Below, one piece after another: positions 1 to 55,012 of a DNA stretch of 55,012 bases. A program made the position numbers and the translations under genes. Positions within the stretch are counted from its first letter, which is position 1; each line of letters opens with the position of its first letter. Origin of the DNA: a bacterium (lineage in GTDB: Bacteria; Auribacterota; UBA3054); the NCBI GenBank assembly GCA_017554565.1, contig JAFZID010000167.1:1-55012 (forward strand), written 5' to 3'. Under the pieces are notes generated by a model, which was not told where the DNA came from, searched no databases, and saw nothing but the letters and a program-made list of their open reading frames with translations.

Positions 1-1
1 C

Positions 2-244
2 CTTCTGACCAGGGACGACCTGAGGCTTATGCTCACCGCCTTCCGCATCAGCAGAAAAACGCTTATCATAATCAAGGAAAATCTTTTCTGGGCCTTCGTC
101 TTCAACGCCGTCACCATTCCTTTGGCCGCCGGCCTTTTCACCGTTTTCGGCCTTCCCGGCATGCGGCCGGAAGTGGGCGCAGCGGCCATGGCCGTAAGCT
201 CCCTTCTGGTGGTCGGCAATTCATTGCGCCTCAGAAAAGCCTGA
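2..244 (+). CDS. C-terminal fragment of a heavy-metal-translocating P-type (P1B) ATPase; the 5' end lies outside the window
   Basis: The frame is open from the window edge. The tail KENLFWAFVFNAVTIPLAAGLF...AAMAVSSLLVVGNSLRLRKA matches the last TM helices of CopA/ZntA-type pumps. Confidence 0.75.
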   Translation, partial: LLTRDDLRLMLTAFRISRKTLIIIKENLFWAFVFNAVTIPLAAGLFTVFGLPGMRPEVGAAAMAVSSLLVVGNSLRLRKA

Positions 245-405
245 GCTAAAAATCCTGCGGCGGTCCGAAAACTTGGCGCAACCTCCCTTTGCAATTGACT
301 TTTCGGCGGGACAAGTGCTACAATATCCGAAAATTTTTAGGGGTATAAACACCCTTTCGTTTTTTCTTTTTAACCCCCCGGCCGCTGGCTATAAGGAGCA
401 AATGA

Positions 406-1314
406 GTGCGATCCCTGACAGTCCAGACTTACCAAGCCCAACTCAAGCGCGTCACTTGGCTGGGGGTTTTCTGCAACGTTTTACTAGCGTCGCTTAAGAC
501 CGTCCTCGGCTTCCTGGGGCAGAGCCACGCCCTTCTGGCGGACGGCATCCACAGTTTCTCCGACCTGGTGACGGATCTGGCTATTCTTTGCGGAGCGCTC
601 TTCTGGAACGAGCCGCCGGACGAAGCCCATCCCTACGGCCATTCGAAGCTGGAGGCCCTCATAACCTTCCTAATAGGCGGCGTGCTTTTCGCGGTAGCGG
701 TGCGCATACTTTTGTCCTCCATCGACGCCGTCAGGGAGCCCTCCCTGGTGTTCTCCTGGCCTATGGCCATCGTAGCCTTCGCCTCCGCCTGCATCAAAGA
801 AGCGCTGTACCATTTGACCTACCGCACCGGCGAAAGGATCAACTCCCCCGCCCTCAAGGCCAACGCCTGGCACCAGCGTTCCGACGCCCTGAGTTCGCTG
901 CCCGTCCTCATAGTCCTTCTGGTGGTGAGATTCCGCCCGGACTGGCAGTTCCTGGACGGACTGGGCGGCATTCTGGTCTCCATCATGATCTTCCACGCCG
1001 CCTGGGAGGTCATCAAGCCCTCCTTCGACGCTTTGATCGACCGGGGGCTTACCAACGACAAACTTTTGGAAATAAAGCAAACGGCGCTTTCCATAAAAGG
1101 CGTCCTCGCAGTGCATGCCCTGCGCTCAAGGGTCAACGGCGCCACCGTTTTCCTCGACATGCACATATTGGTTGACAAAGACATGACAGTGTACGAAGGT
1201 CACAGGCTGGCTCACGAGGTGCGCGATCGCATCGTCGAAAAATGCAAGGTCAGCGACGTCCTGGTGCACGTGGAACCCTTCACTGAAGAAGAAGAGGAGG
1301 AAAAAATATGCTGA
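406..1314 (+). CDS. Cation diffusion facilitator (CDF) family divalent-metal efflux transporter
   Basis: A GTG start lies 7 nt after AAGGAG (393-398). The protein is 302 aa with TM metal-site motifs HALLADGIHSFSDLVTD and AWHQRSDALSS, and a C-terminal cytoplasmic domain (VHALRSR...FLDMHILVD...EGHRLAHEV) typical of FieF/CzcD-like proteins. Confidence 0.9.
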   Translation: MRSLTVQTYQAQLKRVTWLGVFCNVLLASLKTVLGFLGQSHALLADGIHSFSDLVTDLAILCGALFWNEPPDEAHPYGHSKLEALITFLIGGVLFAVAVRILLSSIDAVREPSLVFSWPMAIVAFASACIKEALYHLTYRTGERINSPALKANAWHQRSDALSSLPVLIVLLVVRFRPDWQFLDGLGGILVSIMIFHAAWEVIKPSFDALIDRGLTNDKLLEIKQTALSIKGVLAVHALRSRVNGATVFLDMHILVDKDMTVYEGHRLAHEVRDRIVEKCKVSDVLVHVEPFTEEEEEEKIC

Positions 1315-2255
1315 AGATCTACAAGAACGAGAACGGCGCTTTGACCGAAGTCCCCAAGATCGAGCCTCACACCTGGATAGACGCCAGCAACCCTACTCCC
1401 GAAGAACTGCACAACCTGGCGAAGTATTTCAAGCTGCCGGTTGAAACGATAACCGACCCTCTGGACGTGGACGAAAGAGCCCGCTGCGAAACGGACGAAG
1501 ATTACAACATGATCATCTACCGCATCCCGACCTACGAAGAGAACGAGGCCAAGGGCTACCGCCAGTATTTCACCGTGCCCCTGGGCATCATTCTGGTCCA
1601 GGACTGCATGATCACCATTTGCAGAAGGGACACCAACATCATCCACAATCTTTTCAAGCAGAAAAACCGGCACCTTTACGTAAAGCACTTCCCCTATCTT
1701 ATCCTCCAGATCTTCTGGCAGACCTCCCTGACCTACCTCTCCGATCTGAAGGATATCAACACCAACACCTCCATCGTCCAGAAGAAGCTGGAGAGCTCCA
1801 TGAGCAACAAGCACCTCTTCGGCATGATGCAGCAGGAGAAGACGCTGGTTTACTTCACGACCTCTTTGAGATCCAACGACTTCATGCTGGACCGCCTGAG
1901 AAGGATGGCCTTCTTCAGGAAGAGCCTGACGGAAGAAGAGGAGGATCTCCTGGACGACGTCGTCGTGGAGAACAGGCAGGCCCTGGAGACCGCGAAAATA
2001 TACAACGACATTCTTACCGGCATGATGGACGCCTTCGCCTCCGTCATCAACAACAACGTCAACCAGATCCTGAAAAGGTTCGCCTCTATCTCAATCGTCT
2101 TCGCCTGGGCGACGCTTATCTTCTCCCTTTACGGCATGAACTCCACGGATCTTCCGGTGGCCAAGATGAGCTACGGTTTCCACTACATCATCGGCTTCAC
2201 CGTCATCACCTGCGTCATCATGCTGATTCTTTTCTGGCGCAAGAAGCTGCTTTAA
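1308..2255 (+). CDS. corA: CorA-family magnesium/cobalt transporter
   Basis: The ATG is preceded by GAGGAGG and overlaps the CDF stop by 7 nt. The protein is 315 aa with the signature YGMN motif (LYGMNSTDLP) between two C-terminal TM helices, and ends in a basic tail (WRKKLL). Confidence 0.9.
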   Translation: MLKIYKNENGALTEVPKIEPHTWIDASNPTPEELHNLAKYFKLPVETITDPLDVDERARCETDEDYNMIIYRIPTYEENEAKGYRQYFTVPLGIILVQDCMITICRRDTNIIHNLFKQKNRHLYVKHFPYLILQIFWQTSLTYLSDLKDINTNTSIVQKKLESSMSNKHLFGMMQQEKTLVYFTTSLRSNDFMLDRLRRMAFFRKSLTEEEEDLLDDVVVENRQALETAKIYNDILTGMMDAFASVINNNVNQILKRFASISIVFAWATLIFSLYGMNSTDLPVAKMSYGFHYIIGFTVITCVIMLILFWRKKLL

Positions 2256-2273
2256 GCTAAAACCAAAAGCCAT

Positions 2274-2301
2274 AAAGCCCGCCTTCCGGCGGGCTTTTTT
2301 T
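2274..2301 (+). terminator. Rho-independent terminator after corA
   Basis: The stem AAAGCCCGCC / GGCGGGCTTT has a TTCC loop and is followed by a T-run. Confidence 0.7.
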
Positions 2302-2337
2302 GCTAAAATTGGAGAAGCCAACCATCACGGGGGAATT

Positions 2338-3591
2338 ATGAAGTACTGGCTTATTCTTGTTATCGGCGCGGCTATGGGCGCTGCCCTGGCCTTGCATTTC
2401 ATGTCAGCGAAAAACAGAAGACGATCGCACGTAAACGAAATTTCCGACCGCGCCTGCTGCGAAAGAAGGCAGCCCTGGAAATGCCTTCCCGAACGCCAAC
2501 CCAAAGGCGAACAGGAAGAAAACATCAAATGCTACATGGAGGACCCCAAGACGAGCGATTGGCAGCCGCCCAACTTCAATTACGACCATCAGGTCGCCGT
2601 CATGCCCGTAAAGGCGAAAGTCATCGTCCTCATCTACAATCCAACGCTTAAGAGTGAAGGCAAAACATTAATCGAATACCTGAAGGCCAACGACCCGAGG
2701 AAATTCTCCCAGTTCCTCTGCGACGTCATAAGGGATTCCAGCGACGGTTATGTCAACTATGAGATCGTGGACATAATCGAACACGACCAATTCAACAAGA
2801 AGATAGACGGCTTCACCTACACCGAGGAAACATTCCTGGACGCCAGGAAAAACAACTCCTGGCATCAGCCTGACCGCTCCGACTACCGCACGATCTTCGA
2901 GGAGAACGATCTCATCCGCCGCTGCAAAGAGGAAGGCATAACGGAAGTCTGGATCTGGGGCGCCGGCGGCTTCGGCTACGACGAATTGGCCATGTACATC
3001 CCCAACCGCTACGCCCGCTTCGCTCCCACTCTGAATCCCTGGTTTTACCGTCCCTACGAGATCCCCGAGGAAATCGGCCACACCGTCTGGGTGATGGGCT
3101 TCAACTACGAATGCGGCCCCGACAACATGATCCACAGCTACGGACACAGAGTGGAAAGCATAATGTCTTTAGTCTTCGCAAGAGGAACTTGGGAAACGGA
3201 GCTCTACGGCAAAGATCCTTGGAACACTTTCTCCGCCATCCCCGAAGGCAACAAGAATCCTGTTCCCGCCAACATCGGCAACGTCCACGTTCCGCCCAAC
3301 GGCGACCACGGCTACGATTACGCGAACACCAACCGGGTACTATCCTTCGTCAACGCCTGGCACTCCTACCCCGACCTCTCCAAAGGCAGAGCCCGCTTGA
3401 TCGGCAAAGAAGAATGGGAAGGCGACCAACTGGGCTACCAGCAGTGGTGGCTCCGTCAGCTTCCCAAAAAGCCCGGCTACACCAAGTGGGGCTACAACAA
3501 CTGGTGGGTCTATATCGCCAACACGGACGAAGACCTCCCCTTCTACTACCCCATACAGCCCGAGGAATTCAAGCCCCCGAAAGAACAGTAA
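2338..3591 (+). CDS. Membrane-anchored hypothetical protein (417 aa) with no recognised domain
   Basis: The ATG follows GGGGGAA. An N-terminal hydrophobic helix (YWLILVIGAAMGAALALHF) is present. GC is backbone-like and a terminator follows. I recognise no catalytic motif. Confidence 0.7.
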   Translation: MKYWLILVIGAAMGAALALHFMSAKNRRRSHVNEISDRACCERRQPWKCLPERQPKGEQEENIKCYMEDPKTSDWQPPNFNYDHQVAVMPVKAKVIVLIYNPTLKSEGKTLIEYLKANDPRKFSQFLCDVIRDSSDGYVNYEIVDIIEHDQFNKKIDGFTYTEETFLDARKNNSWHQPDRSDYRTIFEENDLIRRCKEEGITEVWIWGAGGFGYDELAMYIPNRYARFAPTLNPWFYRPYEIPEEIGHTVWVMGFNYECGPDNMIHSYGHRVESIMSLVFARGTWETELYGKDPWNTFSAIPEGNKNPVPANIGNVHVPPNGDHGYDYANTNRVLSFVNAWHSYPDLSKGRARLIGKEEWEGDQLGYQQWWLRQLPKKPGYTKWGYNNWWVYIANTDEDLPFYYPIQPEEFKPPKEQ

Positions 3592-3615
3592 AAAAGATAC
3601 AGATACGAAAACAAA

Positions 3616-3645
3616 AGCGGAGCGAATGCTCCGCTTTCATTTTTT
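3616..3645 (+). terminator. Rho-independent terminator at the backbone / island A boundary
   Basis: The stem AGCGGAGC / GCTCCGCT has a GAAT loop and is followed by TTCATTTTTT. Confidence 0.7.
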
Positions 3646-3690
3646 GATAAAATTGAAATAAGTTAGCATATTGACCGGTATACAACGTAT

Positions 3691-5802
3691 ATGTTTTCCC
3701 TTGGCAAACCACTATTTTTTTTATTTGCATTGCTCTTTTGTGTTCTAATAACGCAAGAGAGTATGGCCGAACAGCCAAATCCAGAACCTTCGGTCATGAC
3801 AAATAGCACAATAATGTGTTTTTCTCCCAATAAGCTCACCAACAGCATAAACGAAAAAATATTTTTCCCTGAGTCATATGAAATAGAAGTTGATTTACGC
3901 GATGTCCCGGATTGGCTGAATTATGTTTCCAAAACAACTAACGATTATAAGATAATAAACATATTTGTTAAGCCTTATTACCGCAATTTTGCCGACCTTA
4001 AAGCTCAGATGTTAAAAACTTGCTTGGCAAAGAGAGAAAACGGTGAGGTTGGCAAATATGATGTCCCTGGAGAAAGCGGACCTCCTGCCGATCTTTATGA
4101 ATTTATTAATTGCGAATGGGACCCCGGAAGCGATTCAACATATACGGTTGGCGAAATTAATAAATTCGCTTATTTGGAAAACACGATTCCTCCCGACAAC
4201 GGAAATAAAACATATATGCTTTTTCAAACAGTTGCAACAAATAACGTTCCTGATGTGGATTATTATCTCTTATACCCAAGAAGCAGAAATTACAATGTCT
4301 GGGTGAAAAACCAATCAAATCTTAACAACAGTTTAAAGGTGAGCATAATCCAAAGTAACGAAGTTAAGAAAACAAAAATAGTGGACAAAAGCAGCAATTT
4401 TGTTCTGTCATTGTCTTGTTCAAATCTTAATGAAAAAATAGAAAGCTATGTAAAAGTTGAACATCCGGATGGAACGCTTATCACAAACAAGCAATATTCG
4501 CTATATGCCAAAAGTTATTACGAGGTGAAAGAAGGAAAAGAATGGAACAAATCAAAAGCGAGCGCATATTTTTCCAATGGATGTCAACAAGTTATATATA
4601 CATTTAAACCATTGAATAAAAATACAGTTTTCGAAGTAAGCTCGGATGTAGAAGATGATGCTTTATGGAACAATTTGGATGTTTGTTTTTTCGACAAAAA
4701 TTATCAACAACTTTATATAAATAATAACAATATTTTTAACGGGAGGATTAAAAATCATTTTTCCATTGAAACAAACACTAACGGTTTTTTTAAGCGTTTT
4801 AACTTCACTAATCTTCAAGCATCAAACACATATTATTGCGTTGTAAAATCAAATTCAAATTTCGATGCTTTCTCAATGTGCATCTATGCTAGAGTTAGTA
4901 GAATAAAGCCTGTCTTTTTAGTACATGGCATAGATTCATCGCCAAAATCTCAAAACGATCCTGGAACAGCTTTTGATGAACTTAGAGAATCTTATCCCTA
5001 TTTTGATATAAGGCCGTTCAAGAGTTATGATTTTATATGGGATTCGGCAGCAAGCGGAAGCATTTTAGATAATTATGTGGGAAATGTGTTTGGTTCGTTT
5101 ATAAGTGACAATCGAAAATCCGATGATTTGAAAGGCACAATAGTAGCACATTCTATGGGATGCCTTTTAACTTATTATCAATGCAAAATGGAAAATACAC
5201 AGTTTAAACAAAATATCGACAATATCGTTTTAGCTGCTCCGCCTTTTTTTGGATCGGCAACAGCTAACGCCGCTTACCTTTTGAACCCAATCTCACCCAT
5301 AATCAAAAAGACATCAAGTAAGAATCTTGAATTGTTATCCCGCGGAACAGCCTCCAATTGGGACAGACATAAATATCCTTTTGCGTTTAATCACAAAAAT
5401 ATATCTGTGCTAATTGGAACCGATAAACACGCCACCATATACGATGCAGCCGTTTCAACTTTTGATTCTGCTGGTAAGCTTACAGATTTGAACGCTCTTA
5501 CTGATATGCAAGTTGTATTTGACGCAACAACAGATTTCTTTTTTGATTTTTTTGAATCTGCATTGGAAGTTACCGTTGACTCAATGTCAAGAATGTCATT
5601 TATGATAAATCCTATAAAAACTAGCGAGGTTTACTATCTGAATCGCAGCGACGGAGTCGTCGGAACATATTCCGCCCATTTTAATGATAACATTGACGCA
5701 GAGGAAATCAATCAAATACACAGTTATGTACAAAAATTTAATTCAAGAAATAACATTTTTGTCAACAAGGTCAAAAACAGAATAAATAACTTAGGAGATT
5801 AA
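3691..5802 (+). CDS. Secreted protein with a C-terminal lipase-like alpha/beta hydrolase domain
   Basis: There is a signal-like N-terminus (LFFLFALLFCVLITQESMA). The C-terminal half has PVFLVHGIDSS (oxyanion-region-like) and the nucleophile elbow VAHSMGC (GxSxG). The N-terminal 400 aa are unassigned. Confidence 0.7.
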   Translation: MFSLGKPLFFLFALLFCVLITQESMAEQPNPEPSVMTNSTIMCFSPNKLTNSINEKIFFPESYEIEVDLRDVPDWLNYVSKTTNDYKIINIFVKPYYRNFADLKAQMLKTCLAKRENGEVGKYDVPGESGPPADLYEFINCEWDPGSDSTYTVGEINKFAYLENTIPPDNGNKTYMLFQTVATNNVPDVDYYLLYPRSRNYNVWVKNQSNLNNSLKVSIIQSNEVKKTKIVDKSSNFVLSLSCSNLNEKIESYVKVEHPDGTLITNKQYSLYAKSYYEVKEGKEWNKSKASAYFSNGCQQVIYTFKPLNKNTVFEVSSDVEDDALWNNLDVCFFDKNYQQLYINNNNIFNGRIKNHFSIETNTNGFFKRFNFTNLQASNTYYCVVKSNSNFDAFSMCIYARVSRIKPVFLVHGIDSSPKSQNDPGTAFDELRESYPYFDIRPFKSYDFIWDSAASGSILDNYVGNVFGSFISDNRKSDDLKGTIVAHSMGCLLTYYQCKMENTQFKQNIDNIVLAAPPFFGSATANAAYLLNPISPIIKKTSSKNLELLSRGTASNWDRHKYPFAFNHKNISVLIGTDKHATIYDAAVSTFDSAGKLTDLNALTDMQVVFDATTDFFFDFFESALEVTVDSMSRMSFMINPIKTSEVYYLNRSDGVVGTYSAHFNDNIDAEEINQIHSYVQKFNSRNNIFVNKVKNRINNLGD

Positions 5803-5804
5803 AT

Positions 5805-7649
5805 ATGAAAAACCAAATTAAATCTTTATTTTTTATCGTTTTTATGACATTTCCTGTCACTGCGGTTGATATTGATTTTTCTTCAGGAGGATACAATGTA
5901 AAAAAAGAAGAAATCAAAGACAAGATAAAATACGAAAAAAGAACTTCTGATGAAATAGAAACCGAACGCCAAAAAATCAAAGAAGAAAAAAATAAAGCCG
6001 AGGCGGAAAAGATAATAGAAAAGCAGCCGTGGCGCAAAATATTATTTGAAAACAAAAAGGTAGTTAACGGAGATTATGTCAACGAGACTTCAAATTCCGT
6101 TGTTATTGCCGTTTTAGATAGAGAAAGGATGAAAAAAGATGGCGTTAAAAATTCGGAAGCAAATAGAAAAAACTATTGCCTTAATTTATTGCTTCTTCCT
6201 GGTGACAAATACCATGTTGCGAATAGCGAAAGCAATGGTTTTAGACTGGCAACATATGAATGGGCTCATAAAAAGAGAGAGCAACTAATAAAAGAACATG
6301 AATTAAATTATATAATGAATTTTGATAAAGACAAGGACGGGTTATCTTTTTATGAAGAATTATGCGGGACAAATATATTGTTAAAATTAGAGGAAGGCGA
6401 TAAAGAGATATGGGCAATAACCGACATTAACACTAAAGACACTGATCGAGATGGTCTTTCAGATTTTGAAGAAATAAAAGGAATCAAGGGATTTGTGACA
6501 GATCCTCTGGATCCGGACACAGATAAAGATGGAATCCCAGACGGCGTTGATCGCAACCCTTTGATCAAATGCAAATCTAGCGATCCAAGCTTAATGCCGC
6601 AAGAATGGATTGAATACCTGAGTAAAGGTGATCCTGAAAAAGCGAATTTATTGAGATTAGCCAAAGGCGATCCCGACGGCGACGGAATTACCAATGAACA
6701 AGAAATGATTTTTTCAACTGATCCTCTCGAAGCGGAGCAAGAAAAAGCAATAGTCTATCCAAAGCAGCTTTTGCTCAGATACAACGGAAAAGGTGCTTAT
6801 AACTGTATAATCAATGTGTATTTCAATCGTGACGAACCGGCTAATTGTCTATTATGGACGGATAGCGACGGATTTGGCAATAGAATGAACATAGAGAATC
6901 TTAAAATTAAACATTTGTCTAGTTCTCCATTGGGATGGAAACCGTCCTCTCTTAAAACGATTTTTAGCCAATACAAATTTAAAACCAAATATATGGCGGC
7001 AAAAATTGAACCGAAAACCATACATACATTTAAAATTATTTACGAGCCAAACGATACATCACATCTTTATTATGAACACATTCATGTTTCTCTATGTGAC
7101 CTGGGGACTAACCCTGATGATAGAGACGGGTTCATGTATCCTTTTTTCAAAACTAATGTAAGGATAGATCAGAATTATTTTAATCCCGGTATTTCTTCTA
7201 TCAACAATAAGAATTATTACCCAAAACCGCCTGAATTGCTGTATCCTCCGGATGACTTTATTTACGAGACGTTCACCAACAATTTCTTTGTCTATCAAGA
7301 CATTTCAGAAAAATACAAAAACATGAAATGGCAATGTTCGCTTAAAATATTGCCATCAAGAATTTTGAAACCTAATGACGGAGGCATAGGTTTTAAGAAC
7401 CTCTATTCACTGCCAAATAACAAAAAGGAAGCAATTGCCAAAATCAACGATTTTAACAAGAACACCTGTTTGTGGTTTTTAGCACTTACAGACCCTGTTT
7501 TTAACCATTGCATGGTATATTCTGACATAAGAATAATGTTCAAGAAAGATAAAATTACCGAAGACCATCCTTTGGTTTTCAAAGGAAACACCGAGGAAGA
7601 GATTTTAAAGGAAATCGAAAAACGATATAAAGGGACAGTTATAAAATAA
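5805..7649 (+). CDS. Secreted thrombospondin-type-3-like calcium-binding repeat protein
   Basis: AGGAG RBS and a signal peptide are present. D-x-D-x-D-G repeats include DKDKDGLSFYEE, DTDRDGLSDFEE, DPDTDKDGIPDGVD and DPDGDGITNEQE (nt about 6319-6735). Confidence 0.75.
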   Translation: MKNQIKSLFFIVFMTFPVTAVDIDFSSGGYNVKKEEIKDKIKYEKRTSDEIETERQKIKEEKNKAEAEKIIEKQPWRKILFENKKVVNGDYVNETSNSVVIAVLDRERMKKDGVKNSEANRKNYCLNLLLLPGDKYHVANSESNGFRLATYEWAHKKREQLIKEHELNYIMNFDKDKDGLSFYEELCGTNILLKLEEGDKEIWAITDINTKDTDRDGLSDFEEIKGIKGFVTDPLDPDTDKDGIPDGVDRNPLIKCKSSDPSLMPQEWIEYLSKGDPEKANLLRLAKGDPDGDGITNEQEMIFSTDPLEAEQEKAIVYPKQLLLRYNGKGAYNCIINVYFNRDEPANCLLWTDSDGFGNRMNIENLKIKHLSSSPLGWKPSSLKTIFSQYKFKTKYMAAKIEPKTIHTFKIIYEPNDTSHLYYEHIHVSLCDLGTNPDDRDGFMYPFFKTNVRIDQNYFNPGISSINNKNYYPKPPELLYPPDDFIYETFTNNFFVYQDISEKYKNMKWQCSLKILPSRILKPNDGGIGFKNLYSLPNNKKEAIAKINDFNKNTCLWFLALTDPVFNHCMVYSDIRIMFKKDKITEDHPLVFKGNTEEEILKEIEKRYKGTVIK

Positions 7650-7666
7650 TACTTGGAGTAAATATT

Positions 7667-9475
7667 ATGAAAATAACTGCGAATTCTGTCGCACTATATT
7701 TTTTTATAAGCATTATTCCGTTGCTGGTTGACGGTGAAGCGACGTATCTTAAAAATCACGAACCCAACGAATATTGGACGAAATCTTTTTTTAGTTTGAA
7801 AGAACAAGTTTGCATAATACAGTCCCAGTATGTTTCAATCACATCAAGATTGGCAAAACTCGAATATGATATTCCTTCAAAGTTTCAATGTCTTTCTAAT
7901 TTGTTCCAAACATCCAATTCTAGATTTTATGTCGATAACAACGCGCGTATTTATTATGACACTTACGAGCTAAGTGATTTTGAAAAGCTTTTCGTTTATT
8001 CTGAAGGCGATCGTTATGGCAATCCCGATCCTCCCTCCCCGTATGCAACTTTAGCCCAACTTACAGCCGTCTCAAATCAAGTCGTAGCGTTAAGCGCATC
8101 GTTTTCGACTTTGAGTTCTAATTTAACGAGCCTATCAAATATCGTCAGTTCCATAACATCATCCATATCTAACTCCCAGGGATCATTACAAAATCTAACG
8201 ATTGCCTATAACAGATTGGATGAGATCTGCGACAACTTAACTTCTGTGATTAAAGTTAATACTGATGGCAGCGTGGTTATGTGCAAATCATCTCCAATTA
8301 TTGGGAGGAAAGAACCTACAGGAATTGCTTCTGTTTATTCTCTTGCTCAAAACTGGGACAGATGCTGCAGTAAGTTTAGAGTCTCTACAAATACGTTCCT
8401 TGAGAGCGTTACTCTATATTGCGATGATCCTAGTAAAATGCCGTCGCCGTGGAATGTTTACGTATCAACTGTTGTCCAAGATGAGGTGACAGGAAATTAC
8501 TCGTTTGAATCATGGCATTGCGTAAATGTCAACACTTCCGATTTCCCCCGGTGTGTTTGGACTTTTGTTAATAATAGGAAAATACCTATCCAATATGACA
8601 GAGATTATTTGCTATGTATAAGCAAAAGCAACGGTGCGTTATACCCGTATGTTACATCTCCCTTTAGGCAGGGAAGTTTCTATAAACCTTTTGGAGCGAC
8701 AGAAGAATTACCTCCAGATCCCCCGCCAAATTCTCCAGAACCAGAATTACCGCGCAGCAGTCCCAGCGCTCAGGCTTGGTTTGATTATTTGTTTTATTAT
8801 GATTGGGAGGAAAGCATTTTTTATCCCAAAGAACTTTGGTCTATCTTGAAATTTACCGATGATGAGAGTTTTACTTTTAACGAAAAAGGTCTGACGGTAG
8901 AAAGCGGTAATATTACTATAGCTGGCTCAGAGGTCGTTACCAGCTCAAGCTTAAGTAATATGTTTATTTCTGAGTTTTCCAATAACCCTAATATAACTTG
9001 GGAAATGTTTTGCCAAGAATTGCAAAAAAGACTTATAACAACAGCTGGAGGGTCAATTACAGACTGCCTTGAAGTTACTCAGATGAAATTCAACGCAGAT
9101 TCTGATTGGAAAATTGGCGATACCAATATTTGCAGTGATATCGTGATGCTTCATGAAGATGCGAAAATACGCAGTAATGTTGGTGATCTAAAACTGTCTG
9201 CTCATGAAGGGGATAAAATTAGCGCGGAATCTTTTCTTAGTTTTGAATCGGGCGGGCAAGCAGGTATAGCACTCATTCCTATGGGACAAACAGAAAAATC
9301 TGTTTCATGTTTGGATATAACTGACCAAGCTGTAATAATGCTAACGCCTAGACAGCCTGTAAGCAATATTTGGTGGGGTGTGCAAAGCGTTCCAAGCAAT
9401 TCATGCTTTAAGATTGTCATTGATAAAACATGGCCTGAAAATCTCGGGTTCAATTATATAATAATTCGCAAATGA
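7667..9475 (+). CDS. Secreted hypothetical protein (602 aa) with a Ser/Leu-rich coiled segment
   Basis: GGAG RBS and a signal-like N-terminus are present. A heptad-like Ser-rich stretch reads LAQLTAVSNQVVALSASFSTLSSNLTSLSNIVSSITSSISNS. The gene is coupled to the next one. I recognise no domain. Confidence 0.65.
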   Translation: MKITANSVALYFFISIIPLLVDGEATYLKNHEPNEYWTKSFFSLKEQVCIIQSQYVSITSRLAKLEYDIPSKFQCLSNLFQTSNSRFYVDNNARIYYDTYELSDFEKLFVYSEGDRYGNPDPPSPYATLAQLTAVSNQVVALSASFSTLSSNLTSLSNIVSSITSSISNSQGSLQNLTIAYNRLDEICDNLTSVIKVNTDGSVVMCKSSPIIGRKEPTGIASVYSLAQNWDRCCSKFRVSTNTFLESVTLYCDDPSKMPSPWNVYVSTVVQDEVTGNYSFESWHCVNVNTSDFPRCVWTFVNNRKIPIQYDRDYLLCISKSNGALYPYVTSPFRQGSFYKPFGATEELPPDPPPNSPEPELPRSSPSAQAWFDYLFYYDWEESIFYPKELWSILKFTDDESFTFNEKGLTVESGNITIAGSEVVTSSSLSNMFISEFSNNPNITWEMFCQELQKRLITTAGGSITDCLEVTQMKFNADSDWKIGDTNICSDIVMLHEDAKIRSNVGDLKLSAHEGDKISAESFLSFESGGQAGIALIPMGQTEKSVSCLDITDQAVIMLTPRQPVSNIWWGVQSVPSNSCFKIVIDKTWPENLGFNYIIIRK

Positions 9476-11874
9476 AAAATCATATATTGATACCGCTTGT
9501 TATTTTGTTCTCCTTCTATACGTCCATCGGATACGGGTTAGTTGCTGGCGTTGAAATCAAGGTCAATTTTAGTGAATTTGCCGAGGGATATGATCATATA
9601 AGTATAAGTCCCGACGCTAGAGTTTATGCATGGATAAATACCGGACACGGATATGCTTGGATTAATTTAACATCTTTCATTAAATTTGACGCCAATATAC
9701 CCATCTATCCTAACGTGGCTATTAGGAGTTTCAACGGAACCGAGTTAATTGAAGAGCAATCTTTACCGCTTTCAATGATTAAAAGCGGAATGGTTTACGA
9801 ATATTTCAATGTTTATGGTAATAAAATGCCTGGTAAAATAGCTTTAGTTATGTATTATAATAGTTGTCTGGACTTTTTAAATATTTCAAGTCCTGATGAT
9901 ATACAGGAATTTGATAGCTGCGGACCAATAAACGCAGATACCATGTATTTCCTTGATGCCACAATGAAAATCATCTCATCGGGACAGCCGTCTATAATTC
10001 CGCCAACCGCTCTTTCAACAACTTTTAGCAATTATTTAACTAATGATTTTGTAAATGATTTTTCAACATCAAGGGTCGCAAAGATTATTGCTCCTAATAA
10101 TCCGTATTATGGGGAGTATCAAAATTATCTGAATCTAAATTCCCAAGGGATGATACCGGACGGTTATACGCATCCTGTGTGGGACGAAATTGCTGATGAG
10201 ATAGAGGTTGAGCCAGGAGAAAAAATAACTTTGCCAGACGTCAACAATTGTTTTCACATTCAGATGAATCGGTTGATCTACGATAATGATGGCGATGGCA
10301 TTCCGACAGCCGTTGAATTTTTAAAAACTCTTACAAATCCATTTGAAAAAGACACTGATTTTGATGGGCTTGGAGATTATTGCGAAATCTTCGGAACCAA
10401 CATGGTTCTTAAATTGACTACTGGAGACAGAAATATAGATGTGTTTACTATAGCAATAGTGCCTGATACTGACGGAGACGGGATATCTGATGGTGATGAA
10501 TTTCTCGGCAAACACCTTTATCCTTCTGGAGGAACTAATAATTGTTATCGCACCAATCCCTGCTCGATAGATAGCGACGATGATGGAATGCCTGATGATT
10601 TGGATCTTCATCCCCTCGACCCAAGTAACATCAAATCTGATTGGACAAATTATTGGGCAATAATAGCTGATAGAGCGGGGCTTGCCTTGACGGATTTGTA
10701 TGATGACAACGCCGATTGTGACGACGATGGAATAAGTAATTTAAACGAAATGCTAAATAAAACTAATCCCTTATTCAGCAATGGTTTTCACAAAGTTATT
10801 TTTGATCCCCCAAAATTAGATCTTACAGTTGGGAATCATTCCGTAACTACGTCCTTTTCTGCGACATTGTTTGCCCCTGATGCTATTACCGGTGCTGTTC
10901 ACATCAGCAACCTTGATTGGCCAGTTCAGATTTTGCTAACAAACAAACTAAGCGTGCTTTGGCCGGATTTTCTGCCAGAAATGCCTGATGATGTTTCCGT
11001 CACTTTTACCAGTCCTAACTATCAAAAACTTAATTTCGTTTTGATATTGGACCCCAAAACAATGAACAAAGGCGTGACTCAGGAATGGGTGAGAGTCGTT
11101 GATCAATATGGGCCATACAGCCAGGAACTACCTATAACTTGCAACATGTTGTTTGGGAACTATAATCTCGCTCCCTCCGTTCCAGAGCTGATTGCACCAA
11201 CCGATGGAGCGATTTTCTATCTTACGAACAACGTGTGGAATGTTGATTTAACCAATTATTTTACTTGGAGCGAATCTGTTGATCCCGAGGGGAGCAATGT
11301 TAATTACATATTAAAGTTGTTTCATAACGACGATTCGTTATCTATTACGACAGAATATACCCATATTGCTTTGCCAATATCAGAATATTTTACAGAGATA
11401 GGATTTTATAACTGGATGGTCTCTGCTTTTGATGATCAAGACAATTTGAGAACCAGCAGGCAGCGTAGTTTTTATGTTTGGATCCCAGGAGACACTGATA
11501 AAGACGGATTTGACGATAATTACGAGATTAGGCACGGCACTGATCCATTTGATCCCAAATCAACACCTTTGCTCATAGATATTGACGAAATGTTGCCAGA
11601 CGGATACCTAGGAAGAGAGTATTTTTATCGTTTGAAGGTCAGAGGAGGCTCTAGACGCCCGTGCTTCTGGCTTCTTAGCACTAAGGGAAAACCTCCTCTT
11701 GGTCTGCATGTAACATTTGACGGAGAATTAAGAGGAATTCCGGAAGAAGAGGGGGCTTTTGATTTTTATATTTCTGTTTTCGACGGTGAAAAATATGAAA
11801 CAAAACCTGTCCGTTTAACCATTAACCCCAAAAGGGAAGGCTTTGGAGTCGAAGCTGGAAGAGGAGAATTATGA
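9472..11874 (+). CDS. Secreted TSP3-like calcium-repeat protein with a C-terminal putative Ig (He_PIG-like) domain
   Basis: The start overlaps the upstream stop by ATGA. Repeats include DNDGDGIPTAVE, DTDFDGLGDYCE, DTDGDGISDGDE, DSDDDGMPDDLD, DCDDDGISNLNE and DTDKDGFDDNYE. The C-terminus LPDGYLGREY...GLHVTFDGELRGIPEEEGAFDFYISVFDG resembles the putative Ig domain. Confidence 0.75.
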   Translation: MKNHILIPLVILFSFYTSIGYGLVAGVEIKVNFSEFAEGYDHISISPDARVYAWINTGHGYAWINLTSFIKFDANIPIYPNVAIRSFNGTELIEEQSLPLSMIKSGMVYEYFNVYGNKMPGKIALVMYYNSCLDFLNISSPDDIQEFDSCGPINADTMYFLDATMKIISSGQPSIIPPTALSTTFSNYLTNDFVNDFSTSRVAKIIAPNNPYYGEYQNYLNLNSQGMIPDGYTHPVWDEIADEIEVEPGEKITLPDVNNCFHIQMNRLIYDNDGDGIPTAVEFLKTLTNPFEKDTDFDGLGDYCEIFGTNMVLKLTTGDRNIDVFTIAIVPDTDGDGISDGDEFLGKHLYPSGGTNNCYRTNPCSIDSDDDGMPDDLDLHPLDPSNIKSDWTNYWAIIADRAGLALTDLYDDNADCDDDGISNLNEMLNKTNPLFSNGFHKVIFDPPKLDLTVGNHSVTTSFSATLFAPDAITGAVHISNLDWPVQILLTNKLSVLWPDFLPEMPDDVSVTFTSPNYQKLNFVLILDPKTMNKGVTQEWVRVVDQYGPYSQELPITCNMLFGNYNLAPSVPELIAPTDGAIFYLTNNVWNVDLTNYFTWSESVDPEGSNVNYILKLFHNDDSLSITTEYTHIALPISEYFTEIGFYNWMVSAFDDQDNLRTSRQRSFYVWIPGDTDKDGFDDNYEIRHGTDPFDPKSTPLLIDIDEMLPDGYLGREYFYRLKVRGGSRRPCFWLLSTKGKPPLGLHVTFDGELRGIPEEEGAFDFYISVFDGEKYETKPVRLTINPKREGFGVEAGRGEL

Positions 11875-14081
11875 CTAAATTTTATCTTTTGACTGCAGCT
11901 TTGTTGCTTATATCATTTGGCGTTAAGGCTGAGTTTGTCCTAAAGGAGATTCCTTCGGCAGGGCATATCGTTTGCGCGAAAAGCGAGGACGGATTGCGGG
12001 TCTTAAACTTTAACGACAGGCAGTTCATTACGATCGAATTTGAGAAAGGGCTGCAGGTTCCATATCACGCCAACTCCGACGATGTCTTTTCCTCTTCCCC
12101 GCTTAGAGAGCTTTACACCCTGCTCATTGTTGATGACGGTGTTCACAATGTTAAAGTTAAGGTTAATCTCCGTCAAAACGCGGGCATATTGCGAACCAGA
12201 AGAGCAGCCGGCGGAGAAGCCATACTGGCTCAACTTGGCAACCCCCTTGTTTACGGCGTCAACGGGTTGTATGACATGGATGAAGATGCCTGTTTGGAAT
12301 GGTACTGCGACGGATGGAAGTGGGACGACACTAAAATGAAAAGAGAAGCGGACGGGACGTTGTCTGCGTCCTTTACGGCTGTGGTTTCCAATCATTTCAT
12401 GAGTTTTTACTTCAGGCCGCATTATTACCGGGATCATTTGGGATACCGAAATCATGAGCCATGGATAAGGCGGCTGAATCCCAGAAGCATGAACGGCTGG
12501 TGTTCCTGGGTGGCATACTATTACGATCTGGACGATGGTAAAATCGAACGAACGGCTGATTTTATCGCTAAAAATTTCAAGCCTTACGGCATGAATTTTC
12601 TTCAGGTGGACAACGGATTTCAAGGGAAGGTGTTCACTCGTTTCGAGCCGTTCCGCTCTCCAGGTCCGGATAGAAGAGAAGTCAATCTGGTTAACCTTTT
12701 CAAGGGAACTTCAAAAAGATTTCCCAAAGGTCCGCCTCAAATTGCAGAGATCATAAAGGCGAGGGGCTTGGAGCCGGGCATTTGGATGAACACGGATCTC
12801 TTTGCCTACGAGCAGCCCGAAGACAAAAGGGACATTTTGTGCAGGAAGCCCGATGGTACGCCTACTAAGTCGCATTGGACTAGGTATATGGCCGACATGT
12901 CAGATTTTACGATCACAAATTATTATGCGCCTCTTTTTAAATATATCAAGGATGCCGGATTTACTTATCTGAAAGTTGACGGAATGCGGCATACTTTCCT
13001 GGACGGACTGAACGTCGCTTACGAGCCACAGGAGGCCAGAAGACGTTTCAGGAACTTTGCCTTGGCAGCCAGGCTGACCTGCGGAGACGATATGTATCTT
13101 ATGTCGTGCTGGGGAATGATGAACGAGATAGCCGGCGCTTTCGACGCCTGCCGCGTGTCGGTGGATTGCGGCGGGAACTGGGAGGATTTTCACAGATCGC
13201 TTTATTATTCAGCAGAATTTTATTCCACGCACAGAATAGTTTTCCTGAACGATCCCGACCATATAGTTATGCACGCTCATCCGGAATGGTCACGCACCAG
13301 AGTGTCAAACGTTTCGCTGACGGGAGGACTTCTTTCCTACAGTGATAAAAACGAGCAGATGACAGATGAACTGATTTATATGTTGCAAAGAGGCTTGCCG
13401 GCCTTAGAAACGCGAACCGCGGAATGCGGCGACATACATCCCAATCATCCTTCCGCCAGAATATACAGCCGGGAGTATTTTGATTCCGATATATCGGAAG
13501 AGATGGCTATGAAACAGATGGGGCCGAGCGTGGAGCCGGGAGTAGCTTCGCCGTTCTCAACCTTGTGGGCTATTCATATCGAAAAACCTTACGGTCAGTG
13601 GTGCGTTGCACAAAGAAACGCGATCTGGTCGCTTGTTGAAGATGACACGCCGATGGAAAAACTTGGCCTTGATCCAACTAAAACTTATCTTGGATATGAT
13701 TTCTGGGAACAGAAATATCTTGGCGAAATAAAAGGCAGGATGCATTGGGATTGTTTGCCGTATGGCAGGACAAAAGTGATTGCCTTGAGAGAAAAACTTG
13801 ATATTCCGCAATTGATAGGTTCCAGCAGACATGTCAGCATGGACGCCGTGAGCGTTGAGGATATAGTCTGGCAAGGTTCGGTTTTGAAATTAAAACTGAA
13901 ATGCGTGCCTGAAACGAAGGAAACATATGTTTTTCACATTCCGAAGGGCTTTTCTTTTGAAAAAGCAGAAGCTGCGGGAGGAACTCCAGAGACTGTTCAG
14001 GAAGGAGAAATTGTAAAAATTGCCCTAACAGCCAAACTATCGGACGTTGAATTGAACTTAAACTTTGTTAAAAGTAATTGA
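11871..14081 (+). CDS. GH27/GH36-clan (alpha-galactosidase-like) glycoside hydrolase, secreted
   Basis: GAGGAG RBS and an ATGA overlap with the upstream gene. Signal peptide present. Clan GH-D-like motifs are NGWCSW (about 12491), LQVDNGF, LKVDGM (candidate nucleophile Asp, about 12969) and FLNDPDH (candidate acid/base, about 13248). Confidence 0.65.
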   Translation: MTKFYLLTAALLLISFGVKAEFVLKEIPSAGHIVCAKSEDGLRVLNFNDRQFITIEFEKGLQVPYHANSDDVFSSSPLRELYTLLIVDDGVHNVKVKVNLRQNAGILRTRRAAGGEAILAQLGNPLVYGVNGLYDMDEDACLEWYCDGWKWDDTKMKREADGTLSASFTAVVSNHFMSFYFRPHYYRDHLGYRNHEPWIRRLNPRSMNGWCSWVAYYYDLDDGKIERTADFIAKNFKPYGMNFLQVDNGFQGKVFTRFEPFRSPGPDRREVNLVNLFKGTSKRFPKGPPQIAEIIKARGLEPGIWMNTDLFAYEQPEDKRDILCRKPDGTPTKSHWTRYMADMSDFTITNYYAPLFKYIKDAGFTYLKVDGMRHTFLDGLNVAYEPQEARRRFRNFALAARLTCGDDMYLMSCWGMMNEIAGAFDACRVSVDCGGNWEDFHRSLYYSAEFYSTHRIVFLNDPDHIVMHAHPEWSRTRVSNVSLTGGLLSYSDKNEQMTDELIYMLQRGLPALETRTAECGDIHPNHPSARIYSREYFDSDISEEMAMKQMGPSVEPGVASPFSTLWAIHIEKPYGQWCVAQRNAIWSLVEDDTPMEKLGLDPTKTYLGYDFWEQKYLGEIKGRMHWDCLPYGRTKVIALREKLDIPQLIGSSRHVSMDAVSVEDIVWQGSVLKLKLKCVPETKETYVFHIPKGFSFEKAEAAGGTPETVQEGEIVKIALTAKLSDVELNLNFVKSN

Positions 14082-14084
14082 CCG

Positions 14085-15149
14085 CTATTTCGCCACTGTC
14101 ATCCTGTTGACGACCCACTTCGCGCCGCGGCCGTGTCCTTCCGGACGGATGAGGCCTTCCTCTTTCATTTTCTTCAGGACGTTCCTTACCATGTCGTGGC
14201 TGACCAGGGGGCAGTCGTCCTCGATCTCGGAAAGGCTGAAGGGCACAAAGCGCTTCAAAACCGCCGCCCTCACCTGCTCGCTCTTCGTTCCTCTGCCCGT
14301 GCCCATTCCGCGCACCCCTTCCTCCAGCTCGTGATAAGCCTTCAAAAGCATGCCCCAGAAATAATTCAGCCAGGGATGGACGTCGTGCTTGCCTTCGTGC
14401 CAAAAGTCGGAGCTGGCCTTCAAAGCGGCGTAATATTCCGTCTTGGCCTGCTCGGTTATCCTTTCCAGAGAAACGTAGCGGCCCACGTTGTAATCGCAAT
14501 GGTAAAGCAGAAGCAGCGTCAGCAGTCTGGCTATTCTGCCGTTGCCGTCCCTGAAAGGATGGATGCAGAGGAAATCCAGAATAGTCAGAGGAATGACGAT
14601 CAAGGGCTCGATGTCCATCGTGCCGATGGCCCTGCTGTAAGAGGAAACAAGATCTTCCATAGCCTGGGGCGTCTCCGCCGCGGGAACCGCGCGGAACCTC
14701 ACTCTCAGAAGCGTGCCGTCGGGATTGTATTCCCTGATCTCGTTGTTGGTCGTTTTGAATTTCCCGCCTTCCTCCGGCATATAGCCGTAGAGCGTCTTGT
14801 GCATTTTCAGGATCGTGTCGACCGCGAAGGGCATGTACGTCCCCTCTTTATGGATGAGCGCCAAAACGTCCCTGTATCCCGCCACTTCCTGTTCCGAGCG
14901 GTTCTGCGGCTTCGATTCCTCCTTCACCAGGGCCTTCACTCTCTCCCTCGGCGTAACGTTGCCCTCTATCCTCGTGCTCGATTCGCTCGATTCAATCAGC
15001 GCGATGTGCCTTAAAGACTCCAGCGTTTCCGGCGTCTGCTTCGCGAACAAAAGCTGCATGCCCTGGTATTCCCCCAGGCGCTTCAAGGTTCCCAGCTGCT
15101 CCTTGCTGAAAAGCAGGGAAGACAAAAATTTTTCGTTCAGTGACTGCAT
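14085..15149 (-). CDS. Fic-family protein (class II, self-inhibited) with a C-terminal winged-helix domain
   Basis: The canonical Fic motif HPFRDGNGRIARLL lies at nt about 14524-14565. An N-terminal inhibitory motif STRIEGN ([S/T]xxxE[G/N]) lies at about 14958-14978. I chose the ATG at 15149, which has GGAG 6 nt upstream, over the ORF-track start at 15209. Confidence 0.9.
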   Translation of the reverse strand: MQSLNEKFLSSLLFSKEQLGTLKRLGEYQGMQLLFAKQTPETLESLRHIALIESSESSTRIEGNVTPRERVKALVKEESKPQNRSEQEVAGYRDVLALIHKEGTYMPFAVDTILKMHKTLYGYMPEEGGKFKTTNNEIREYNPDGTLLRVRFRAVPAAETPQAMEDLVSSYSRAIGTMDIEPLIVIPLTILDFLCIHPFRDGNGRIARLLTLLLLYHCDYNVGRYVSLERITEQAKTEYYAALKASSDFWHEGKHDVHPWLNYFWGMLLKAYHELEEGVRGMGTGRGTKSEQVRAAVLKRFVPFSLSEIEDDCPLVSHDMVRNVLKKMKEEGLIRPEGHGRGAKWVVNRMTVAK

Positions 15150-15272
15150 AAATTCTCCAATCGTTTTAAGGGTATTATACCAACTAATAAGGGTAATATC
15201 AAGCCACAAATTACCCCAATAGTGAAATTGCTACCCTATTTCCGCGAAGAGGCAAGGATTTTTGTTATATCC

Positions 15273-15301
15273 TTGCCAGTGTTCCGCTTTTGTAGTACAA
15301 T
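15273..15301 (+). promoter_or_regulatory. Candidate sigma70-type promoter for the first PEP-CTERM gene
   Basis: TTGCCA (15273-15278), a 17-nt spacer and TACAAT (15296-15301) lie 45 nt upstream of the ATG at 15347. Confidence 0.35.
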
Positions 15302-15346
15302 AATTATCCCGTAAATGTAAATAAATTTCAAAGAGGAAAAATAAAA

Positions 15347-17845
15347 ATGTCTATGAACAAATTACTTCTTTTTCTCGCTTTGGCGAGCCTGGCTGCTTTT
15401 GCCGAGACCGTGGTTCTCGATATATCGGAAGCTCCCATCACTTTTACCTCCGAAGGCGTCAGCGGTAAGGATCCCGAGGGCGAAGACGTTGAGGGATCGT
15501 ATGACGAATACATCATCGAGGGTTCCCCGTATTATAGAGACTACGTGATCAAGGTCCAAAGCGGCACGCACAACATTACCCTCAGGAACGTTAACATCAC
15601 CTATCCCGAAACGATACCTTTCGACATGTCGCCCGGCGCCAGCGTCACTATGACTTTGTCCGGTCAGAACGCCTTTACCATGCCGTTTGAAAAGGAAGGT
15701 TCTCCCGTGCATGTGCCTGAAGGCGCCAGTTTGACCATTCAGGGCGAAGGGTCCCTGACCGCCACCGCGCTGGAATCCACCTACGGCGCCGGAATAGGCA
15801 GCGTAAGAGGGGAAAATTCCGGCGTCATCACCATCAACGGCGGAACTATCTCGGCGCGCGGCGACTATTATTCCGCGGGCATCGGCGGCGGCTATGAAGG
15901 CCGCGGCACCGTGATTATCACAGGCGGCGACATCACGGCGGAAGCCCTGGGCTGCGGTGCGGGCATCGGCGGCGGCGGCAACGCCGGCGGCAGCGGCAAT
16001 TACAGGTACGGCACCTGCGACGTTACGATAAGCGGCGGCCGGATCAAAGCCAAAAGCGACACCGGCGCCGGCATCGGGCATGCCTGGTATGCCTCCAATG
16101 ACCCGGCCGGCACTGTGACCATAACCGGCGGAACGATAGAAGCCGAGAGCAGGGAAGGCGCGGGCATCGGAGCCGGCGGACTGGGCTACGGCCCGAACAT
16201 TTACATCAGCGGCGGATCTATCAAAGCGACATCGACCGGCGGCGGAGACAAAGTCGGCGCCGGCGTCTCCTCCTCCTGCCCCGATCCGCGTACGGGCGTT
16301 AACGGCGAACGCGTCAATTTGGCGACGGTGCGCGAGGCCTTCGCTGATCAGGGACAAAGTTATCTTTTCACCATGTACAGATCCGGCAGCGACTATCCCT
16401 ACACTTATTTCGGATCCGGCTATACCGCCGACAACGATAATGATCTGTATTTTTATCTGCCAAGCGCCGAATTTTTCGGCGACGAATATGACGTCAAGGG
16501 CAGCAACGGCCGGTACTTCTGGGGAAGGATCCGTGATGGCGAGGAAGGCGAGCTGAACCTTTATTTCTGTGAAAATCTGACTTTGGATATCAGTGACGGT
16601 CCCATATACTTCGATTTCAGAAATAGCGAAGCGTATCAATACACAGACCCTTACGATCCTGATTGGAGAACGACTATATGCGCCAGCGACAACTATATCA
16701 TAAAAGGCACATACGCTCCGGACTACGAAGACGATCAACGGCCAAGATACGGCATTGCTGTCTATTCAGAGACAACAATTATCACTAATAAGATCACTTT
16801 GGAAAACTGCAATATCAGCGCTGCGTCCGCCTTCCGCTTGGAAGAAAATGCCTCTGTAGAATTGGTCTTGAAAGGCGTCAACACGCTGCGCTCTTCCTCT
16901 GACGCCGGTATTTTCGTATCTTCAGGCACCACGCTGACGATTTGTTCTGAAAGCACCGGCTCTCTCTTTGCTTACGGCGGCAAGCACAGCGATGACGACG
17001 AATTTGATGATGAATTTGACGATGAAATTATCGGAAGAAATTACAAAGCGGGCGCAGGTATCGGCGGTTACCATGAAGAAGAGCCAGGCAGAATGATAAT
17101 CAACGGCGGAACGATCACAGCCGAAGGAGCGAAAGGCGCCGCTGGTATCGGCGGCGGTTACGGCGATTCGGCCTGGGTTCGTTATTTGACCATCAACGGC
17201 GGCAACATTACCGCAATAGGTCATCATGGCGCAGGCATCGGCGGCGGCCAGGGAAGCATCTGCGATCTCACCATTACCGGCGGAAATATCATAGCTTCCT
17301 CTGATGACGGCGCAGGCATCGGATCCGGCAAAGACGCCACATATCATGGCAAAGTAATCATTACCGGCGGAACGATAAAAGCCACTAGCACGGACGGATC
17401 GGGCATAGGCGGCGGCGATGGCGGAACCATCCCCGATATCTACATCAGCGGCGGCTCAGTCTGGGCTTCTTCCGCCAATGGCTCTCCAATAGATCAGGCT
17501 CGGACCAGGGAAGGCGGCGAAACGGTCTATCAGGCGACTCTGCAGAACGCGATGGTCGCACCAGAAACCTCAGGCTATCATATCATGGGCGTTTCGGAAG
17601 AAGTGACTTTCACTACGAAGAAAGACGGTTCTGCTTACGATTACTCCTACACCGGCACGGGTTATGCCGACAGCAACGATCTCTATTTCTATCTGCCGGA
17701 CGGCTCTTATGTGATCACAGGCTCGAACGGCAGATTCACGGGCGGAACGATCAGCGGCGGCAGCGCTTCCTTCGTGGTCTTGCCGGAACCAGCATCGCTC
17801 GCCGCGCTGCTGGCTTTCCTCGCTCTCTACCTCCGCAGGAAGTAG
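15347..17845 (+). CDS. PEP-CTERM-anchored repeat protein made of two ~400-aa modules with GG-x-I/V...GAGIGGG turns
   Basis: Signal peptide present. Ten copies of [IV]TI[ST]GG.I.A....GAGIGGG-like units are arranged as 5 + 5. The C-terminus VLPEPASLAALLAFLALYLRRK has the PEP motif, a TM helix and a basic tail. Confidence 0.85.
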   Translation: MSMNKLLLFLALASLAAFAETVVLDISEAPITFTSEGVSGKDPEGEDVEGSYDEYIIEGSPYYRDYVIKVQSGTHNITLRNVNITYPETIPFDMSPGASVTMTLSGQNAFTMPFEKEGSPVHVPEGASLTIQGEGSLTATALESTYGAGIGSVRGENSGVITINGGTISARGDYYSAGIGGGYEGRGTVIITGGDITAEALGCGAGIGGGGNAGGSGNYRYGTCDVTISGGRIKAKSDTGAGIGHAWYASNDPAGTVTITGGTIEAESREGAGIGAGGLGYGPNIYISGGSIKATSTGGGDKVGAGVSSSCPDPRTGVNGERVNLATVREAFADQGQSYLFTMYRSGSDYPYTYFGSGYTADNDNDLYFYLPSAEFFGDEYDVKGSNGRYFWGRIRDGEEGELNLYFCENLTLDISDGPIYFDFRNSEAYQYTDPYDPDWRTTICASDNYIIKGTYAPDYEDDQRPRYGIAVYSETTIITNKITLENCNISAASAFRLEENASVELVLKGVNTLRSSSDAGIFVSSGTTLTICSESTGSLFAYGGKHSDDDEFDDEFDDEIIGRNYKAGAGIGGYHEEEPGRMIINGGTITAEGAKGAAGIGGGYGDSAWVRYLTINGGNITAIGHHGAGIGGGQGSICDLTITGGNIIASSDDGAGIGSGKDATYHGKVIITGGTIKATSTDGSGIGGGDGGTIPDIYISGGSVWASSANGSPIDQARTREGGETVYQATLQNAMVAPETSGYHIMGVSEEVTFTTKKDGSAYDYSYTGTGYADSNDLYFYLPDGSYVITGSNGRFTGGTISGGSASFVVLPEPASLAALLAFLALYLRRK

Positions 17846-17874
17846 ATCCCGACAATCTACCTTTTTTGCTAGCG

Positions 17875-17906
17875 AAAGGCTCCCTCGTTCCGGGGGAGCC
17901 TTTTTA
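17875..17906 (+). terminator. Rho-independent terminator
   Basis: The stem AAAGGCTCCC ... GGGAGCCTTT is followed by a T-run. Confidence 0.7.
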
Positions 17907-17968
17907 TTCCCCTGCTCCGCATTTGCTAAAATATAATGATGTAAATCAACTACCCAAGGGGGAATTAA

Positions 17969-20398
17969 ATGAAAAAAGCGTTTGTTTTGTTTGCTGTGTT
18001 TGCGGCCATGGGCGCCATGGCTGAGACCGCGGTCCTGAGCGCCGCCTACGGCGTTACGACTTTCACTGCCGACGGCGTCACCGGCTATAACACTTCCGGC
18101 GGCGCGGTGACCGGCGCCTTCGACGAGTATTCGTTCCAGGGTTCCGGCGAATCACCCTACGGCATCACCGTAGAAGGCGGTACGCACAAGATCGCTTTGA
18201 CGGACGTGCAGATCGTTTCCAGCAACAGCTTCACTTTCGAGATCAATAGCGGCGCTGTGACGCTGGAACTCAACGGCAGCAACGCCTTCGTTTCCGGCGC
18301 CAGCTGCGGCATCCTGGTTGATCCGGAAGCCAAGCTTACCATTACCGGAGAAGGTTCAGTGACGGCTATCGCCACCGCGGAATTGGAAGACGGAAAATCC
18401 AACGGCTGCGCTGGCCTGGGCGGCTATGCTGGGGAAAACAGCGGAGCCATCGTAATTGAGAGCGGCACTGTTTACGCCCGCGGCGCGGTCTATGCTTCCG
18501 GTTTGGGCGGCGGCGCCCACGGCGTGGCCAACGTGACCATCAACGGCGGATCCGTTTACGCCTTCGGCGGCCATTTCTCCGCCGGCATCGGCGGCGGCAC
18601 GGGCTGGGAAGGCTCGGCCGGGAAGATCACCATATCGGGCGGCTACGTCTATGCGGAAGCCAATAACGGCGCAGGCATCGGCTGCGGCGACGAAGGCGGC
18701 CACAACGACTATCCCGCCGGCACAGTCACCATCACGGGCGGCACCATTGAAGCTTACAGCATGGAAGGCGCGGGCATCGGCACCGGCAACGGGCCTGGCG
18801 ACAGCGGCAGAGGTCCGAAGATCACTATTTCCGGCGGCACCATCTACGCCTACTCCAGCCAGGGCGAAGAGATCGGCCAGGGCAAGAACCACTCCGAGTG
18901 CCCGGATCTCGTCAACGCCAAGAATGAAAAAGTTTACAAAGTGACCATCTTCGGCGCCAAGCCGGAAGAGGGCGGCGTCTTCACCTGCACGGTCAAGAAG
19001 GAAGGCGACGAGAGCTTCTCCTACGTTTACGAAGGCGAAGGACATTCCATGACTCCGGATCTTTACTTCCATCTCCCCAACGGCGAATACACGGTGACCT
19101 GCGGAGAAAACGAATACGTTGGCACCGTTGACGGCGCCGACACTTCCTTCTTCAAGAAAGCCAGCGGTTCCGTAACACTCTCCGTTGAGTATGGCGACGT
19201 TTTGTTCACTTCCTACGGCGTGGAAGGCTACACTGACTCCGGTTCTGCTGTCAAAGGCCTCTACGAGGACTATGAAGTAATAGGCACTAGCGTCGATCAG
19301 TACGTCATCAACGTCAGCAGCGGCGTCCACAAGATCAAACTGAACCACGCTTTGGTCTCCACCACCAACGCCTGCGCCTTCAACATCGAGGCGGCTATCG
19401 TCGAACTGGAACTCACCGGCAGCAACGCTTTCGTTTCCGGCGGAGGATGCGGCATCCACGTCGCCAAGAACGCCTCCCTTACGATCAGGGACGGAGGAGA
19501 AGAGGGTTCCGTGACGGCTATCGCCACCACGGGAGAAGATGTCAGTAGTTACGCCTGCGCCGGCATCGGCGGCGCCGAGAACGAAGCCAACGGCCCCATC
19601 GTTATCGAGAGCGGCTCCGTTATGGCTCAGGGCGCGCCCTACGCCGCGGGCATTGGCGGCGGCTCCCAGTCTCCCGCTGACGTGACCATCAAGGGCGGCG
19701 AAGTGTACGCCGTAGCCGGCGCCTACGGTGCGGGCATCGGCGGCGGCACCGGCTGGGGCGGCTACGCCGGCACCATCACCATCGAGGGCGGCTATGTGGC
19801 GGCCATGGCTTTCAACGGCGCGGCTATCGGCTGCGGCGATGAAGGCGGACACAACACTTATCCCGCCGGCACGGTCACCATCACCGGCGGCACCATCACG
19901 GCGGAAAGCGAAGGCGGCGCGGGCATCGGCGCCGGCTGCGGCCCGGAAGACAGCGGCCGCGGACCCAACATCTACCTTAGCAACTGCTCCGTTTACGCCC
20001 TCTCCGTCACCGGCATGCCTATCGGCCCGGGCACGGCCATGGGCGAATGCCCCGCTCCCCTCGACAAGGAAGGCGGCAAGGAAGTTTACGGCGCGATCCT
20101 TCCCGAGATCCTGCCCGACCAGGAGACCTACCGCACCATCTACGGCGTGAAGCTAAACGACACTTCCTTCGAATACACCTACTACGGCCGCGGGCACTTC
20201 ATCGAAGAAGACCTCTTCTTCCCCTACGGCTCTCTGCAGTTCTATCTGCCCAACGGCAGCTACGTGGTCCAAGGCGAAGACACTCTCCCGTACGGCGGCA
20301 CGGTGAAGGACGCGGACACGACCTTCGAAGTCGTGCCGGAACCGGCCCTCGCGGCCCTTGCGCTCCTGGCCCTGGCAGCCTTCCTCCGCAGAAAGTAA
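17969..20398 (+). CDS. PEP-CTERM-anchored repeat protein, paralog of 15347-17845
   Basis: AGGGGGA RBS and a signal peptide are present. It has the same two-module layout with ten GAGIGGG-type turns. The C-terminus is VVPEPALAALALLALAAFLRRK. Confidence 0.85.
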   Translation: MKKAFVLFAVFAAMGAMAETAVLSAAYGVTTFTADGVTGYNTSGGAVTGAFDEYSFQGSGESPYGITVEGGTHKIALTDVQIVSSNSFTFEINSGAVTLELNGSNAFVSGASCGILVDPEAKLTITGEGSVTAIATAELEDGKSNGCAGLGGYAGENSGAIVIESGTVYARGAVYASGLGGGAHGVANVTINGGSVYAFGGHFSAGIGGGTGWEGSAGKITISGGYVYAEANNGAGIGCGDEGGHNDYPAGTVTITGGTIEAYSMEGAGIGTGNGPGDSGRGPKITISGGTIYAYSSQGEEIGQGKNHSECPDLVNAKNEKVYKVTIFGAKPEEGGVFTCTVKKEGDESFSYVYEGEGHSMTPDLYFHLPNGEYTVTCGENEYVGTVDGADTSFFKKASGSVTLSVEYGDVLFTSYGVEGYTDSGSAVKGLYEDYEVIGTSVDQYVINVSSGVHKIKLNHALVSTTNACAFNIEAAIVELELTGSNAFVSGGGCGIHVAKNASLTIRDGGEEGSVTAIATTGEDVSSYACAGIGGAENEANGPIVIESGSVMAQGAPYAAGIGGGSQSPADVTIKGGEVYAVAGAYGAGIGGGTGWGGYAGTITIEGGYVAAMAFNGAAIGCGDEGGHNTYPAGTVTITGGTITAESEGGAGIGAGCGPEDSGRGPNIYLSNCSVYALSVTGMPIGPGTAMGECPAPLDKEGGKEVYGAILPEILPDQETYRTIYGVKLNDTSFEYTYYGRGHFIEEDLFFPYGSLQFYLPNGSYVVQGEDTLPYGGTVKDADTTFEVVPEPALAALALLALAAFLRRK

Positions 20399-20417
20399 GC
20401 GCTCCCGCGCTCAACGC

Positions 20418-20450
20418 AAAAAGGCTCTCCTTCTCAGGAGAGCCTTTTTG
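20418..20450. terminator. Bidirectional rho-independent terminator between convergent genes
   Basis: The 13-nt arms AAAAAGGCTCTCC / GGAGAGCCTTTTT have an A-run on the left and a T-run on the right. Confidence 0.7.
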
Positions 20451-20488
20451 TTGCCATGATATTCGTAGCACGAAACTTATTAAATCAA

Positions 20489-20546
20489 ATTTAGATTTAC
20501 GGGGGGTGTTTCGTGATTTACGATTTAGATTTATGGGGGGGTGTTT
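20489..20546. repeat. Two copies of ATTTAGATTTAYGGGGGG(G)TGTTT, 34 bp apart
   Basis: Direct reading places the copies at 20489-20511 and 20523-20546, in the convergent intergenic region just 3' of the SpoU-family gene. Confidence 0.6.
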
Positions 20547-20548
20547 GC

Positions 20549-21151
20549 TTATTGGCGCTTGTTGCGCTTGGGCTCGTCGGCGAGCCAGCGGGAGAGGATC
20601 TCGGACTTTTGCGCTTCGGAGAGGGTGCAGCCTGGCAGCTCTTTGCGCAAACGCGGCAAGAGGGCCCCTAGCGAGGCCGCGAAGGCCGCCGAGATGTTCA
20701 GACTCTCTACGAACCCGTACATGGGGAGAAAGGCCTTTAAATCGCATTCAGCTAAGCTTTCCTCCCCTACGCCCCTATGCTCGTTGCCGAAGATTATGGC
20801 GAGAGGGCGGTCTAGGGGCAGTTCGGGAAGGGGGAAGACTTTTTCTCCGTCCTTGGGGAGGGCGGTGGCGACGATGAGGCGGCCTTCCTGACGGAGAAAG
20901 TCGAAGCACGACCTGTGCGAATGCCAGAACTTGAGATCGAGCCAGCGCTCGCAGCCTTTGGAGATCTTTCTTTCCAGCTCGAATTTTTCGCTGGTGGTGA
21001 TGATGTGGACTTCCTGGAGGCCGAAGGCTTCGCAGCTTCTAAGTACCGCCGCGAAGTTATAGGGGTCGTAAACGTTGTCCAGGACGGGAACGCAGTAATC
21101 AGTCCTATTTTCCAGGACCGCTTTGATCTTTTCCAAACGTTCCGGGGTCAT
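20549..21151 (-). CDS. SpoU/TrmH-family RNA 2'-O-methyltransferase
   Basis: The protein is 200 aa. SPOUT motifs are VLDNVYDPYNFAAVLRSCEAFG, IIFGNEHRGV and LPMYGFVESLNISAAFA. The start abuts the stop of the upstream gene. Confidence 0.85.
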   Translation of the reverse strand: MTPERLEKIKAVLENRTDYCVPVLDNVYDPYNFAAVLRSCEAFGLQEVHIITTSEKFELERKISKGCERWLDLKFWHSHRSCFDFLRQEGRLIVATALPKDGEKVFPLPELPLDRPLAIIFGNEHRGVGEESLAECDLKAFLPMYGFVESLNISAAFAASLGALLPRLRKELPGCTLSEAQKSEILSRWLADEPKRNKRQ

Positions 21152-22402
21152 TTATTTCCCCTGCGTGAAGAAGAAGGAGCGACGGTAGGTCCTGCCGTCC
21201 CGGGCTTTAATTTTTATGGCGCAGGTGACGTGGGCGTCGTTTTTGGGGGCTTGGAACACGAGCGTGTTGCCGTCCAATCGGAACTGGGGATGCTCGTGGT
21301 TGCAGCGGATGGTCATTTCCCCGCCCTGGCGCCAGGCTTGGAGCATTTCGTCGCTGAGCGTAAGGCGGCATTCCGTTCCCTGTATCCTGGCTGATCCCCC
21401 GTCGCCGGGAGATTCTAAGCTTGCTTCCGCGCAGGGCTCAGTGAGCCAGGAGGCGAAAGTGGAAAGAGAGGTGCTTTGGTTGACCTGATAGCGGGAGAGG
21501 AGGTAGGGATCGCAGTCTTTTGAGTTTTGCCCGGCGTTGACGGTCGTGGCGGTTTCAAAGTCGGCTTTGTCAAGAAGCTTGAAGCATTCCTCGCTGTAGT
21601 AGCCGTAGGGGTAGCAGAAGTCCGTTATCTTTAAGCCGGTTTTGTCCTCTATGGTATTTTTCGCTTCTATGATCTCTTCTTTTAGTCTGGCGGCGTAGGC
21701 TCTGTCGCTTTCGCCGCGGTTTTTTGTCAGCTTCGGGTGCGTCATAGAGTGGCAGCCTACCGTATGGCCTCTCTTGGCGAGGCTTTTGATCTGCTTCCAG
21801 TTCATGGCGGCGCTTCCTCCCACGAAGTCGGGGTAGACGTAGAAGACGCCCCGGAAGCCGTATTTTTCCAAAAGCGGGACGGCGTTCTGGTATTGCGACT
21901 TCCAGCCGTCGTCGAAAGTAAGCATCACGCACTTTTTAGGAAGGCCTATACGCCCATCGCAGTAGTCGAGCCATTCGGCGGGTGAGATGGAATAGTAGCC
22001 TTCCCTTTGCAGATAGGCGAGCTCTTCCTCGAGCTTTCCTCTAGAAATTATCATGTCGCCCGCTTTGTCGTTCCTTACCTGGTGGTACATGAAGATGGGG
22101 AGCGACGAAGGGCCGTCGCCTTTTCTTGTTTTCGGCTGCGGGGGAGGGGGCGGAGGCGGAGGAGGCTCCGTTTCGCCAAGCTGCTCCAAGTCGGCGGGCG
22201 AGATGTTGGTCCTTTCCGACGCGACGCTTTTTTCGGCCGCTTTGTTTTCAGCGTCCTTTACGACGTCCTCGACGTTAAGGTAATCGCTGACGGCGCTCGG
22301 CCCGGACGCGACGCCCGCGGGTATAGCGTCAGGTGAGGCGCAGCCGAAAAGCAAAAAGGCCGCCAATGCGGCGGCCGCAAAATAAAGTGACCGCCGTGTC
22401 AT
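21152..22402 (-). CDS. Lipoprotein polysaccharide deacetylase (NodB homology domain)
   Basis: Lipobox LLFGC. NodB motifs are LTFDDGW, GCHSMTHP and CYPYG. A run of 9 consecutive prolines forms the linker (nt 22139-22165). Confidence 0.85.
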   Translation of the reverse strand: MTRRSLYFAAAALAAFLLFGCASPDAIPAGVASGPSAVSDYLNVEDVVKDAENKAAEKSVASERTNISPADLEQLGETEPPPPPPPPPQPKTRKGDGPSSLPIFMYHQVRNDKAGDMIISRGKLEEELAYLQREGYYSISPAEWLDYCDGRIGLPKKCVMLTFDDGWKSQYQNAVPLLEKYGFRGVFYVYPDFVGGSAAMNWKQIKSLAKRGHTVGCHSMTHPKLTKNRGESDRAYAARLKEEIIEAKNTIEDKTGLKITDFCYPYGYYSEECFKLLDKADFETATTVNAGQNSKDCDPYLLSRYQVNQSTSLSTFASWLTEPCAEASLESPGDGGSARIQGTECRLTLSDEMLQAWRQGGEMTIRCNHEHPQFRLDGNTLVFQAPKNDAHVTCAIKIKARDGRTYRRSFFFTQGK

Positions 22403-24804
22403 TCTTTCCTCATCACGAACCCGTTTTTGATCTCGATCAACTTGAAGCCGCTGAGATCTTCCTCGCTGTCGTCGGCCAGGATCACATTGAAGGGGCAGGA
22501 TATCGCTTCAATAAAGCCGGTAAGAGTCGCGTTGCCGCCCCGGAATTCGATGCTCGTTTCGGCTTCCAGCGCAACGTCGCCGCTGGCGGTGAAATTGCCG
22601 GATTCCATTAAGAATTCATCGCATTTCACGCATCCAATGATTTCGCCTTCCCGGCCTTTCAGCGTCGCGGTCTCCGCTACGACTCCGAATCCGCTTCTTA
22701 TCGTTTCGGCTAAGATGTAGCAATTGTTGGCCAGGAAGTCTTTGCAGGCAAGGGCTTGCGTCAAACTGGTGGCTTTGAGTTTCGTTTTGGTAAGCGAAAT
22801 GGTATTGTCGCACAGGAAGGCGTTGGTCTCCTTGGAGAAGATCTCGCACACGCAGTCGTTAAGATATACGTTGGTCAGGAAGGAGGCGCTGCCGGTGATG
22901 TTAAACTCGGCATTTTTAGCTTTCGTCAAGCCCTGGACGGAAACGGCGTCGCCAAAGTCGTCGGGGGCGAGCGTCGCTATGCCTCCCGTAATGTCGGCGT
23001 TCCCGTAAACGTCGAGGCAGGAGCCGAGGTCCAGCCTGGAACCAGAGGACAGCAAGTTCCCGAAGACGCGCAGGGAGTAATCGCCGGCGCTCCCGACCGT
23101 CACTTGCGAATCGAAGAGCCTGGCGTCGTTGCTTATTTCCAGCGTGCCGTCCGCTGTGACTGTGGAATCCACGAGCTGCAGATTGCCGTCCGCCATCATG
23201 GCCAGATCGTCGTTGGCGTTAATGTTGAGAACGCAGTTCGTCAGCGCGATATTGCCGCTGGCGACGTAAAGCATGGCTGTGTCGTTTTCGTCGTGATGGA
23301 AAATGTTTATTACGGAATCTTTTCCGTACATGTTTCCGGAGAAGATCGACAGCTCTGCGTCCGCCCCCTCTTTCGTAACGTTCAGGGTTATGTTGGAGAA
23401 GGCTAATTCGCCGTAAGAGTGGTCGAAGGAGCCTACGGTGAGAGTCGCGTTCTCGCTGCCGAAGAAGCGGATGTTGCCGTAGCCGGAGTCGAAGAGATCC
23501 CTAACTGTGTTTTTGGAGTTTGGTTCCAAAAAGACTTTGAGATACCCGTCGCAGTAGATGTTCGTGCCCTGGAAATTATTCAGGTAAAGGGAGCCGTGCT
23601 GGTATTTCCAGCCCGGACCTTCCTTGTTCAGCATGGCGCTCTTTCCGTCAATGAGAAGCTCAAAGGGCGCGGAGATGTAGTACTCGTTGTCAACTATGAC
23701 TTCCGGCATGTCGTCCGCATTGAAGCTGTCCGTCTCGTTCAGGAGCATGGCGCAGTCTCTGTGCCCGAGGGCGGTCTCCGGCCCGCGGAAGACCACTCTG
23801 CCGTAGCCAAGGAAGTTGCAGAAGCCGTATTTGCCGCAAAGGGAGTGATCCATGCTCTCGAAGATGTTGGTGGAGCCGTAGGGGCTCATGATGTCAAGGC
23901 CGCCCTTGAACTCGATCTTCTTGCCGCGGTAATTGTACAGCACCAAAACGTCGTTGGTGAACAAAAAGCCGTCGCCCTGCATGCCGTCCGTTATTTCCCT
24001 GCCGTCCAGCTTCAGCCATTTCACGCCCAGCTCCCGGTTGCTTCCCGGCACCACCCATTTCCCCACGGGGTCCGTTATCTTGTAGTTCAGGGCCCAGCTT
24101 TTGGCGTTGAAAGTGACTTTTACCTTGCAGCCGTTGGTCAGGGACACGCCGCCTTTATAGACGATATTGTTGGCGGTCGCAAGATCGACGGTGTCGCCTA
24201 TGAACCACCTGTTGGTCTGCATGGAGTAAAGGCCCATGTTGATCTCGTCGTCAACGATGTCGAAGCCTTCGGAGAAGGGCTCCGCCAAGGTCGATTTGTA
24301 CATCAGTTTGGAATTTATGGCGCTGACGTTGACGGGATAGATCGTATCGTTGTAAACTAGGCAGTAGTCTAGTTCCGAATATTCCTTCTGGGGATAAGCG
24401 TAGCTGAACTTTCTCTTGTCCGGGAAATAGCTGACGGTTGGATCGTCCTCGTCCTTGTAATACCAGGAGTTCTTCTTGATGTTGAAGGGCAGTTCGGCGT
24501 CCGTGCCGACTTCCGGTCCTTCCCACATGTTGTAGCAGACAAGCTTGGCGCCCCGGGCAACCAGATTCGTGAAGATCTTGATGCCGGGATAATAGATGCC
24601 CTTCGGCGGGATGGTCGTAAAGTTCGTTATGACGGTCATTCCCACCACCCAGCCCTTCAGGTTGGATGTGAACTTGCATTTCACCTGCTCAGGGTGCACG
24701 GTCCAGTCGTGCTTAGCCTGGGCGTTGGCGGCGCAAAGCGCGGCGAAAATGAGCATTAAAGCAAATCGTCGCATGCTTAAGGGGTGGTGGGTGAGAGATA
24801 TCAA
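22399..24804 (-). CDS. Secreted hypothetical protein (about 800 aa) with a beta-helix-like C-terminal half
   Basis: The signal peptide MRRFALMLIFAALCAANAQA begins at an ATG at 24774. The ORF-track start at 24804 is a TTG overlapping the upstream stop. The C-terminal half has repetitive G/N/D-rich strands (GNIALTNCVLNINAND...). No family recognised. Confidence 0.7.
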   Translation of the reverse strand: MISLTHHPLSMRRFALMLIFAALCAANAQAKHDWTVHPEQVKCKFTSNLKGWVVGMTVITNFTTIPPKGIYYPGIKIFTNLVARGAKLVCYNMWEGPEVGTDAELPFNIKKNSWYYKDEDDPTVSYFPDKRKFSYAYPQKEYSELDYCLVYNDTIYPVNVSAINSKLMYKSTLAEPFSEGFDIVDDEINMGLYSMQTNRWFIGDTVDLATANNIVYKGGVSLTNGCKVKVTFNAKSWALNYKITDPVGKWVVPGSNRELGVKWLKLDGREITDGMQGDGFLFTNDVLVLYNYRGKKIEFKGGLDIMSPYGSTNIFESMDHSLCGKYGFCNFLGYGRVVFRGPETALGHRDCAMLLNETDSFNADDMPEVIVDNEYYISAPFELLIDGKSAMLNKEGPGWKYQHGSLYLNNFQGTNIYCDGYLKVFLEPNSKNTVRDLFDSGYGNIRFFGSENATLTVGSFDHSYGELAFSNITLNVTKEGADAELSIFSGNMYGKDSVINIFHHDENDTAMLYVASGNIALTNCVLNINANDDLAMMADGNLQLVDSTVTADGTLEISNDARLFDSQVTVGSAGDYSLRVFGNLLSSGSRLDLGSCLDVYGNADITGGIATLAPDDFGDAVSVQGLTKAKNAEFNITGSASFLTNVYLNDCVCEIFSKETNAFLCDNTISLTKTKLKATSLTQALACKDFLANNCYILAETIRSGFGVVAETATLKGREGEIIGCVKCDEFLMESGNFTASGDVALEAETSIEFRGGNATLTGFIEAISCPFNVILADDSEEDLSGFKLIEIKNGFVMRKE

Positions 24805-25490
24805 ACGTTGAAGCGTATCTCTATGATGCTTCCGTCTTCAATTATATAATTTTTGTCCACTAATTTCACTAGGCCTTTCTTCTGGGCCTCCGACATATTG
24901 AAGACCGTCATGAAGTCCTCGAAAGAAACCACGTCGGCTTTGATGAAGCCGCGGGCCAGGTCGGAATGGATCTTCCCGGCGCAGGTCACGGCGTCCGAGC
25001 CCAGGGGCACGGGCCAGGCGTGCACTTCCTTTTTGCCGGCGGTGTAGAAGAACATGATCTTCGCTTTCTCAAGGCAGAGCCTGATGGCCTCGTTGACGTC
25101 CGGGGCTTCCTTCACGATGACCGTGGGCTTGTAGCTCAAAAAGGCCAGGACCGTCAGGATCTCCTTTTCGGCGTCCGTGAATTCGGCGTCGCAAAGAGGC
25201 TTCTCCTCGTTCAGGATGTCGCGGCATTTCTCTAAAAGCGCTTTCTCCTCGGCGCTCTCCGCCCTCTCGAGTCGCGTCTCGATCTTCTCCATATCCTCGA
25301 TAAGGAGATCAAGGATGGCGTCTTCCAGGATGATTATGGCGTCCGCGTGCACGAATTCGTCCTTGTGCAGCTCCGCGAAGAAGGGGGAGTATTTGTCGGG
25401 TTTGAATTTTTCCTGCAGCGCGAGCAAGCGCTCGTCGTTGTATTTTACTTTGCCTTCGGGGTAATTCAGTTCATGAAAAGCGATCTTCAT
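24801..25490 (-). CDS. YchF-like protein that lacks the P-loop and retains the coiled-coil and TGS/DUF933 C-terminal region
   Basis: The C-terminus FFYTAGKKEVHAWPVPLGSDAVTCAGKIHSDLARGFIKADVVSFEDF...DGSIIEIRFNV aligns by eye with the E. coli YchF C-terminus (FTAGVKEVRAWTI...GKIHTDFEKGFIRA...DGDVMNFLFNV). The N-terminus MKIAFHELNYPEG has no GxxxxGKS/T. Confidence 0.7.
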   Translation of the reverse strand: MKIAFHELNYPEGKVKYNDERLLALQEKFKPDKYSPFFAELHKDEFVHADAIIILEDAILDLLIEDMEKIETRLERAESAEEKALLEKCRDILNEEKPLCDAEFTDAEKEILTVLAFLSYKPTVIVKEAPDVNEAIRLCLEKAKIMFFYTAGKKEVHAWPVPLGSDAVTCAGKIHSDLARGFIKADVVSFEDFMTVFNMSEAQKKGLVKLVDKNYIIEDGSIIEIRFNV

Positions 25491-25508
25491 ACAATTGCCT
25501 TAATTTAT

Positions 25509-28500
25509 TTATACGGATTTCTTTTTGTCAGAAGCGAAGAGCAGGTAAACCATGGGCAGGACGAACATCATGACGATGCCCGAGAAGGTCACGCCGCCCA
25601 CGGAAATAATGCCGATAGAGACGCGCAATTCCGCCGCGATGCCTTTTGCCAGCGCCATGGGCAGCATGCCGATGGCGCTGGCGCAGGTCACCATCATGAC
25701 CGGCGTGAACTGGTCCTTCAGGGCGAAGATCATGGCTTCGCGCTTAGAGAGCCCGCCCGCCGCGGCCTGGTTCGCGCAGTCGATGAACAGCACGGCCGCG
25801 TTCACGACCACGCCGATCAGCGTCACTACGCCCAAAAGCACGAAAATGGAGACCTGGTGCCCTGTTATGAACAGGGACCACATGACGCCCACCAAGCCCA
25901 AAGGCAGGGTGGTCAGGATGTAGATCGGGCTCGTGAAGGATTCAAGGATGGCCGCCAGCGTTAAGAACGTAAGGAAGACCGCCATGATGGCCGCTTCCAT
26001 AAAGTCCGGGATAGCCTCGTCCATGTATTCCGAGGAGCCCGAAGTTTCCGTGTAGTAGCCAGCCGGCAGGAGCTCTTCCTTTTTCAGGGTGTCCAGCACG
26101 TTGTTGATAGCTTTGCTAAGAGACCCGCCCTGCGCCAGGTCCGCGATAATGGAGACGCCGCGGCTCTTGTCGCGCCTGTAGACCTTACTGGGCTGATAGG
26201 AGTCCTGGATGTCTGCCACGGTCTCAAGCATTACCGTCTTCCCGCCCGCGGGGATCGTGAAGTCCTTGACCTGGTTCTTGCCGGGGATCTCCTGGTATTT
26301 CACGCGGATGTGGTAAGTGCGGTCGCCTTTCCTGTAGTCCGCGGCTTTGATACCGTCGATGTTGGCTAATAAGCAGTAGCCGAGTTCCTGGGCTGTCAAT
26401 CCGTAGTCCGACATGATGGCGCGCTTGGGCGTTATCTTGATTTCCTCTTTGCCGTCTCTGACGGAGGTGTCGGTCGTAGTGATGTTGACGTCGGTGTCCA
26501 GAACTTCCTGGGACCTTAAGCCGATCTTGTTCAGCTGATCGAGGTCGCTGCCGAGAACGATGACGTTAAGAGGCAGCTGCTGGTTGCCCATGGCGTTCAA
26601 AATAGAGATCGTGATGATGCAGTCGGTCTCGTCCTTCACCAGTTCCCTGATGTCGTCCAGCCTGTCGAACAAACTCCACTTACGCTGCGTCTTGTCCTTG
26701 AAGAAGAGCTGTATTTGGCCTAAGAAGACGCCTTCCGTAGCTTCCTTGATGTCGCCGTCCACTTTGCCGATCGTCACCATGGAGTAATCCAGGTCCGACA
26801 ATCCCGTCAGCTTCGCTTCGATGGCCGCCATTCTCTCGGTAGTCTTGTCGAGGTTGTAGTAAGTCGGGTACTCGACTTTCACGCAGACTCTGGCCAGGTC
26901 GATAGGCTCGGTGAAAATGAAGCCGATCTTGTTGATGAGGGACATCGACTGCAAAAGCAGAAGCAGGCAGACGATAACGACTACGACCGTCAGAAGCTTG
27001 GAGCGCGACAAAAACTCCACGATAGCCGCGTAGGCTTCCCCAAGGCTCTGCTGGATCCCCACCACGAGGTCCTCGAAGGCCTTGCCGATACCTTTGTCTT
27101 TCTTTGTCATGAAGATAGCGCACAGCATCGGCGTAAGCGTAAAGCTGATGAAGATGGAGGCCAGGTTGATGATCAGCGTCGTCACGGCGAACGGCCTGAA
27201 GAACAATCCCACGATGGAGCTCATCATGGAAATAGGGATCATCACGACGACGTTCGTGCCCGCGGAGGCCAAAACCGCCACCGCCACGTCGGAGGTGCCG
27301 ACTCTGGCGGCTTCCCAGGGACTGTCGAAGTCCGGGAACCTCTTCACGATCGACTGCAGCACGACGATGGAGTTCGAGACCAGAACGCCCGTTGACAAAC
27401 CAAGAGCCAACAGCGTCGCGGTGTTCAGGGAGTTTCCGGTCAAAAAGACGAAGAACAAGCTTATGATAACTGTCAGCGGCATGGCTACGCCCGCCACTAC
27501 GGCCGTCCTTATGTTCGCCAGGAAGATGATCAATATTATGGCGCACAGAACGATACTGCTGACGATGTCCGAGATGCCGCCCTTTACCATCGAGGAGACG
27601 ATATTGGCGTCGTCGGAGACCCAGATCATCTCCATGCCGCCGGGCATATTCTTGCTCAGCTCTTCGTAGCGCTTCCTGATAAGCTCCACCACCCTTACGG
27701 TGTTGGCTTCCGACTTCTTGACGATCTTTAAGAGTACGCCCTGCTTTCCGTTCAGCGTCGCCCTCTGCCGCACTTCCTCAGTTGACATGAAGACTTTGCC
27801 CAGGTCCGCCAGGGTTATCCTCTGCCCGTTGTTATTAGCCACTTCCAGGCTGGCGATATCTTCCACCGCGTCGTACTCGGCGTCGAACCTTACCGAGAAC
27901 TCCATGCCCTTCTCTCTAACTCGCCCGGAGGGCAGGTTCAAGATCTCGGCCTGCAGTTTCTCCACCAATTGCCCGGTGGTCAGGTTCGCTTCCGCCATCT
28001 TCTCGCGATCGACTTCTACGTGCACTTCCCTTTCGTTGCCGCCCACCAGCGTCACTTCCGACACGCCGCTTAAGGCCGCGAACTGGTCGCCCAGCTCGTT
28101 GTCGGCGTAGTCGTACATATCGTCCACGTCCGCCGAGCCGGTCAGGAAGATGTTCGCGACAGCCGTCGCGTTAATGTTTATCTTCTCGATGATCGGCCTG
28201 TCGGCGTCCGTCGGCAGGTCGTCCAGGATCGTATCGAGTTTTTCCCTGACGTCCACGGCCGCGGTGTCCACGTCCACGTCCAGGTTGAATTCCAGCGAGA
28301 TATAGCACAGGTTCTCCATACAGGAGGCGTCGATGTGCTTAAGCCCGTCCACGCCGGCCACGGCGTCCTCGATTCTTTTTGCGATATCCTTTTCGATATC
28401 CGAGGGCGTCGCTCCCAGCCAGGTCGTCGAGATCGTGACATACGGGATGTCCATCTGCGGCAAGAGCTCCAGTGAGATCTTGCGGTAGGCGTTCAATCCC

Positions 28501-28571
28501 AATGCCACCAGCGCGATGAGCAAGCAGGACATCGCGACAGGTCTTTTCGTTGAAGCGTCTGATAAAAACAT
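25509..28571 (-). CDS. RND-family efflux transporter permease (AcrB/HAE1-like)
   Basis: The protein is 1020 aa. Its layout is typical: an N-terminal TM helix, a large periplasmic loop and TM clusters, with an internal duplication. Confidence 0.92.
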   Translation of the reverse strand: MFLSDASTKRPVAMSCLLIALVALGLNAYRKISLELLPQMDIPYVTISTTWLGATPSDIEKDIAKRIEDAVAGVDGLKHIDASCMENLCYISLEFNLDVDVDTAAVDVREKLDTILDDLPTDADRPIIEKININATAVANIFLTGSADVDDMYDYADNELGDQFAALSGVSEVTLVGGNEREVHVEVDREKMAEANLTTGQLVEKLQAEILNLPSGRVREKGMEFSVRFDAEYDAVEDIASLEVANNNGQRITLADLGKVFMSTEEVRQRATLNGKQGVLLKIVKKSEANTVRVVELIRKRYEELSKNMPGGMEMIWVSDDANIVSSMVKGGISDIVSSIVLCAIILIIFLANIRTAVVAGVAMPLTVIISLFFVFLTGNSLNTATLLALGLSTGVLVSNSIVVLQSIVKRFPDFDSPWEAARVGTSDVAVAVLASAGTNVVVMIPISMMSSIVGLFFRPFAVTTLIINLASIFISFTLTPMLCAIFMTKKDKGIGKAFEDLVVGIQQSLGEAYAAIVEFLSRSKLLTVVVVIVCLLLLLQSMSLINKIGFIFTEPIDLARVCVKVEYPTYYNLDKTTERMAAIEAKLTGLSDLDYSMVTIGKVDGDIKEATEGVFLGQIQLFFKDKTQRKWSLFDRLDDIRELVKDETDCIITISILNAMGNQQLPLNVIVLGSDLDQLNKIGLRSQEVLDTDVNITTTDTSVRDGKEEIKITPKRAIMSDYGLTAQELGYCLLANIDGIKAADYRKGDRTYHIRVKYQEIPGKNQVKDFTIPAGGKTVMLETVADIQDSYQPSKVYRRDKSRGVSIIADLAQGGSLSKAINNVLDTLKKEELLPAGYYTETSGSSEYMDEAIPDFMEAAIMAVFLTFLTLAAILESFTSPIYILTTLPLGLVGVMWSLFITGHQVSIFVLLGVVTLIGVVVNAAVLFIDCANQAAAGGLSKREAMIFALKDQFTPVMMVTCASAIGMLPMALAKGIAAELRVSIGIISVGGVTFSGIVMMFVLPMVYLLFASDKKKSV

Positions 28572-28579
28572 AAGAACTC

Positions 28580-29743
28580 CTACTTCTCCGAAGAATTCAT
28601 GACCTGAACAACAGCTCCGTCAGCTACCTGGCTCTGTCCTTCCACCAAGACCATATCGCCTTCCTTAAGATCCGGCGAGGACACTTCGATCATAGTTTCG
28701 GCATCCGGCCCCTTCACGACCGGCACTTCCTTAACGGTCTTCCCATCAGCATTAAGAACATACACCACATCGTTATCCCGTCTATGCAACACAGACGCCA
28801 GCGGCACCGATAGCCCGTTCTTGCTCTGCAGCTCTATTTCCACCTGCACCAGCGTTCCCGGCACCAGATTCCCGCTCTCGTTGTACAAATACCCCTTTAT
28901 GTCGAAGGTCCTAAGTTTCTCATCGATAGTCGGCGCTTTCATCGCGACAGGATACGATCCTACCTTCTCCCCCCCATAATACACTGTAAACTGTGTCTTC
29001 CCAGCCGTGATCAGGGGATAATACACCGCCGGCACCGCCGCCCACATTTCCAATTTATACGTATCCGCCACTAAACACACCTGGCTTCCGACTCCCACGA
29101 AGTCTCCCGCCAGATAATTGCAGTACACGACATATCCGGTATAAGGCGCCAAGGACACGGTATCCGACAGATTCTTCCTAGCAATTCCCAGCGCCGCATC
29201 CGCCTGCGTCACCTTATCCTCCGACAGCTTCACGTTCGCTTCCTGCACGTCTATCTTCGCCTTGCTCTTCAGATACGTCGCTTCATAATCCTGGTACTCC
29301 TCTAAGGGCACCACGGCCTTCTCCAGCAGTATCTTATACCTTTCATAATTCAGCTCATCCACATGGAAGTCCGCCTTAGCCTGCTCCAGATTCGCCCGTG
29401 CCACGTCCAAACTGCTCTTCGCCACATTCAGATCCTGCTCGGCCATCGTCACGGCCCTTTCCGCATTCTCCTTATCTATCTGGAAGAGTTTCGTCTCTCC
29501 CTTCACTGTCGGCGTTCCCTTCACCACCCACACGTCATCCAGATTCCCGGTCGCTCTGGCGCACACAGTCGCATAATCGCTCGCCTTCAGAGTTGACAGC
29601 AGATTGATCTTATACGTAAAGTCCTGCCTACCCACCGTAGCGCACACGACTTTCACCGCGGGTTTCTCTTTCGTAACGACAGCCTCCTCCTTCGAGCACG
29701 CAACCCCAAGGAGCAACACCAGAATCAAAGGTATATAACGCAT
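28580..29743 (-). CDS. RND efflux periplasmic adaptor (membrane fusion protein, HlyD family) lipoprotein
   Basis: Lipobox LLGVAC. It has a coiled-coil hairpin region and beta-barrel segments. It lies 8 nt upstream of the RND permease. Confidence 0.88.
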   Translation of the reverse strand: MRYIPLILVLLLGVACSKEEAVVTKEKPAVKVVCATVGRQDFTYKINLLSTLKASDYATVCARATGNLDDVWVVKGTPTVKGETKLFQIDKENAERAVTMAEQDLNVAKSSLDVARANLEQAKADFHVDELNYERYKILLEKAVVPLEEYQDYEATYLKSKAKIDVQEANVKLSEDKVTQADAALGIARKNLSDTVSLAPYTGYVVYCNYLAGDFVGVGSQVCLVADTYKLEMWAAVPAVYYPLITAGKTQFTVYYGGEKVGSYPVAMKAPTIDEKLRTFDIKGYLYNESGNLVPGTLVQVEIELQSKNGLSVPLASVLHRRDNDVVYVLNADGKTVKEVPVVKGPDAETMIEVSSPDLKEGDMVLVEGQSQVADGAVVQVMNSSEK

Positions 29744-29833
29744 ACTTTCCCCAAAACTAAGGGTTAATTAAAAAACACTGTTAAAATAATATTTTACCAA
29801 ATAACCCAAAACCAACACCACACACCACCAAAC

Positions 29834-29860
29834 CAAAAAAAGAGCCCCGCCAAGCGGGGC
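29834..29860 (-). terminator. Rho-independent terminator after the 126-aa gene
   Basis: The stem GCCCCGC / GCGGGGC (29844-29860) has a CAA loop. A run of 7 T follows on the minus strand. Confidence 0.65.
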
Positions 29861-29887
29861 CCCCCACAAACCAAAAAAACCAACCAA

Positions 29888-30268
29888 TCATTTCGAACTC
29901 TTCACCGCCACGGTCTTCTTCGCCTTAGCGCCAATATTCCTAGTCTTCGTCACGGTCACAGTCTTCTCGTTCCCTTTCTCCGGACCGCTCCTCGCCAGCG
30001 TCAGCAGCAGCTTAAGCGGCCCCACATCCCGCGGAGTCCCAATCCCACACACCTTCCCCGCAGCATTCCGCACCAAAACCACCGGCAGCACTTCCTCAAA
30101 AATCACCGCATGAAAAGCATACAGCCCCCGATCGATAGCCATCGCCATCGCCTCAGGCCGCATGCTCCACCCCCTACCGCCGTACGTCCCTCCCAACAAA
30201 ACGATCGCATCCGGATCCTTCGCCTTCGGCCCAGCCAACTCCACCCACGACACTTCAATATCACGCAT
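29888..30268 (-). CDS. Small hypothetical protein (126 aa), possibly DUF3892-like, with a Lys-rich tail
   Basis: A perfect AGGAGG RBS lies 5 nt upstream of the ATG and GC is backbone-like. The pattern LLGG...GWSMRPEAMAMAIDRGLYAFH loosely resembles DUF3892, which is a weak call. Confidence 0.6.
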   Translation of the reverse strand: MRDIEVSWVELAGPKAKDPDAIVLLGGTYGGRGWSMRPEAMAMAIDRGLYAFHAVIFEEVLPVVLVRNAAGKVCGIGTPRDVGPLKLLLTLARSGPEKGNEKTVTVTKTRNIGAKAKKTVAVKSSK

Positions 30269-30380
30269 AGTTACCTCCTACAGGTTTGATTACAATCGCT
30301 ATTATTTTAACTAGCATATTAATTTTACTAAACTTTACCTCATAACAACCTATCCACCAGCCCAAACCGCCCCACCAAAC

Positions 30381-30410
30381 AAAAAAGCTCCGCCAAGCGA
30401 GGCTTTTTTC
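30381..30410. terminator. Imperfect bidirectional terminator-like hairpin downstream of the defence operon
   Basis: AAAAAA-GCTCCGC CAA GCGAGGC-TTTTTT. It is a near-copy of the 29834-29860 element. Confidence 0.5.
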
Positions 30411-30539
30411 TCCGCTACCAATTTTAGTAGCGAATGTAATCCTTTTCCCTACAAACTCACTATTTTCGCTAACTTCTATCTATTTTACTAGCTTTTACCA
30501 GATTAGTTAGTCCACTATTACTTTTCTAAATATCGTTAA

Positions 30540-31604
30540 TTATTTGTAAATCTGATCTCTGACAATTTCAACGAACCCTGTTATATCCAAGTAATAGTTT
30601 GGGTAGGCTTCGTTCAGTTGTTTAATAGAAGACACACGAACAAGTACCGCATCTGTTTTATCTTTCTCTCTGGTTTGTTCAATCTCATCATATTTTTTGT
30701 TTGCTTCCAAAAAATCGCTGGATTGATATAAGATAATATTCAACTTTTTTTCTTCGTAATTTAATTTCAAAATAGCATAAGCAGCATTTTTATCAAACTT
30801 TTTATCCTTATTAGCCTGAGTTGCAGACTTCACTCCAGAAAGAAATTCTAGATATTGATTTTTTATATCAAGTTCTTTAATTTCTTTTATAAGCTCTTCT
30901 TTACTAGATGGCGTATTGGGCACACATGGTTGTCCCTCTAAGATAGCAAAGAGAGATGAAACTAAAGCAAAAAAACGTCTAATATCACGTGACCCGCCAC
31001 CAGCTTTTATGGCCTCTCTTTTAAAAGTCCCCATGGTTTCTACGGCGGTTGCCCAAGCATGCTGAAGGCGAGAACGAAACTGAATTTCAATCAGCATGTT
31101 TCTGTTGTAGTCCTCACGTTTATCACTATGATATTTATATACTGCATGTAGACTTCTGTATCCATCTTCTTTTGGGTTCTTTATATAATCTTTAACTCTA
31201 ATTTTGATATGTCGTTTTCGAGATTTATCATATTTCTCGAAATATTCATAAACATTCTCTCCTGGCGGTACAACCATTCTACAACCACCTATGTCCTGCA
31301 TCTCCCATAAACTCATAAATGGCTCCCGCTCTAATTTGTTGATAATAGAGTCCTTTCTTTTTAATCTTTCGGCAACAATTATATTTGATTTGTTCTTAGT
31401 AAATCTTCGCAAGTGAATATAAATAACATGCATTGGAAAAGCGTGAGAGGCGCGCCAATTGTTCAGAACTTTTTCGGATTCTAAATCCAAACATCCTTTT
31501 TTTATATTCCGCCCAGCTTTTAAAATTTGGCCCTTTGAATACTCAAGTTTTTTCCATTTTGGTTGTTGGATTTTTTTCATATAATATTCCTCATCTTTAA
31601 GCAA
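30540..31604 (-). CDS. RelA/SpoT-domain protein (small alarmone synthetase / toxSAS-like) with a ~150-aa C-terminal extension
   Basis: Synthetase-fold motifs are MQDIGGCRMVV, DGYRSLHAVYKY and IEIQFRSRLQHAWATAVE. No HD hydrolase domain is present. Confidence 0.85.
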   Translation of the reverse strand: MLKDEEYYMKKIQQPKWKKLEYSKGQILKAGRNIKKGCLDLESEKVLNNWRASHAFPMHVIYIHLRRFTKNKSNIIVAERLKRKDSIINKLEREPFMSLWEMQDIGGCRMVVPPGENVYEYFEKYDKSRKRHIKIRVKDYIKNPKEDGYRSLHAVYKYHSDKREDYNRNMLIEIQFRSRLQHAWATAVETMGTFKREAIKAGGGSRDIRRFFALVSSLFAILEGQPCVPNTPSSKEELIKEIKELDIKNQYLEFLSGVKSATQANKDKKFDKNAAYAILKLNYEEKKLNIILYQSSDFLEANKKYDEIEQTREKDKTDAVLVRVSSIKQLNEAYPNYYLDITGFVEIVRDQIYK

Positions 31605-31640
31605 AAATTCAATTGTTTAAACGCTATTAAGCAAAATGTG

Positions 31641-32486
31641 TTATAAGCTTTTTTTAAGCTCGCTCATACGTTTTTTCCTTTCCACATGGTTAATTTTGAG
31701 AAAAACTAGTAATAATGTTTGATAGGTTTCATCATACCAATATTCGCGTTCTTCATCACTCATATTAGCCACAGCTTTTTTATAATTTTTGCTGTCTTTC
31801 CCAATATTATTATGGCGAATATTTAGGGTGTTTAGCAAAAATCCAATATCTGACCGGAGCGCCTTACTAATATGTTCAAGTTTTGTTTCGTAATTTTCTA
31901 GTTCAATGGCAAGTGATTCAAGCACTCTTCTTTTACCTTCAAGATTTCCTTTCATGGAGTTATGGTTATATTCCAATAAGAGAGACGACAAATCCTGGTT
32001 AAGTATTTCAGATACAGAAATAGCTGCTTGAGATTTGGGAACGATATGAGTTTCTCCTTCTTTTTCATTACACATATATCCCATTTTTTCTATTACAGTT
32101 AAAACTTGTTTTATATAAAGATCTAATGGTTCTTTCATTCTCTCTCTCCAACGATAAGGAATCTTTGAATCATTAGCATCTCTAGCACCGCATACCAAAT
32201 TATAAGAGTATTCACAAAAAGATAGCAAATAATCAACATCAGCATTGGCCGGAACAGATTCGCCAAAGCATTTTTTGTGGACACTATCGTAATCGGATAA
32301 TGTCAAACAAGTGTCGCGCAAGGTTATTTTCTTAAAGCTCTTAGAAATAAACTCTCTGATGGTGCAATAATCTGTAATATCTACATGGTGCGATTCTTTA
32401 TAAAATATATAGTAAAGTCTTTCATACTCTTTCTTCCAATTGAAAGATGTATCTTTCAAAACTTGAGAAAATGTTTTTCTTTCCAT
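31641..32486 (-). CDS. Hypothetical protein (281 aa) with no recognisable domain
   Basis: A long ORF in the operon's strand and composition. It lies 35 nt after the giant helicase gene and 36 nt before the RelA/SpoT gene. Confidence 0.7.
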   Translation of the reverse strand: MERKTFSQVLKDTSFNWKKEYERLYYIFYKESHHVDITDYCTIREFISKSFKKITLRDTCLTLSDYDSVHKKCFGESVPANADVDYLLSFCEYSYNLVCGARDANDSKIPYRWRERMKEPLDLYIKQVLTVIEKMGYMCNEKEGETHIVPKSQAAISVSEILNQDLSSLLLEYNHNSMKGNLEGKRRVLESLAIELENYETKLEHISKALRSDIGFLLNTLNIRHNNIGKDSKNYKKAVANMSDEEREYWYDETYQTLLLVFLKINHVERKKRMSELKKSL

Positions 32487-32521
32487 AACAAATGATTTAT
32501 CTAATGTTTATTTATAATTAA

Positions 32522-35500
32522 TCAAAATAAAGATTCGTATCTATATGTGTCTAATCCAGTATTACAGAGTGCAACGAAACCAGGCGAAAATTGCATGACA
32601 TTAAAGAAATGCCAGAATCCGTTCCATTCTTGTTCATATTTATTGGTCCTACTATCTAACCTATCATCGAGCATTGCACAAACAGATATGGGACAATACG
32701 GATCAAACTTGATTTTGTTAAAGGGAACCCCTGCATAAACATTAATATGTGCATCTGTGCCACGAGGGCTCCATGTACCAAATAACGTTTCCAAATAAAC
32801 AAATTCGTCTTCTACAAAATGTACCTGATCATTGATTATCTTTATTTGATTGATCCAAGAATCAAATCCTTCGTTGTTCTGGGTTGCGTTAGGTACTAAT
32901 AAAGATAACGAATAGGCTTTTGCTTGGGCTTGAAATAAATATTCGGCATTATCTAGTTCAAGATACTGCATAAGAAGTTCTAGTGTAGACATCCTATACG
33001 GCTTTAGTTTTTCTGCCTTTAAATAGCCAACAGTCGGATGATAGATATTTGATGGCATCTGTTCAGGAATAAGTGTTGGCGTAGCATAATTACTTTGTAT
33101 AGAGAAAGCCGATTTGACATCATGCCAGCTTAAAACCCAAACCCTATATTTCCCACTTCTCCTAATGGCTTCCCTTTTTAGCGTATCATCAGCGACATTG
33201 TCCTTATGATATTTATAGCCATCAGTGAAAATAGCAACCGGAAGTTTTTTGTCGTTATTTTTTGGTCTGATAATAAAATCTGGCTTACAGGTTACTTTCA
33301 CTCCTTGGGTGTGATCAAGCTTGACTTGAGGTTCTATTTCCCATTCGGCGTCATTAACCTTTAAGTTATAACCCTCTTTTCCATTGATAATGGATTTCTC
33401 TATTTCTACTTTACGACTGCTATTTCCCATCTTTGGAATGGCTGATATAAATAAGCGTTCCAATTCACTGTCAAACAGCGTATTAACAGGGACATCCGCT
33501 AATTTCTTAATCTTAGTCAGCTTATTCTTCCCGCTAAGAATCTTCTTTAGGATGCTAATTGCAGTGTTTCTGGATATGTTTCCAATATTCCGGCTCTGTC
33601 TATAGGCATATAAGCAGTGATAGCATCCATCTTTTTGAGGATCATCCTTGCATGAACAGTCCTCTAATTTTTGAAGGGCTCTTTCTAATATGTCTATCAA
33701 CGAGCCTTCTTGATTCATCAGCTGCTTCAGATACCCTGTTCCGCCAGGGACAGAATCATAGATAACAAGATATTGTTTACTGTAATCAGCATCAGTAACG
33801 GGAACTTCGCTAACAACGGCTCTTAGATGATCGACATTGCCAAAATATTCCTTCATACCTAGCATAAAAGCCGCCGTAAATGATTCTGTCCTGACCTTGG
33901 AAGAATCCAAAGTAGTTGCAGGTATCAGAATACGCAAAGCTTCAGTAGTAAATTCACGATACAAGAATAAGCAGTCTTCATATGGATTTTCTTCGCCAGA
34001 AGGTGATTTTCTTGTTTTGCAATAGAAGGTATGAGCATTATTATTTTGATCTGTTTGAATCTTCCCACAATGTTTACATATCCTAAATCCGTTTCTTACT
34101 TCCTCAACTCCGGAAACCATCAACTTCTCGCCAACCTGAGTTAACTCGCCGAAATTGATGTCACGAAGAGTTGCTTTCTTTACAAACTCATAGCCAAAGG
34201 AAAATTCATCGTTATCCATTTGATAAGCACAGGTAACGTCATTTCCTTCGTCAACGTCAACCAAAAGCTGCTTGCAATAGAAAGTGTTGGTCCTGCCGTC
34301 GCTGTCGTCTGATATCAAGCTATCAGCATACTTCATATTGGAATAGACCATCTGTACCTTTAACATATTCCTAACTTGACCGGCATCTGCCCAGCCAGGG
34401 CTTCCACATCTTGGACAAGTAGCGGTATTTTCGCCGGACACTTCTATTTCAGCATGGGAGCAATTCGGACACAATCTCCATTTTTCAAATTGAGCGCTAG
34501 TCAGATCAACCTGATCAACTTTTAACTTTCTCCCATCCACATAGAAGTTGTTATTGGGAGCAAATTCAGTAAGCGCTATAGAAGCTGATCGTCTATATTC
34601 ATAGGTCGATTTTGAATATTTAGAAGCGCCTTCATCTCCATCATCCTTGCGGTAAAGTACGGCCCTCAATATTATGCCCGATTCGGGGAATGCGTAATTC
34701 GGCAAAAGTCCTTCATCAGAAAGGAAATTAAATATGTCTTTTCTGTTGATTTCTTTTACCACGTTTATAAGAGCGTTTTTCTCGGATTTTAATTCCTTAA
34801 TTTCCTTCTCATATGATGAGTCTTTCGGCTTCTTCTCCAGATCCTTGATCATCATATTAAGCTCTTTAATACTCTTAGAAAGCGAGTCTCTCTGTTTTTT
34901 AAGAGCATTGAACGCTTCCAACACCTGGAGGTGCATCGGGCTTTTAAAATCAACGCCTTTAACAAACTCTTTAAGTTCCTTTTTTGCTATTTCGTCAATA
35001 TAATTGGAAAAAAGCTGAATAAAAGAACTTAAAAGTTGCGTGAGATTATCCTGAACATAGAGCAAAAAGTTAAACGGGAAAGCATCTGCGGGATGAGCAT
35101 CGAGTTTATTAAGCACTAGGCTGACATTCTTCGGAATAGAATCTTCTGTAGCGCCAGCTTTTACCCAGGTGTCCATACAATATGCTACAAATTGACGTTC
35201 AAGCACAGCAGAAGCCTTTAAAAAGATCTTCGGAGATACAACGTTTCCTTCTATCATTTCCAAAGGTTCGGAATAGAAGTACGAATCGTGAGGTTTAGCG
35301 GAAGCAATAGCCAGTGTCAAAGCATTTCCGTCTTTTCGTCCTGCGCGGCCAGTGCGCTGCAAGAATTGCGCTTGTGCAGGAGGAACACTACATAAAACGA
35401 TAGAGGAAAGGTCGCCGATATCAATACCCATTTCAAGCGTAGGCGTACAGCTTAGGACATTAGGATCCCACATTTTTGAAGAATCCTTTTTCCTCTTGAA

Positions 35501-38488
35501 ATCGTATTCAAGCGCTTCTCTGTTCTCCCGCTCCAAAAGACCAGTGTGTTCTCTGGCGTTGATTCTTACAATATCACCGGAAGAGAAAAGTTTTCCGTAG
35601 TAATCAAGTCCTACCGACACATCTTCTTTTAGTTTTCCAGAACATCCTTTTCTCAAACAATGAGCATCTTTCCAAAGAGCCTTGTTATTCTCGGAAACAG
35701 CATAAGTGATTCCACAGGTCTCGCATCTCTCAAAAGATACTTTATCGCTGATAATAACCTTAGATTTATCGATAGCAAAGATGCTGTACTCATCGTTTGC
35801 TTGAATATTAACTACCAATCCGCTCCTCACAAGCTCTTCAATGATAATATTGCAGACAGCACCTGCAGTATCTTCCATTATGATGTCGCTGCACGACAAT
35901 ATCCAAGATACATATTTCTTATCATTAATAGAATCAAACGTTGTTCTCTTCCTGCCTATACCATTCAATTGGTATATAAAGCGCGGAAGATTCCTGCCTG
36001 CCTGCAAGCCAGGAAGCCATTTTTCTTCGCTATTCGACAATAAATACGCTACACCATCATTTCTCAAATACTTTGAGAAACAATCATCATTAAAAGCGCC
36101 ATTTTGAGCCATTATCTTAAGATAACCAGCTACCATTTGAATAAAAGCATCTAATCCAACCTTATCCAAATTTCCAATTTCATTAACAGCTCTTTCATGA
36201 ACAACCTTGCCAACCTCTGAAATCACATCTGTTGGGAATTCCAAGCATGAACAGCCAGATTTTTCCAAAGTTCTACCAATTCTGCTAGCGAGTCCATATT
36301 CAAGCATAATCTCGTAGGATATACGCTTTTCAATATTCTTCATTAACGTTAAGGCTCTTTCATCATCACCAAACTTGCGCCTATTTATCATTTCTTCATA
36401 AGCGCTCATCCATACCATGTTAGGAGCAATAAAGAAACTCACGAAAGTCTCATTATCCCACTTGGCATGATAATATTTGATGAACCCTCTAGTAAAATCA
36501 ACAAAATTTAAACCTGCTCCACCATCTTGAACATATCTTTGAATAGCACTTCTAAGTCCAAATCTCCAAGTTCTAGCATTGAAAAAGCCCGCTCTATGCG
36601 CAGCATCTTGAACATTATCGGAAAAAGCCAATAACTTCTTATCATCGTTGAACTTCGAGGCAAAAATCTGTGATATTTCAGTACTGATCTCTGTTGCGCT
36701 CCTTAGACCCATTAGAGATAGGCCCCTCTTAGATCCGCAGAAGGGACAAACATATTGCTTAATATCTTGAGAGCCGCTTCTGGTTCGTTCTGGGGTTGCT
36801 ATGATAATATCTATCATCTCTGTACCGCAACTGTCACAGAGATTAGATTCTCTTTCAGCAGTTTGAACTTTAAGACAGTTAGGACATATACGACCATGAT
36901 CAGTCCTTCCGGGATGATCTTCATGATTATGAGGAAACATCATTACAACCTGTTCATCAGCATTGAAAAATAGATTATAAAAGGTTTCCAATTTCGTTAA
37001 AGTAGCGTTACGATGTTCATCCAATATAGATGTCCAGCCTGTTGCGCCACATTCCCTGCAGTTAACAACCGGTAAATAGTATTTAACCTGTTGTTCATTG
37101 AGATCATTAGCCAAGGCATAAGAAATCTCCTTACCAGATACCTTAGCCAACAATCTTCTAAGTTCCCTAATCCACAATTGTATTTGAACATTTAAGAAGG
37201 GACGCAACTTTTCAGGCTTTCCGGTACGCGCATGAGAAATCAAGGCAAGCAAAGCATTAACTGCTGCTTCAGCATCCTTAATTTCACCTAAAGCAGGATA
37301 TTCTGTTTTTAACGCTTCAATTATTGTGCTTACTTGGTAATATTTCCCTTTGATTAGACCTATCATTGATTGCATAAAGCTATGATGCATCAAATGATTC
37401 CCTAATTCTATCCTCCCTTCTGGCGTTAATATATCAACGCCATGCAAATTAGTCCAAGCAACAGCAGCTTCTTTTAGATATTCTTTTTCACTATCCTGAT
37501 CAACAAGGTTATTCAAACGAGCAATTTGATCAATCGTCGGAAAAGTCTTATCAGTTATTTCTTGCCCAGAAAAGAATTCTTCAGGACTTAATCTATCCTC
37601 AGTTACAACTGCATCTTCATCAAAAGGCTCTCCAAATACCTCTTCGGCATACTCCAATATATTCTCTTCATTCTCTTTTGATCCCATTGTAGCTGAAGTG
37701 CCAATACAGCAGATATGCTTTTCAGGAGTTGCCAATCTTGATTTAAGTCTTCTTAGCAAGCAGGCCAGATCTGTTCCTTGCGCTCCATCAAAGGTATGGA
37801 ATTCATCCACCGCCACAAACTTCAAAGTTTCTGGACCATTGTCTTTCCAAAGCTTAGCATCCTTCGGACGAACTAAAAGATAATCCAGCATCTTATAGTT
37901 CGTCATAAGGATATCCGGCGGATTAGACAACATTATTTCTCTGTCGGTAATCACCTTATCAGCTGTCATAACTTGATTAGGAACCAGTTCGAATCCACCC
38001 ACATACATTCCAGCCGTAACATTACCACGCAATTCAGGACTATTCCAAATCAATTCCGCAATACGTTTAGCCTGGTCTGAAGCCAAGGCATTCATAGGAT
38101 AAATAATCAGGGCTTTAATGCCTTTCTCTCCTCTGTGCCTATAGCAATACTCCAATATCGGATACAAGAAGCATTCTGTTTTACCAGAGCCAGTACCAGT
38201 AGCAATCAGAGTTGAACGACTGTCCTCTCCTGTCAATCTCTCAAAAGCAATCTGTTGATGCACATAAGGAAGATAAGCCGGATGTATCGCAGTAAAGCAC
38301 TTAGGCATCTCACTAGCAACGCGGAAAGGAAGGCGTACTGAGATATAAGGATCGTGATAAACAGCGTCCTTAGTTTCAAGCATCTTACGAATAGAACCAC
38401 GGAATGGTTCGTTCGTCATCGGAAAGGTCGTCTCTATATAATCAGAGATACCTTTCTCTAGTTGTTTTGCTAGTATTGATGGTAACAT
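32522..38488 (-). CDS. Giant (1988 aa) DEAD/DEAH-box helicase fused to a DUF1998-type zinc module and a C-terminal PD-(D/E)xK-like domain (DrmA+DrmB-like)
   Basis: Walker A is ATGTGSGKTE (aa about 97) and the DExH box is VDEFHTFDG (aa about 228). Motif VI QRTGRAGRKDG lies at aa about 1043. Cys clusters are CPNC...CPRC (about 1340), CKHC (about 1468) and GCYHCLYAYRQSRN (about 1619). PDFIIRP...VAIFTDGYKYHKD lies at about 1733-1765. Confidence 0.9.
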   Translation of the reverse strand: MLPSILAKQLEKGISDYIETTFPMTNEPFRGSIRKMLETKDAVYHDPYISVRLPFRVASEMPKCFTAIHPAYLPYVHQQIAFERLTGEDSRSTLIATGTGSGKTECFLYPILEYCYRHRGEKGIKALIIYPMNALASDQAKRIAELIWNSPELRGNVTAGMYVGGFELVPNQVMTADKVITDREIMLSNPPDILMTNYKMLDYLLVRPKDAKLWKDNGPETLKFVAVDEFHTFDGAQGTDLACLLRRLKSRLATPEKHICCIGTSATMGSKENEENILEYAEEVFGEPFDEDAVVTEDRLSPEEFFSGQEITDKTFPTIDQIARLNNLVDQDSEKEYLKEAAVAWTNLHGVDILTPEGRIELGNHLMHHSFMQSMIGLIKGKYYQVSTIIEALKTEYPALGEIKDAEAAVNALLALISHARTGKPEKLRPFLNVQIQLWIRELRRLLAKVSGKEISYALANDLNEQQVKYYLPVVNCRECGATGWTSILDEHRNATLTKLETFYNLFFNADEQVVMMFPHNHEDHPGRTDHGRICPNCLKVQTAERESNLCDSCGTEMIDIIIATPERTRSGSQDIKQYVCPFCGSKRGLSLMGLRSATEISTEISQIFASKFNDDKKLLAFSDNVQDAAHRAGFFNARTWRFGLRSAIQRYVQDGGAGLNFVDFTRGFIKYYHAKWDNETFVSFFIAPNMVWMSAYEEMINRRKFGDDERALTLMKNIEKRISYEIMLEYGLASRIGRTLEKSGCSCLEFPTDVISEVGKVVHERAVNEIGNLDKVGLDAFIQMVAGYLKIMAQNGAFNDDCFSKYLRNDGVAYLLSNSEEKWLPGLQAGRNLPRFIYQLNGIGRKRTTFDSINDKKYVSWILSCSDIIMEDTAGAVCNIIIEELVRSGLVVNIQANDEYSIFAIDKSKVIISDKVSFERCETCGITYAVSENNKALWKDAHCLRKGCSGKLKEDVSVGLDYYGKLFSSGDIVRINAREHTGLLERENREALEYDFKRKKDSSKMWDPNVLSCTPTLEMGIDIGDLSSIVLCSVPPAQAQFLQRTGRAGRKDGNALTLAIASAKPHDSYFYSEPLEMIEGNVVSPKIFLKASAVLERQFVAYCMDTWVKAGATEDSIPKNVSLVLNKLDAHPADAFPFNFLLYVQDNLTQLLSSFIQLFSNYIDEIAKKELKEFVKGVDFKSPMHLQVLEAFNALKKQRDSLSKSIKELNMMIKDLEKKPKDSSYEKEIKELKSEKNALINVVKEINRKDIFNFLSDEGLLPNYAFPESGIILRAVLYRKDDGDEGASKYSKSTYEYRRSASIALTEFAPNNNFYVDGRKLKVDQVDLTSAQFEKWRLCPNCSHAEIEVSGENTATCPRCGSPGWADAGQVRNMLKVQMVYSNMKYADSLISDDSDGRTNTFYCKQLLVDVDEGNDVTCAYQMDNDEFSFGYEFVKKATLRDINFGELTQVGEKLMVSGVEEVRNGFRICKHCGKIQTDQNNNAHTFYCKTRKSPSGEENPYEDCLFLYREFTTEALRILIPATTLDSSKVRTESFTAAFMLGMKEYFGNVDHLRAVVSEVPVTDADYSKQYLVIYDSVPGGTGYLKQLMNQEGSLIDILERALQKLEDCSCKDDPQKDGCYHCLYAYRQSRNIGNISRNTAISILKKILSGKNKLTKIKKLADVPVNTLFDSELERLFISAIPKMGNSSRKVEIEKSIINGKEGYNLKVNDAEWEIEPQVKLDHTQGVKVTCKPDFIIRPKNNDKKLPVAIFTDGYKYHKDNVADDTLKREAIRRSGKYRVWVLSWHDVKSAFSIQSNYATPTLIPEQMPSNIYHPTVGYLKAEKLKPYRMSTLELLMQYLELDNAEYLFQAQAKAYSLSLLVPNATQNNEGFDSWINQIKIINDQVHFVEDEFVYLETLFGTWSPRGTDAHINVYAGVPFNKIKFDPYCPISVCAMLDDRLDSRTNKYEQEWNGFWHFFNVMQFSPGFVALCNTGLDTYRYESLF

Positions 38489-38509
38489 GCTGCATATCTC
38501 CCAACATAA

Positions 38510-39637
38510 TTATTTTCTAAAATACTGTTCACTAACTTTTCTAAAAAGTGAATTCTTAACCAGATATAAATTTCCCTTTGTTCTAGTTAATGCAACATAA
38601 AGTTTATTTACAGTTGATATCGGAATACCATCAACCGAAAAATCATCTTTATCAAGACTTTCAAAATTATCTGTAAGTATGACACAAACTTCATTAAAGG
38701 TATCACCTTTCGAATATGACCAATTCATAGAATTAAACGAAAACCTTTCGGAATCTCTAAATACAAGTTTTAGCAAAGAACGATTATCTAAATAACTAAT
38801 TAATTTTTCTTCATCCTCTATCCATAAAACATTACCATTATTTTTCCCATCAGATTCAATATTAATTCCTAATTTCTCTTTTACAAAAGAACAAACATTA
38901 TCTGAACATCTTCTCGACTTATTTAAAGATGTATCATCAATTTTGAAATGTAGTTTTTTAAGCTCTTTAACAAAATCAGCATAAGTAACATCCGTCTTGC
39001 CGGCTTTAAAAGGTTTCCCAGAATTATTAATTGCGGATACTGAATGTTGATAATAATCACCGACAAGAAGAATATTATTTAAAATATAAGAAATAGAAAT
39101 TATAAGTTCAAAATCAAATTCTCTGAAATCTTGAAATTCATCTATAAGAACTTTATCAAAAAATAAATTTAATCTGTTTGTAGCTCGTTTTAATATTTTG
39201 TTCTTCTTAGCATCCATAAACATAATCATTTCTGATAACCTAGAACAGTAATAATAACCAAACTGGTCAACATAATGTCCAAAACAATCCTTATTAATGT
39301 AATATGGATTATGAAAACATCTTCCACCTTTCTTAATTATATTAGGAGGAGGACTTGAGGTAGTTATACCTTTAATCAAAAAAGTATCACATTTAAAAAA
39401 AGTTTTAATTGTGGGTTCATACGGGCATACAAAAAACCTATAAACAAATGCATCAAATGTCAATATTGTAGTTTTTGTTGGAATACAACCATAGGCAATC
39501 AATAGTTCTTTTCGAATATTATGAATATTTTCGTGCGTAAAGGCTAGGATAAGATTTCTCTCACCCAAATTAATAGAATGACAAATAAAATAGGTTTTTC
39601 CTGCGCCTGCAACAGCTAAATTTATTTGCTTATCCAT
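38510..39637 (-). CDS. Short UvrD/PcrA/Rep-like SF1 helicase (GajB-like)
   Basis: Motif I is AVAGAGKTY and motif II is VLIDEFQDF. It also has GDYYQ, SRRCS and motif VI YVALTRTKGNLYLV. The start overlaps the upstream OLD gene by 16 nt. Confidence 0.8.
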   Translation of the reverse strand: MDKQINLAVAGAGKTYFICHSINLGERNLILAFTHENIHNIRKELLIAYGCIPTKTTILTFDAFVYRFFVCPYEPTIKTFFKCDTFLIKGITTSSPPPNIIKKGGRCFHNPYYINKDCFGHYVDQFGYYYCSRLSEMIMFMDAKKNKILKRATNRLNLFFDKVLIDEFQDFREFDFELIISISYILNNILLVGDYYQHSVSAINNSGKPFKAGKTDVTYADFVKELKKLHFKIDDTSLNKSRRCSDNVCSFVKEKLGINIESDGKNNGNVLWIEDEEKLISYLDNRSLLKLVFRDSERFSFNSMNWSYSKGDTFNEVCVILTDNFESLDKDDFSVDGIPISTVNKLYVALTRTKGNLYLVKNSLFRKVSEQYFRK

Positions 39638-41211
39638 TCTATAGCATCCTCAACATATTTTGGTATTAAAAATTTTTCCTCAGACAATAGCATTTTATAT
39701 GCTGAATCAACTTTATTATTAAGCATTTTTCCAAGAACTGGGTCTTGATCATAATCTTTATCATGATATTTGTAATTAGCTCCAGACTTAACTTCAATTA
39801 TATTTTCAAGTAAATTTTTATTGTTATTATAAATGCATACTTCCCAAGTAAATTCATTTAAATCCTCTGGAATAAATATTCTTTGTAATTTCCTTCCTTC
39901 ATCCTTGTTAAATGAATCAGCATCATCTAATTTGCTCTTTTTACCATCATTATCTGTTATCACAGCTATCTTTTTATTTAGGCAGTTCACAGTTCTTAGA
40001 TAGTTCTTATAAGAAATTCCGTTGCAAGAGATAACGGAAATTTCATCAGCATCAATCGTTCTGCCTGTTTGAAGTTTATAAAAATAAGGAATTAACATAT
40101 ATTCTGTAGCTCCCTCGACCAAAATTACTTTTTTAGATAATAAGAATTGTAAAAATGAATTGTCATCAGCTTTAACAAAGAAATCAGCCACATCATTATC
40201 AACAGATTCTAGCGATACAGACTCAAAATCGTTTATCCAAATAACATGTTTAAGATTAAGTCGGCTTGTAATTAAATTGCTATGCGTCGTAACAATAATT
40301 TGAGAATCATCTTTTTTATTGGAAATTTCATGTAACATTTTTATCAATGTTGTATAGCTTAAATGATTTTCTGGTTCCTCAATCAAAATTACATCAAGGT
40401 TGTTTTTCTTATTTAAAGCTATTTGAGTTTTGATCAAGCTCTCCATACCACTACCACGATTTTCAAGTGATATAGATTCTTCGTAAACAGATAAAATGGT
40501 ATCTAAAACAACTTTTTTGCTATCGACTCCAAATTTTCTTCTTTCATCAATATCCGGAAGCTCTATTTCTTTAAATGCTTCTTCTAGTTTATCTCGGAAA
40601 ATATTTTTGGCTCTTTGACGTTCTTTATCATCATATTTACTATTAAATAAAGATTTATTAAAGTAGCTAAAAGAAGGATAGCCGAAATTAGTTGTATCAA
40701 TTGATATGAAATTTAGTGGACGTTTAATTAATTGATATGGCCTATTAGCAAAAGTCGTCCAAGACATTTCATAATACTCGTATGGAATTTTTCCCTGAGA
40801 TATAAATTCATTTAAGCCTTCTCCGATATCATCATTAAATTTACATTCAAATCGTATGCCATATTTTTCTTCTTGTGAAATTTGTTTACCATAAACTTCT
40901 CCAAAAAAATATTCAGCGTTTTTATTATCCTTTTCAAGATTAAATTCAATTTCAATTAAAATTTTTGGAAGAGTCTTAACACTAGGATTATCTTTAAATT
41001 CATTAACACAAGTCACGTTAAATAAATCACACAATATTGACTTATCAGAACTCCTATATTGTTGATTTAAGACAACCTTTATTGCTTCTAAAATAGTACT
41101 TTTCCCCGACTCGTTTTCTCCAACAAGAATATTCATACTTTCATTGAAATTAATCTGAAAATCTTTGAATTTCTTGAATCCATTTATTGTCAAACTTTTA
41201 ATATGATTCAT
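39622..41211 (-). CDS. OLD-family ATP-dependent nuclease: ABC-type ATPase plus Toprim (GajA-like, class 2 OLD)
   Basis: Walker A is VGENESGKST and Walker B is VILIEEPENHL, followed by VTTHS. Toprim elements are VILVEGATEY (Glu) and VITDNDG (DxD). Confidence 0.85.
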   Translation of the reverse strand: MNHIKSLTINGFKKFKDFQINFNESMNILVGENESGKSTILEAIKVVLNQQYRSSDKSILCDLFNVTCVNEFKDNPSVKTLPKILIEIEFNLEKDNKNAEYFFGEVYGKQISQEEKYGIRFECKFNDDIGEGLNEFISQGKIPYEYYEMSWTTFANRPYQLIKRPLNFISIDTTNFGYPSFSYFNKSLFNSKYDDKERQRAKNIFRDKLEEAFKEIELPDIDERRKFGVDSKKVVLDTILSVYEESISLENRGSGMESLIKTQIALNKKNNLDVILIEEPENHLSYTTLIKMLHEISNKKDDSQIIVTTHSNLITSRLNLKHVIWINDFESVSLESVDNDVADFFVKADDNSFLQFLLSKKVILVEGATEYMLIPYFYKLQTGRTIDADEISVISCNGISYKNYLRTVNCLNKKIAVITDNDGKKSKLDDADSFNKDEGRKLQRIFIPEDLNEFTWEVCIYNNNKNLLENIIEVKSGANYKYHDKDYDQDPVLGKMLNNKVDSAYKMLLSEEKFLIPKYVEDAIEWISK

Positions 41212-41222
41212 AATAGTGTCTC

Positions 41223-44200
41223 CTATATTTTTCCATATTTATCTTCAAAGAATTTCCATGCCGTTTCATAATCCTTTTCTCGATCGCATCTATCAAAAGG
41301 TGCAATGTATTCAATCGTACGTTCAACTGGACCTCCAGGCATAGTATCATCCGTTACAGTACGATAAAATTTTTCACCTGCTGGAGCCCCTTTTTTCCCA
41401 TTTTCCCATTCTTGACGAGAATAACCAACACCTGTTAAACTGCGATTGTTAGTGAAAACTATGCGGCCATTTGCATCGTACCAGGTATCTGATTCATACT
41501 CTTTAAGTATATAAAATTGGCTTTGATAAATAGAAATAAGTTGTTTAAGAGATATACCCAAAGCCATTGCAACAAGAACATCAATTTCTATTAACGCTTG
41601 TCTGCGTTCAAAATCAGTACGAAGAGGACAATTCTTATCCCACTTTGATGATAAAGAAAGGAAATGATCATTGCTAAGTCTGCTATCTATTTTAGCCCAT
41701 TTTCTTTCCCTAAAGGTATTGTGCCAACATTCTTCCCATAATTTTGAATAATGACTTGTTAAGCAATTTAAGACAAGAGCAATACAAGATGCTTCAAGAA
41801 TTTTATCATTATTTATAAAAGGAAGAGGCCTTAATAAACCAATCCCACCAGAATTCTTACCTGTACATTTAATATAAAAATCATAGGGCAATGATGATAA
41901 TAACGATTCAACAAAAGGTAGTTTATTTATGTGTTTAAATCCTATTTCTAAGACGGCATGTACATGTCCGATTTTTGGTGAAAGTATTGCAGGAACTAGT
42001 GTTCTTTCTCCGCCTTGTCCAAGCATATTTCGCATAAAAATACGATAATTTAAATAAGATTTTTCTCCCCAAGGAGTAATTGGAGCTCTGTTATCATATT
42101 CGGTAATATCACATTTAGGGCTATAATTACAACGCTGTAAATAATCATCTGGAATTATAGTTAAATCAATATTGTCATAATCGCTATTCAATCTACACAC
42201 TCTTCTGGAAGCTTTAAACAATGGATTAGAAACCAGAATATGCGGACCAGAGATAATTAGATCTATCGCTGAGTTTGGAAAATGAACATTCCTTTTTATG
42301 GTTCCGTCATTTTGCCTATTAGTTTCGTGCCACATCTCAGAAACAGATATCTCATCAAACATCTTCCCTAAATTAACTTCTTGATTTGCAAAACACTGCA
42401 AAACATCAACATATAGCATTTCGTGTATAACGGGTAGTCGAGCAGTTTCCCATTTCGAACTATTGTCAAATATATTTGCAAAAATAGTTAGTTCTTTTTT
42501 TGATACATGTACTATTCTATTTGGATGTCCTTTAGTACACCATCCATTTTCATCTTTTATTCCAGGTACTGGCAATATAGGATCTCCATCATAACATTCC
42601 TCTATAGTGCTAGGAATATAAAGATTGCTAATAGAGTCAAATTGAGGTAAGTCAAGTGGACCACCATACACATTCAAACTGAATGTAGTATGGTGGTGCA
42701 CTTCGGGAAAAAGTTTACGCTCGTTCGCAAACATAAAATGCTTGCGAAGACGCGGATATAATTTTTCTCGAAGTGCACCACCCTGAGGATCGTCATATAC
42801 ACCCTCAGGGTGAATGAACGCACTAACACCTTGGCTAGTATTAAATTGCCATGCCTGAGGCAAAAAACATTTAAACAAGTTAGTTTGTTGTCCCTTAAGA
42901 TCAATATAATTATGCTCAGAATTCAAAAAAGCTTGTTCTCCAGATAATGATTCGTATTCTGAAAAATACATCTTTTTTGAAGTTTCCGATTCTAAGGCAT
43001 CATTACGAAAATTAGTTGTTTCACTTGCAGTTAATCTTTTAACAGCAAACATTGGTTGAATATCGGAAAGCATTCCCTGCTCGTTCCATTCAATTTTAAT
43101 CCAGGGCGGATTTCCAATAATTAAATCAAATCCTCCATGTTCAGCAAAAAGATCAGCAAACTCAAGCTCCCAATGCATAAAATGATTTTGTTCTGCTATC
43201 TTTTTAACTAGCGCTAATCTTGGGTAAAGGGTGCAGAGTTCTTCGAGATCTACTTGTTTAATATTCTCTTCTTCTGACTCGGCTTCTGGTTGATCTTCGC
43301 TAAACAAATCACCTTGCGTTCCTTTTTGTGTTTTAGGTCTTGAAATTTCTTCCCCAAACAAATCTCCTTGTTTTCCCTGCTTGGATTGAGTGCCCATAAC
43401 ACCACGCAGAATCATATCCATATCTTGGATAAATTCTTGTCTGGTGGGTAGAAGATTGGCTTCAGTGATTGGCCAGAACCAGAGGGCGCACCAGTAGTCC
43501 ATAGCAAATTTGAGTCTTGCGTATGCTCCTGCGTTCTTAGCTCTCTCTGACTTATAGATGTTGGAAAGGTATTTGTCTTTCTCTCGGATAGTCAGATGAT
43601 TATCTTTACGAGAGTCATGTTGACCGTAAATATCAAGAGAGGTTATCGTTTCTCTTTCGAGCAATTGCCTGTCTGAGACTTGCTGTTTCCAGAGAACATC
43701 TACTACTTTTGATAGCTCAATTAGTGAATTGAATTCTTGTTCGGAGTACTTCTTTATAAAATCTTTGTTCCAGTTTTTCATTAGCCTGATATTCTCAGGC
43801 TCCAAATCTTTTATGACCCTGTCTGTATATTTGCACATACCTGGATCACCGGTAAGGAAATGATAGACCTGGAATCTGGAACGAGCGATGTTTCTTCCGC
43901 TGGCATCTAATTTAGTAAAGGGAATACGTTCAGGAGCATTTTCGTACCAGCGTTTTCCGTTTTCTGATGTGGTTAGCTGATTCTTATGATAGACCTGGCG
44001 TCTAGCTCCTATAAGGGAGTTGCCGTTTACTAGCTGTGTTCCGAACCAAGGAACATAGCCGCCTTCGTAAATAGTGTTGAGCCAGAGTGAGACTTCAGCT
44101 AGCTCTACAGCAACAGGGTTAAGGTCAATGCCATAAACGTTGTTGTCGGCAATATACATTTTGACCTTCTGGAGTTCCTGTAAGCGTTTATCGGCAGGGA

Positions 44201-46037
44201 TCAGCTCTCCTTTTTCTTCTTGTTTTTTGTTCAGATAGGCTTCCGCAAGCTGATTGATAGCCTCGTTCAAGAAGGCTGCACTTCCCATAGCTGGTTCGCA
44301 AACCTTAAGATTAAGGATCTCGTCTGCAGTTTTATCCTGTAGTAATTCCTTCAGAGCATATTTGACTAGACACTTTGTTAGAACTTCAGGCGTATAGTAG
44401 GAAGCTGATTTTTCTCTTTCTCTACCCGCCAATCGATAGATAAACGTGCCTTTCTCATATTTTCTGAGATCTCCTTGCCTATATCTTCCATCTGGATCAT
44501 CTCTATCATAGCGGACTCGCTCGGCTTCGGTATATTGTTCGAGTTCTTCTTCAGCTACAAAATAGCCTACGTCTAGCTCATTGAAAGTGTCGCCGGCTTT
44601 TTTGACCTCAAAGAGAGTGTGTTCAGCTATAAATCCCCTATATGAAAGCAAAGCTTCATATACGGCGCCTAACTGGTTGATACCGAGGTTTGCGTAGGAA
44701 ATACGTCCGCGTCTGGAGTTCCTTCTTCCTGTTTCTCTGGTCAAGCTCATGAGATCAATGATTCTGAGCATAACCTTGTTGCGTATCTTAGACTCTGAAA
44801 TCATTTTCGTATATTCAGGATCAAAGATATGCGCCTTTAGGGGAGAGATTAAGAACATGTCATGAAGACTCTCTTCTTTGGAATACTTGATGAGATCTTC
44901 TTCCTTTTTAGGATAACCATTGTAAATAAGGTCATAGAGCTTAGAGAGGGACTCGTGAAGATAAAAACCTTCTCCAACTTCAGTAACGTCGTCTCGTACG
45001 CTGTCAGCAATGTCTCTAAGACTTTCCAGGGAATATCCTGTCAGATAAGATTGAGCCTTAATAGGGGCGTAGCCCAGTTCCGGACGCGATTCAATGAACA
45101 ACATGAAAAGCATACGATACATATAGCGCAGACATTCAATAGTAAGCTGTCCGGCATCGACAGGATCAGTTTCAAAGTTCCTGCCGAGACGATGCTTCAT
45201 GTCGTAAAGGACTTCATTACCTAAAAGCTCAATGCACTCTCTAAGGGCGTATTTAAGATCCTGGGAAACGCCGGCTGCGTGCCTTTGAGAATTGGCGTCT
45301 AATTGATCTATAAGACTTGTCCCGTCTTCTGGGCAGAGACTGTCTTTATGAAGAAGGACCGCCATTGCCTGAAGAGTGGATTCTTCATGACGGCTGAATA
45401 TATCCTCTAGTTCGAATTGGAGAAAACGCTTTTCGTTCCACTTATTTCTATCGATCAGCGCGATCTGATTCATCCCTATAAGGATTACAAATCTCGGAGG
45501 CTCGGCTTGGCCAAAAAAGATTTTCGTTACAAGATCTTCATTTGTGATTGTGGTTAAGCAATTTGACGGAACACTATTTTGGCCTTCTTCACCTATGTCA
45601 TTAATAGAAAAACAATATTTATCAAGGATAGAGGATTCTTTGTCTTCAGAAGCAGCTAATAAAACCCAAAGAGCCGGAGCACCGTTAGCTTTTTTTATTT
45701 CAAGATAAACTGGTGCTTTCGTATCATCATCGATCTGTATCCATTCAGGTGAGGCAGAAGGATAATTTAAAGAAGAAAGATAAAGATCGGCTAAACTACG
45801 GATGTTTGAAACTGTTTGGGTGTCAAATCTTGATCTTAAATAACGATCGTGAATCGTGTAATACTGTCTTGCGCAGTCTCTAAGACGAGACCAGGGCGTT
45901 TTTACTCCTTCCCCTTCCTTAGCTTCAGCTCTCCACTTAGAAATAGTTTCAGAAGCATTCTCCTCAAAAATAGAGGAGAAGTAATGATTCGTATAATATT
46001 CGTTCTGGTTAGTAATACCAGTTAAATCCATGCTCAT
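41223..46037 (-). CDS. Very large (1604 aa) Eco57I-type N6-adenine DNA methyltransferase (DrmMI-like)
   Basis: SAM motif I is VCEPAMGSAAFLNEAI (aa about 578), followed by YGIDLNPVAVELAEVSLWL. Catalytic motif IV is IIGNPPWIKIEW (aa about 973). I see no nuclease motif. Confidence 0.9.
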   Translation of the reverse strand: MSMDLTGITNQNEYYTNHYFSSIFEENASETISKWRAEAKEGEGVKTPWSRLRDCARQYYTIHDRYLRSRFDTQTVSNIRSLADLYLSSLNYPSASPEWIQIDDDTKAPVYLEIKKANGAPALWVLLAASEDKESSILDKYCFSINDIGEEGQNSVPSNCLTTITNEDLVTKIFFGQAEPPRFVILIGMNQIALIDRNKWNEKRFLQFELEDIFSRHEESTLQAMAVLLHKDSLCPEDGTSLIDQLDANSQRHAAGVSQDLKYALRECIELLGNEVLYDMKHRLGRNFETDPVDAGQLTIECLRYMYRMLFMLFIESRPELGYAPIKAQSYLTGYSLESLRDIADSVRDDVTEVGEGFYLHESLSKLYDLIYNGYPKKEEDLIKYSKEESLHDMFLISPLKAHIFDPEYTKMISESKIRNKVMLRIIDLMSLTRETGRRNSRRGRISYANLGINQLGAVYEALLSYRGFIAEHTLFEVKKAGDTFNELDVGYFVAEEELEQYTEAERVRYDRDDPDGRYRQGDLRKYEKGTFIYRLAGREREKSASYYTPEVLTKCLVKYALKELLQDKTADEILNLKVCEPAMGSAAFLNEAINQLAEAYLNKKQEEKGELIPADKRLQELQKVKMYIADNNVYGIDLNPVAVELAEVSLWLNTIYEGGYVPWFGTQLVNGNSLIGARRQVYHKNQLTTSENGKRWYENAPERIPFTKLDASGRNIARSRFQVYHFLTGDPGMCKYTDRVIKDLEPENIRLMKNWNKDFIKKYSEQEFNSLIELSKVVDVLWKQQVSDRQLLERETITSLDIYGQHDSRKDNHLTIREKDKYLSNIYKSERAKNAGAYARLKFAMDYWCALWFWPITEANLLPTRQEFIQDMDMILRGVMGTQSKQGKQGDLFGEEISRPKTQKGTQGDLFSEDQPEAESEEENIKQVDLEELCTLYPRLALVKKIAEQNHFMHWELEFADLFAEHGGFDLIIGNPPWIKIEWNEQGMLSDIQPMFAVKRLTASETTNFRNDALESETSKKMYFSEYESLSGEQAFLNSEHNYIDLKGQQTNLFKCFLPQAWQFNTSQGVSAFIHPEGVYDDPQGGALREKLYPRLRKHFMFANERKLFPEVHHHTTFSLNVYGGPLDLPQFDSISNLYIPSTIEECYDGDPILPVPGIKDENGWCTKGHPNRIVHVSKKELTIFANIFDNSSKWETARLPVIHEMLYVDVLQCFANQEVNLGKMFDEISVSEMWHETNRQNDGTIKRNVHFPNSAIDLIISGPHILVSNPLFKASRRVCRLNSDYDNIDLTIIPDDYLQRCNYSPKCDITEYDNRAPITPWGEKSYLNYRIFMRNMLGQGGERTLVPAILSPKIGHVHAVLEIGFKHINKLPFVESLLSSLPYDFYIKCTGKNSGGIGLLRPLPFINNDKILEASCIALVLNCLTSHYSKLWEECWHNTFRERKWAKIDSRLSNDHFLSLSSKWDKNCPLRTDFERRQALIEIDVLVAMALGISLKQLISIYQSQFYILKEYESDTWYDANGRIVFTNNRSLTGVGYSRQEWENGKKGAPAGEKFYRTVTDDTMPGGPVERTIEYIAPFDRCDREKDYETAWKFFEDKYGKI

Positions 46038-48853
46038 TATGCTATCCCCCTTATCACAGCAATGATTCGAATATAGGGATTATTCTGAATTGTCAAAGTG
46101 TCTTTAACCCAGGTCTCAAACTTATTAAACAATTCATCGACTTTTCGTTCGTTCTCATCTCTTAGACGTGCATCTACAAATAATGATCTTTGGTAAACCT
46201 TATGCTTGGATTCAAGTTTAGCTAGCTTATTGATTTCCTCATCAAGAAGAGGACTCATACGACTAACATACTCCTTATATTTGGCATCTAGGTATTCTTT
46301 AGCGCGAGCTACGACATCTTGGCGTAAGCTCATTGCCTCAGCTATCTCGGCTTCTGAGAGAGCGTTTCTGTTGGGAATATTGAGGCCATTTAACCCTGTC
46401 TTGTTCAAGACCTTTTGAATTGTTAAAGTATCTGAATATTTTCCATTTTCATATACTAGGCCAAAACACTCGTCTACCAAAGGCGTTGATTTTTTGTTGG
46501 GGATTGTACCGGCAACTACAAAAATTATCTCAGAAGGTTTTAATACGCCATTTAATCCTATGATAGGCGCTTGCCCTCTATCGAACAGCAGATCAGATTT
46601 TTCATTGATCCAAGTGAACAATGGGTGCTGCTTCCATAGATACTGAACTTTAGGCCAGGCTGTCTCAGCCATATTATTTTGCATGCTGCGTTTCATTTCA
46701 CTCATGCAAAAGTTTTTATCATCGGAAAGTCTTAATGTATCACCCTGAGGCATCGCTTCGTCAGGGAGAAGAGCTTTCAGCCTCCTTTTCATGTCAGGCG
46801 TGATAGTAACATCTAAGCCTGTCACCCTTTCTAACCTTCTGACAGGGTGAGCCTCAGAATTATTTAAAAAGCCTAATGAATGTTCCAGATAGTCTATGTC
46901 TGAGAAAAGGGTTTCATCAGTTTTAGTCCTTGCGGGTGTGCTTCCCTCAGACGAAGCTGCCATAAGAGCCTCGAAAGGATTAAATTCTTTTTCTCCATCC
47001 TCCAATAGTTTTTTAAAGGCGGAAGAATCCGACCCGTTTTCAATAACCTCAGAAACAACCTGCTCTTCTTCCTCGGCAGTGTATTTGCCCAATAAAAGCG
47101 TTGGATCGCCAATATTCTTCAAAGCTTGCTCTTCTTTATCGACAAGAATATCGATAATACGCATATCGCCCTTTATTCTGGGATTAGCGCTTTCTATGAA
47201 CATATACCGAATATCAGGGCGTTTCTGTTGACCATATCTATCGATTCTTCCGTTCCTTTGCTGGAAAACCATTAGTGACCAGGGGATGTCGAAATGGATC
47301 ATTCTATGGCTTAGATAATGCAAGTTGAGTCCCTCGGAAGCAACATCAGAAGCCACAAGTATTCGAATAGGTGATTCTTCTCGCCCAAATTTTTCTACAA
47401 TGTCCTGTTGGTCTGTATCGCTCATCTCACCAGAAATCTCTTGAACAGCATCATTTGGCAAATTCAGATCTCTTCTGAGCTGAGCCGCTAGGAATTTCAT
47501 GGTTTCAATGCGTTCTGTAAAAATCACAACACGGTCATCTTTTTCCCTAGTCCATCCGTATTCATTGCTTTTTAACAAAGAGAGTAACTTCTGATAGCGG
47601 GAAAAATCTTCTGATGTTATGGCAGCAATAGCTTCTTTTAATGTTTCCAAGGATTCTATATCTTTGATGTCATCTTGCCCGTTTCTTTTCTTTAACTTGG
47701 CTAATCTGGCATCGATGCTCTTAATGCACGCCGCTGGGCTAGAAAAGAGAGATTTTTCCAAAATGGTTTTAAACAATTGGCTTGCGGTTCCTCTTTTCGC
47801 ATCCATTTGAAGTTCCATTTCAGCGAAAATGGAATAAGCCTTTTCCTCTTTTTCGGATGCCGGACATAATTCTTTAGTGACTACCCTTTCCAAAAACGAT
47901 CCGGCAACCTGATTTTTAACGTCTTTTTTGAAGCGACGAACACACAGTCCTTTTATGTCTTCCTTTGTATAATGCTCAGGATCAGCTATGGCCGTAGGAT
48001 CAAGCATATTCATCAAAGAAGCAAAGCTTTTCGCTCGCCCATCATGCGGCGTTGCAGAGAGCATAATCATCGTATCGGATCTATCCGCTAGCAGTTTTGC
48101 TAGTCTTGCACGTTGAGCTTGCCTGTCTCCTCGTTCAGCTACGTTCTGTGCTTCGTCAATAACTATAATATCCCAGTAAGCGTTTTCAAGATGTGTCCTA
48201 TACTCAACATCTCGTTTAAGAGTATCAATGGAAACAATGGTTTTATCGTAGTAAAAGAAAGGATTGTAGTTGGATGGAAGCTTAGATCTGATATCCTGTA
48301 TCTTTTTAGAATCTAATCTAACGAGAGGTATAGTGAATCGATTCCACATTTCCTTTTGGAATTGTGTCATCATGCTTTTGGTAGTAACAACAAGAATTCG
48401 TTTCCCTTTTCCCCTTGCAATCAGCTCACTCATCAGAATGCCAGCTTCGAGTGTCTTGCCTAAACCCACAGAATCAGCAATAAGAATACGCTGCCTTGGC
48501 CTCTTCAGAGACATTTGTGCAGGCTCCAGCTGATAAGGCATAAGGTCCATTGCCGCGTTATTCCCAATATGCAGATCTGTGTCAGTCGGTATTTGTTGTC
48601 TCAACTGACTTTCAAGATATAGCTGAGTCCTTCTAAAGTGGGGTGAAGAATCAGGAATCAGCTCAACTTCGGCCGGATTTACGATGGTAATATCTTCGAT
48701 ATCGGTTAAGAAGATACTTTCTTTATCTTTGACAAGCGGAGAAATACCAACACAGTGCAACGCTTGGTTGCCCATATTGTTCATTTCAACTTTTTTGACC
48801 ATCCATTCTTCTTGCCGAATGATGACCCTCATTCCCGGAGCGTACTCTATCAT
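46037..48853 (-). CDS. SNF2-family (RapA/HepA-like) helicase (DrmD-like)
   Basis: Motifs are LIADSVGLGKTLEAG, IVIDEAQNV, MLSATPHDG and QQRNGRIDRYGQ. Its stop overlaps the methyltransferase start (TAATG at 46035-46039). Confidence 0.9.
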   Translation of the reverse strand: MIEYAPGMRVIIRQEEWMVKKVEMNNMGNQALHCVGISPLVKDKESIFLTDIEDITIVNPAEVELIPDSSPHFRRTQLYLESQLRQQIPTDTDLHIGNNAAMDLMPYQLEPAQMSLKRPRQRILIADSVGLGKTLEAGILMSELIARGKGKRILVVTTKSMMTQFQKEMWNRFTIPLVRLDSKKIQDIRSKLPSNYNPFFYYDKTIVSIDTLKRDVEYRTHLENAYWDIIVIDEAQNVAERGDRQAQRARLAKLLADRSDTMIMLSATPHDGRAKSFASLMNMLDPTAIADPEHYTKEDIKGLCVRRFKKDVKNQVAGSFLERVVTKELCPASEKEEKAYSIFAEMELQMDAKRGTASQLFKTILEKSLFSSPAACIKSIDARLAKLKKRNGQDDIKDIESLETLKEAIAAITSEDFSRYQKLLSLLKSNEYGWTREKDDRVVIFTERIETMKFLAAQLRRDLNLPNDAVQEISGEMSDTDQQDIVEKFGREESPIRILVASDVASEGLNLHYLSHRMIHFDIPWSLMVFQQRNGRIDRYGQQKRPDIRYMFIESANPRIKGDMRIIDILVDKEEQALKNIGDPTLLLGKYTAEEEEQVVSEVIENGSDSSAFKKLLEDGEKEFNPFEALMAASSEGSTPARTKTDETLFSDIDYLEHSLGFLNNSEAHPVRRLERVTGLDVTITPDMKRRLKALLPDEAMPQGDTLRLSDDKNFCMSEMKRSMQNNMAETAWPKVQYLWKQHPLFTWINEKSDLLFDRGQAPIIGLNGVLKPSEIIFVVAGTIPNKKSTPLVDECFGLVYENGKYSDTLTIQKVLNKTGLNGLNIPNRNALSEAEIAEAMSLRQDVVARAKEYLDAKYKEYVSRMSPLLDEEINKLAKLESKHKVYQRSLFVDARLRDENERKVDELFNKFETWVKDTLTIQNNPYIRIIAVIRGIA

Positions 48854-48905
48854 ATGCCCTTGCTTGATTATAATTAAGTTTAGAATAACTTAAAATATTT
48901 TATCA

Positions 48906-48956
48906 TTTCCTGCTAGGAAATTAAATAGAACGAAATGTCGCAAAATCGCGACATTT
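48906..48956. promoter_or_regulatory. Two short palindromes in the leader/promoter region of the defence operon
   Basis: The first is ATTTCC-TGCTA-GGAAAT (48906-48922). The second is AAATGTCGC-AAAATC-GCGACATTT (48933-48956). They lie 53-103 nt upstream of the SNF2 ATG. A TATAAT is present on the minus strand at about 48872-48877. Confidence 0.3.
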
Positions 48957-48978
48957 AAAGGGGTTTTGGGCGGCTGCA

Positions 48979-49186
48979 CTAGTAAAATCAGTGTACTTCA
49001 CTACTGAAATTAGTGTAATGCTAGTGGTGTTGATAGTATGCTAGTGAAGGGGATAGCGTGCTAGCAGGATTGGTAGTAAACTAGCGAAAGGGGTAGTGTG
49101 CTCGTGAAAATGCTAGTGCGCTAGCAAAATCGCTGTACTTTACAACCAAAATCAGTGTAATGCTAGCGAAAGTGGTAGTGTGCTAG
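48979..49186. repeat. Phased CTAG-delimited repeat array: 42-nt unit, five 20-nt units, 42-nt unit, one 20-nt unit
   Basis: By direct reading every unit ends in (G)CTAG, with one CTCG variant. The 20-mers have the consensus YGAARGGGTAGTGTGCTAG. The two 42-mers are about 79% identical. There are 9 CTAG sites in 208 bp. Confidence 0.8.
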
Positions 49187-49217
49187 TAAAAAGGGTAGAA
49201 AAGGTATGGTTGGTTTG

Positions 49218-50513
49218 TTAAAGTCCCAACATCTCTTTAGCTTCTGCGTGACCTTGTTCAGCAGCTTTCTTAAGCCAAAATGTTGCTTGTTCTGGATCGG
49301 GATCTATGCCTTTGCCGTAATAATAAGCAAGGCCCAGGGCGAATTGTGCACTGGCATAGCCTTGCTCGGCGGATTTTGTAAACCATTCTACGGCTGTTTT
49401 ATCGTCGCCAATCGAATCATAGTATACTCCCAAGCCGTACTGGGCCATGCTGTTTCCATCTTCTGCGGCGGCGGTAAAAAGTTCTTTAGCTTTCTCGAGA
49501 TCTTGCGGTACTCCTTTTCCGACCATATAGCAAGCGCCTAAATTATACCTTCCAAAAGAGTCGCCAAGATATGCTGCTTTCTTAAACCATTCAACAGCTT
49601 TTTCATCGTTGTTCAATTTAGTATAAAGTTTTCCTAAAGCGTTTTGGGCGCCAGAAAGTCCCTGTTCCGCCGCTTTTGTGTACCATTCCTTGGCTTTATC
49701 GTAATCTTGCGGTACACCGTTTCCATTTTCATAACAATCCCCGAGGGCATACGCTGCGTTCAAATTGCCCTGGCTTGCAGATTTGGAAAACAACTCCACG
49801 GCCTTTTTGAAATCTTGCGGCACACCTTTGCCGAAATAATAAAAATTACCTAATGAGACCTGTGCGTTTGATTCGCCTTGTTCTGATGCTTTTGTGTAGT
49901 ATTCTATAGCTTTTTCGTAATTTTGCGGGGATCCTTCACCAAATTCGTATTGTAGTCCTAAAATATATTGTGCTTCATCATCTCCTTGATTTGCAGCATT
50001 GATAAAATATTCTGTGGATTTAGCGAACAGCTCGTCTGCTTTTTTAGAATCTTGCGATACACCAATTCCTATTGCATAACAGTAGCCTAAATTGTGCTGT
50101 GATTTAGCATCTCCTTTTTCAGCTCCTTTTTTGTAGTATTCAACAGCTTTTTCGTAATCTTTTGGCACACCAACTCCAAAAATATAAAAATCGCCGATAC
50201 TTTCATAGGCAGGAGCGTATCCTTGCTCAGCCGCCTTTGAATATAATTCAAAAGCCTTCTTGAGATCTTGAGAAACACCTCTTCCGCGCGCATAACGTTT
50301 AGCCAAATTATATATGGCCGGAGCGTATCCTTGTTTGGCAGCCTTTTCAAAATATTTAAAAGCTAAATTGTCATCAGCTGCTTTAACCCCGAGCTGATTG
50401 TATCGTTCCGGAGTGTTATTGATGAAGCGCAAAAATAAAAACGTACACACGATCATTACCGAGATAATGATAAGTACGGCTATTATGTTTTTGGATGATG
50501 CGTTGGGTTTCAT
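49218..50513 (-). CDS. Membrane-anchored Sel1-like (SLR/TPR-family) repeat protein
   Basis: An N-terminal TM helix is followed by about 10 tandem ~36-aa units of the form A..WY.KAAEQG...AQ..LG.CY..G.GV.QD..KA. Confidence 0.9.
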   Translation of the reverse strand: MKPNASSKNIIAVLIIISVMIVCTFLFLRFINNTPERYNQLGVKAADDNLAFKYFEKAAKQGYAPAIYNLAKRYARGRGVSQDLKKAFELYSKAAEQGYAPAYESIGDFYIFGVGVPKDYEKAVEYYKKGAEKGDAKSQHNLGYCYAIGIGVSQDSKKADELFAKSTEYFINAANQGDDEAQYILGLQYEFGEGSPQNYEKAIEYYTKASEQGESNAQVSLGNFYYFGKGVPQDFKKAVELFSKSASQGNLNAAYALGDCYENGNGVPQDYDKAKEWYTKAAEQGLSGAQNALGKLYTKLNNDEKAVEWFKKAAYLGDSFGRYNLGACYMVGKGVPQDLEKAKELFTAAAEDGNSMAQYGLGVYYDSIGDDKTAVEWFTKSAEQGYASAQFALGLAYYYGKGIDPDPEQATFWLKKAAEQGHAEAKEMLGL

Positions 50514-50523
50514 TTATATACGG

Positions 50524-50558
50524 CAAAAATACCCCCGCGCTGTTGGCGCGGGGGTATT
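50524..50558 (-). terminator. Rho-independent terminator after the GLUG-protein gene
   Basis: The 13-bp GC-rich arms AATACCCCCGCGC / GCGCGGGGGTATT have a 5-nt loop. A T-run follows on the minus strand. Confidence 0.75.
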
Positions 50559-50565
50559 CGTTATT

Positions 50566-52944
50566 TTACTTCTTCTGCTGTCCGGGATCCGGAGCGGTGA
50601 GGAGGGAGAGGGTTGTGAGGTTGGCTTTGATTTGGAACTTGTTGTTTTTGGTGTTTATTTTGACTTTGATGGTTTGGTCCTGGTAGGAGAGGTTGTTGCC
50701 TTTTGGGGTCAAGGTGACGATCGTTGTGGGGAGGACGCCGTTTTGGATGGCGGTATCGGAAAGACCGATGTAATTTTTGCCGTTGATCGTGTTGGAGAGG
50801 TCCTCTTGGGTGGTGATGGTGCAGGCGAAGTTTTTCTTCGTGTTGCTGGTGGTGAAGGGAAGATAAGCTGAGTCTTTTTTGTAGCCGATGGTTAGGAAGG
50901 TGTTTTGGGTGGTGTATTTGAGAACACCTTTCTTTTTGTTGAAGGTGATCTTCTGCTCTTTGTCCTTGACGGGGAGACTTGGGAAGATAGAGGGGGTGGT
51001 GACGAAAATCGTGTCAGCGTCGTTGTAGAGGCAGACAGTGTTGTCGGAGAGCAACACTTCGTCTGCGTTAAGGGTGCCGGAAAGGGAGAATTTGGTTTGG
51101 GATTCGCCCTGGACTTGCGTCCAGAAGAGGTAGTAGGGCTGACGGAGAGTCGGGTGGGCGTTTAGGGGTTCGAACTGCCAGATGTTGATGAAGTCCCAGC
51201 CCGTGTAGGTAGCCTGGTCAGCGATCTGCGTTTCGGTGATGCCGGTGCCGAATTTGTTGGAGCGGGCTTTCTTGGAGTTGAAGAAGCAGGCGGTGGCGGT
51301 GGATTCGTAAACCGTGCCCGCGATGCCGCCGCGGGAGTATTCGCTGGCTTTGGCGGAGCCGAGGGCGAGACAGTTGCAAACCGTGGTGAAGTCCGCTTCG
51401 CCAATTAAGCCGCCTACGCTGGATTCGCCCGAGGCGTTGACGTCGGTAAGGCAGTCGGAGACGGAAGCGTCTTTGGCTTTGCCGATAAGGCCGCCAATTA
51501 GCTGCGTGCCTTCGGCGGAGCCAAGCGAATAGCAGGATTGGAAAGAGCCGCCGAAAGCGTAGCCCGCGAGAAGAGCCGCGCCGTAATCGCCCTGGACGCT
51601 GCCGGAGAGGGTGACATAGGAGACCTGGGCGTTGTCAGCATTGCCTATTAGGAGAGCGGAGGTGCCGTAGCTTGTTACGGAGCCGGAAAGGGTGAGGTTT
51701 TGAATGACGGCGTCGGAAGCGTAGCCGAAGAGGCCGTACGTGCCTTTGTTTTCCGTGCTGATGTAGAGATTTTCGATAGAGAAGCCCATGCCGTTAAAAG
51801 TGCCGCAGAAGGGGGCGTCTTCCGTGCCGATGGGAGGGAAGCCCTGGCCGTTCCGCCAGTTGGCGGAATCGGAAAGGTCGATGTCTTGCGTGAGGGTGTA
51901 GAACTGACCGAAGGAGTCGAGAGTGTTCTTGCCCATCCAGACTAAGTTGCCGGGAGTGGCGATAAGGTAAGGCTCGGTTTCGGTGCCGAAGCCGTCCGGC
52001 TCTTCGGAACAAATGGAAAAGAGGACTTCAATTTCCGTCGGGCCAGCTACGAAGAAGGTCGTGCCTTCTAAAAGTTCGCCGTTGACTTTGATGGAGTCCA
52101 CTTCATAGCCCGATTCGGGCTCGGCTGTGATGTTAACCTCTTCGCCGAAGTTGTAGAGGAACTGGTCGGGATCGAGAGTGACAGTGCCGCCGATCGTAGG
52201 GGCGACCGTTACAAGGTACTCTTCCGGAACGAACCTGGGGACGAGGTAGTAGTCGCTTAAAACAGTGATGGAGCCGGTCGGCTCGGTGAGCTCCTCGAGG
52301 TAGCCCTCTATCTTATCGAAGCGGTAGCCCTTGTAGGGAGTCGCCTCGTAGGAGACTTCCTCTTTGTAGCGGTAGGTGGGTTTGTCGGGGTTGAGAACGA
52401 GCGCGCCGCCTTCCGTCGGCTCGACAGTCACGGAGTAATCGGCGTAGTGGAAGTAGGCGGTGAGGTCGTAGTTCTGGTCAACGTAGATGAGAAGCGTGCT
52501 CTCGTCGGTGGTGATCGTTCCGGAGTAGCCGTCGAAAGTGGCGCCCTCGTTGGGTGTGGCGGTAATGGTTACGGGCTCTCCCTGGGTGTAGGTGTCTTTC
52601 TTGGGATCAACGGTTACGGTGCCGCCTTCCGTCGAGTCGACGTTGATAGTGTAGCCGGAATAGATGAACTCTACGCTCAGCTCCATATCCCTGGTCGGGG
52701 AGACGACCAAGGGGTTGTCGAGGTACTCTATGCCGTTGTAGGTGAAGGACGCGAAGGAATAGTCCTTGTCGGGAACGGCGGTGAAGGTTATGATGTCGCC
52801 GGCTTCGTAGTATTCCTTGACGGGGGAAACGGAGACGCGTCCGTTTTCGCTTGGGGCGATGTAAAGGGTGTAGGGGCCGGCCAGAGCGGTAAGGGAAGTT
52901 AGCGCGATGGCGGCGGTGAGGATCAGGGCGGTGAGTTTTTTCAT
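50566..52944 (-). CDS. Secreted surface protein: four InlB-B-repeat-like domains plus a GLUG-motif region
   Basis: Signal peptide present. There are four ~75-aa repeats (Y.L.V....GG.V.L.P.....Y..GE.V.I.A.P..GY.F...). GLUG-type motifs follow (GLFGYASDA, GGLIGKAKDA, VGGLIGEADF, GGIAGTVYES). Confidence 0.8.
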   Translation of the reverse strand: MKKLTALILTAAIALTSLTALAGPYTLYIAPSENGRVSVSPVKEYYEAGDIITFTAVPDKDYSFASFTYNGIEYLDNPLVVSPTRDMELSVEFIYSGYTINVDSTEGGTVTVDPKKDTYTQGEPVTITATPNEGATFDGYSGTITTDESTLLIYVDQNYDLTAYFHYADYSVTVEPTEGGALVLNPDKPTYRYKEEVSYEATPYKGYRFDKIEGYLEELTEPTGSITVLSDYYLVPRFVPEEYLVTVAPTIGGTVTLDPDQFLYNFGEEVNITAEPESGYEVDSIKVNGELLEGTTFFVAGPTEIEVLFSICSEEPDGFGTETEPYLIATPGNLVWMGKNTLDSFGQFYTLTQDIDLSDSANWRNGQGFPPIGTEDAPFCGTFNGMGFSIENLYISTENKGTYGLFGYASDAVIQNLTLSGSVTSYGTSALLIGNADNAQVSYVTLSGSVQGDYGAALLAGYAFGGSFQSCYSLGSAEGTQLIGGLIGKAKDASVSDCLTDVNASGESSVGGLIGEADFTTVCNCLALGSAKASEYSRGGIAGTVYESTATACFFNSKKARSNKFGTGITETQIADQATYTGWDFINIWQFEPLNAHPTLRQPYYLFWTQVQGESQTKFSLSGTLNADEVLLSDNTVCLYNDADTIFVTTPSIFPSLPVKDKEQKITFNKKKGVLKYTTQNTFLTIGYKKDSAYLPFTTSNTKKNFACTITTQEDLSNTINGKNYIGLSDTAIQNGVLPTTIVTLTPKGNNLSYQDQTIKVKINTKNNKFQIKANLTTLSLLTAPDPGQQKK

Positions 52945-53028
52945 CGTTTTTCCGTTTGCGGGTTAGCTAAAGCATTATTACCAACTTGAATATTATTTTA
53001 GCATTATTGCAACGAGGAAACAGAAACG

Positions 53029-53095
53029 AGAGGGGGTAAAACGCAAAGTACAAAAACCGAAAAAGAGGGGTAAAACGCAAAGTAAAATCCGAAAA
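53029..53095. repeat. Tandem direct repeat of about 33-35 bp, two copies
   Basis: Copy 1 is AGAGGGGGTAAAACGCAAAGTACAAAAACCGAAAA (53029-53063). Copy 2 is AGAGGGGTAAAACGCAAAGTAAAATCCGAAAA (53064-53095). Confidence 0.75.
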
Positions 53096-53100
53096 CTGTT

Positions 53101-53167
53101 TTTCCAAAATGTTGATGAATCAACATTTTGGAAAGGCAAAATGTAGTGCTCATCAACATTTTGGAAA
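53101..53167. promoter_or_regulatory. 34-bp near-perfect palindrome plus a third identical 16-nt half-site (operator-like)
   Basis: TTTCCAAAATGTTGAT-GA-ATCAACATTTTGGAAA spans 53101-53134. ATCAACATTTTGGAAA repeats exactly at 53152-53167. The site lies between the HigA-like gene's 3' end and the GLUG gene's 5' end. Confidence 0.5.
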
Positions 53168-53214
53168 CTTGCAAACCTGCCCTAAAATGGCAAAAAGCCT
53201 TCAGCTTAAGTAAG

Positions 53215-53496
53215 TTAGGAAGCTTTTTTCTTTTTTGACAGGCTTGTGCGGTATTGTGTCTCCAAGGAATTCCAAAAAGCTGCGGGAACTTTGGTCACGT
53301 ATTCCAGCTTCAGGGCGAAATCAACGGAGAGCGGAATTTCAGAAGAGATGAGTCTGTGAAGCGTTCCAATCGGAATGCCCATATGCCTGGCGAAATTAGC
53401 TTTGGTCATTCCAAGGAAAGCGATGTTTTCCTCAATGGTTTTGCCGGGCCCGACCACATAATCAGGATCGAATTTCAAAGTCTTATTTGCTTTCAT
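53215..53496 (-). CDS. HigA-family XRE-type HTH protein (antitoxin-like), with no adjacent toxin ORF
   Basis: The protein is 93 aa. VGPGKTIEENIAFLGMTKANFARHMGIPIGTLHRLISSEIPLSVDFALKLEYV matches the HigA/VapI antidote HTH pattern. Confidence 0.8.
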   Translation of the reverse strand: MKANKTLKFDPDYVVGPGKTIEENIAFLGMTKANFARHMGIPIGTLHRLISSEIPLSVDFALKLEYVTKVPAAFWNSLETQYRTSLSKKKKAS

Positions 53497-53734
53497 AATT
53501 TTCGTGTGTTTGTTATTTTGAGCCTATTGTAGCAACAAGGGCAAATAAAAGAAAGGTTTTGAAATAACGCTAGTAATTTTAGTAGCGTAATGTAAAAAGA
53601 AGAGGACACGCGACGAGTTTGGCGGTTGGTATTTATACGAAACAAATTGCCACAAAAACACGCAAAATGTTTCGTACAAAATTAGGGAACAATTTGGCGG
53701 TATTATGGTGAAAATGTTCCCTATGGGCGTTGGC

Positions 53735-54484
53735 TTACCTTGGGACTAGGCCGGAAGCAAGGAGCGTTTGGTAGGCTTGCTGGACGTCTTTGGGGATTTG
53801 TGTGTGGGCGAGGAAATTTTTTCCTCTTGGGCCGTAGCCGTTTTCGTCGTCAGTAAGCCTTTGTACTTCGCCCAGGAGAAGTTTTACGTAATGGTCTAGG
53901 GGCCACATGCCGGGGATGTCTTCGGAGTAGGAGAGGGCGTTGTTTTTTTCTATGACGGTAGCTTCATAGGAGGCGAAGTTGATCGCTTGTATGTCAGGGC
54001 GGTATTTTATTTGGGTGGCGTGCATCCTAAGCTGCATGGTGGCGTCTTGAGTGAGGATCAGGCTTTTGGGGGAGAGGCGGTTTTGTTTGAGGAGGGCGAG
54101 GAGGTTCGTGATGTTGTTGCCGCAGTGGGTGGAGGCGGTCTCCAGGTAGTCGGCGGAGAGGGAGTATTTTTCTTTTAGGTAGGCCTGGAAGATCTCGGCT
54201 TCGGTGAGGGAGGAGGTGTCTAGGCTTGGTATGGCGGATTTGGCGTTTTCCCTTAGAGCGGGGGTGGTGTGGCCTACGCCGCCTACGATTAGGTAGGTTT
54301 TGGCGACGTTGTTTTTCATGGCGTCGGCGAGGACGTCACCGCCTTTTAGGATGGAGCCGCCGAAAAGGACCATGGCGTCGGCCTGGCTGAAGCCGAATTT
54401 GCTTTGCAGGGCGCTTTTTGTTAGCTCGGCTATGTCGCGCCTGCCGAGGAAGCGGCTGAGGATGTTTATGCTATTCGCGAGCAT
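53735..54484 (-). CDS. ydcF: YdcF-family (DUF218) protein
   Basis: It aligns by eye along its length with E. coli YdcF, for example GMWPLDHYVKLLLGEVQRLTDDENGYGPRGKNFLAHTQIP against [40 protein letters not shown]. I chose the ATG at 54484 because the longer ORF to 54556 runs into hairpin repeats. Confidence 0.8.
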   Translation of the reverse strand: MLANSINILSRFLGRRDIAELTKSALQSKFGFSQADAMVLFGGSILKGGDVLADAMKNNVAKTYLIVGGVGHTTPALRENAKSAIPSLDTSSLTEAEIFQAYLKEKYSLSADYLETASTHCGNNITNLLALLKQNRLSPKSLILTQDATMQLRMHATQIKYRPDIQAINFASYEATVIEKNNALSYSEDIPGMWPLDHYVKLLLGEVQRLTDDENGYGPRGKNFLAHTQIPKDVQQAYQTLLASGLVPR

Positions 54485-54521
54485 TGATGCCAATCGATAG
54501 TGTTGTTTGCTGGAAGAATAA

Positions 54522-54605
54522 CAAAAGTCATATGACTTTTGCAAGCAGAACAACAAAAGTCATAGGACTTTTGTAAGAAGGCCAACGAAAGTCATACGAC
54601 TTTCG
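54522..54605. repeat. Three ~32-bp-spaced inverted-repeat units (AAAGTCATANGACTTT cores)
   Basis: CAAAAGTCATATGACTTTTG (54522-54541) is a perfect palindrome. ACAAAAGTC-ATAG-GACTTTTGT spans 54553-54574 and CGAAAGTC-ATAC-GACTTTCG spans 54586-54605. Confidence 0.8.
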
Positions 54606-54636
54606 GGGAAAACGAAGTTAAAATCTTTGCGCCCAG

Positions 54637-54732
54637 GCGCAAAATAAAGCGCAAAATAAAGCGCAAAATAAAGCGCAAAATAAAGCGCAAAATAAAGCGC
54701 AAAATAAAGCGCAAAATAAAGCGCAAAATAAA
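54637..54732. repeat. Perfect 12-bp tandem repeat GCGCAAAATAAA, 8 copies
   Basis: Direct reading gives eight identical units from 54637 to 54732. Confidence 0.95.
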
Positions 54733-54920
54733 GCTAGCACCGTCTAGCCCCGTTAAGCGTTTCGCTTAAAAGCTGATGGTCGAAGGAGTTAATACTTTAC
54801 TTTTTAGCAGTCGGTTTAAAAGCTCATTTAAAAGCTCATAATAAAATACCATCTAGATCCGTCTAGCGCTGTCTAGTACCGCTTAAAAATAGATATAAGA
54901 ACAAGTTAATCCTAACTTTT

Positions 54921-55012
54921 AAGAACTTTTAAGAACTTTTAAGAACTTTTAAGAACTTTTAAGAACTTTTAAGAACTTTTAAGAACTTTTAAGAACTTTT
55001 AAGAACTTTTAA
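54921..55012. repeat. Perfect 10-bp tandem repeat AAGAACTTTT, at least 9 copies, running off the window end
   Basis: Direct reading gives 9 full copies plus AA. A degenerate copy CCTAACTTTT lies at 54911-54920. Confidence 0.95.

Follow-up and report, generated by a model that had tools for sequence, protein, structure and literature searches.

The region of about 30.4–50.5 kb in the 55,012-nucleotide window (the whole stretch of DNA analysed here) is, with good confidence, a horizontally acquired defence island in which an armA–armB–armC backbone, derived from ARMADA type II and devoid of armD, holds an intact Gabija cassette in a recurrent cargo slot between armB and armC (armB|armC). The gajA–gajB pair is a divergent Gabija and a member of a large subfamily with a short GajB. 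It is exchangeable cargo and not a core part of ARMADA, and by composition and phylogeny the cassette has an evolutionary history of its own. Current views are not overturned: embedding, Gabija and ARMADA are all known already, and the locus is well documented rather than surprising.

Table 1. Genes and junctions of the defence island, in window coordinates.
Feature	Position	Strand	Evidence
armA: SNF2/RapA-like helicase, 938 aa	46037..48853	-	Pfam SNF2-rel_dom and Helicase_C; 46% full-length identity to E. coli ArmA
armB: PglX-like N6-adenine methyltransferase, 1604 aa	41223..46037	-	Pfam Eco57I and N6_Mtase; NPPW at 976; 43% identity to E. coli ArmB
armB–gajA junction, 11 nt, GGAGACACTAT, GGAG Shine–Dalgarno	41212..41222	-	Direct sequence reading
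gajA: OLD-family ABC ATPase and Toprim nuclease, 529 aa	39622..41211	-	Pfam, PADLOC, Foldseek, motifs
gajB: minimal SF1 (UvrD-like) NTPase/helicase, 375 aa, predicted to lack the 2B subdomain	38510..39637	-	PADLOC, family profile, Foldseek, motifs
gajB–armC junction, 21 nt, with GGGAG	38489..38509	-	Sister-haplotype homology restarts exactly at the armC ATG
armC: YprA-family DExH helicase, DUF1998/MZB, Vsr-like C-terminal nuclease motif, 1988 aa	32522..38488	-	Pfam DEAD, Helicase_C, MZB
Second cargo position (usual place of ArmD): hypothetical 281-aa gene (31641..32486) and RelA/SpoT-like gene (30540..31604)	30540..32486	-	PADLOC candidate PDC-S33 for the RelA/SpoT-like gene

A first-pass annotation of this DNA had described a 529-aa OLD ATPase–Toprim protein and a 375-aa SF1 helicase overlapping by 16 nt, wedged 11 nt past a methyltransferase stop and 21 nt ahead of a helicase start. 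Coordinates, lengths, strand and both gaps are confirmed, with the overlap at 39622..39637. In a consensus promoter and terminator scan nothing resembling a terminator turned up on the minus strand at 38400–41300, and its 58 promoter-like matches are no excess over the 61.9 ± 8.7 of shuffled sequence. Judged from the 11-nt and 21-nt gaps alone, co-transcription of gajAB with the arm genes is plausible. The third-position G+C content (GC3) of the pair is 0.17–0.20 (0.20 for gajA), as against 0.32–0.39 in the flanking genes and 0.67–0.81 in host genes. Set against the rest of its Gabija subfamily, this copy lies in a host of much higher G+C, and its nearest relatives are just 60–66% identical. 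Megablast detected no match for the pair in complete E. coli genomes or in PLSDB plasmids. Further, IMG/VR holds just two close relatives of this GajA, so phage carriage is not a main route.

The same annotation had called the pair Gabija, a class 2 OLD arrangement, and had proposed scoring it against GajA and GajB profiles. The call is borne out: GajA matches the PADLOC GajA model PDLC00102 with 293 bits (residues 3–526 on model positions 2–531 of 532) and GajB matches the GajB model PDLC00148 with 132 bits (residues 1–360 on model positions 1–352 of 369), both end to end. The generic PADLOC Gabija models match as well (PDLC04168, 102 bits; PDLC04173, E = 5.5e-10). Pfam assigns AAA_15 (1.6e-24) and OLD-like_TOPRIM (2.8e-19) to GajA, and UvrD-helicase, AAA_19 and Viral_helicase1 to GajB, in agreement with the first-pass annotation. 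GajA bears Walker A GENESGKS at residue 31, EEPE at 278, Toprim EGATE at 366 and DND at 420. The catalytic residues of the pair are intact, and most key residues of GajA and GajB are invariant in family alignments. In Foldseek searches the best matches of GajA were B. cereus GajA (8u7i, 8x5i, 8sm3), followed by TsOLD (6p74), so that B. cereus GajA outranks other OLD and ABC-ATPase proteins; the AF2 model behind this search is of low quality (pLDDT 60), and nothing can be read from its TM-scores. With the prototype from B. cereus VD045 the pair shares the two-gene operon, an ABC ATPase–Toprim gene and then, directly downstream, a UvrD-like SF1 gene, together with the catalytic motifs and a 1B-like insert in GajB. 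It differs in having no intergenic region of its own and in a similarity that falls below the reach of phmmer and profile searches. As neither phmmer nor family profiles of these proteins recovered B. cereus GajA or GajB from the PDB, the link to the prototype is carried by the PADLOC subfamily models, the architecture and the fold.

The first-pass annotation had also held that the helicase retains motifs I, II, III and VI, and in fact motifs I–VI were all found (GAGKT at 11, DEFQD at 166, GDYYQ at 193, RR at 242, KG at 310 and TR at 351). The family profile of GajB matches PcrA, UvrD and Rep, and Foldseek with its AF2 model (pLDDT 84) placed B. cereus GajB (8tk1_F) second, behind PcrA. In this model GajB consists of two RecA-like cores, with a 100-aa insert at residues 61–160 and no insert in the second core. 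The B. cereus structure has four subdomains (1A, 1B, 2A and 2B), its Cacc/2B being formed by residues 314–416 (PMC10681800); the predicted structure here is without 2B. The suggestion that GajB probably lacks both 1B and 2B thus stands for 2B and fails for 1B, a 1B-like insert being kept in the AF2 model. Similarly, the protein is indeed small, at 375 aa against 494 aa for B. cereus GajB, but the idea of an unusual miniature helicase does not hold: the short size, 368–383 aa, is uniform throughout a family that counts no fewer than 1256 clusters at 90% identity, and for this family PADLOC already has GajB models 365–369 positions long.

These differences from the prototype bear on whether the pair could be a distinct OLD and SF1 NTPase system whose likeness to Gabija stops at gene order, with GajB acting, for instance, as a pure NTPase sensor. 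Such a reading could draw on the failure of phmmer and family profiles to reach B. cereus GajA and GajB in the PDB, on a Foldseek identity of only 13–16% to both, on the 2B subdomain missing from the GajB model relative to the published structure (PMC10681800), and on the report that LsGajA of Ligilactobacillus salivarius is non-specific and Mg-preferring, unlike BcGajA (PMC13304284). We consider it quite unlikely. The subfamily and generic PADLOC models both match, the former end to end, and B. cereus GajA is the leading structural match. In B. cereus the contacts to GajA are carried by the 1B insert of GajB (PMC10781630), the very element that appears to be kept here, while unwinding activity is not seen even with B. 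cereus GajB itself (PMC10681800).

The pair is therefore best treated as Gabija of the short-GajB subfamily (PDLC00102/PDLC00148), whose members have the same sizes (526–529 aa and 373–375 aa), the same 16-nt overlap and an identity of 55–66%, and often adjoin restriction–modification genes. A locus of Ligilactobacillus salivarius encodes a pair of 526 and 374 aa with the identical 16-nt overlap, which recurs in other relatives. For an L. salivarius Gabija of matching size, nuclease activity and a lowering of transformation and phage infection have been reported (PMC13304284), and the short-GajB subfamily has thus probably been characterised already in this species. The L. salivarius copy lies behind a type I restriction–modification operon, whereas the pair described here lies inside an ARMADA operon.

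That operon had been described in the first-pass annotation as a methylase–helicase operon. The nesting is real, but the operon is the known ARMADA type II, here without ArmD. ArmA, ArmB and ArmC agree in architecture with the published description of ARMADA (bioRxiv 10.1101/2025.09.15.676423; PMC13463889) and are homologous over their full length to the proteins of E. coli NCTC 12900, ATCC 8739 and EDL933, with order and orientation preserved; full-length identities to the products of the E. coli armABCD locus are 46%, 43% and 36%, ArmC aligning over residues 1–1969 with positions 1–1989 of the 2113 of E. coli ArmC. The arm products contain NPPW, GSGKT and DEFH as well as several CxxC motifs; the Vsr-like motif of ArmC is a putative one, read from its sequence. 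Other host systems were considered and rejected. The armC product scores 384 bits with PADLOC DruE, yet Druantia, in which DruE goes together with DruA–D, DruM/F/G or DruH, is excluded, as this is the only Druantia-like match and the neighbours are a SNF2 helicase and a methyltransferase. DISARM class 1 does not fit either: the helicase and MZB are fused in one protein and not split into a DrmA/DrmB pair, there is no PLD gene (DrmC), the DrmA models reach only about 63 bits where DruE reaches 384, and the NCBIfam DrmD model stays at 339 bits, below its cut-off of 610. Hma was likewise ruled out on component content and scores.

The locus departs from E. coli ARMADA II in lacking ArmD, in an ArmC that is about 110–125 aa shorter at its C-terminus, and in carrying cargo both at armB|armC and after armC. 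The type description gives a strict gene order, and armB overlaps armC in the E. coli locus examined, whereas here 2.7 kb of Gabija separates the two genes. A tblastn search found no ArmD in the window, and ArmD is absent from three sister haplotypes too; nearly all other surveyed loci have it. The truncation of ArmC and the loss of ArmD are not private to the window, as the three other haplotypes likewise combine an ArmC of 1987–1992 aa with the absence of ArmD. In a C-terminal comparison, the ArmC of the window is without the last ~110 aa that ArmC has in relatives with ArmD. Among the haplotypes dN/dS is 0.03–0.055 for armA and 0.055–0.09 for armC, from which we infer that the ArmD-less backbone is maintained under purifying selection. 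ArmD, described as GajB-like, is indispensable to ARMADA II of E. coli (bioRxiv 10.1101/2025.09.15.676423; PMC13463889). Purifying selection suggests that the ArmD-less backbone may be active, and the lineage is relevant to the question of a universal need for ArmD.

The sister haplotypes occupy the same chromosomal site; their identity at the DNA level is 89–95% across armA and the 5' part of armB, and 94–95% across armC, where similarity begins exactly at the ATG and stops at the stop codon. In place of Gabija, their armB|armC slot contains Shedu SduA or PDC-M49A/B. The C-terminal ~600 aa of ArmB (about 41223..43040) are hypervariable between strains: amino acid identity to the sister haplotypes is 95–100% over residues 1–900 and 35–74% over residues 1000–1604. 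The second position is occupied in the sister haplotypes by AbiJ, PDC-S50, an AbiLi-like ATPase or unknown genes; in the window, the 281-aa gene at this position has no match in Pfam, PADLOC or NCBIfam and occurs in no other surveyed locus. The window contains no tRNA, and no direct repeat of at least 11 nt flanks the island. All that sets the four haplotypes of this one chromosomal ARMADA locus apart is the C-terminus of the methyltransferase and the choice of cassettes at the two fixed positions. The locus is a clear instance, found in nature, of defence modules being exchanged.

The sister haplotypes also bear on whether Gabija might be integrated in ARMADA, the short GajB (with GajA) replacing the missing GajB-like ArmD as a required subunit rather than a passenger. 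The essentiality of ArmD in E. coli speaks for such a replacement, as do the tight junctions, which suggest a single transcription unit, and the lack of ArmD in the window, which leaves GajB as the sole UvrD-like gene of the island. However, the ArmD-less sister haplotypes with Shedu or PDC-M49 in the slot have no called gene with a UvrD-family Pfam match, and on this ground the substitution of GajB for ArmD is rejected; armA and armC of those haplotypes nevertheless remain under strong purifying selection. Further, ArmD is kept in most other loci with embedded Gabija (L007/L013, L022, L032, L033, L050 and L095), and GajB has neither significant similarity to ArmD of locus L039 or of E. coli nor a RelE-like N-terminal domain. 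A required-subunit role for GajB is accordingly rated as very unlikely, and the reading of Gabija as exchangeable cargo is retained.

Internal cargo is a frequent feature of ARMADA II, despite the strict gene order with which the system was described. Among 57 metagenome loci seeded with ArmC, 30 carry cargo of 0.7–8 kb between armB and armC, mostly co-directional, and 25 carry none. Annotation tools looking for an uninterrupted armABCD will consequently overlook such loci or break them up. The cargo types include CD-NTase with NUDIX, SLFN/AlbA_2, GmrSD, AAA_15/21 ATPases, TIR-wHTH and HTH-M78 proteins, and Gabija fills one of the 30 occupied slots in this unbiased sample, so that any synergy specific to Gabija and ARMADA is hypothetical. 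The Gabija subfamily itself lies in the armB|armC slot in seven GTDB species loci and one metagenome locus, and directly after ArmD in two more. The first-pass annotation had called for a survey of recurrent embedding, with a sole embedded case counting against its view; the nesting recurs.

Could the nesting still be a one-off insertion accident, an instance of ordinary defence-island clustering with no regularity behind it? In composition the pair stands out sharply against its flanks, 31 of the 39 GTDB subfamily loci with assessable context are not in ARMADA, and Gabija is a rare cargo in the ArmC-seeded sample, all of which would suit an accident. Against it, Gabija occupies the same position in at least eight other loci of different lineages, and 7–8 switches of GajA between ARMADA-linked and free contexts are needed in 200 of 200 bootstrap NJ trees, that is, at least seven independent ones. 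The slot is filled in about half of the loci sampled (30 of 57), and in eight further GTDB subfamily loci, as well as in the L. salivarius loci, the pair comes immediately after restriction genes of type I or type IIG. An accident is consequently regarded as highly improbable.

The recurrent cargo slot instead matches a published pattern. Defence cassettes, Gabija included, have been described as embedded in modification-based systems (bioRxiv 10.1101/2024.01.29.577857), and the present cassette is, in the manner of Payne et al., co-directional between genes of the system and free-standing elsewhere. The same self-contained, co-directional arrangement is seen in the 'guilt-by-embedding' examples from Hma, BREX, DISARM and type I restriction–modification, such as BrxU in BREX and PrrC in EcoprrI. 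Indeed, the sister cargos PDC-M49, PDC-S33 and PDC-S50 match PADLOC phage-defence-candidate (PDC) models, a class introduced by that work. Two points set the locus apart from the published embedded systems: its host is ARMADA, which was named later than the guilt-by-embedding study, and the exchange is documented between near-identical strains at one chromosomal site, in two slots, adjoining a hypervariable methyltransferase region.

A bolder proposal is that the ArmD-less ARMADA is a dedicated platform with two slots, one at armB|armC and one after armC, beside a hypervariable methyltransferase specificity region, and that its cassettes are functionally coupled to it, cargo and methylation specificity being exchanged as a single recombination unit. 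Co-transcribed Gabija might then be licensed by ARMADA or back it up when phages block it, or the cargo might fill the role of ArmD. We regard a platform of this kind as unlikely.

For Gabija as exchangeable cargo, a mode of working can be proposed. Homologous recombination would replace one cassette by another within the conserved flanking stretches, namely the 5' two-thirds of armB and armC, and the swap would probably take along the hypervariable C-terminal region of armB, read here as a specificity region. Transcription of gajAB would proceed from the arm promoter, and translation of gajB would be coupled to that of gajA through the 16-nt overlap. By analogy with B. cereus and L. salivarius, Gabija would be autonomous. 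GajA and GajB, which in Gabija make up a hetero-octamer, may form a complex via the retained 1B-like insert of GajB, in which the Toprim nuclease of GajA would be restrained by nucleotides until phage replication or DNA ends trigger the complex to cut DNA. Gabija could thereby provide a second layer behind the methylation-dependent ARMADA, possibly against phages that block restriction or RecBCD. The loss of 2B could alter the way in which GajB works, and this compact Gabija with a GajB predicted to be 2B-less offers material for testing what 2B contributes.

The gajA–gajB pair proved to be an intact Gabija system of a widespread compact subfamily. All positions and lengths reported in the first-pass annotation were confirmed: the two genes overlap by 16 nt, gajA starts 11 nt past the stop of the methyltransferase gene, and 21 nt separate the end of gajB from the start of the large helicase gene, with a Shine–Dalgarno-like GGAG or GGGAG in both flanking junctions. 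Its assignment of the pair to class 2 OLD nucleases, and hence to Gabija, is borne out by end-to-end matches to the PADLOC models of GajA (PDLC00102, 532 positions, 293 bits) and GajB (PDLC00148, 369 positions, 132 bits), together with the Pfam domains in the table. Neither protein lacks any of its nucleotide-binding or Toprim motifs, and most key residues are invariant across the family. Judged by its sequences, this family is large and uniform in size: GajA has at least 3181 relatives, the best 120 being nearly all 526 aa long with 60–66% identity, and the best 120 of at least 1256 GajB relatives all measure 368–383 aa, so that the helicase, noted as much shorter than typical UvrD, has the usual length of its family. 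Ligilactobacillus salivarius chromosomes carry a member with the identical 16-nt overlap behind a type I hsdM-hsdS-hsdR operon. In the characterised L. salivarius Gabija, the 528-aa GajA is a nuclease that lacks specificity and is inhibited by dNTPs; in E. coli, the gene pair lowered both transformation and infection by phages (PMC13304284). Species and size would place this system in the same subfamily. The likeness to the Gabija prototype is remote at the level of sequence; neither phmmer nor family profiles of the window proteins picked up the PDB entries of B. cereus GajA or GajB. In fold comparisons, B. cereus GajA structures ranked first for the poor GajA model (pLDDT 60), and PcrA first and B. 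cereus GajB second for the GajB model (pLDDT 84).

B. cereus GajB comprises 494 residues arranged as Ncore, Nacc (1B, 73–155), Ccore and Cacc (2B, 314–416) (PMC10681800). In the window GajB model, the first RecA-like core bears a 100-residue insert at 61–160, the 1B position, and the second core (~175 residues) has none, so the 119-aa shortfall essentially amounts to the loss of 2B. The earlier estimate of about 120 missing residues and of an absent 2B therefore stood; the predicted absence of 1B did not, as the model retains a 1B-like insert. Since the main GajA–GajB contacts in B. cereus fall within 1B (PMC10781630), formation of a complex by the window proteins is still plausible.

By sequence, the surrounding SNF2, methyltransferase and large helicase genes are the armA, armB and armC counterparts of ARMADA type II, a system described in 2025 (bioRxiv 10.1101/2025.09.15.676423), with validation in E. 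coli (PMC13463889). The tabulated identities are to an E. coli armABCD locus over essentially full length. ArmC contains GSGKT, DEFH, several CxxC motifs, an MZB/DUF1998 domain and a Vsr-like FTDGxxxH stretch. DISARM, Druantia and Hma fit poorly as host system by component content or scores and were rejected. Unlike published ARMADA type II, the operon is without ArmD, which was not found anywhere in the window, and its ArmC ends ~110 aa short of that of ArmD-bearing relatives. At the second cargo position, the RelA/SpoT-like gene gives a full-length match to PADLOC candidate PDC-S33 (373 bits); the 281-aa gene has no detectable homologues.

Features of the window
Feature	Position	Strand	Description
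gajA	39622..41211	minus	529 aa; Pfam AAA_15, OLD-like_TOPRIM
gajB	38510..39637	minus	375 aa; Pfam UvrD-helicase, AAA_19, Viral_helicase1
armA	46037..48853		SNF2 gene; 46% identity to E. coli ArmA
armB	41223..46037		Methyltransferase, 1604 aa; NPPW motif; 43% identity to E. coli ArmB
armB C-terminal third	41223-43040		ArmB ~1000-1604
armC	32522..38488		Large helicase, 1988 aa; 36% identity to E. coli ArmC
Second cargo position	30540-32486		Replaces ArmD; 281-aa gene, RelA/SpoT-like gene
Repeat array	48975-49198		~Ten 20-nt periodic repeats
Sel1-repeat gene	49218-50513		431 aa; GC 0.42
Hairpin	50514-50565		GC-rich; probable terminator
Second low-G+C island	3691-14081	plus (ORFs)	GC 0.34-0.44; ORFs of 703, 614, 602, 800, 736 aa
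Fic-domain gene	14085..15209	opposite to island ORFs

Cargo recurs at the armB–armC junction, the slot that holds Gabija in this ARMADA II-derived operon. A survey seeded with GajA covered 77 loci from species-representative genomes. Among full pairs, Gabija lay between armB and armC in seven (L013, L014, L022, L032, L033, L044, L050), directly behind ArmD in one (L039) and elsewhere in 31, with a further 15 in contexts that could not be judged; eight of the others have it directly behind a type I hsdR or BpuSI-like type IIG gene. Neighbour-joining trees of GajA required 7–8 moves into or out of ARMADA linkage in 200/200 bootstrap replicates, indicating that the association arose repeatedly. 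The embedding is thus not the lone chance insertion that the first-pass annotation had allowed for. In two of the seven loci (L022:12856-19223 and L050:4048-19746) the ARMADA backbone looks decayed, ArmC being broken into two ORFs in each and ArmB interrupted in L050; the embedded gajA and gajB are intact.

Further, 80 metagenome loci were collected with the ArmC N-terminus as query, both junction ends being visible in 57. The slot was empty (<150 nt) in 25 of these, as in E. coli, held a short gap in two and carried 0.7–8 kb of mostly co-directional cargo in 30. Gabija was the cargo in only one (L095). Other cargo included nucleotidyltransferases (SMODS or DncV-like) accompanied by a NUDIX partner, SLFN/AlbA_2-HATPase proteins, GmrSD, AAA_15/21 ATPases and their partners, HTH-M78 regulators, one TIR-wHTH and one UvrD-like protein, and unknown genes. 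Where enough downstream DNA is available, ArmC is nearly always followed by ArmD. Gabija of the window subfamily also occurs directly 3' of ArmD (L039:7863-12678, gap 38 nt; and, among the metagenome loci, L109:14820-18304), so the cassette is accepted at two or more positions in ARMADA II.

Gabija is swapped between strains as slot cargo. Sister haplotypes (contigs with ArmC at least 90% identical to that of the window) share its chromosomal site, with an InlB-repeat gene on one side and HlyD/AcrB efflux genes on the other. Where the window has Gabija, and PDC-S33 with the 281-aa gene after armC, L173–175 carry Shedu SduA, and AbiJ with a 228-aa gene after armC. Both remaining haplotypes hold PDC-M49A/B in the slot, followed after armC by PDC-S50, an AbiLi-like ATPase with partner and an ASCH protein (L176–179) or by two unknown genes (L180–183). 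DNA identity is 89–95% across armA and the 5' two-thirds of armB, and 94–95% over armC, from exactly its ATG to its stop. These results identify Gabija as an exchangeable cassette. ArmD is absent from all four haplotypes, and the dN/dS of armA and armC among them (0.03–0.09) indicates that selection maintains the ArmD-less backbone. GajB might be thought to stand in for the missing ArmD, itself a GajB-like helicase; however, the Shedu haplotype, equally ArmD-less, has no called gene with a hit to UvrD-family Pfam models, which argues against such a substitution. GC3 is 0.17–0.20 in gajA–gajB, 0.32–0.39 in the flanking operon genes and 0.67–0.81 in surrounding host genes, so the history of the pair differs from that of the operon, and the operon's from that of the chromosome.

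The last ~600 residues of ArmB show 35–74% amino-acid identity among these near-identical strains, against 95–100% elsewhere, and the underlying DNA has a G+C content below that of the 5' part. Because armB is reportedly the variable gene of E. coli ARMADA (PMC13463889), this is probably the target-recognition or specificity region; it may travel with the cargo during exchange.

The conserved arm flanks would serve homologous recombination that exchanges the cassettes. Transcription of the pair would start from the arm promoter, with gajB translation coupled to that of gajA, and Gabija would work on its own, as a nuclease gated by nucleotides and partnered by an NTPase. Embedded Gabija and PARIS have been proposed to act as a back-up (bioRxiv 10.1101/2024.01.29.577857). 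One may speculate that Gabija at the window locus fires once a phage blocks RecBCD or the methylation-based system, which would fit a report that it targets RecBCD-antagonising phages (PMC12407980). Published work already covers Gabija with its compact subfamily, ARMADA II, and defence cassettes embedded in multi-gene systems. What seems new is the frequent use of the armB–armC junction as a cargo slot, the ArmD-less lineage with a second slot after armC, and haplotype-level evidence of cassette exchange adjoining a hypervariable methyltransferase region. ARMADA II was described with a strict gene order, from which such cargo departs; term searches of the ARMADA preprint turned up no mention of it (bioRxiv 10.1101/2025.09.15.676423).

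The Sel1-repeat gene and the repeat array (interval 48854-49217) are specific to the window haplotype, and the locus thus varies at a third position; in L173, armA follows the InlB-repeat gene after ~300 nt. The array (consensus near GCTAGYGRAARGGGTAGTRT, also readable as two 82-nt units) lies between armA and the Sel1-repeat gene, 120–345 nt ahead of the armA start. None of the 171 other loci compared has this array, which could represent regulator binding sites or a mobile-element remnant. The strong hairpin, CCCCCGCGC...GCGCGGGGG, lies within the 52-nt gap between the InlB-repeat and Sel1-repeat genes, at the G+C boundary of the island. In the second low-G+C island, the five consecutive ORFs gave no PADLOC match and marginal Pfam matches only; the Fic-domain gene comes next.
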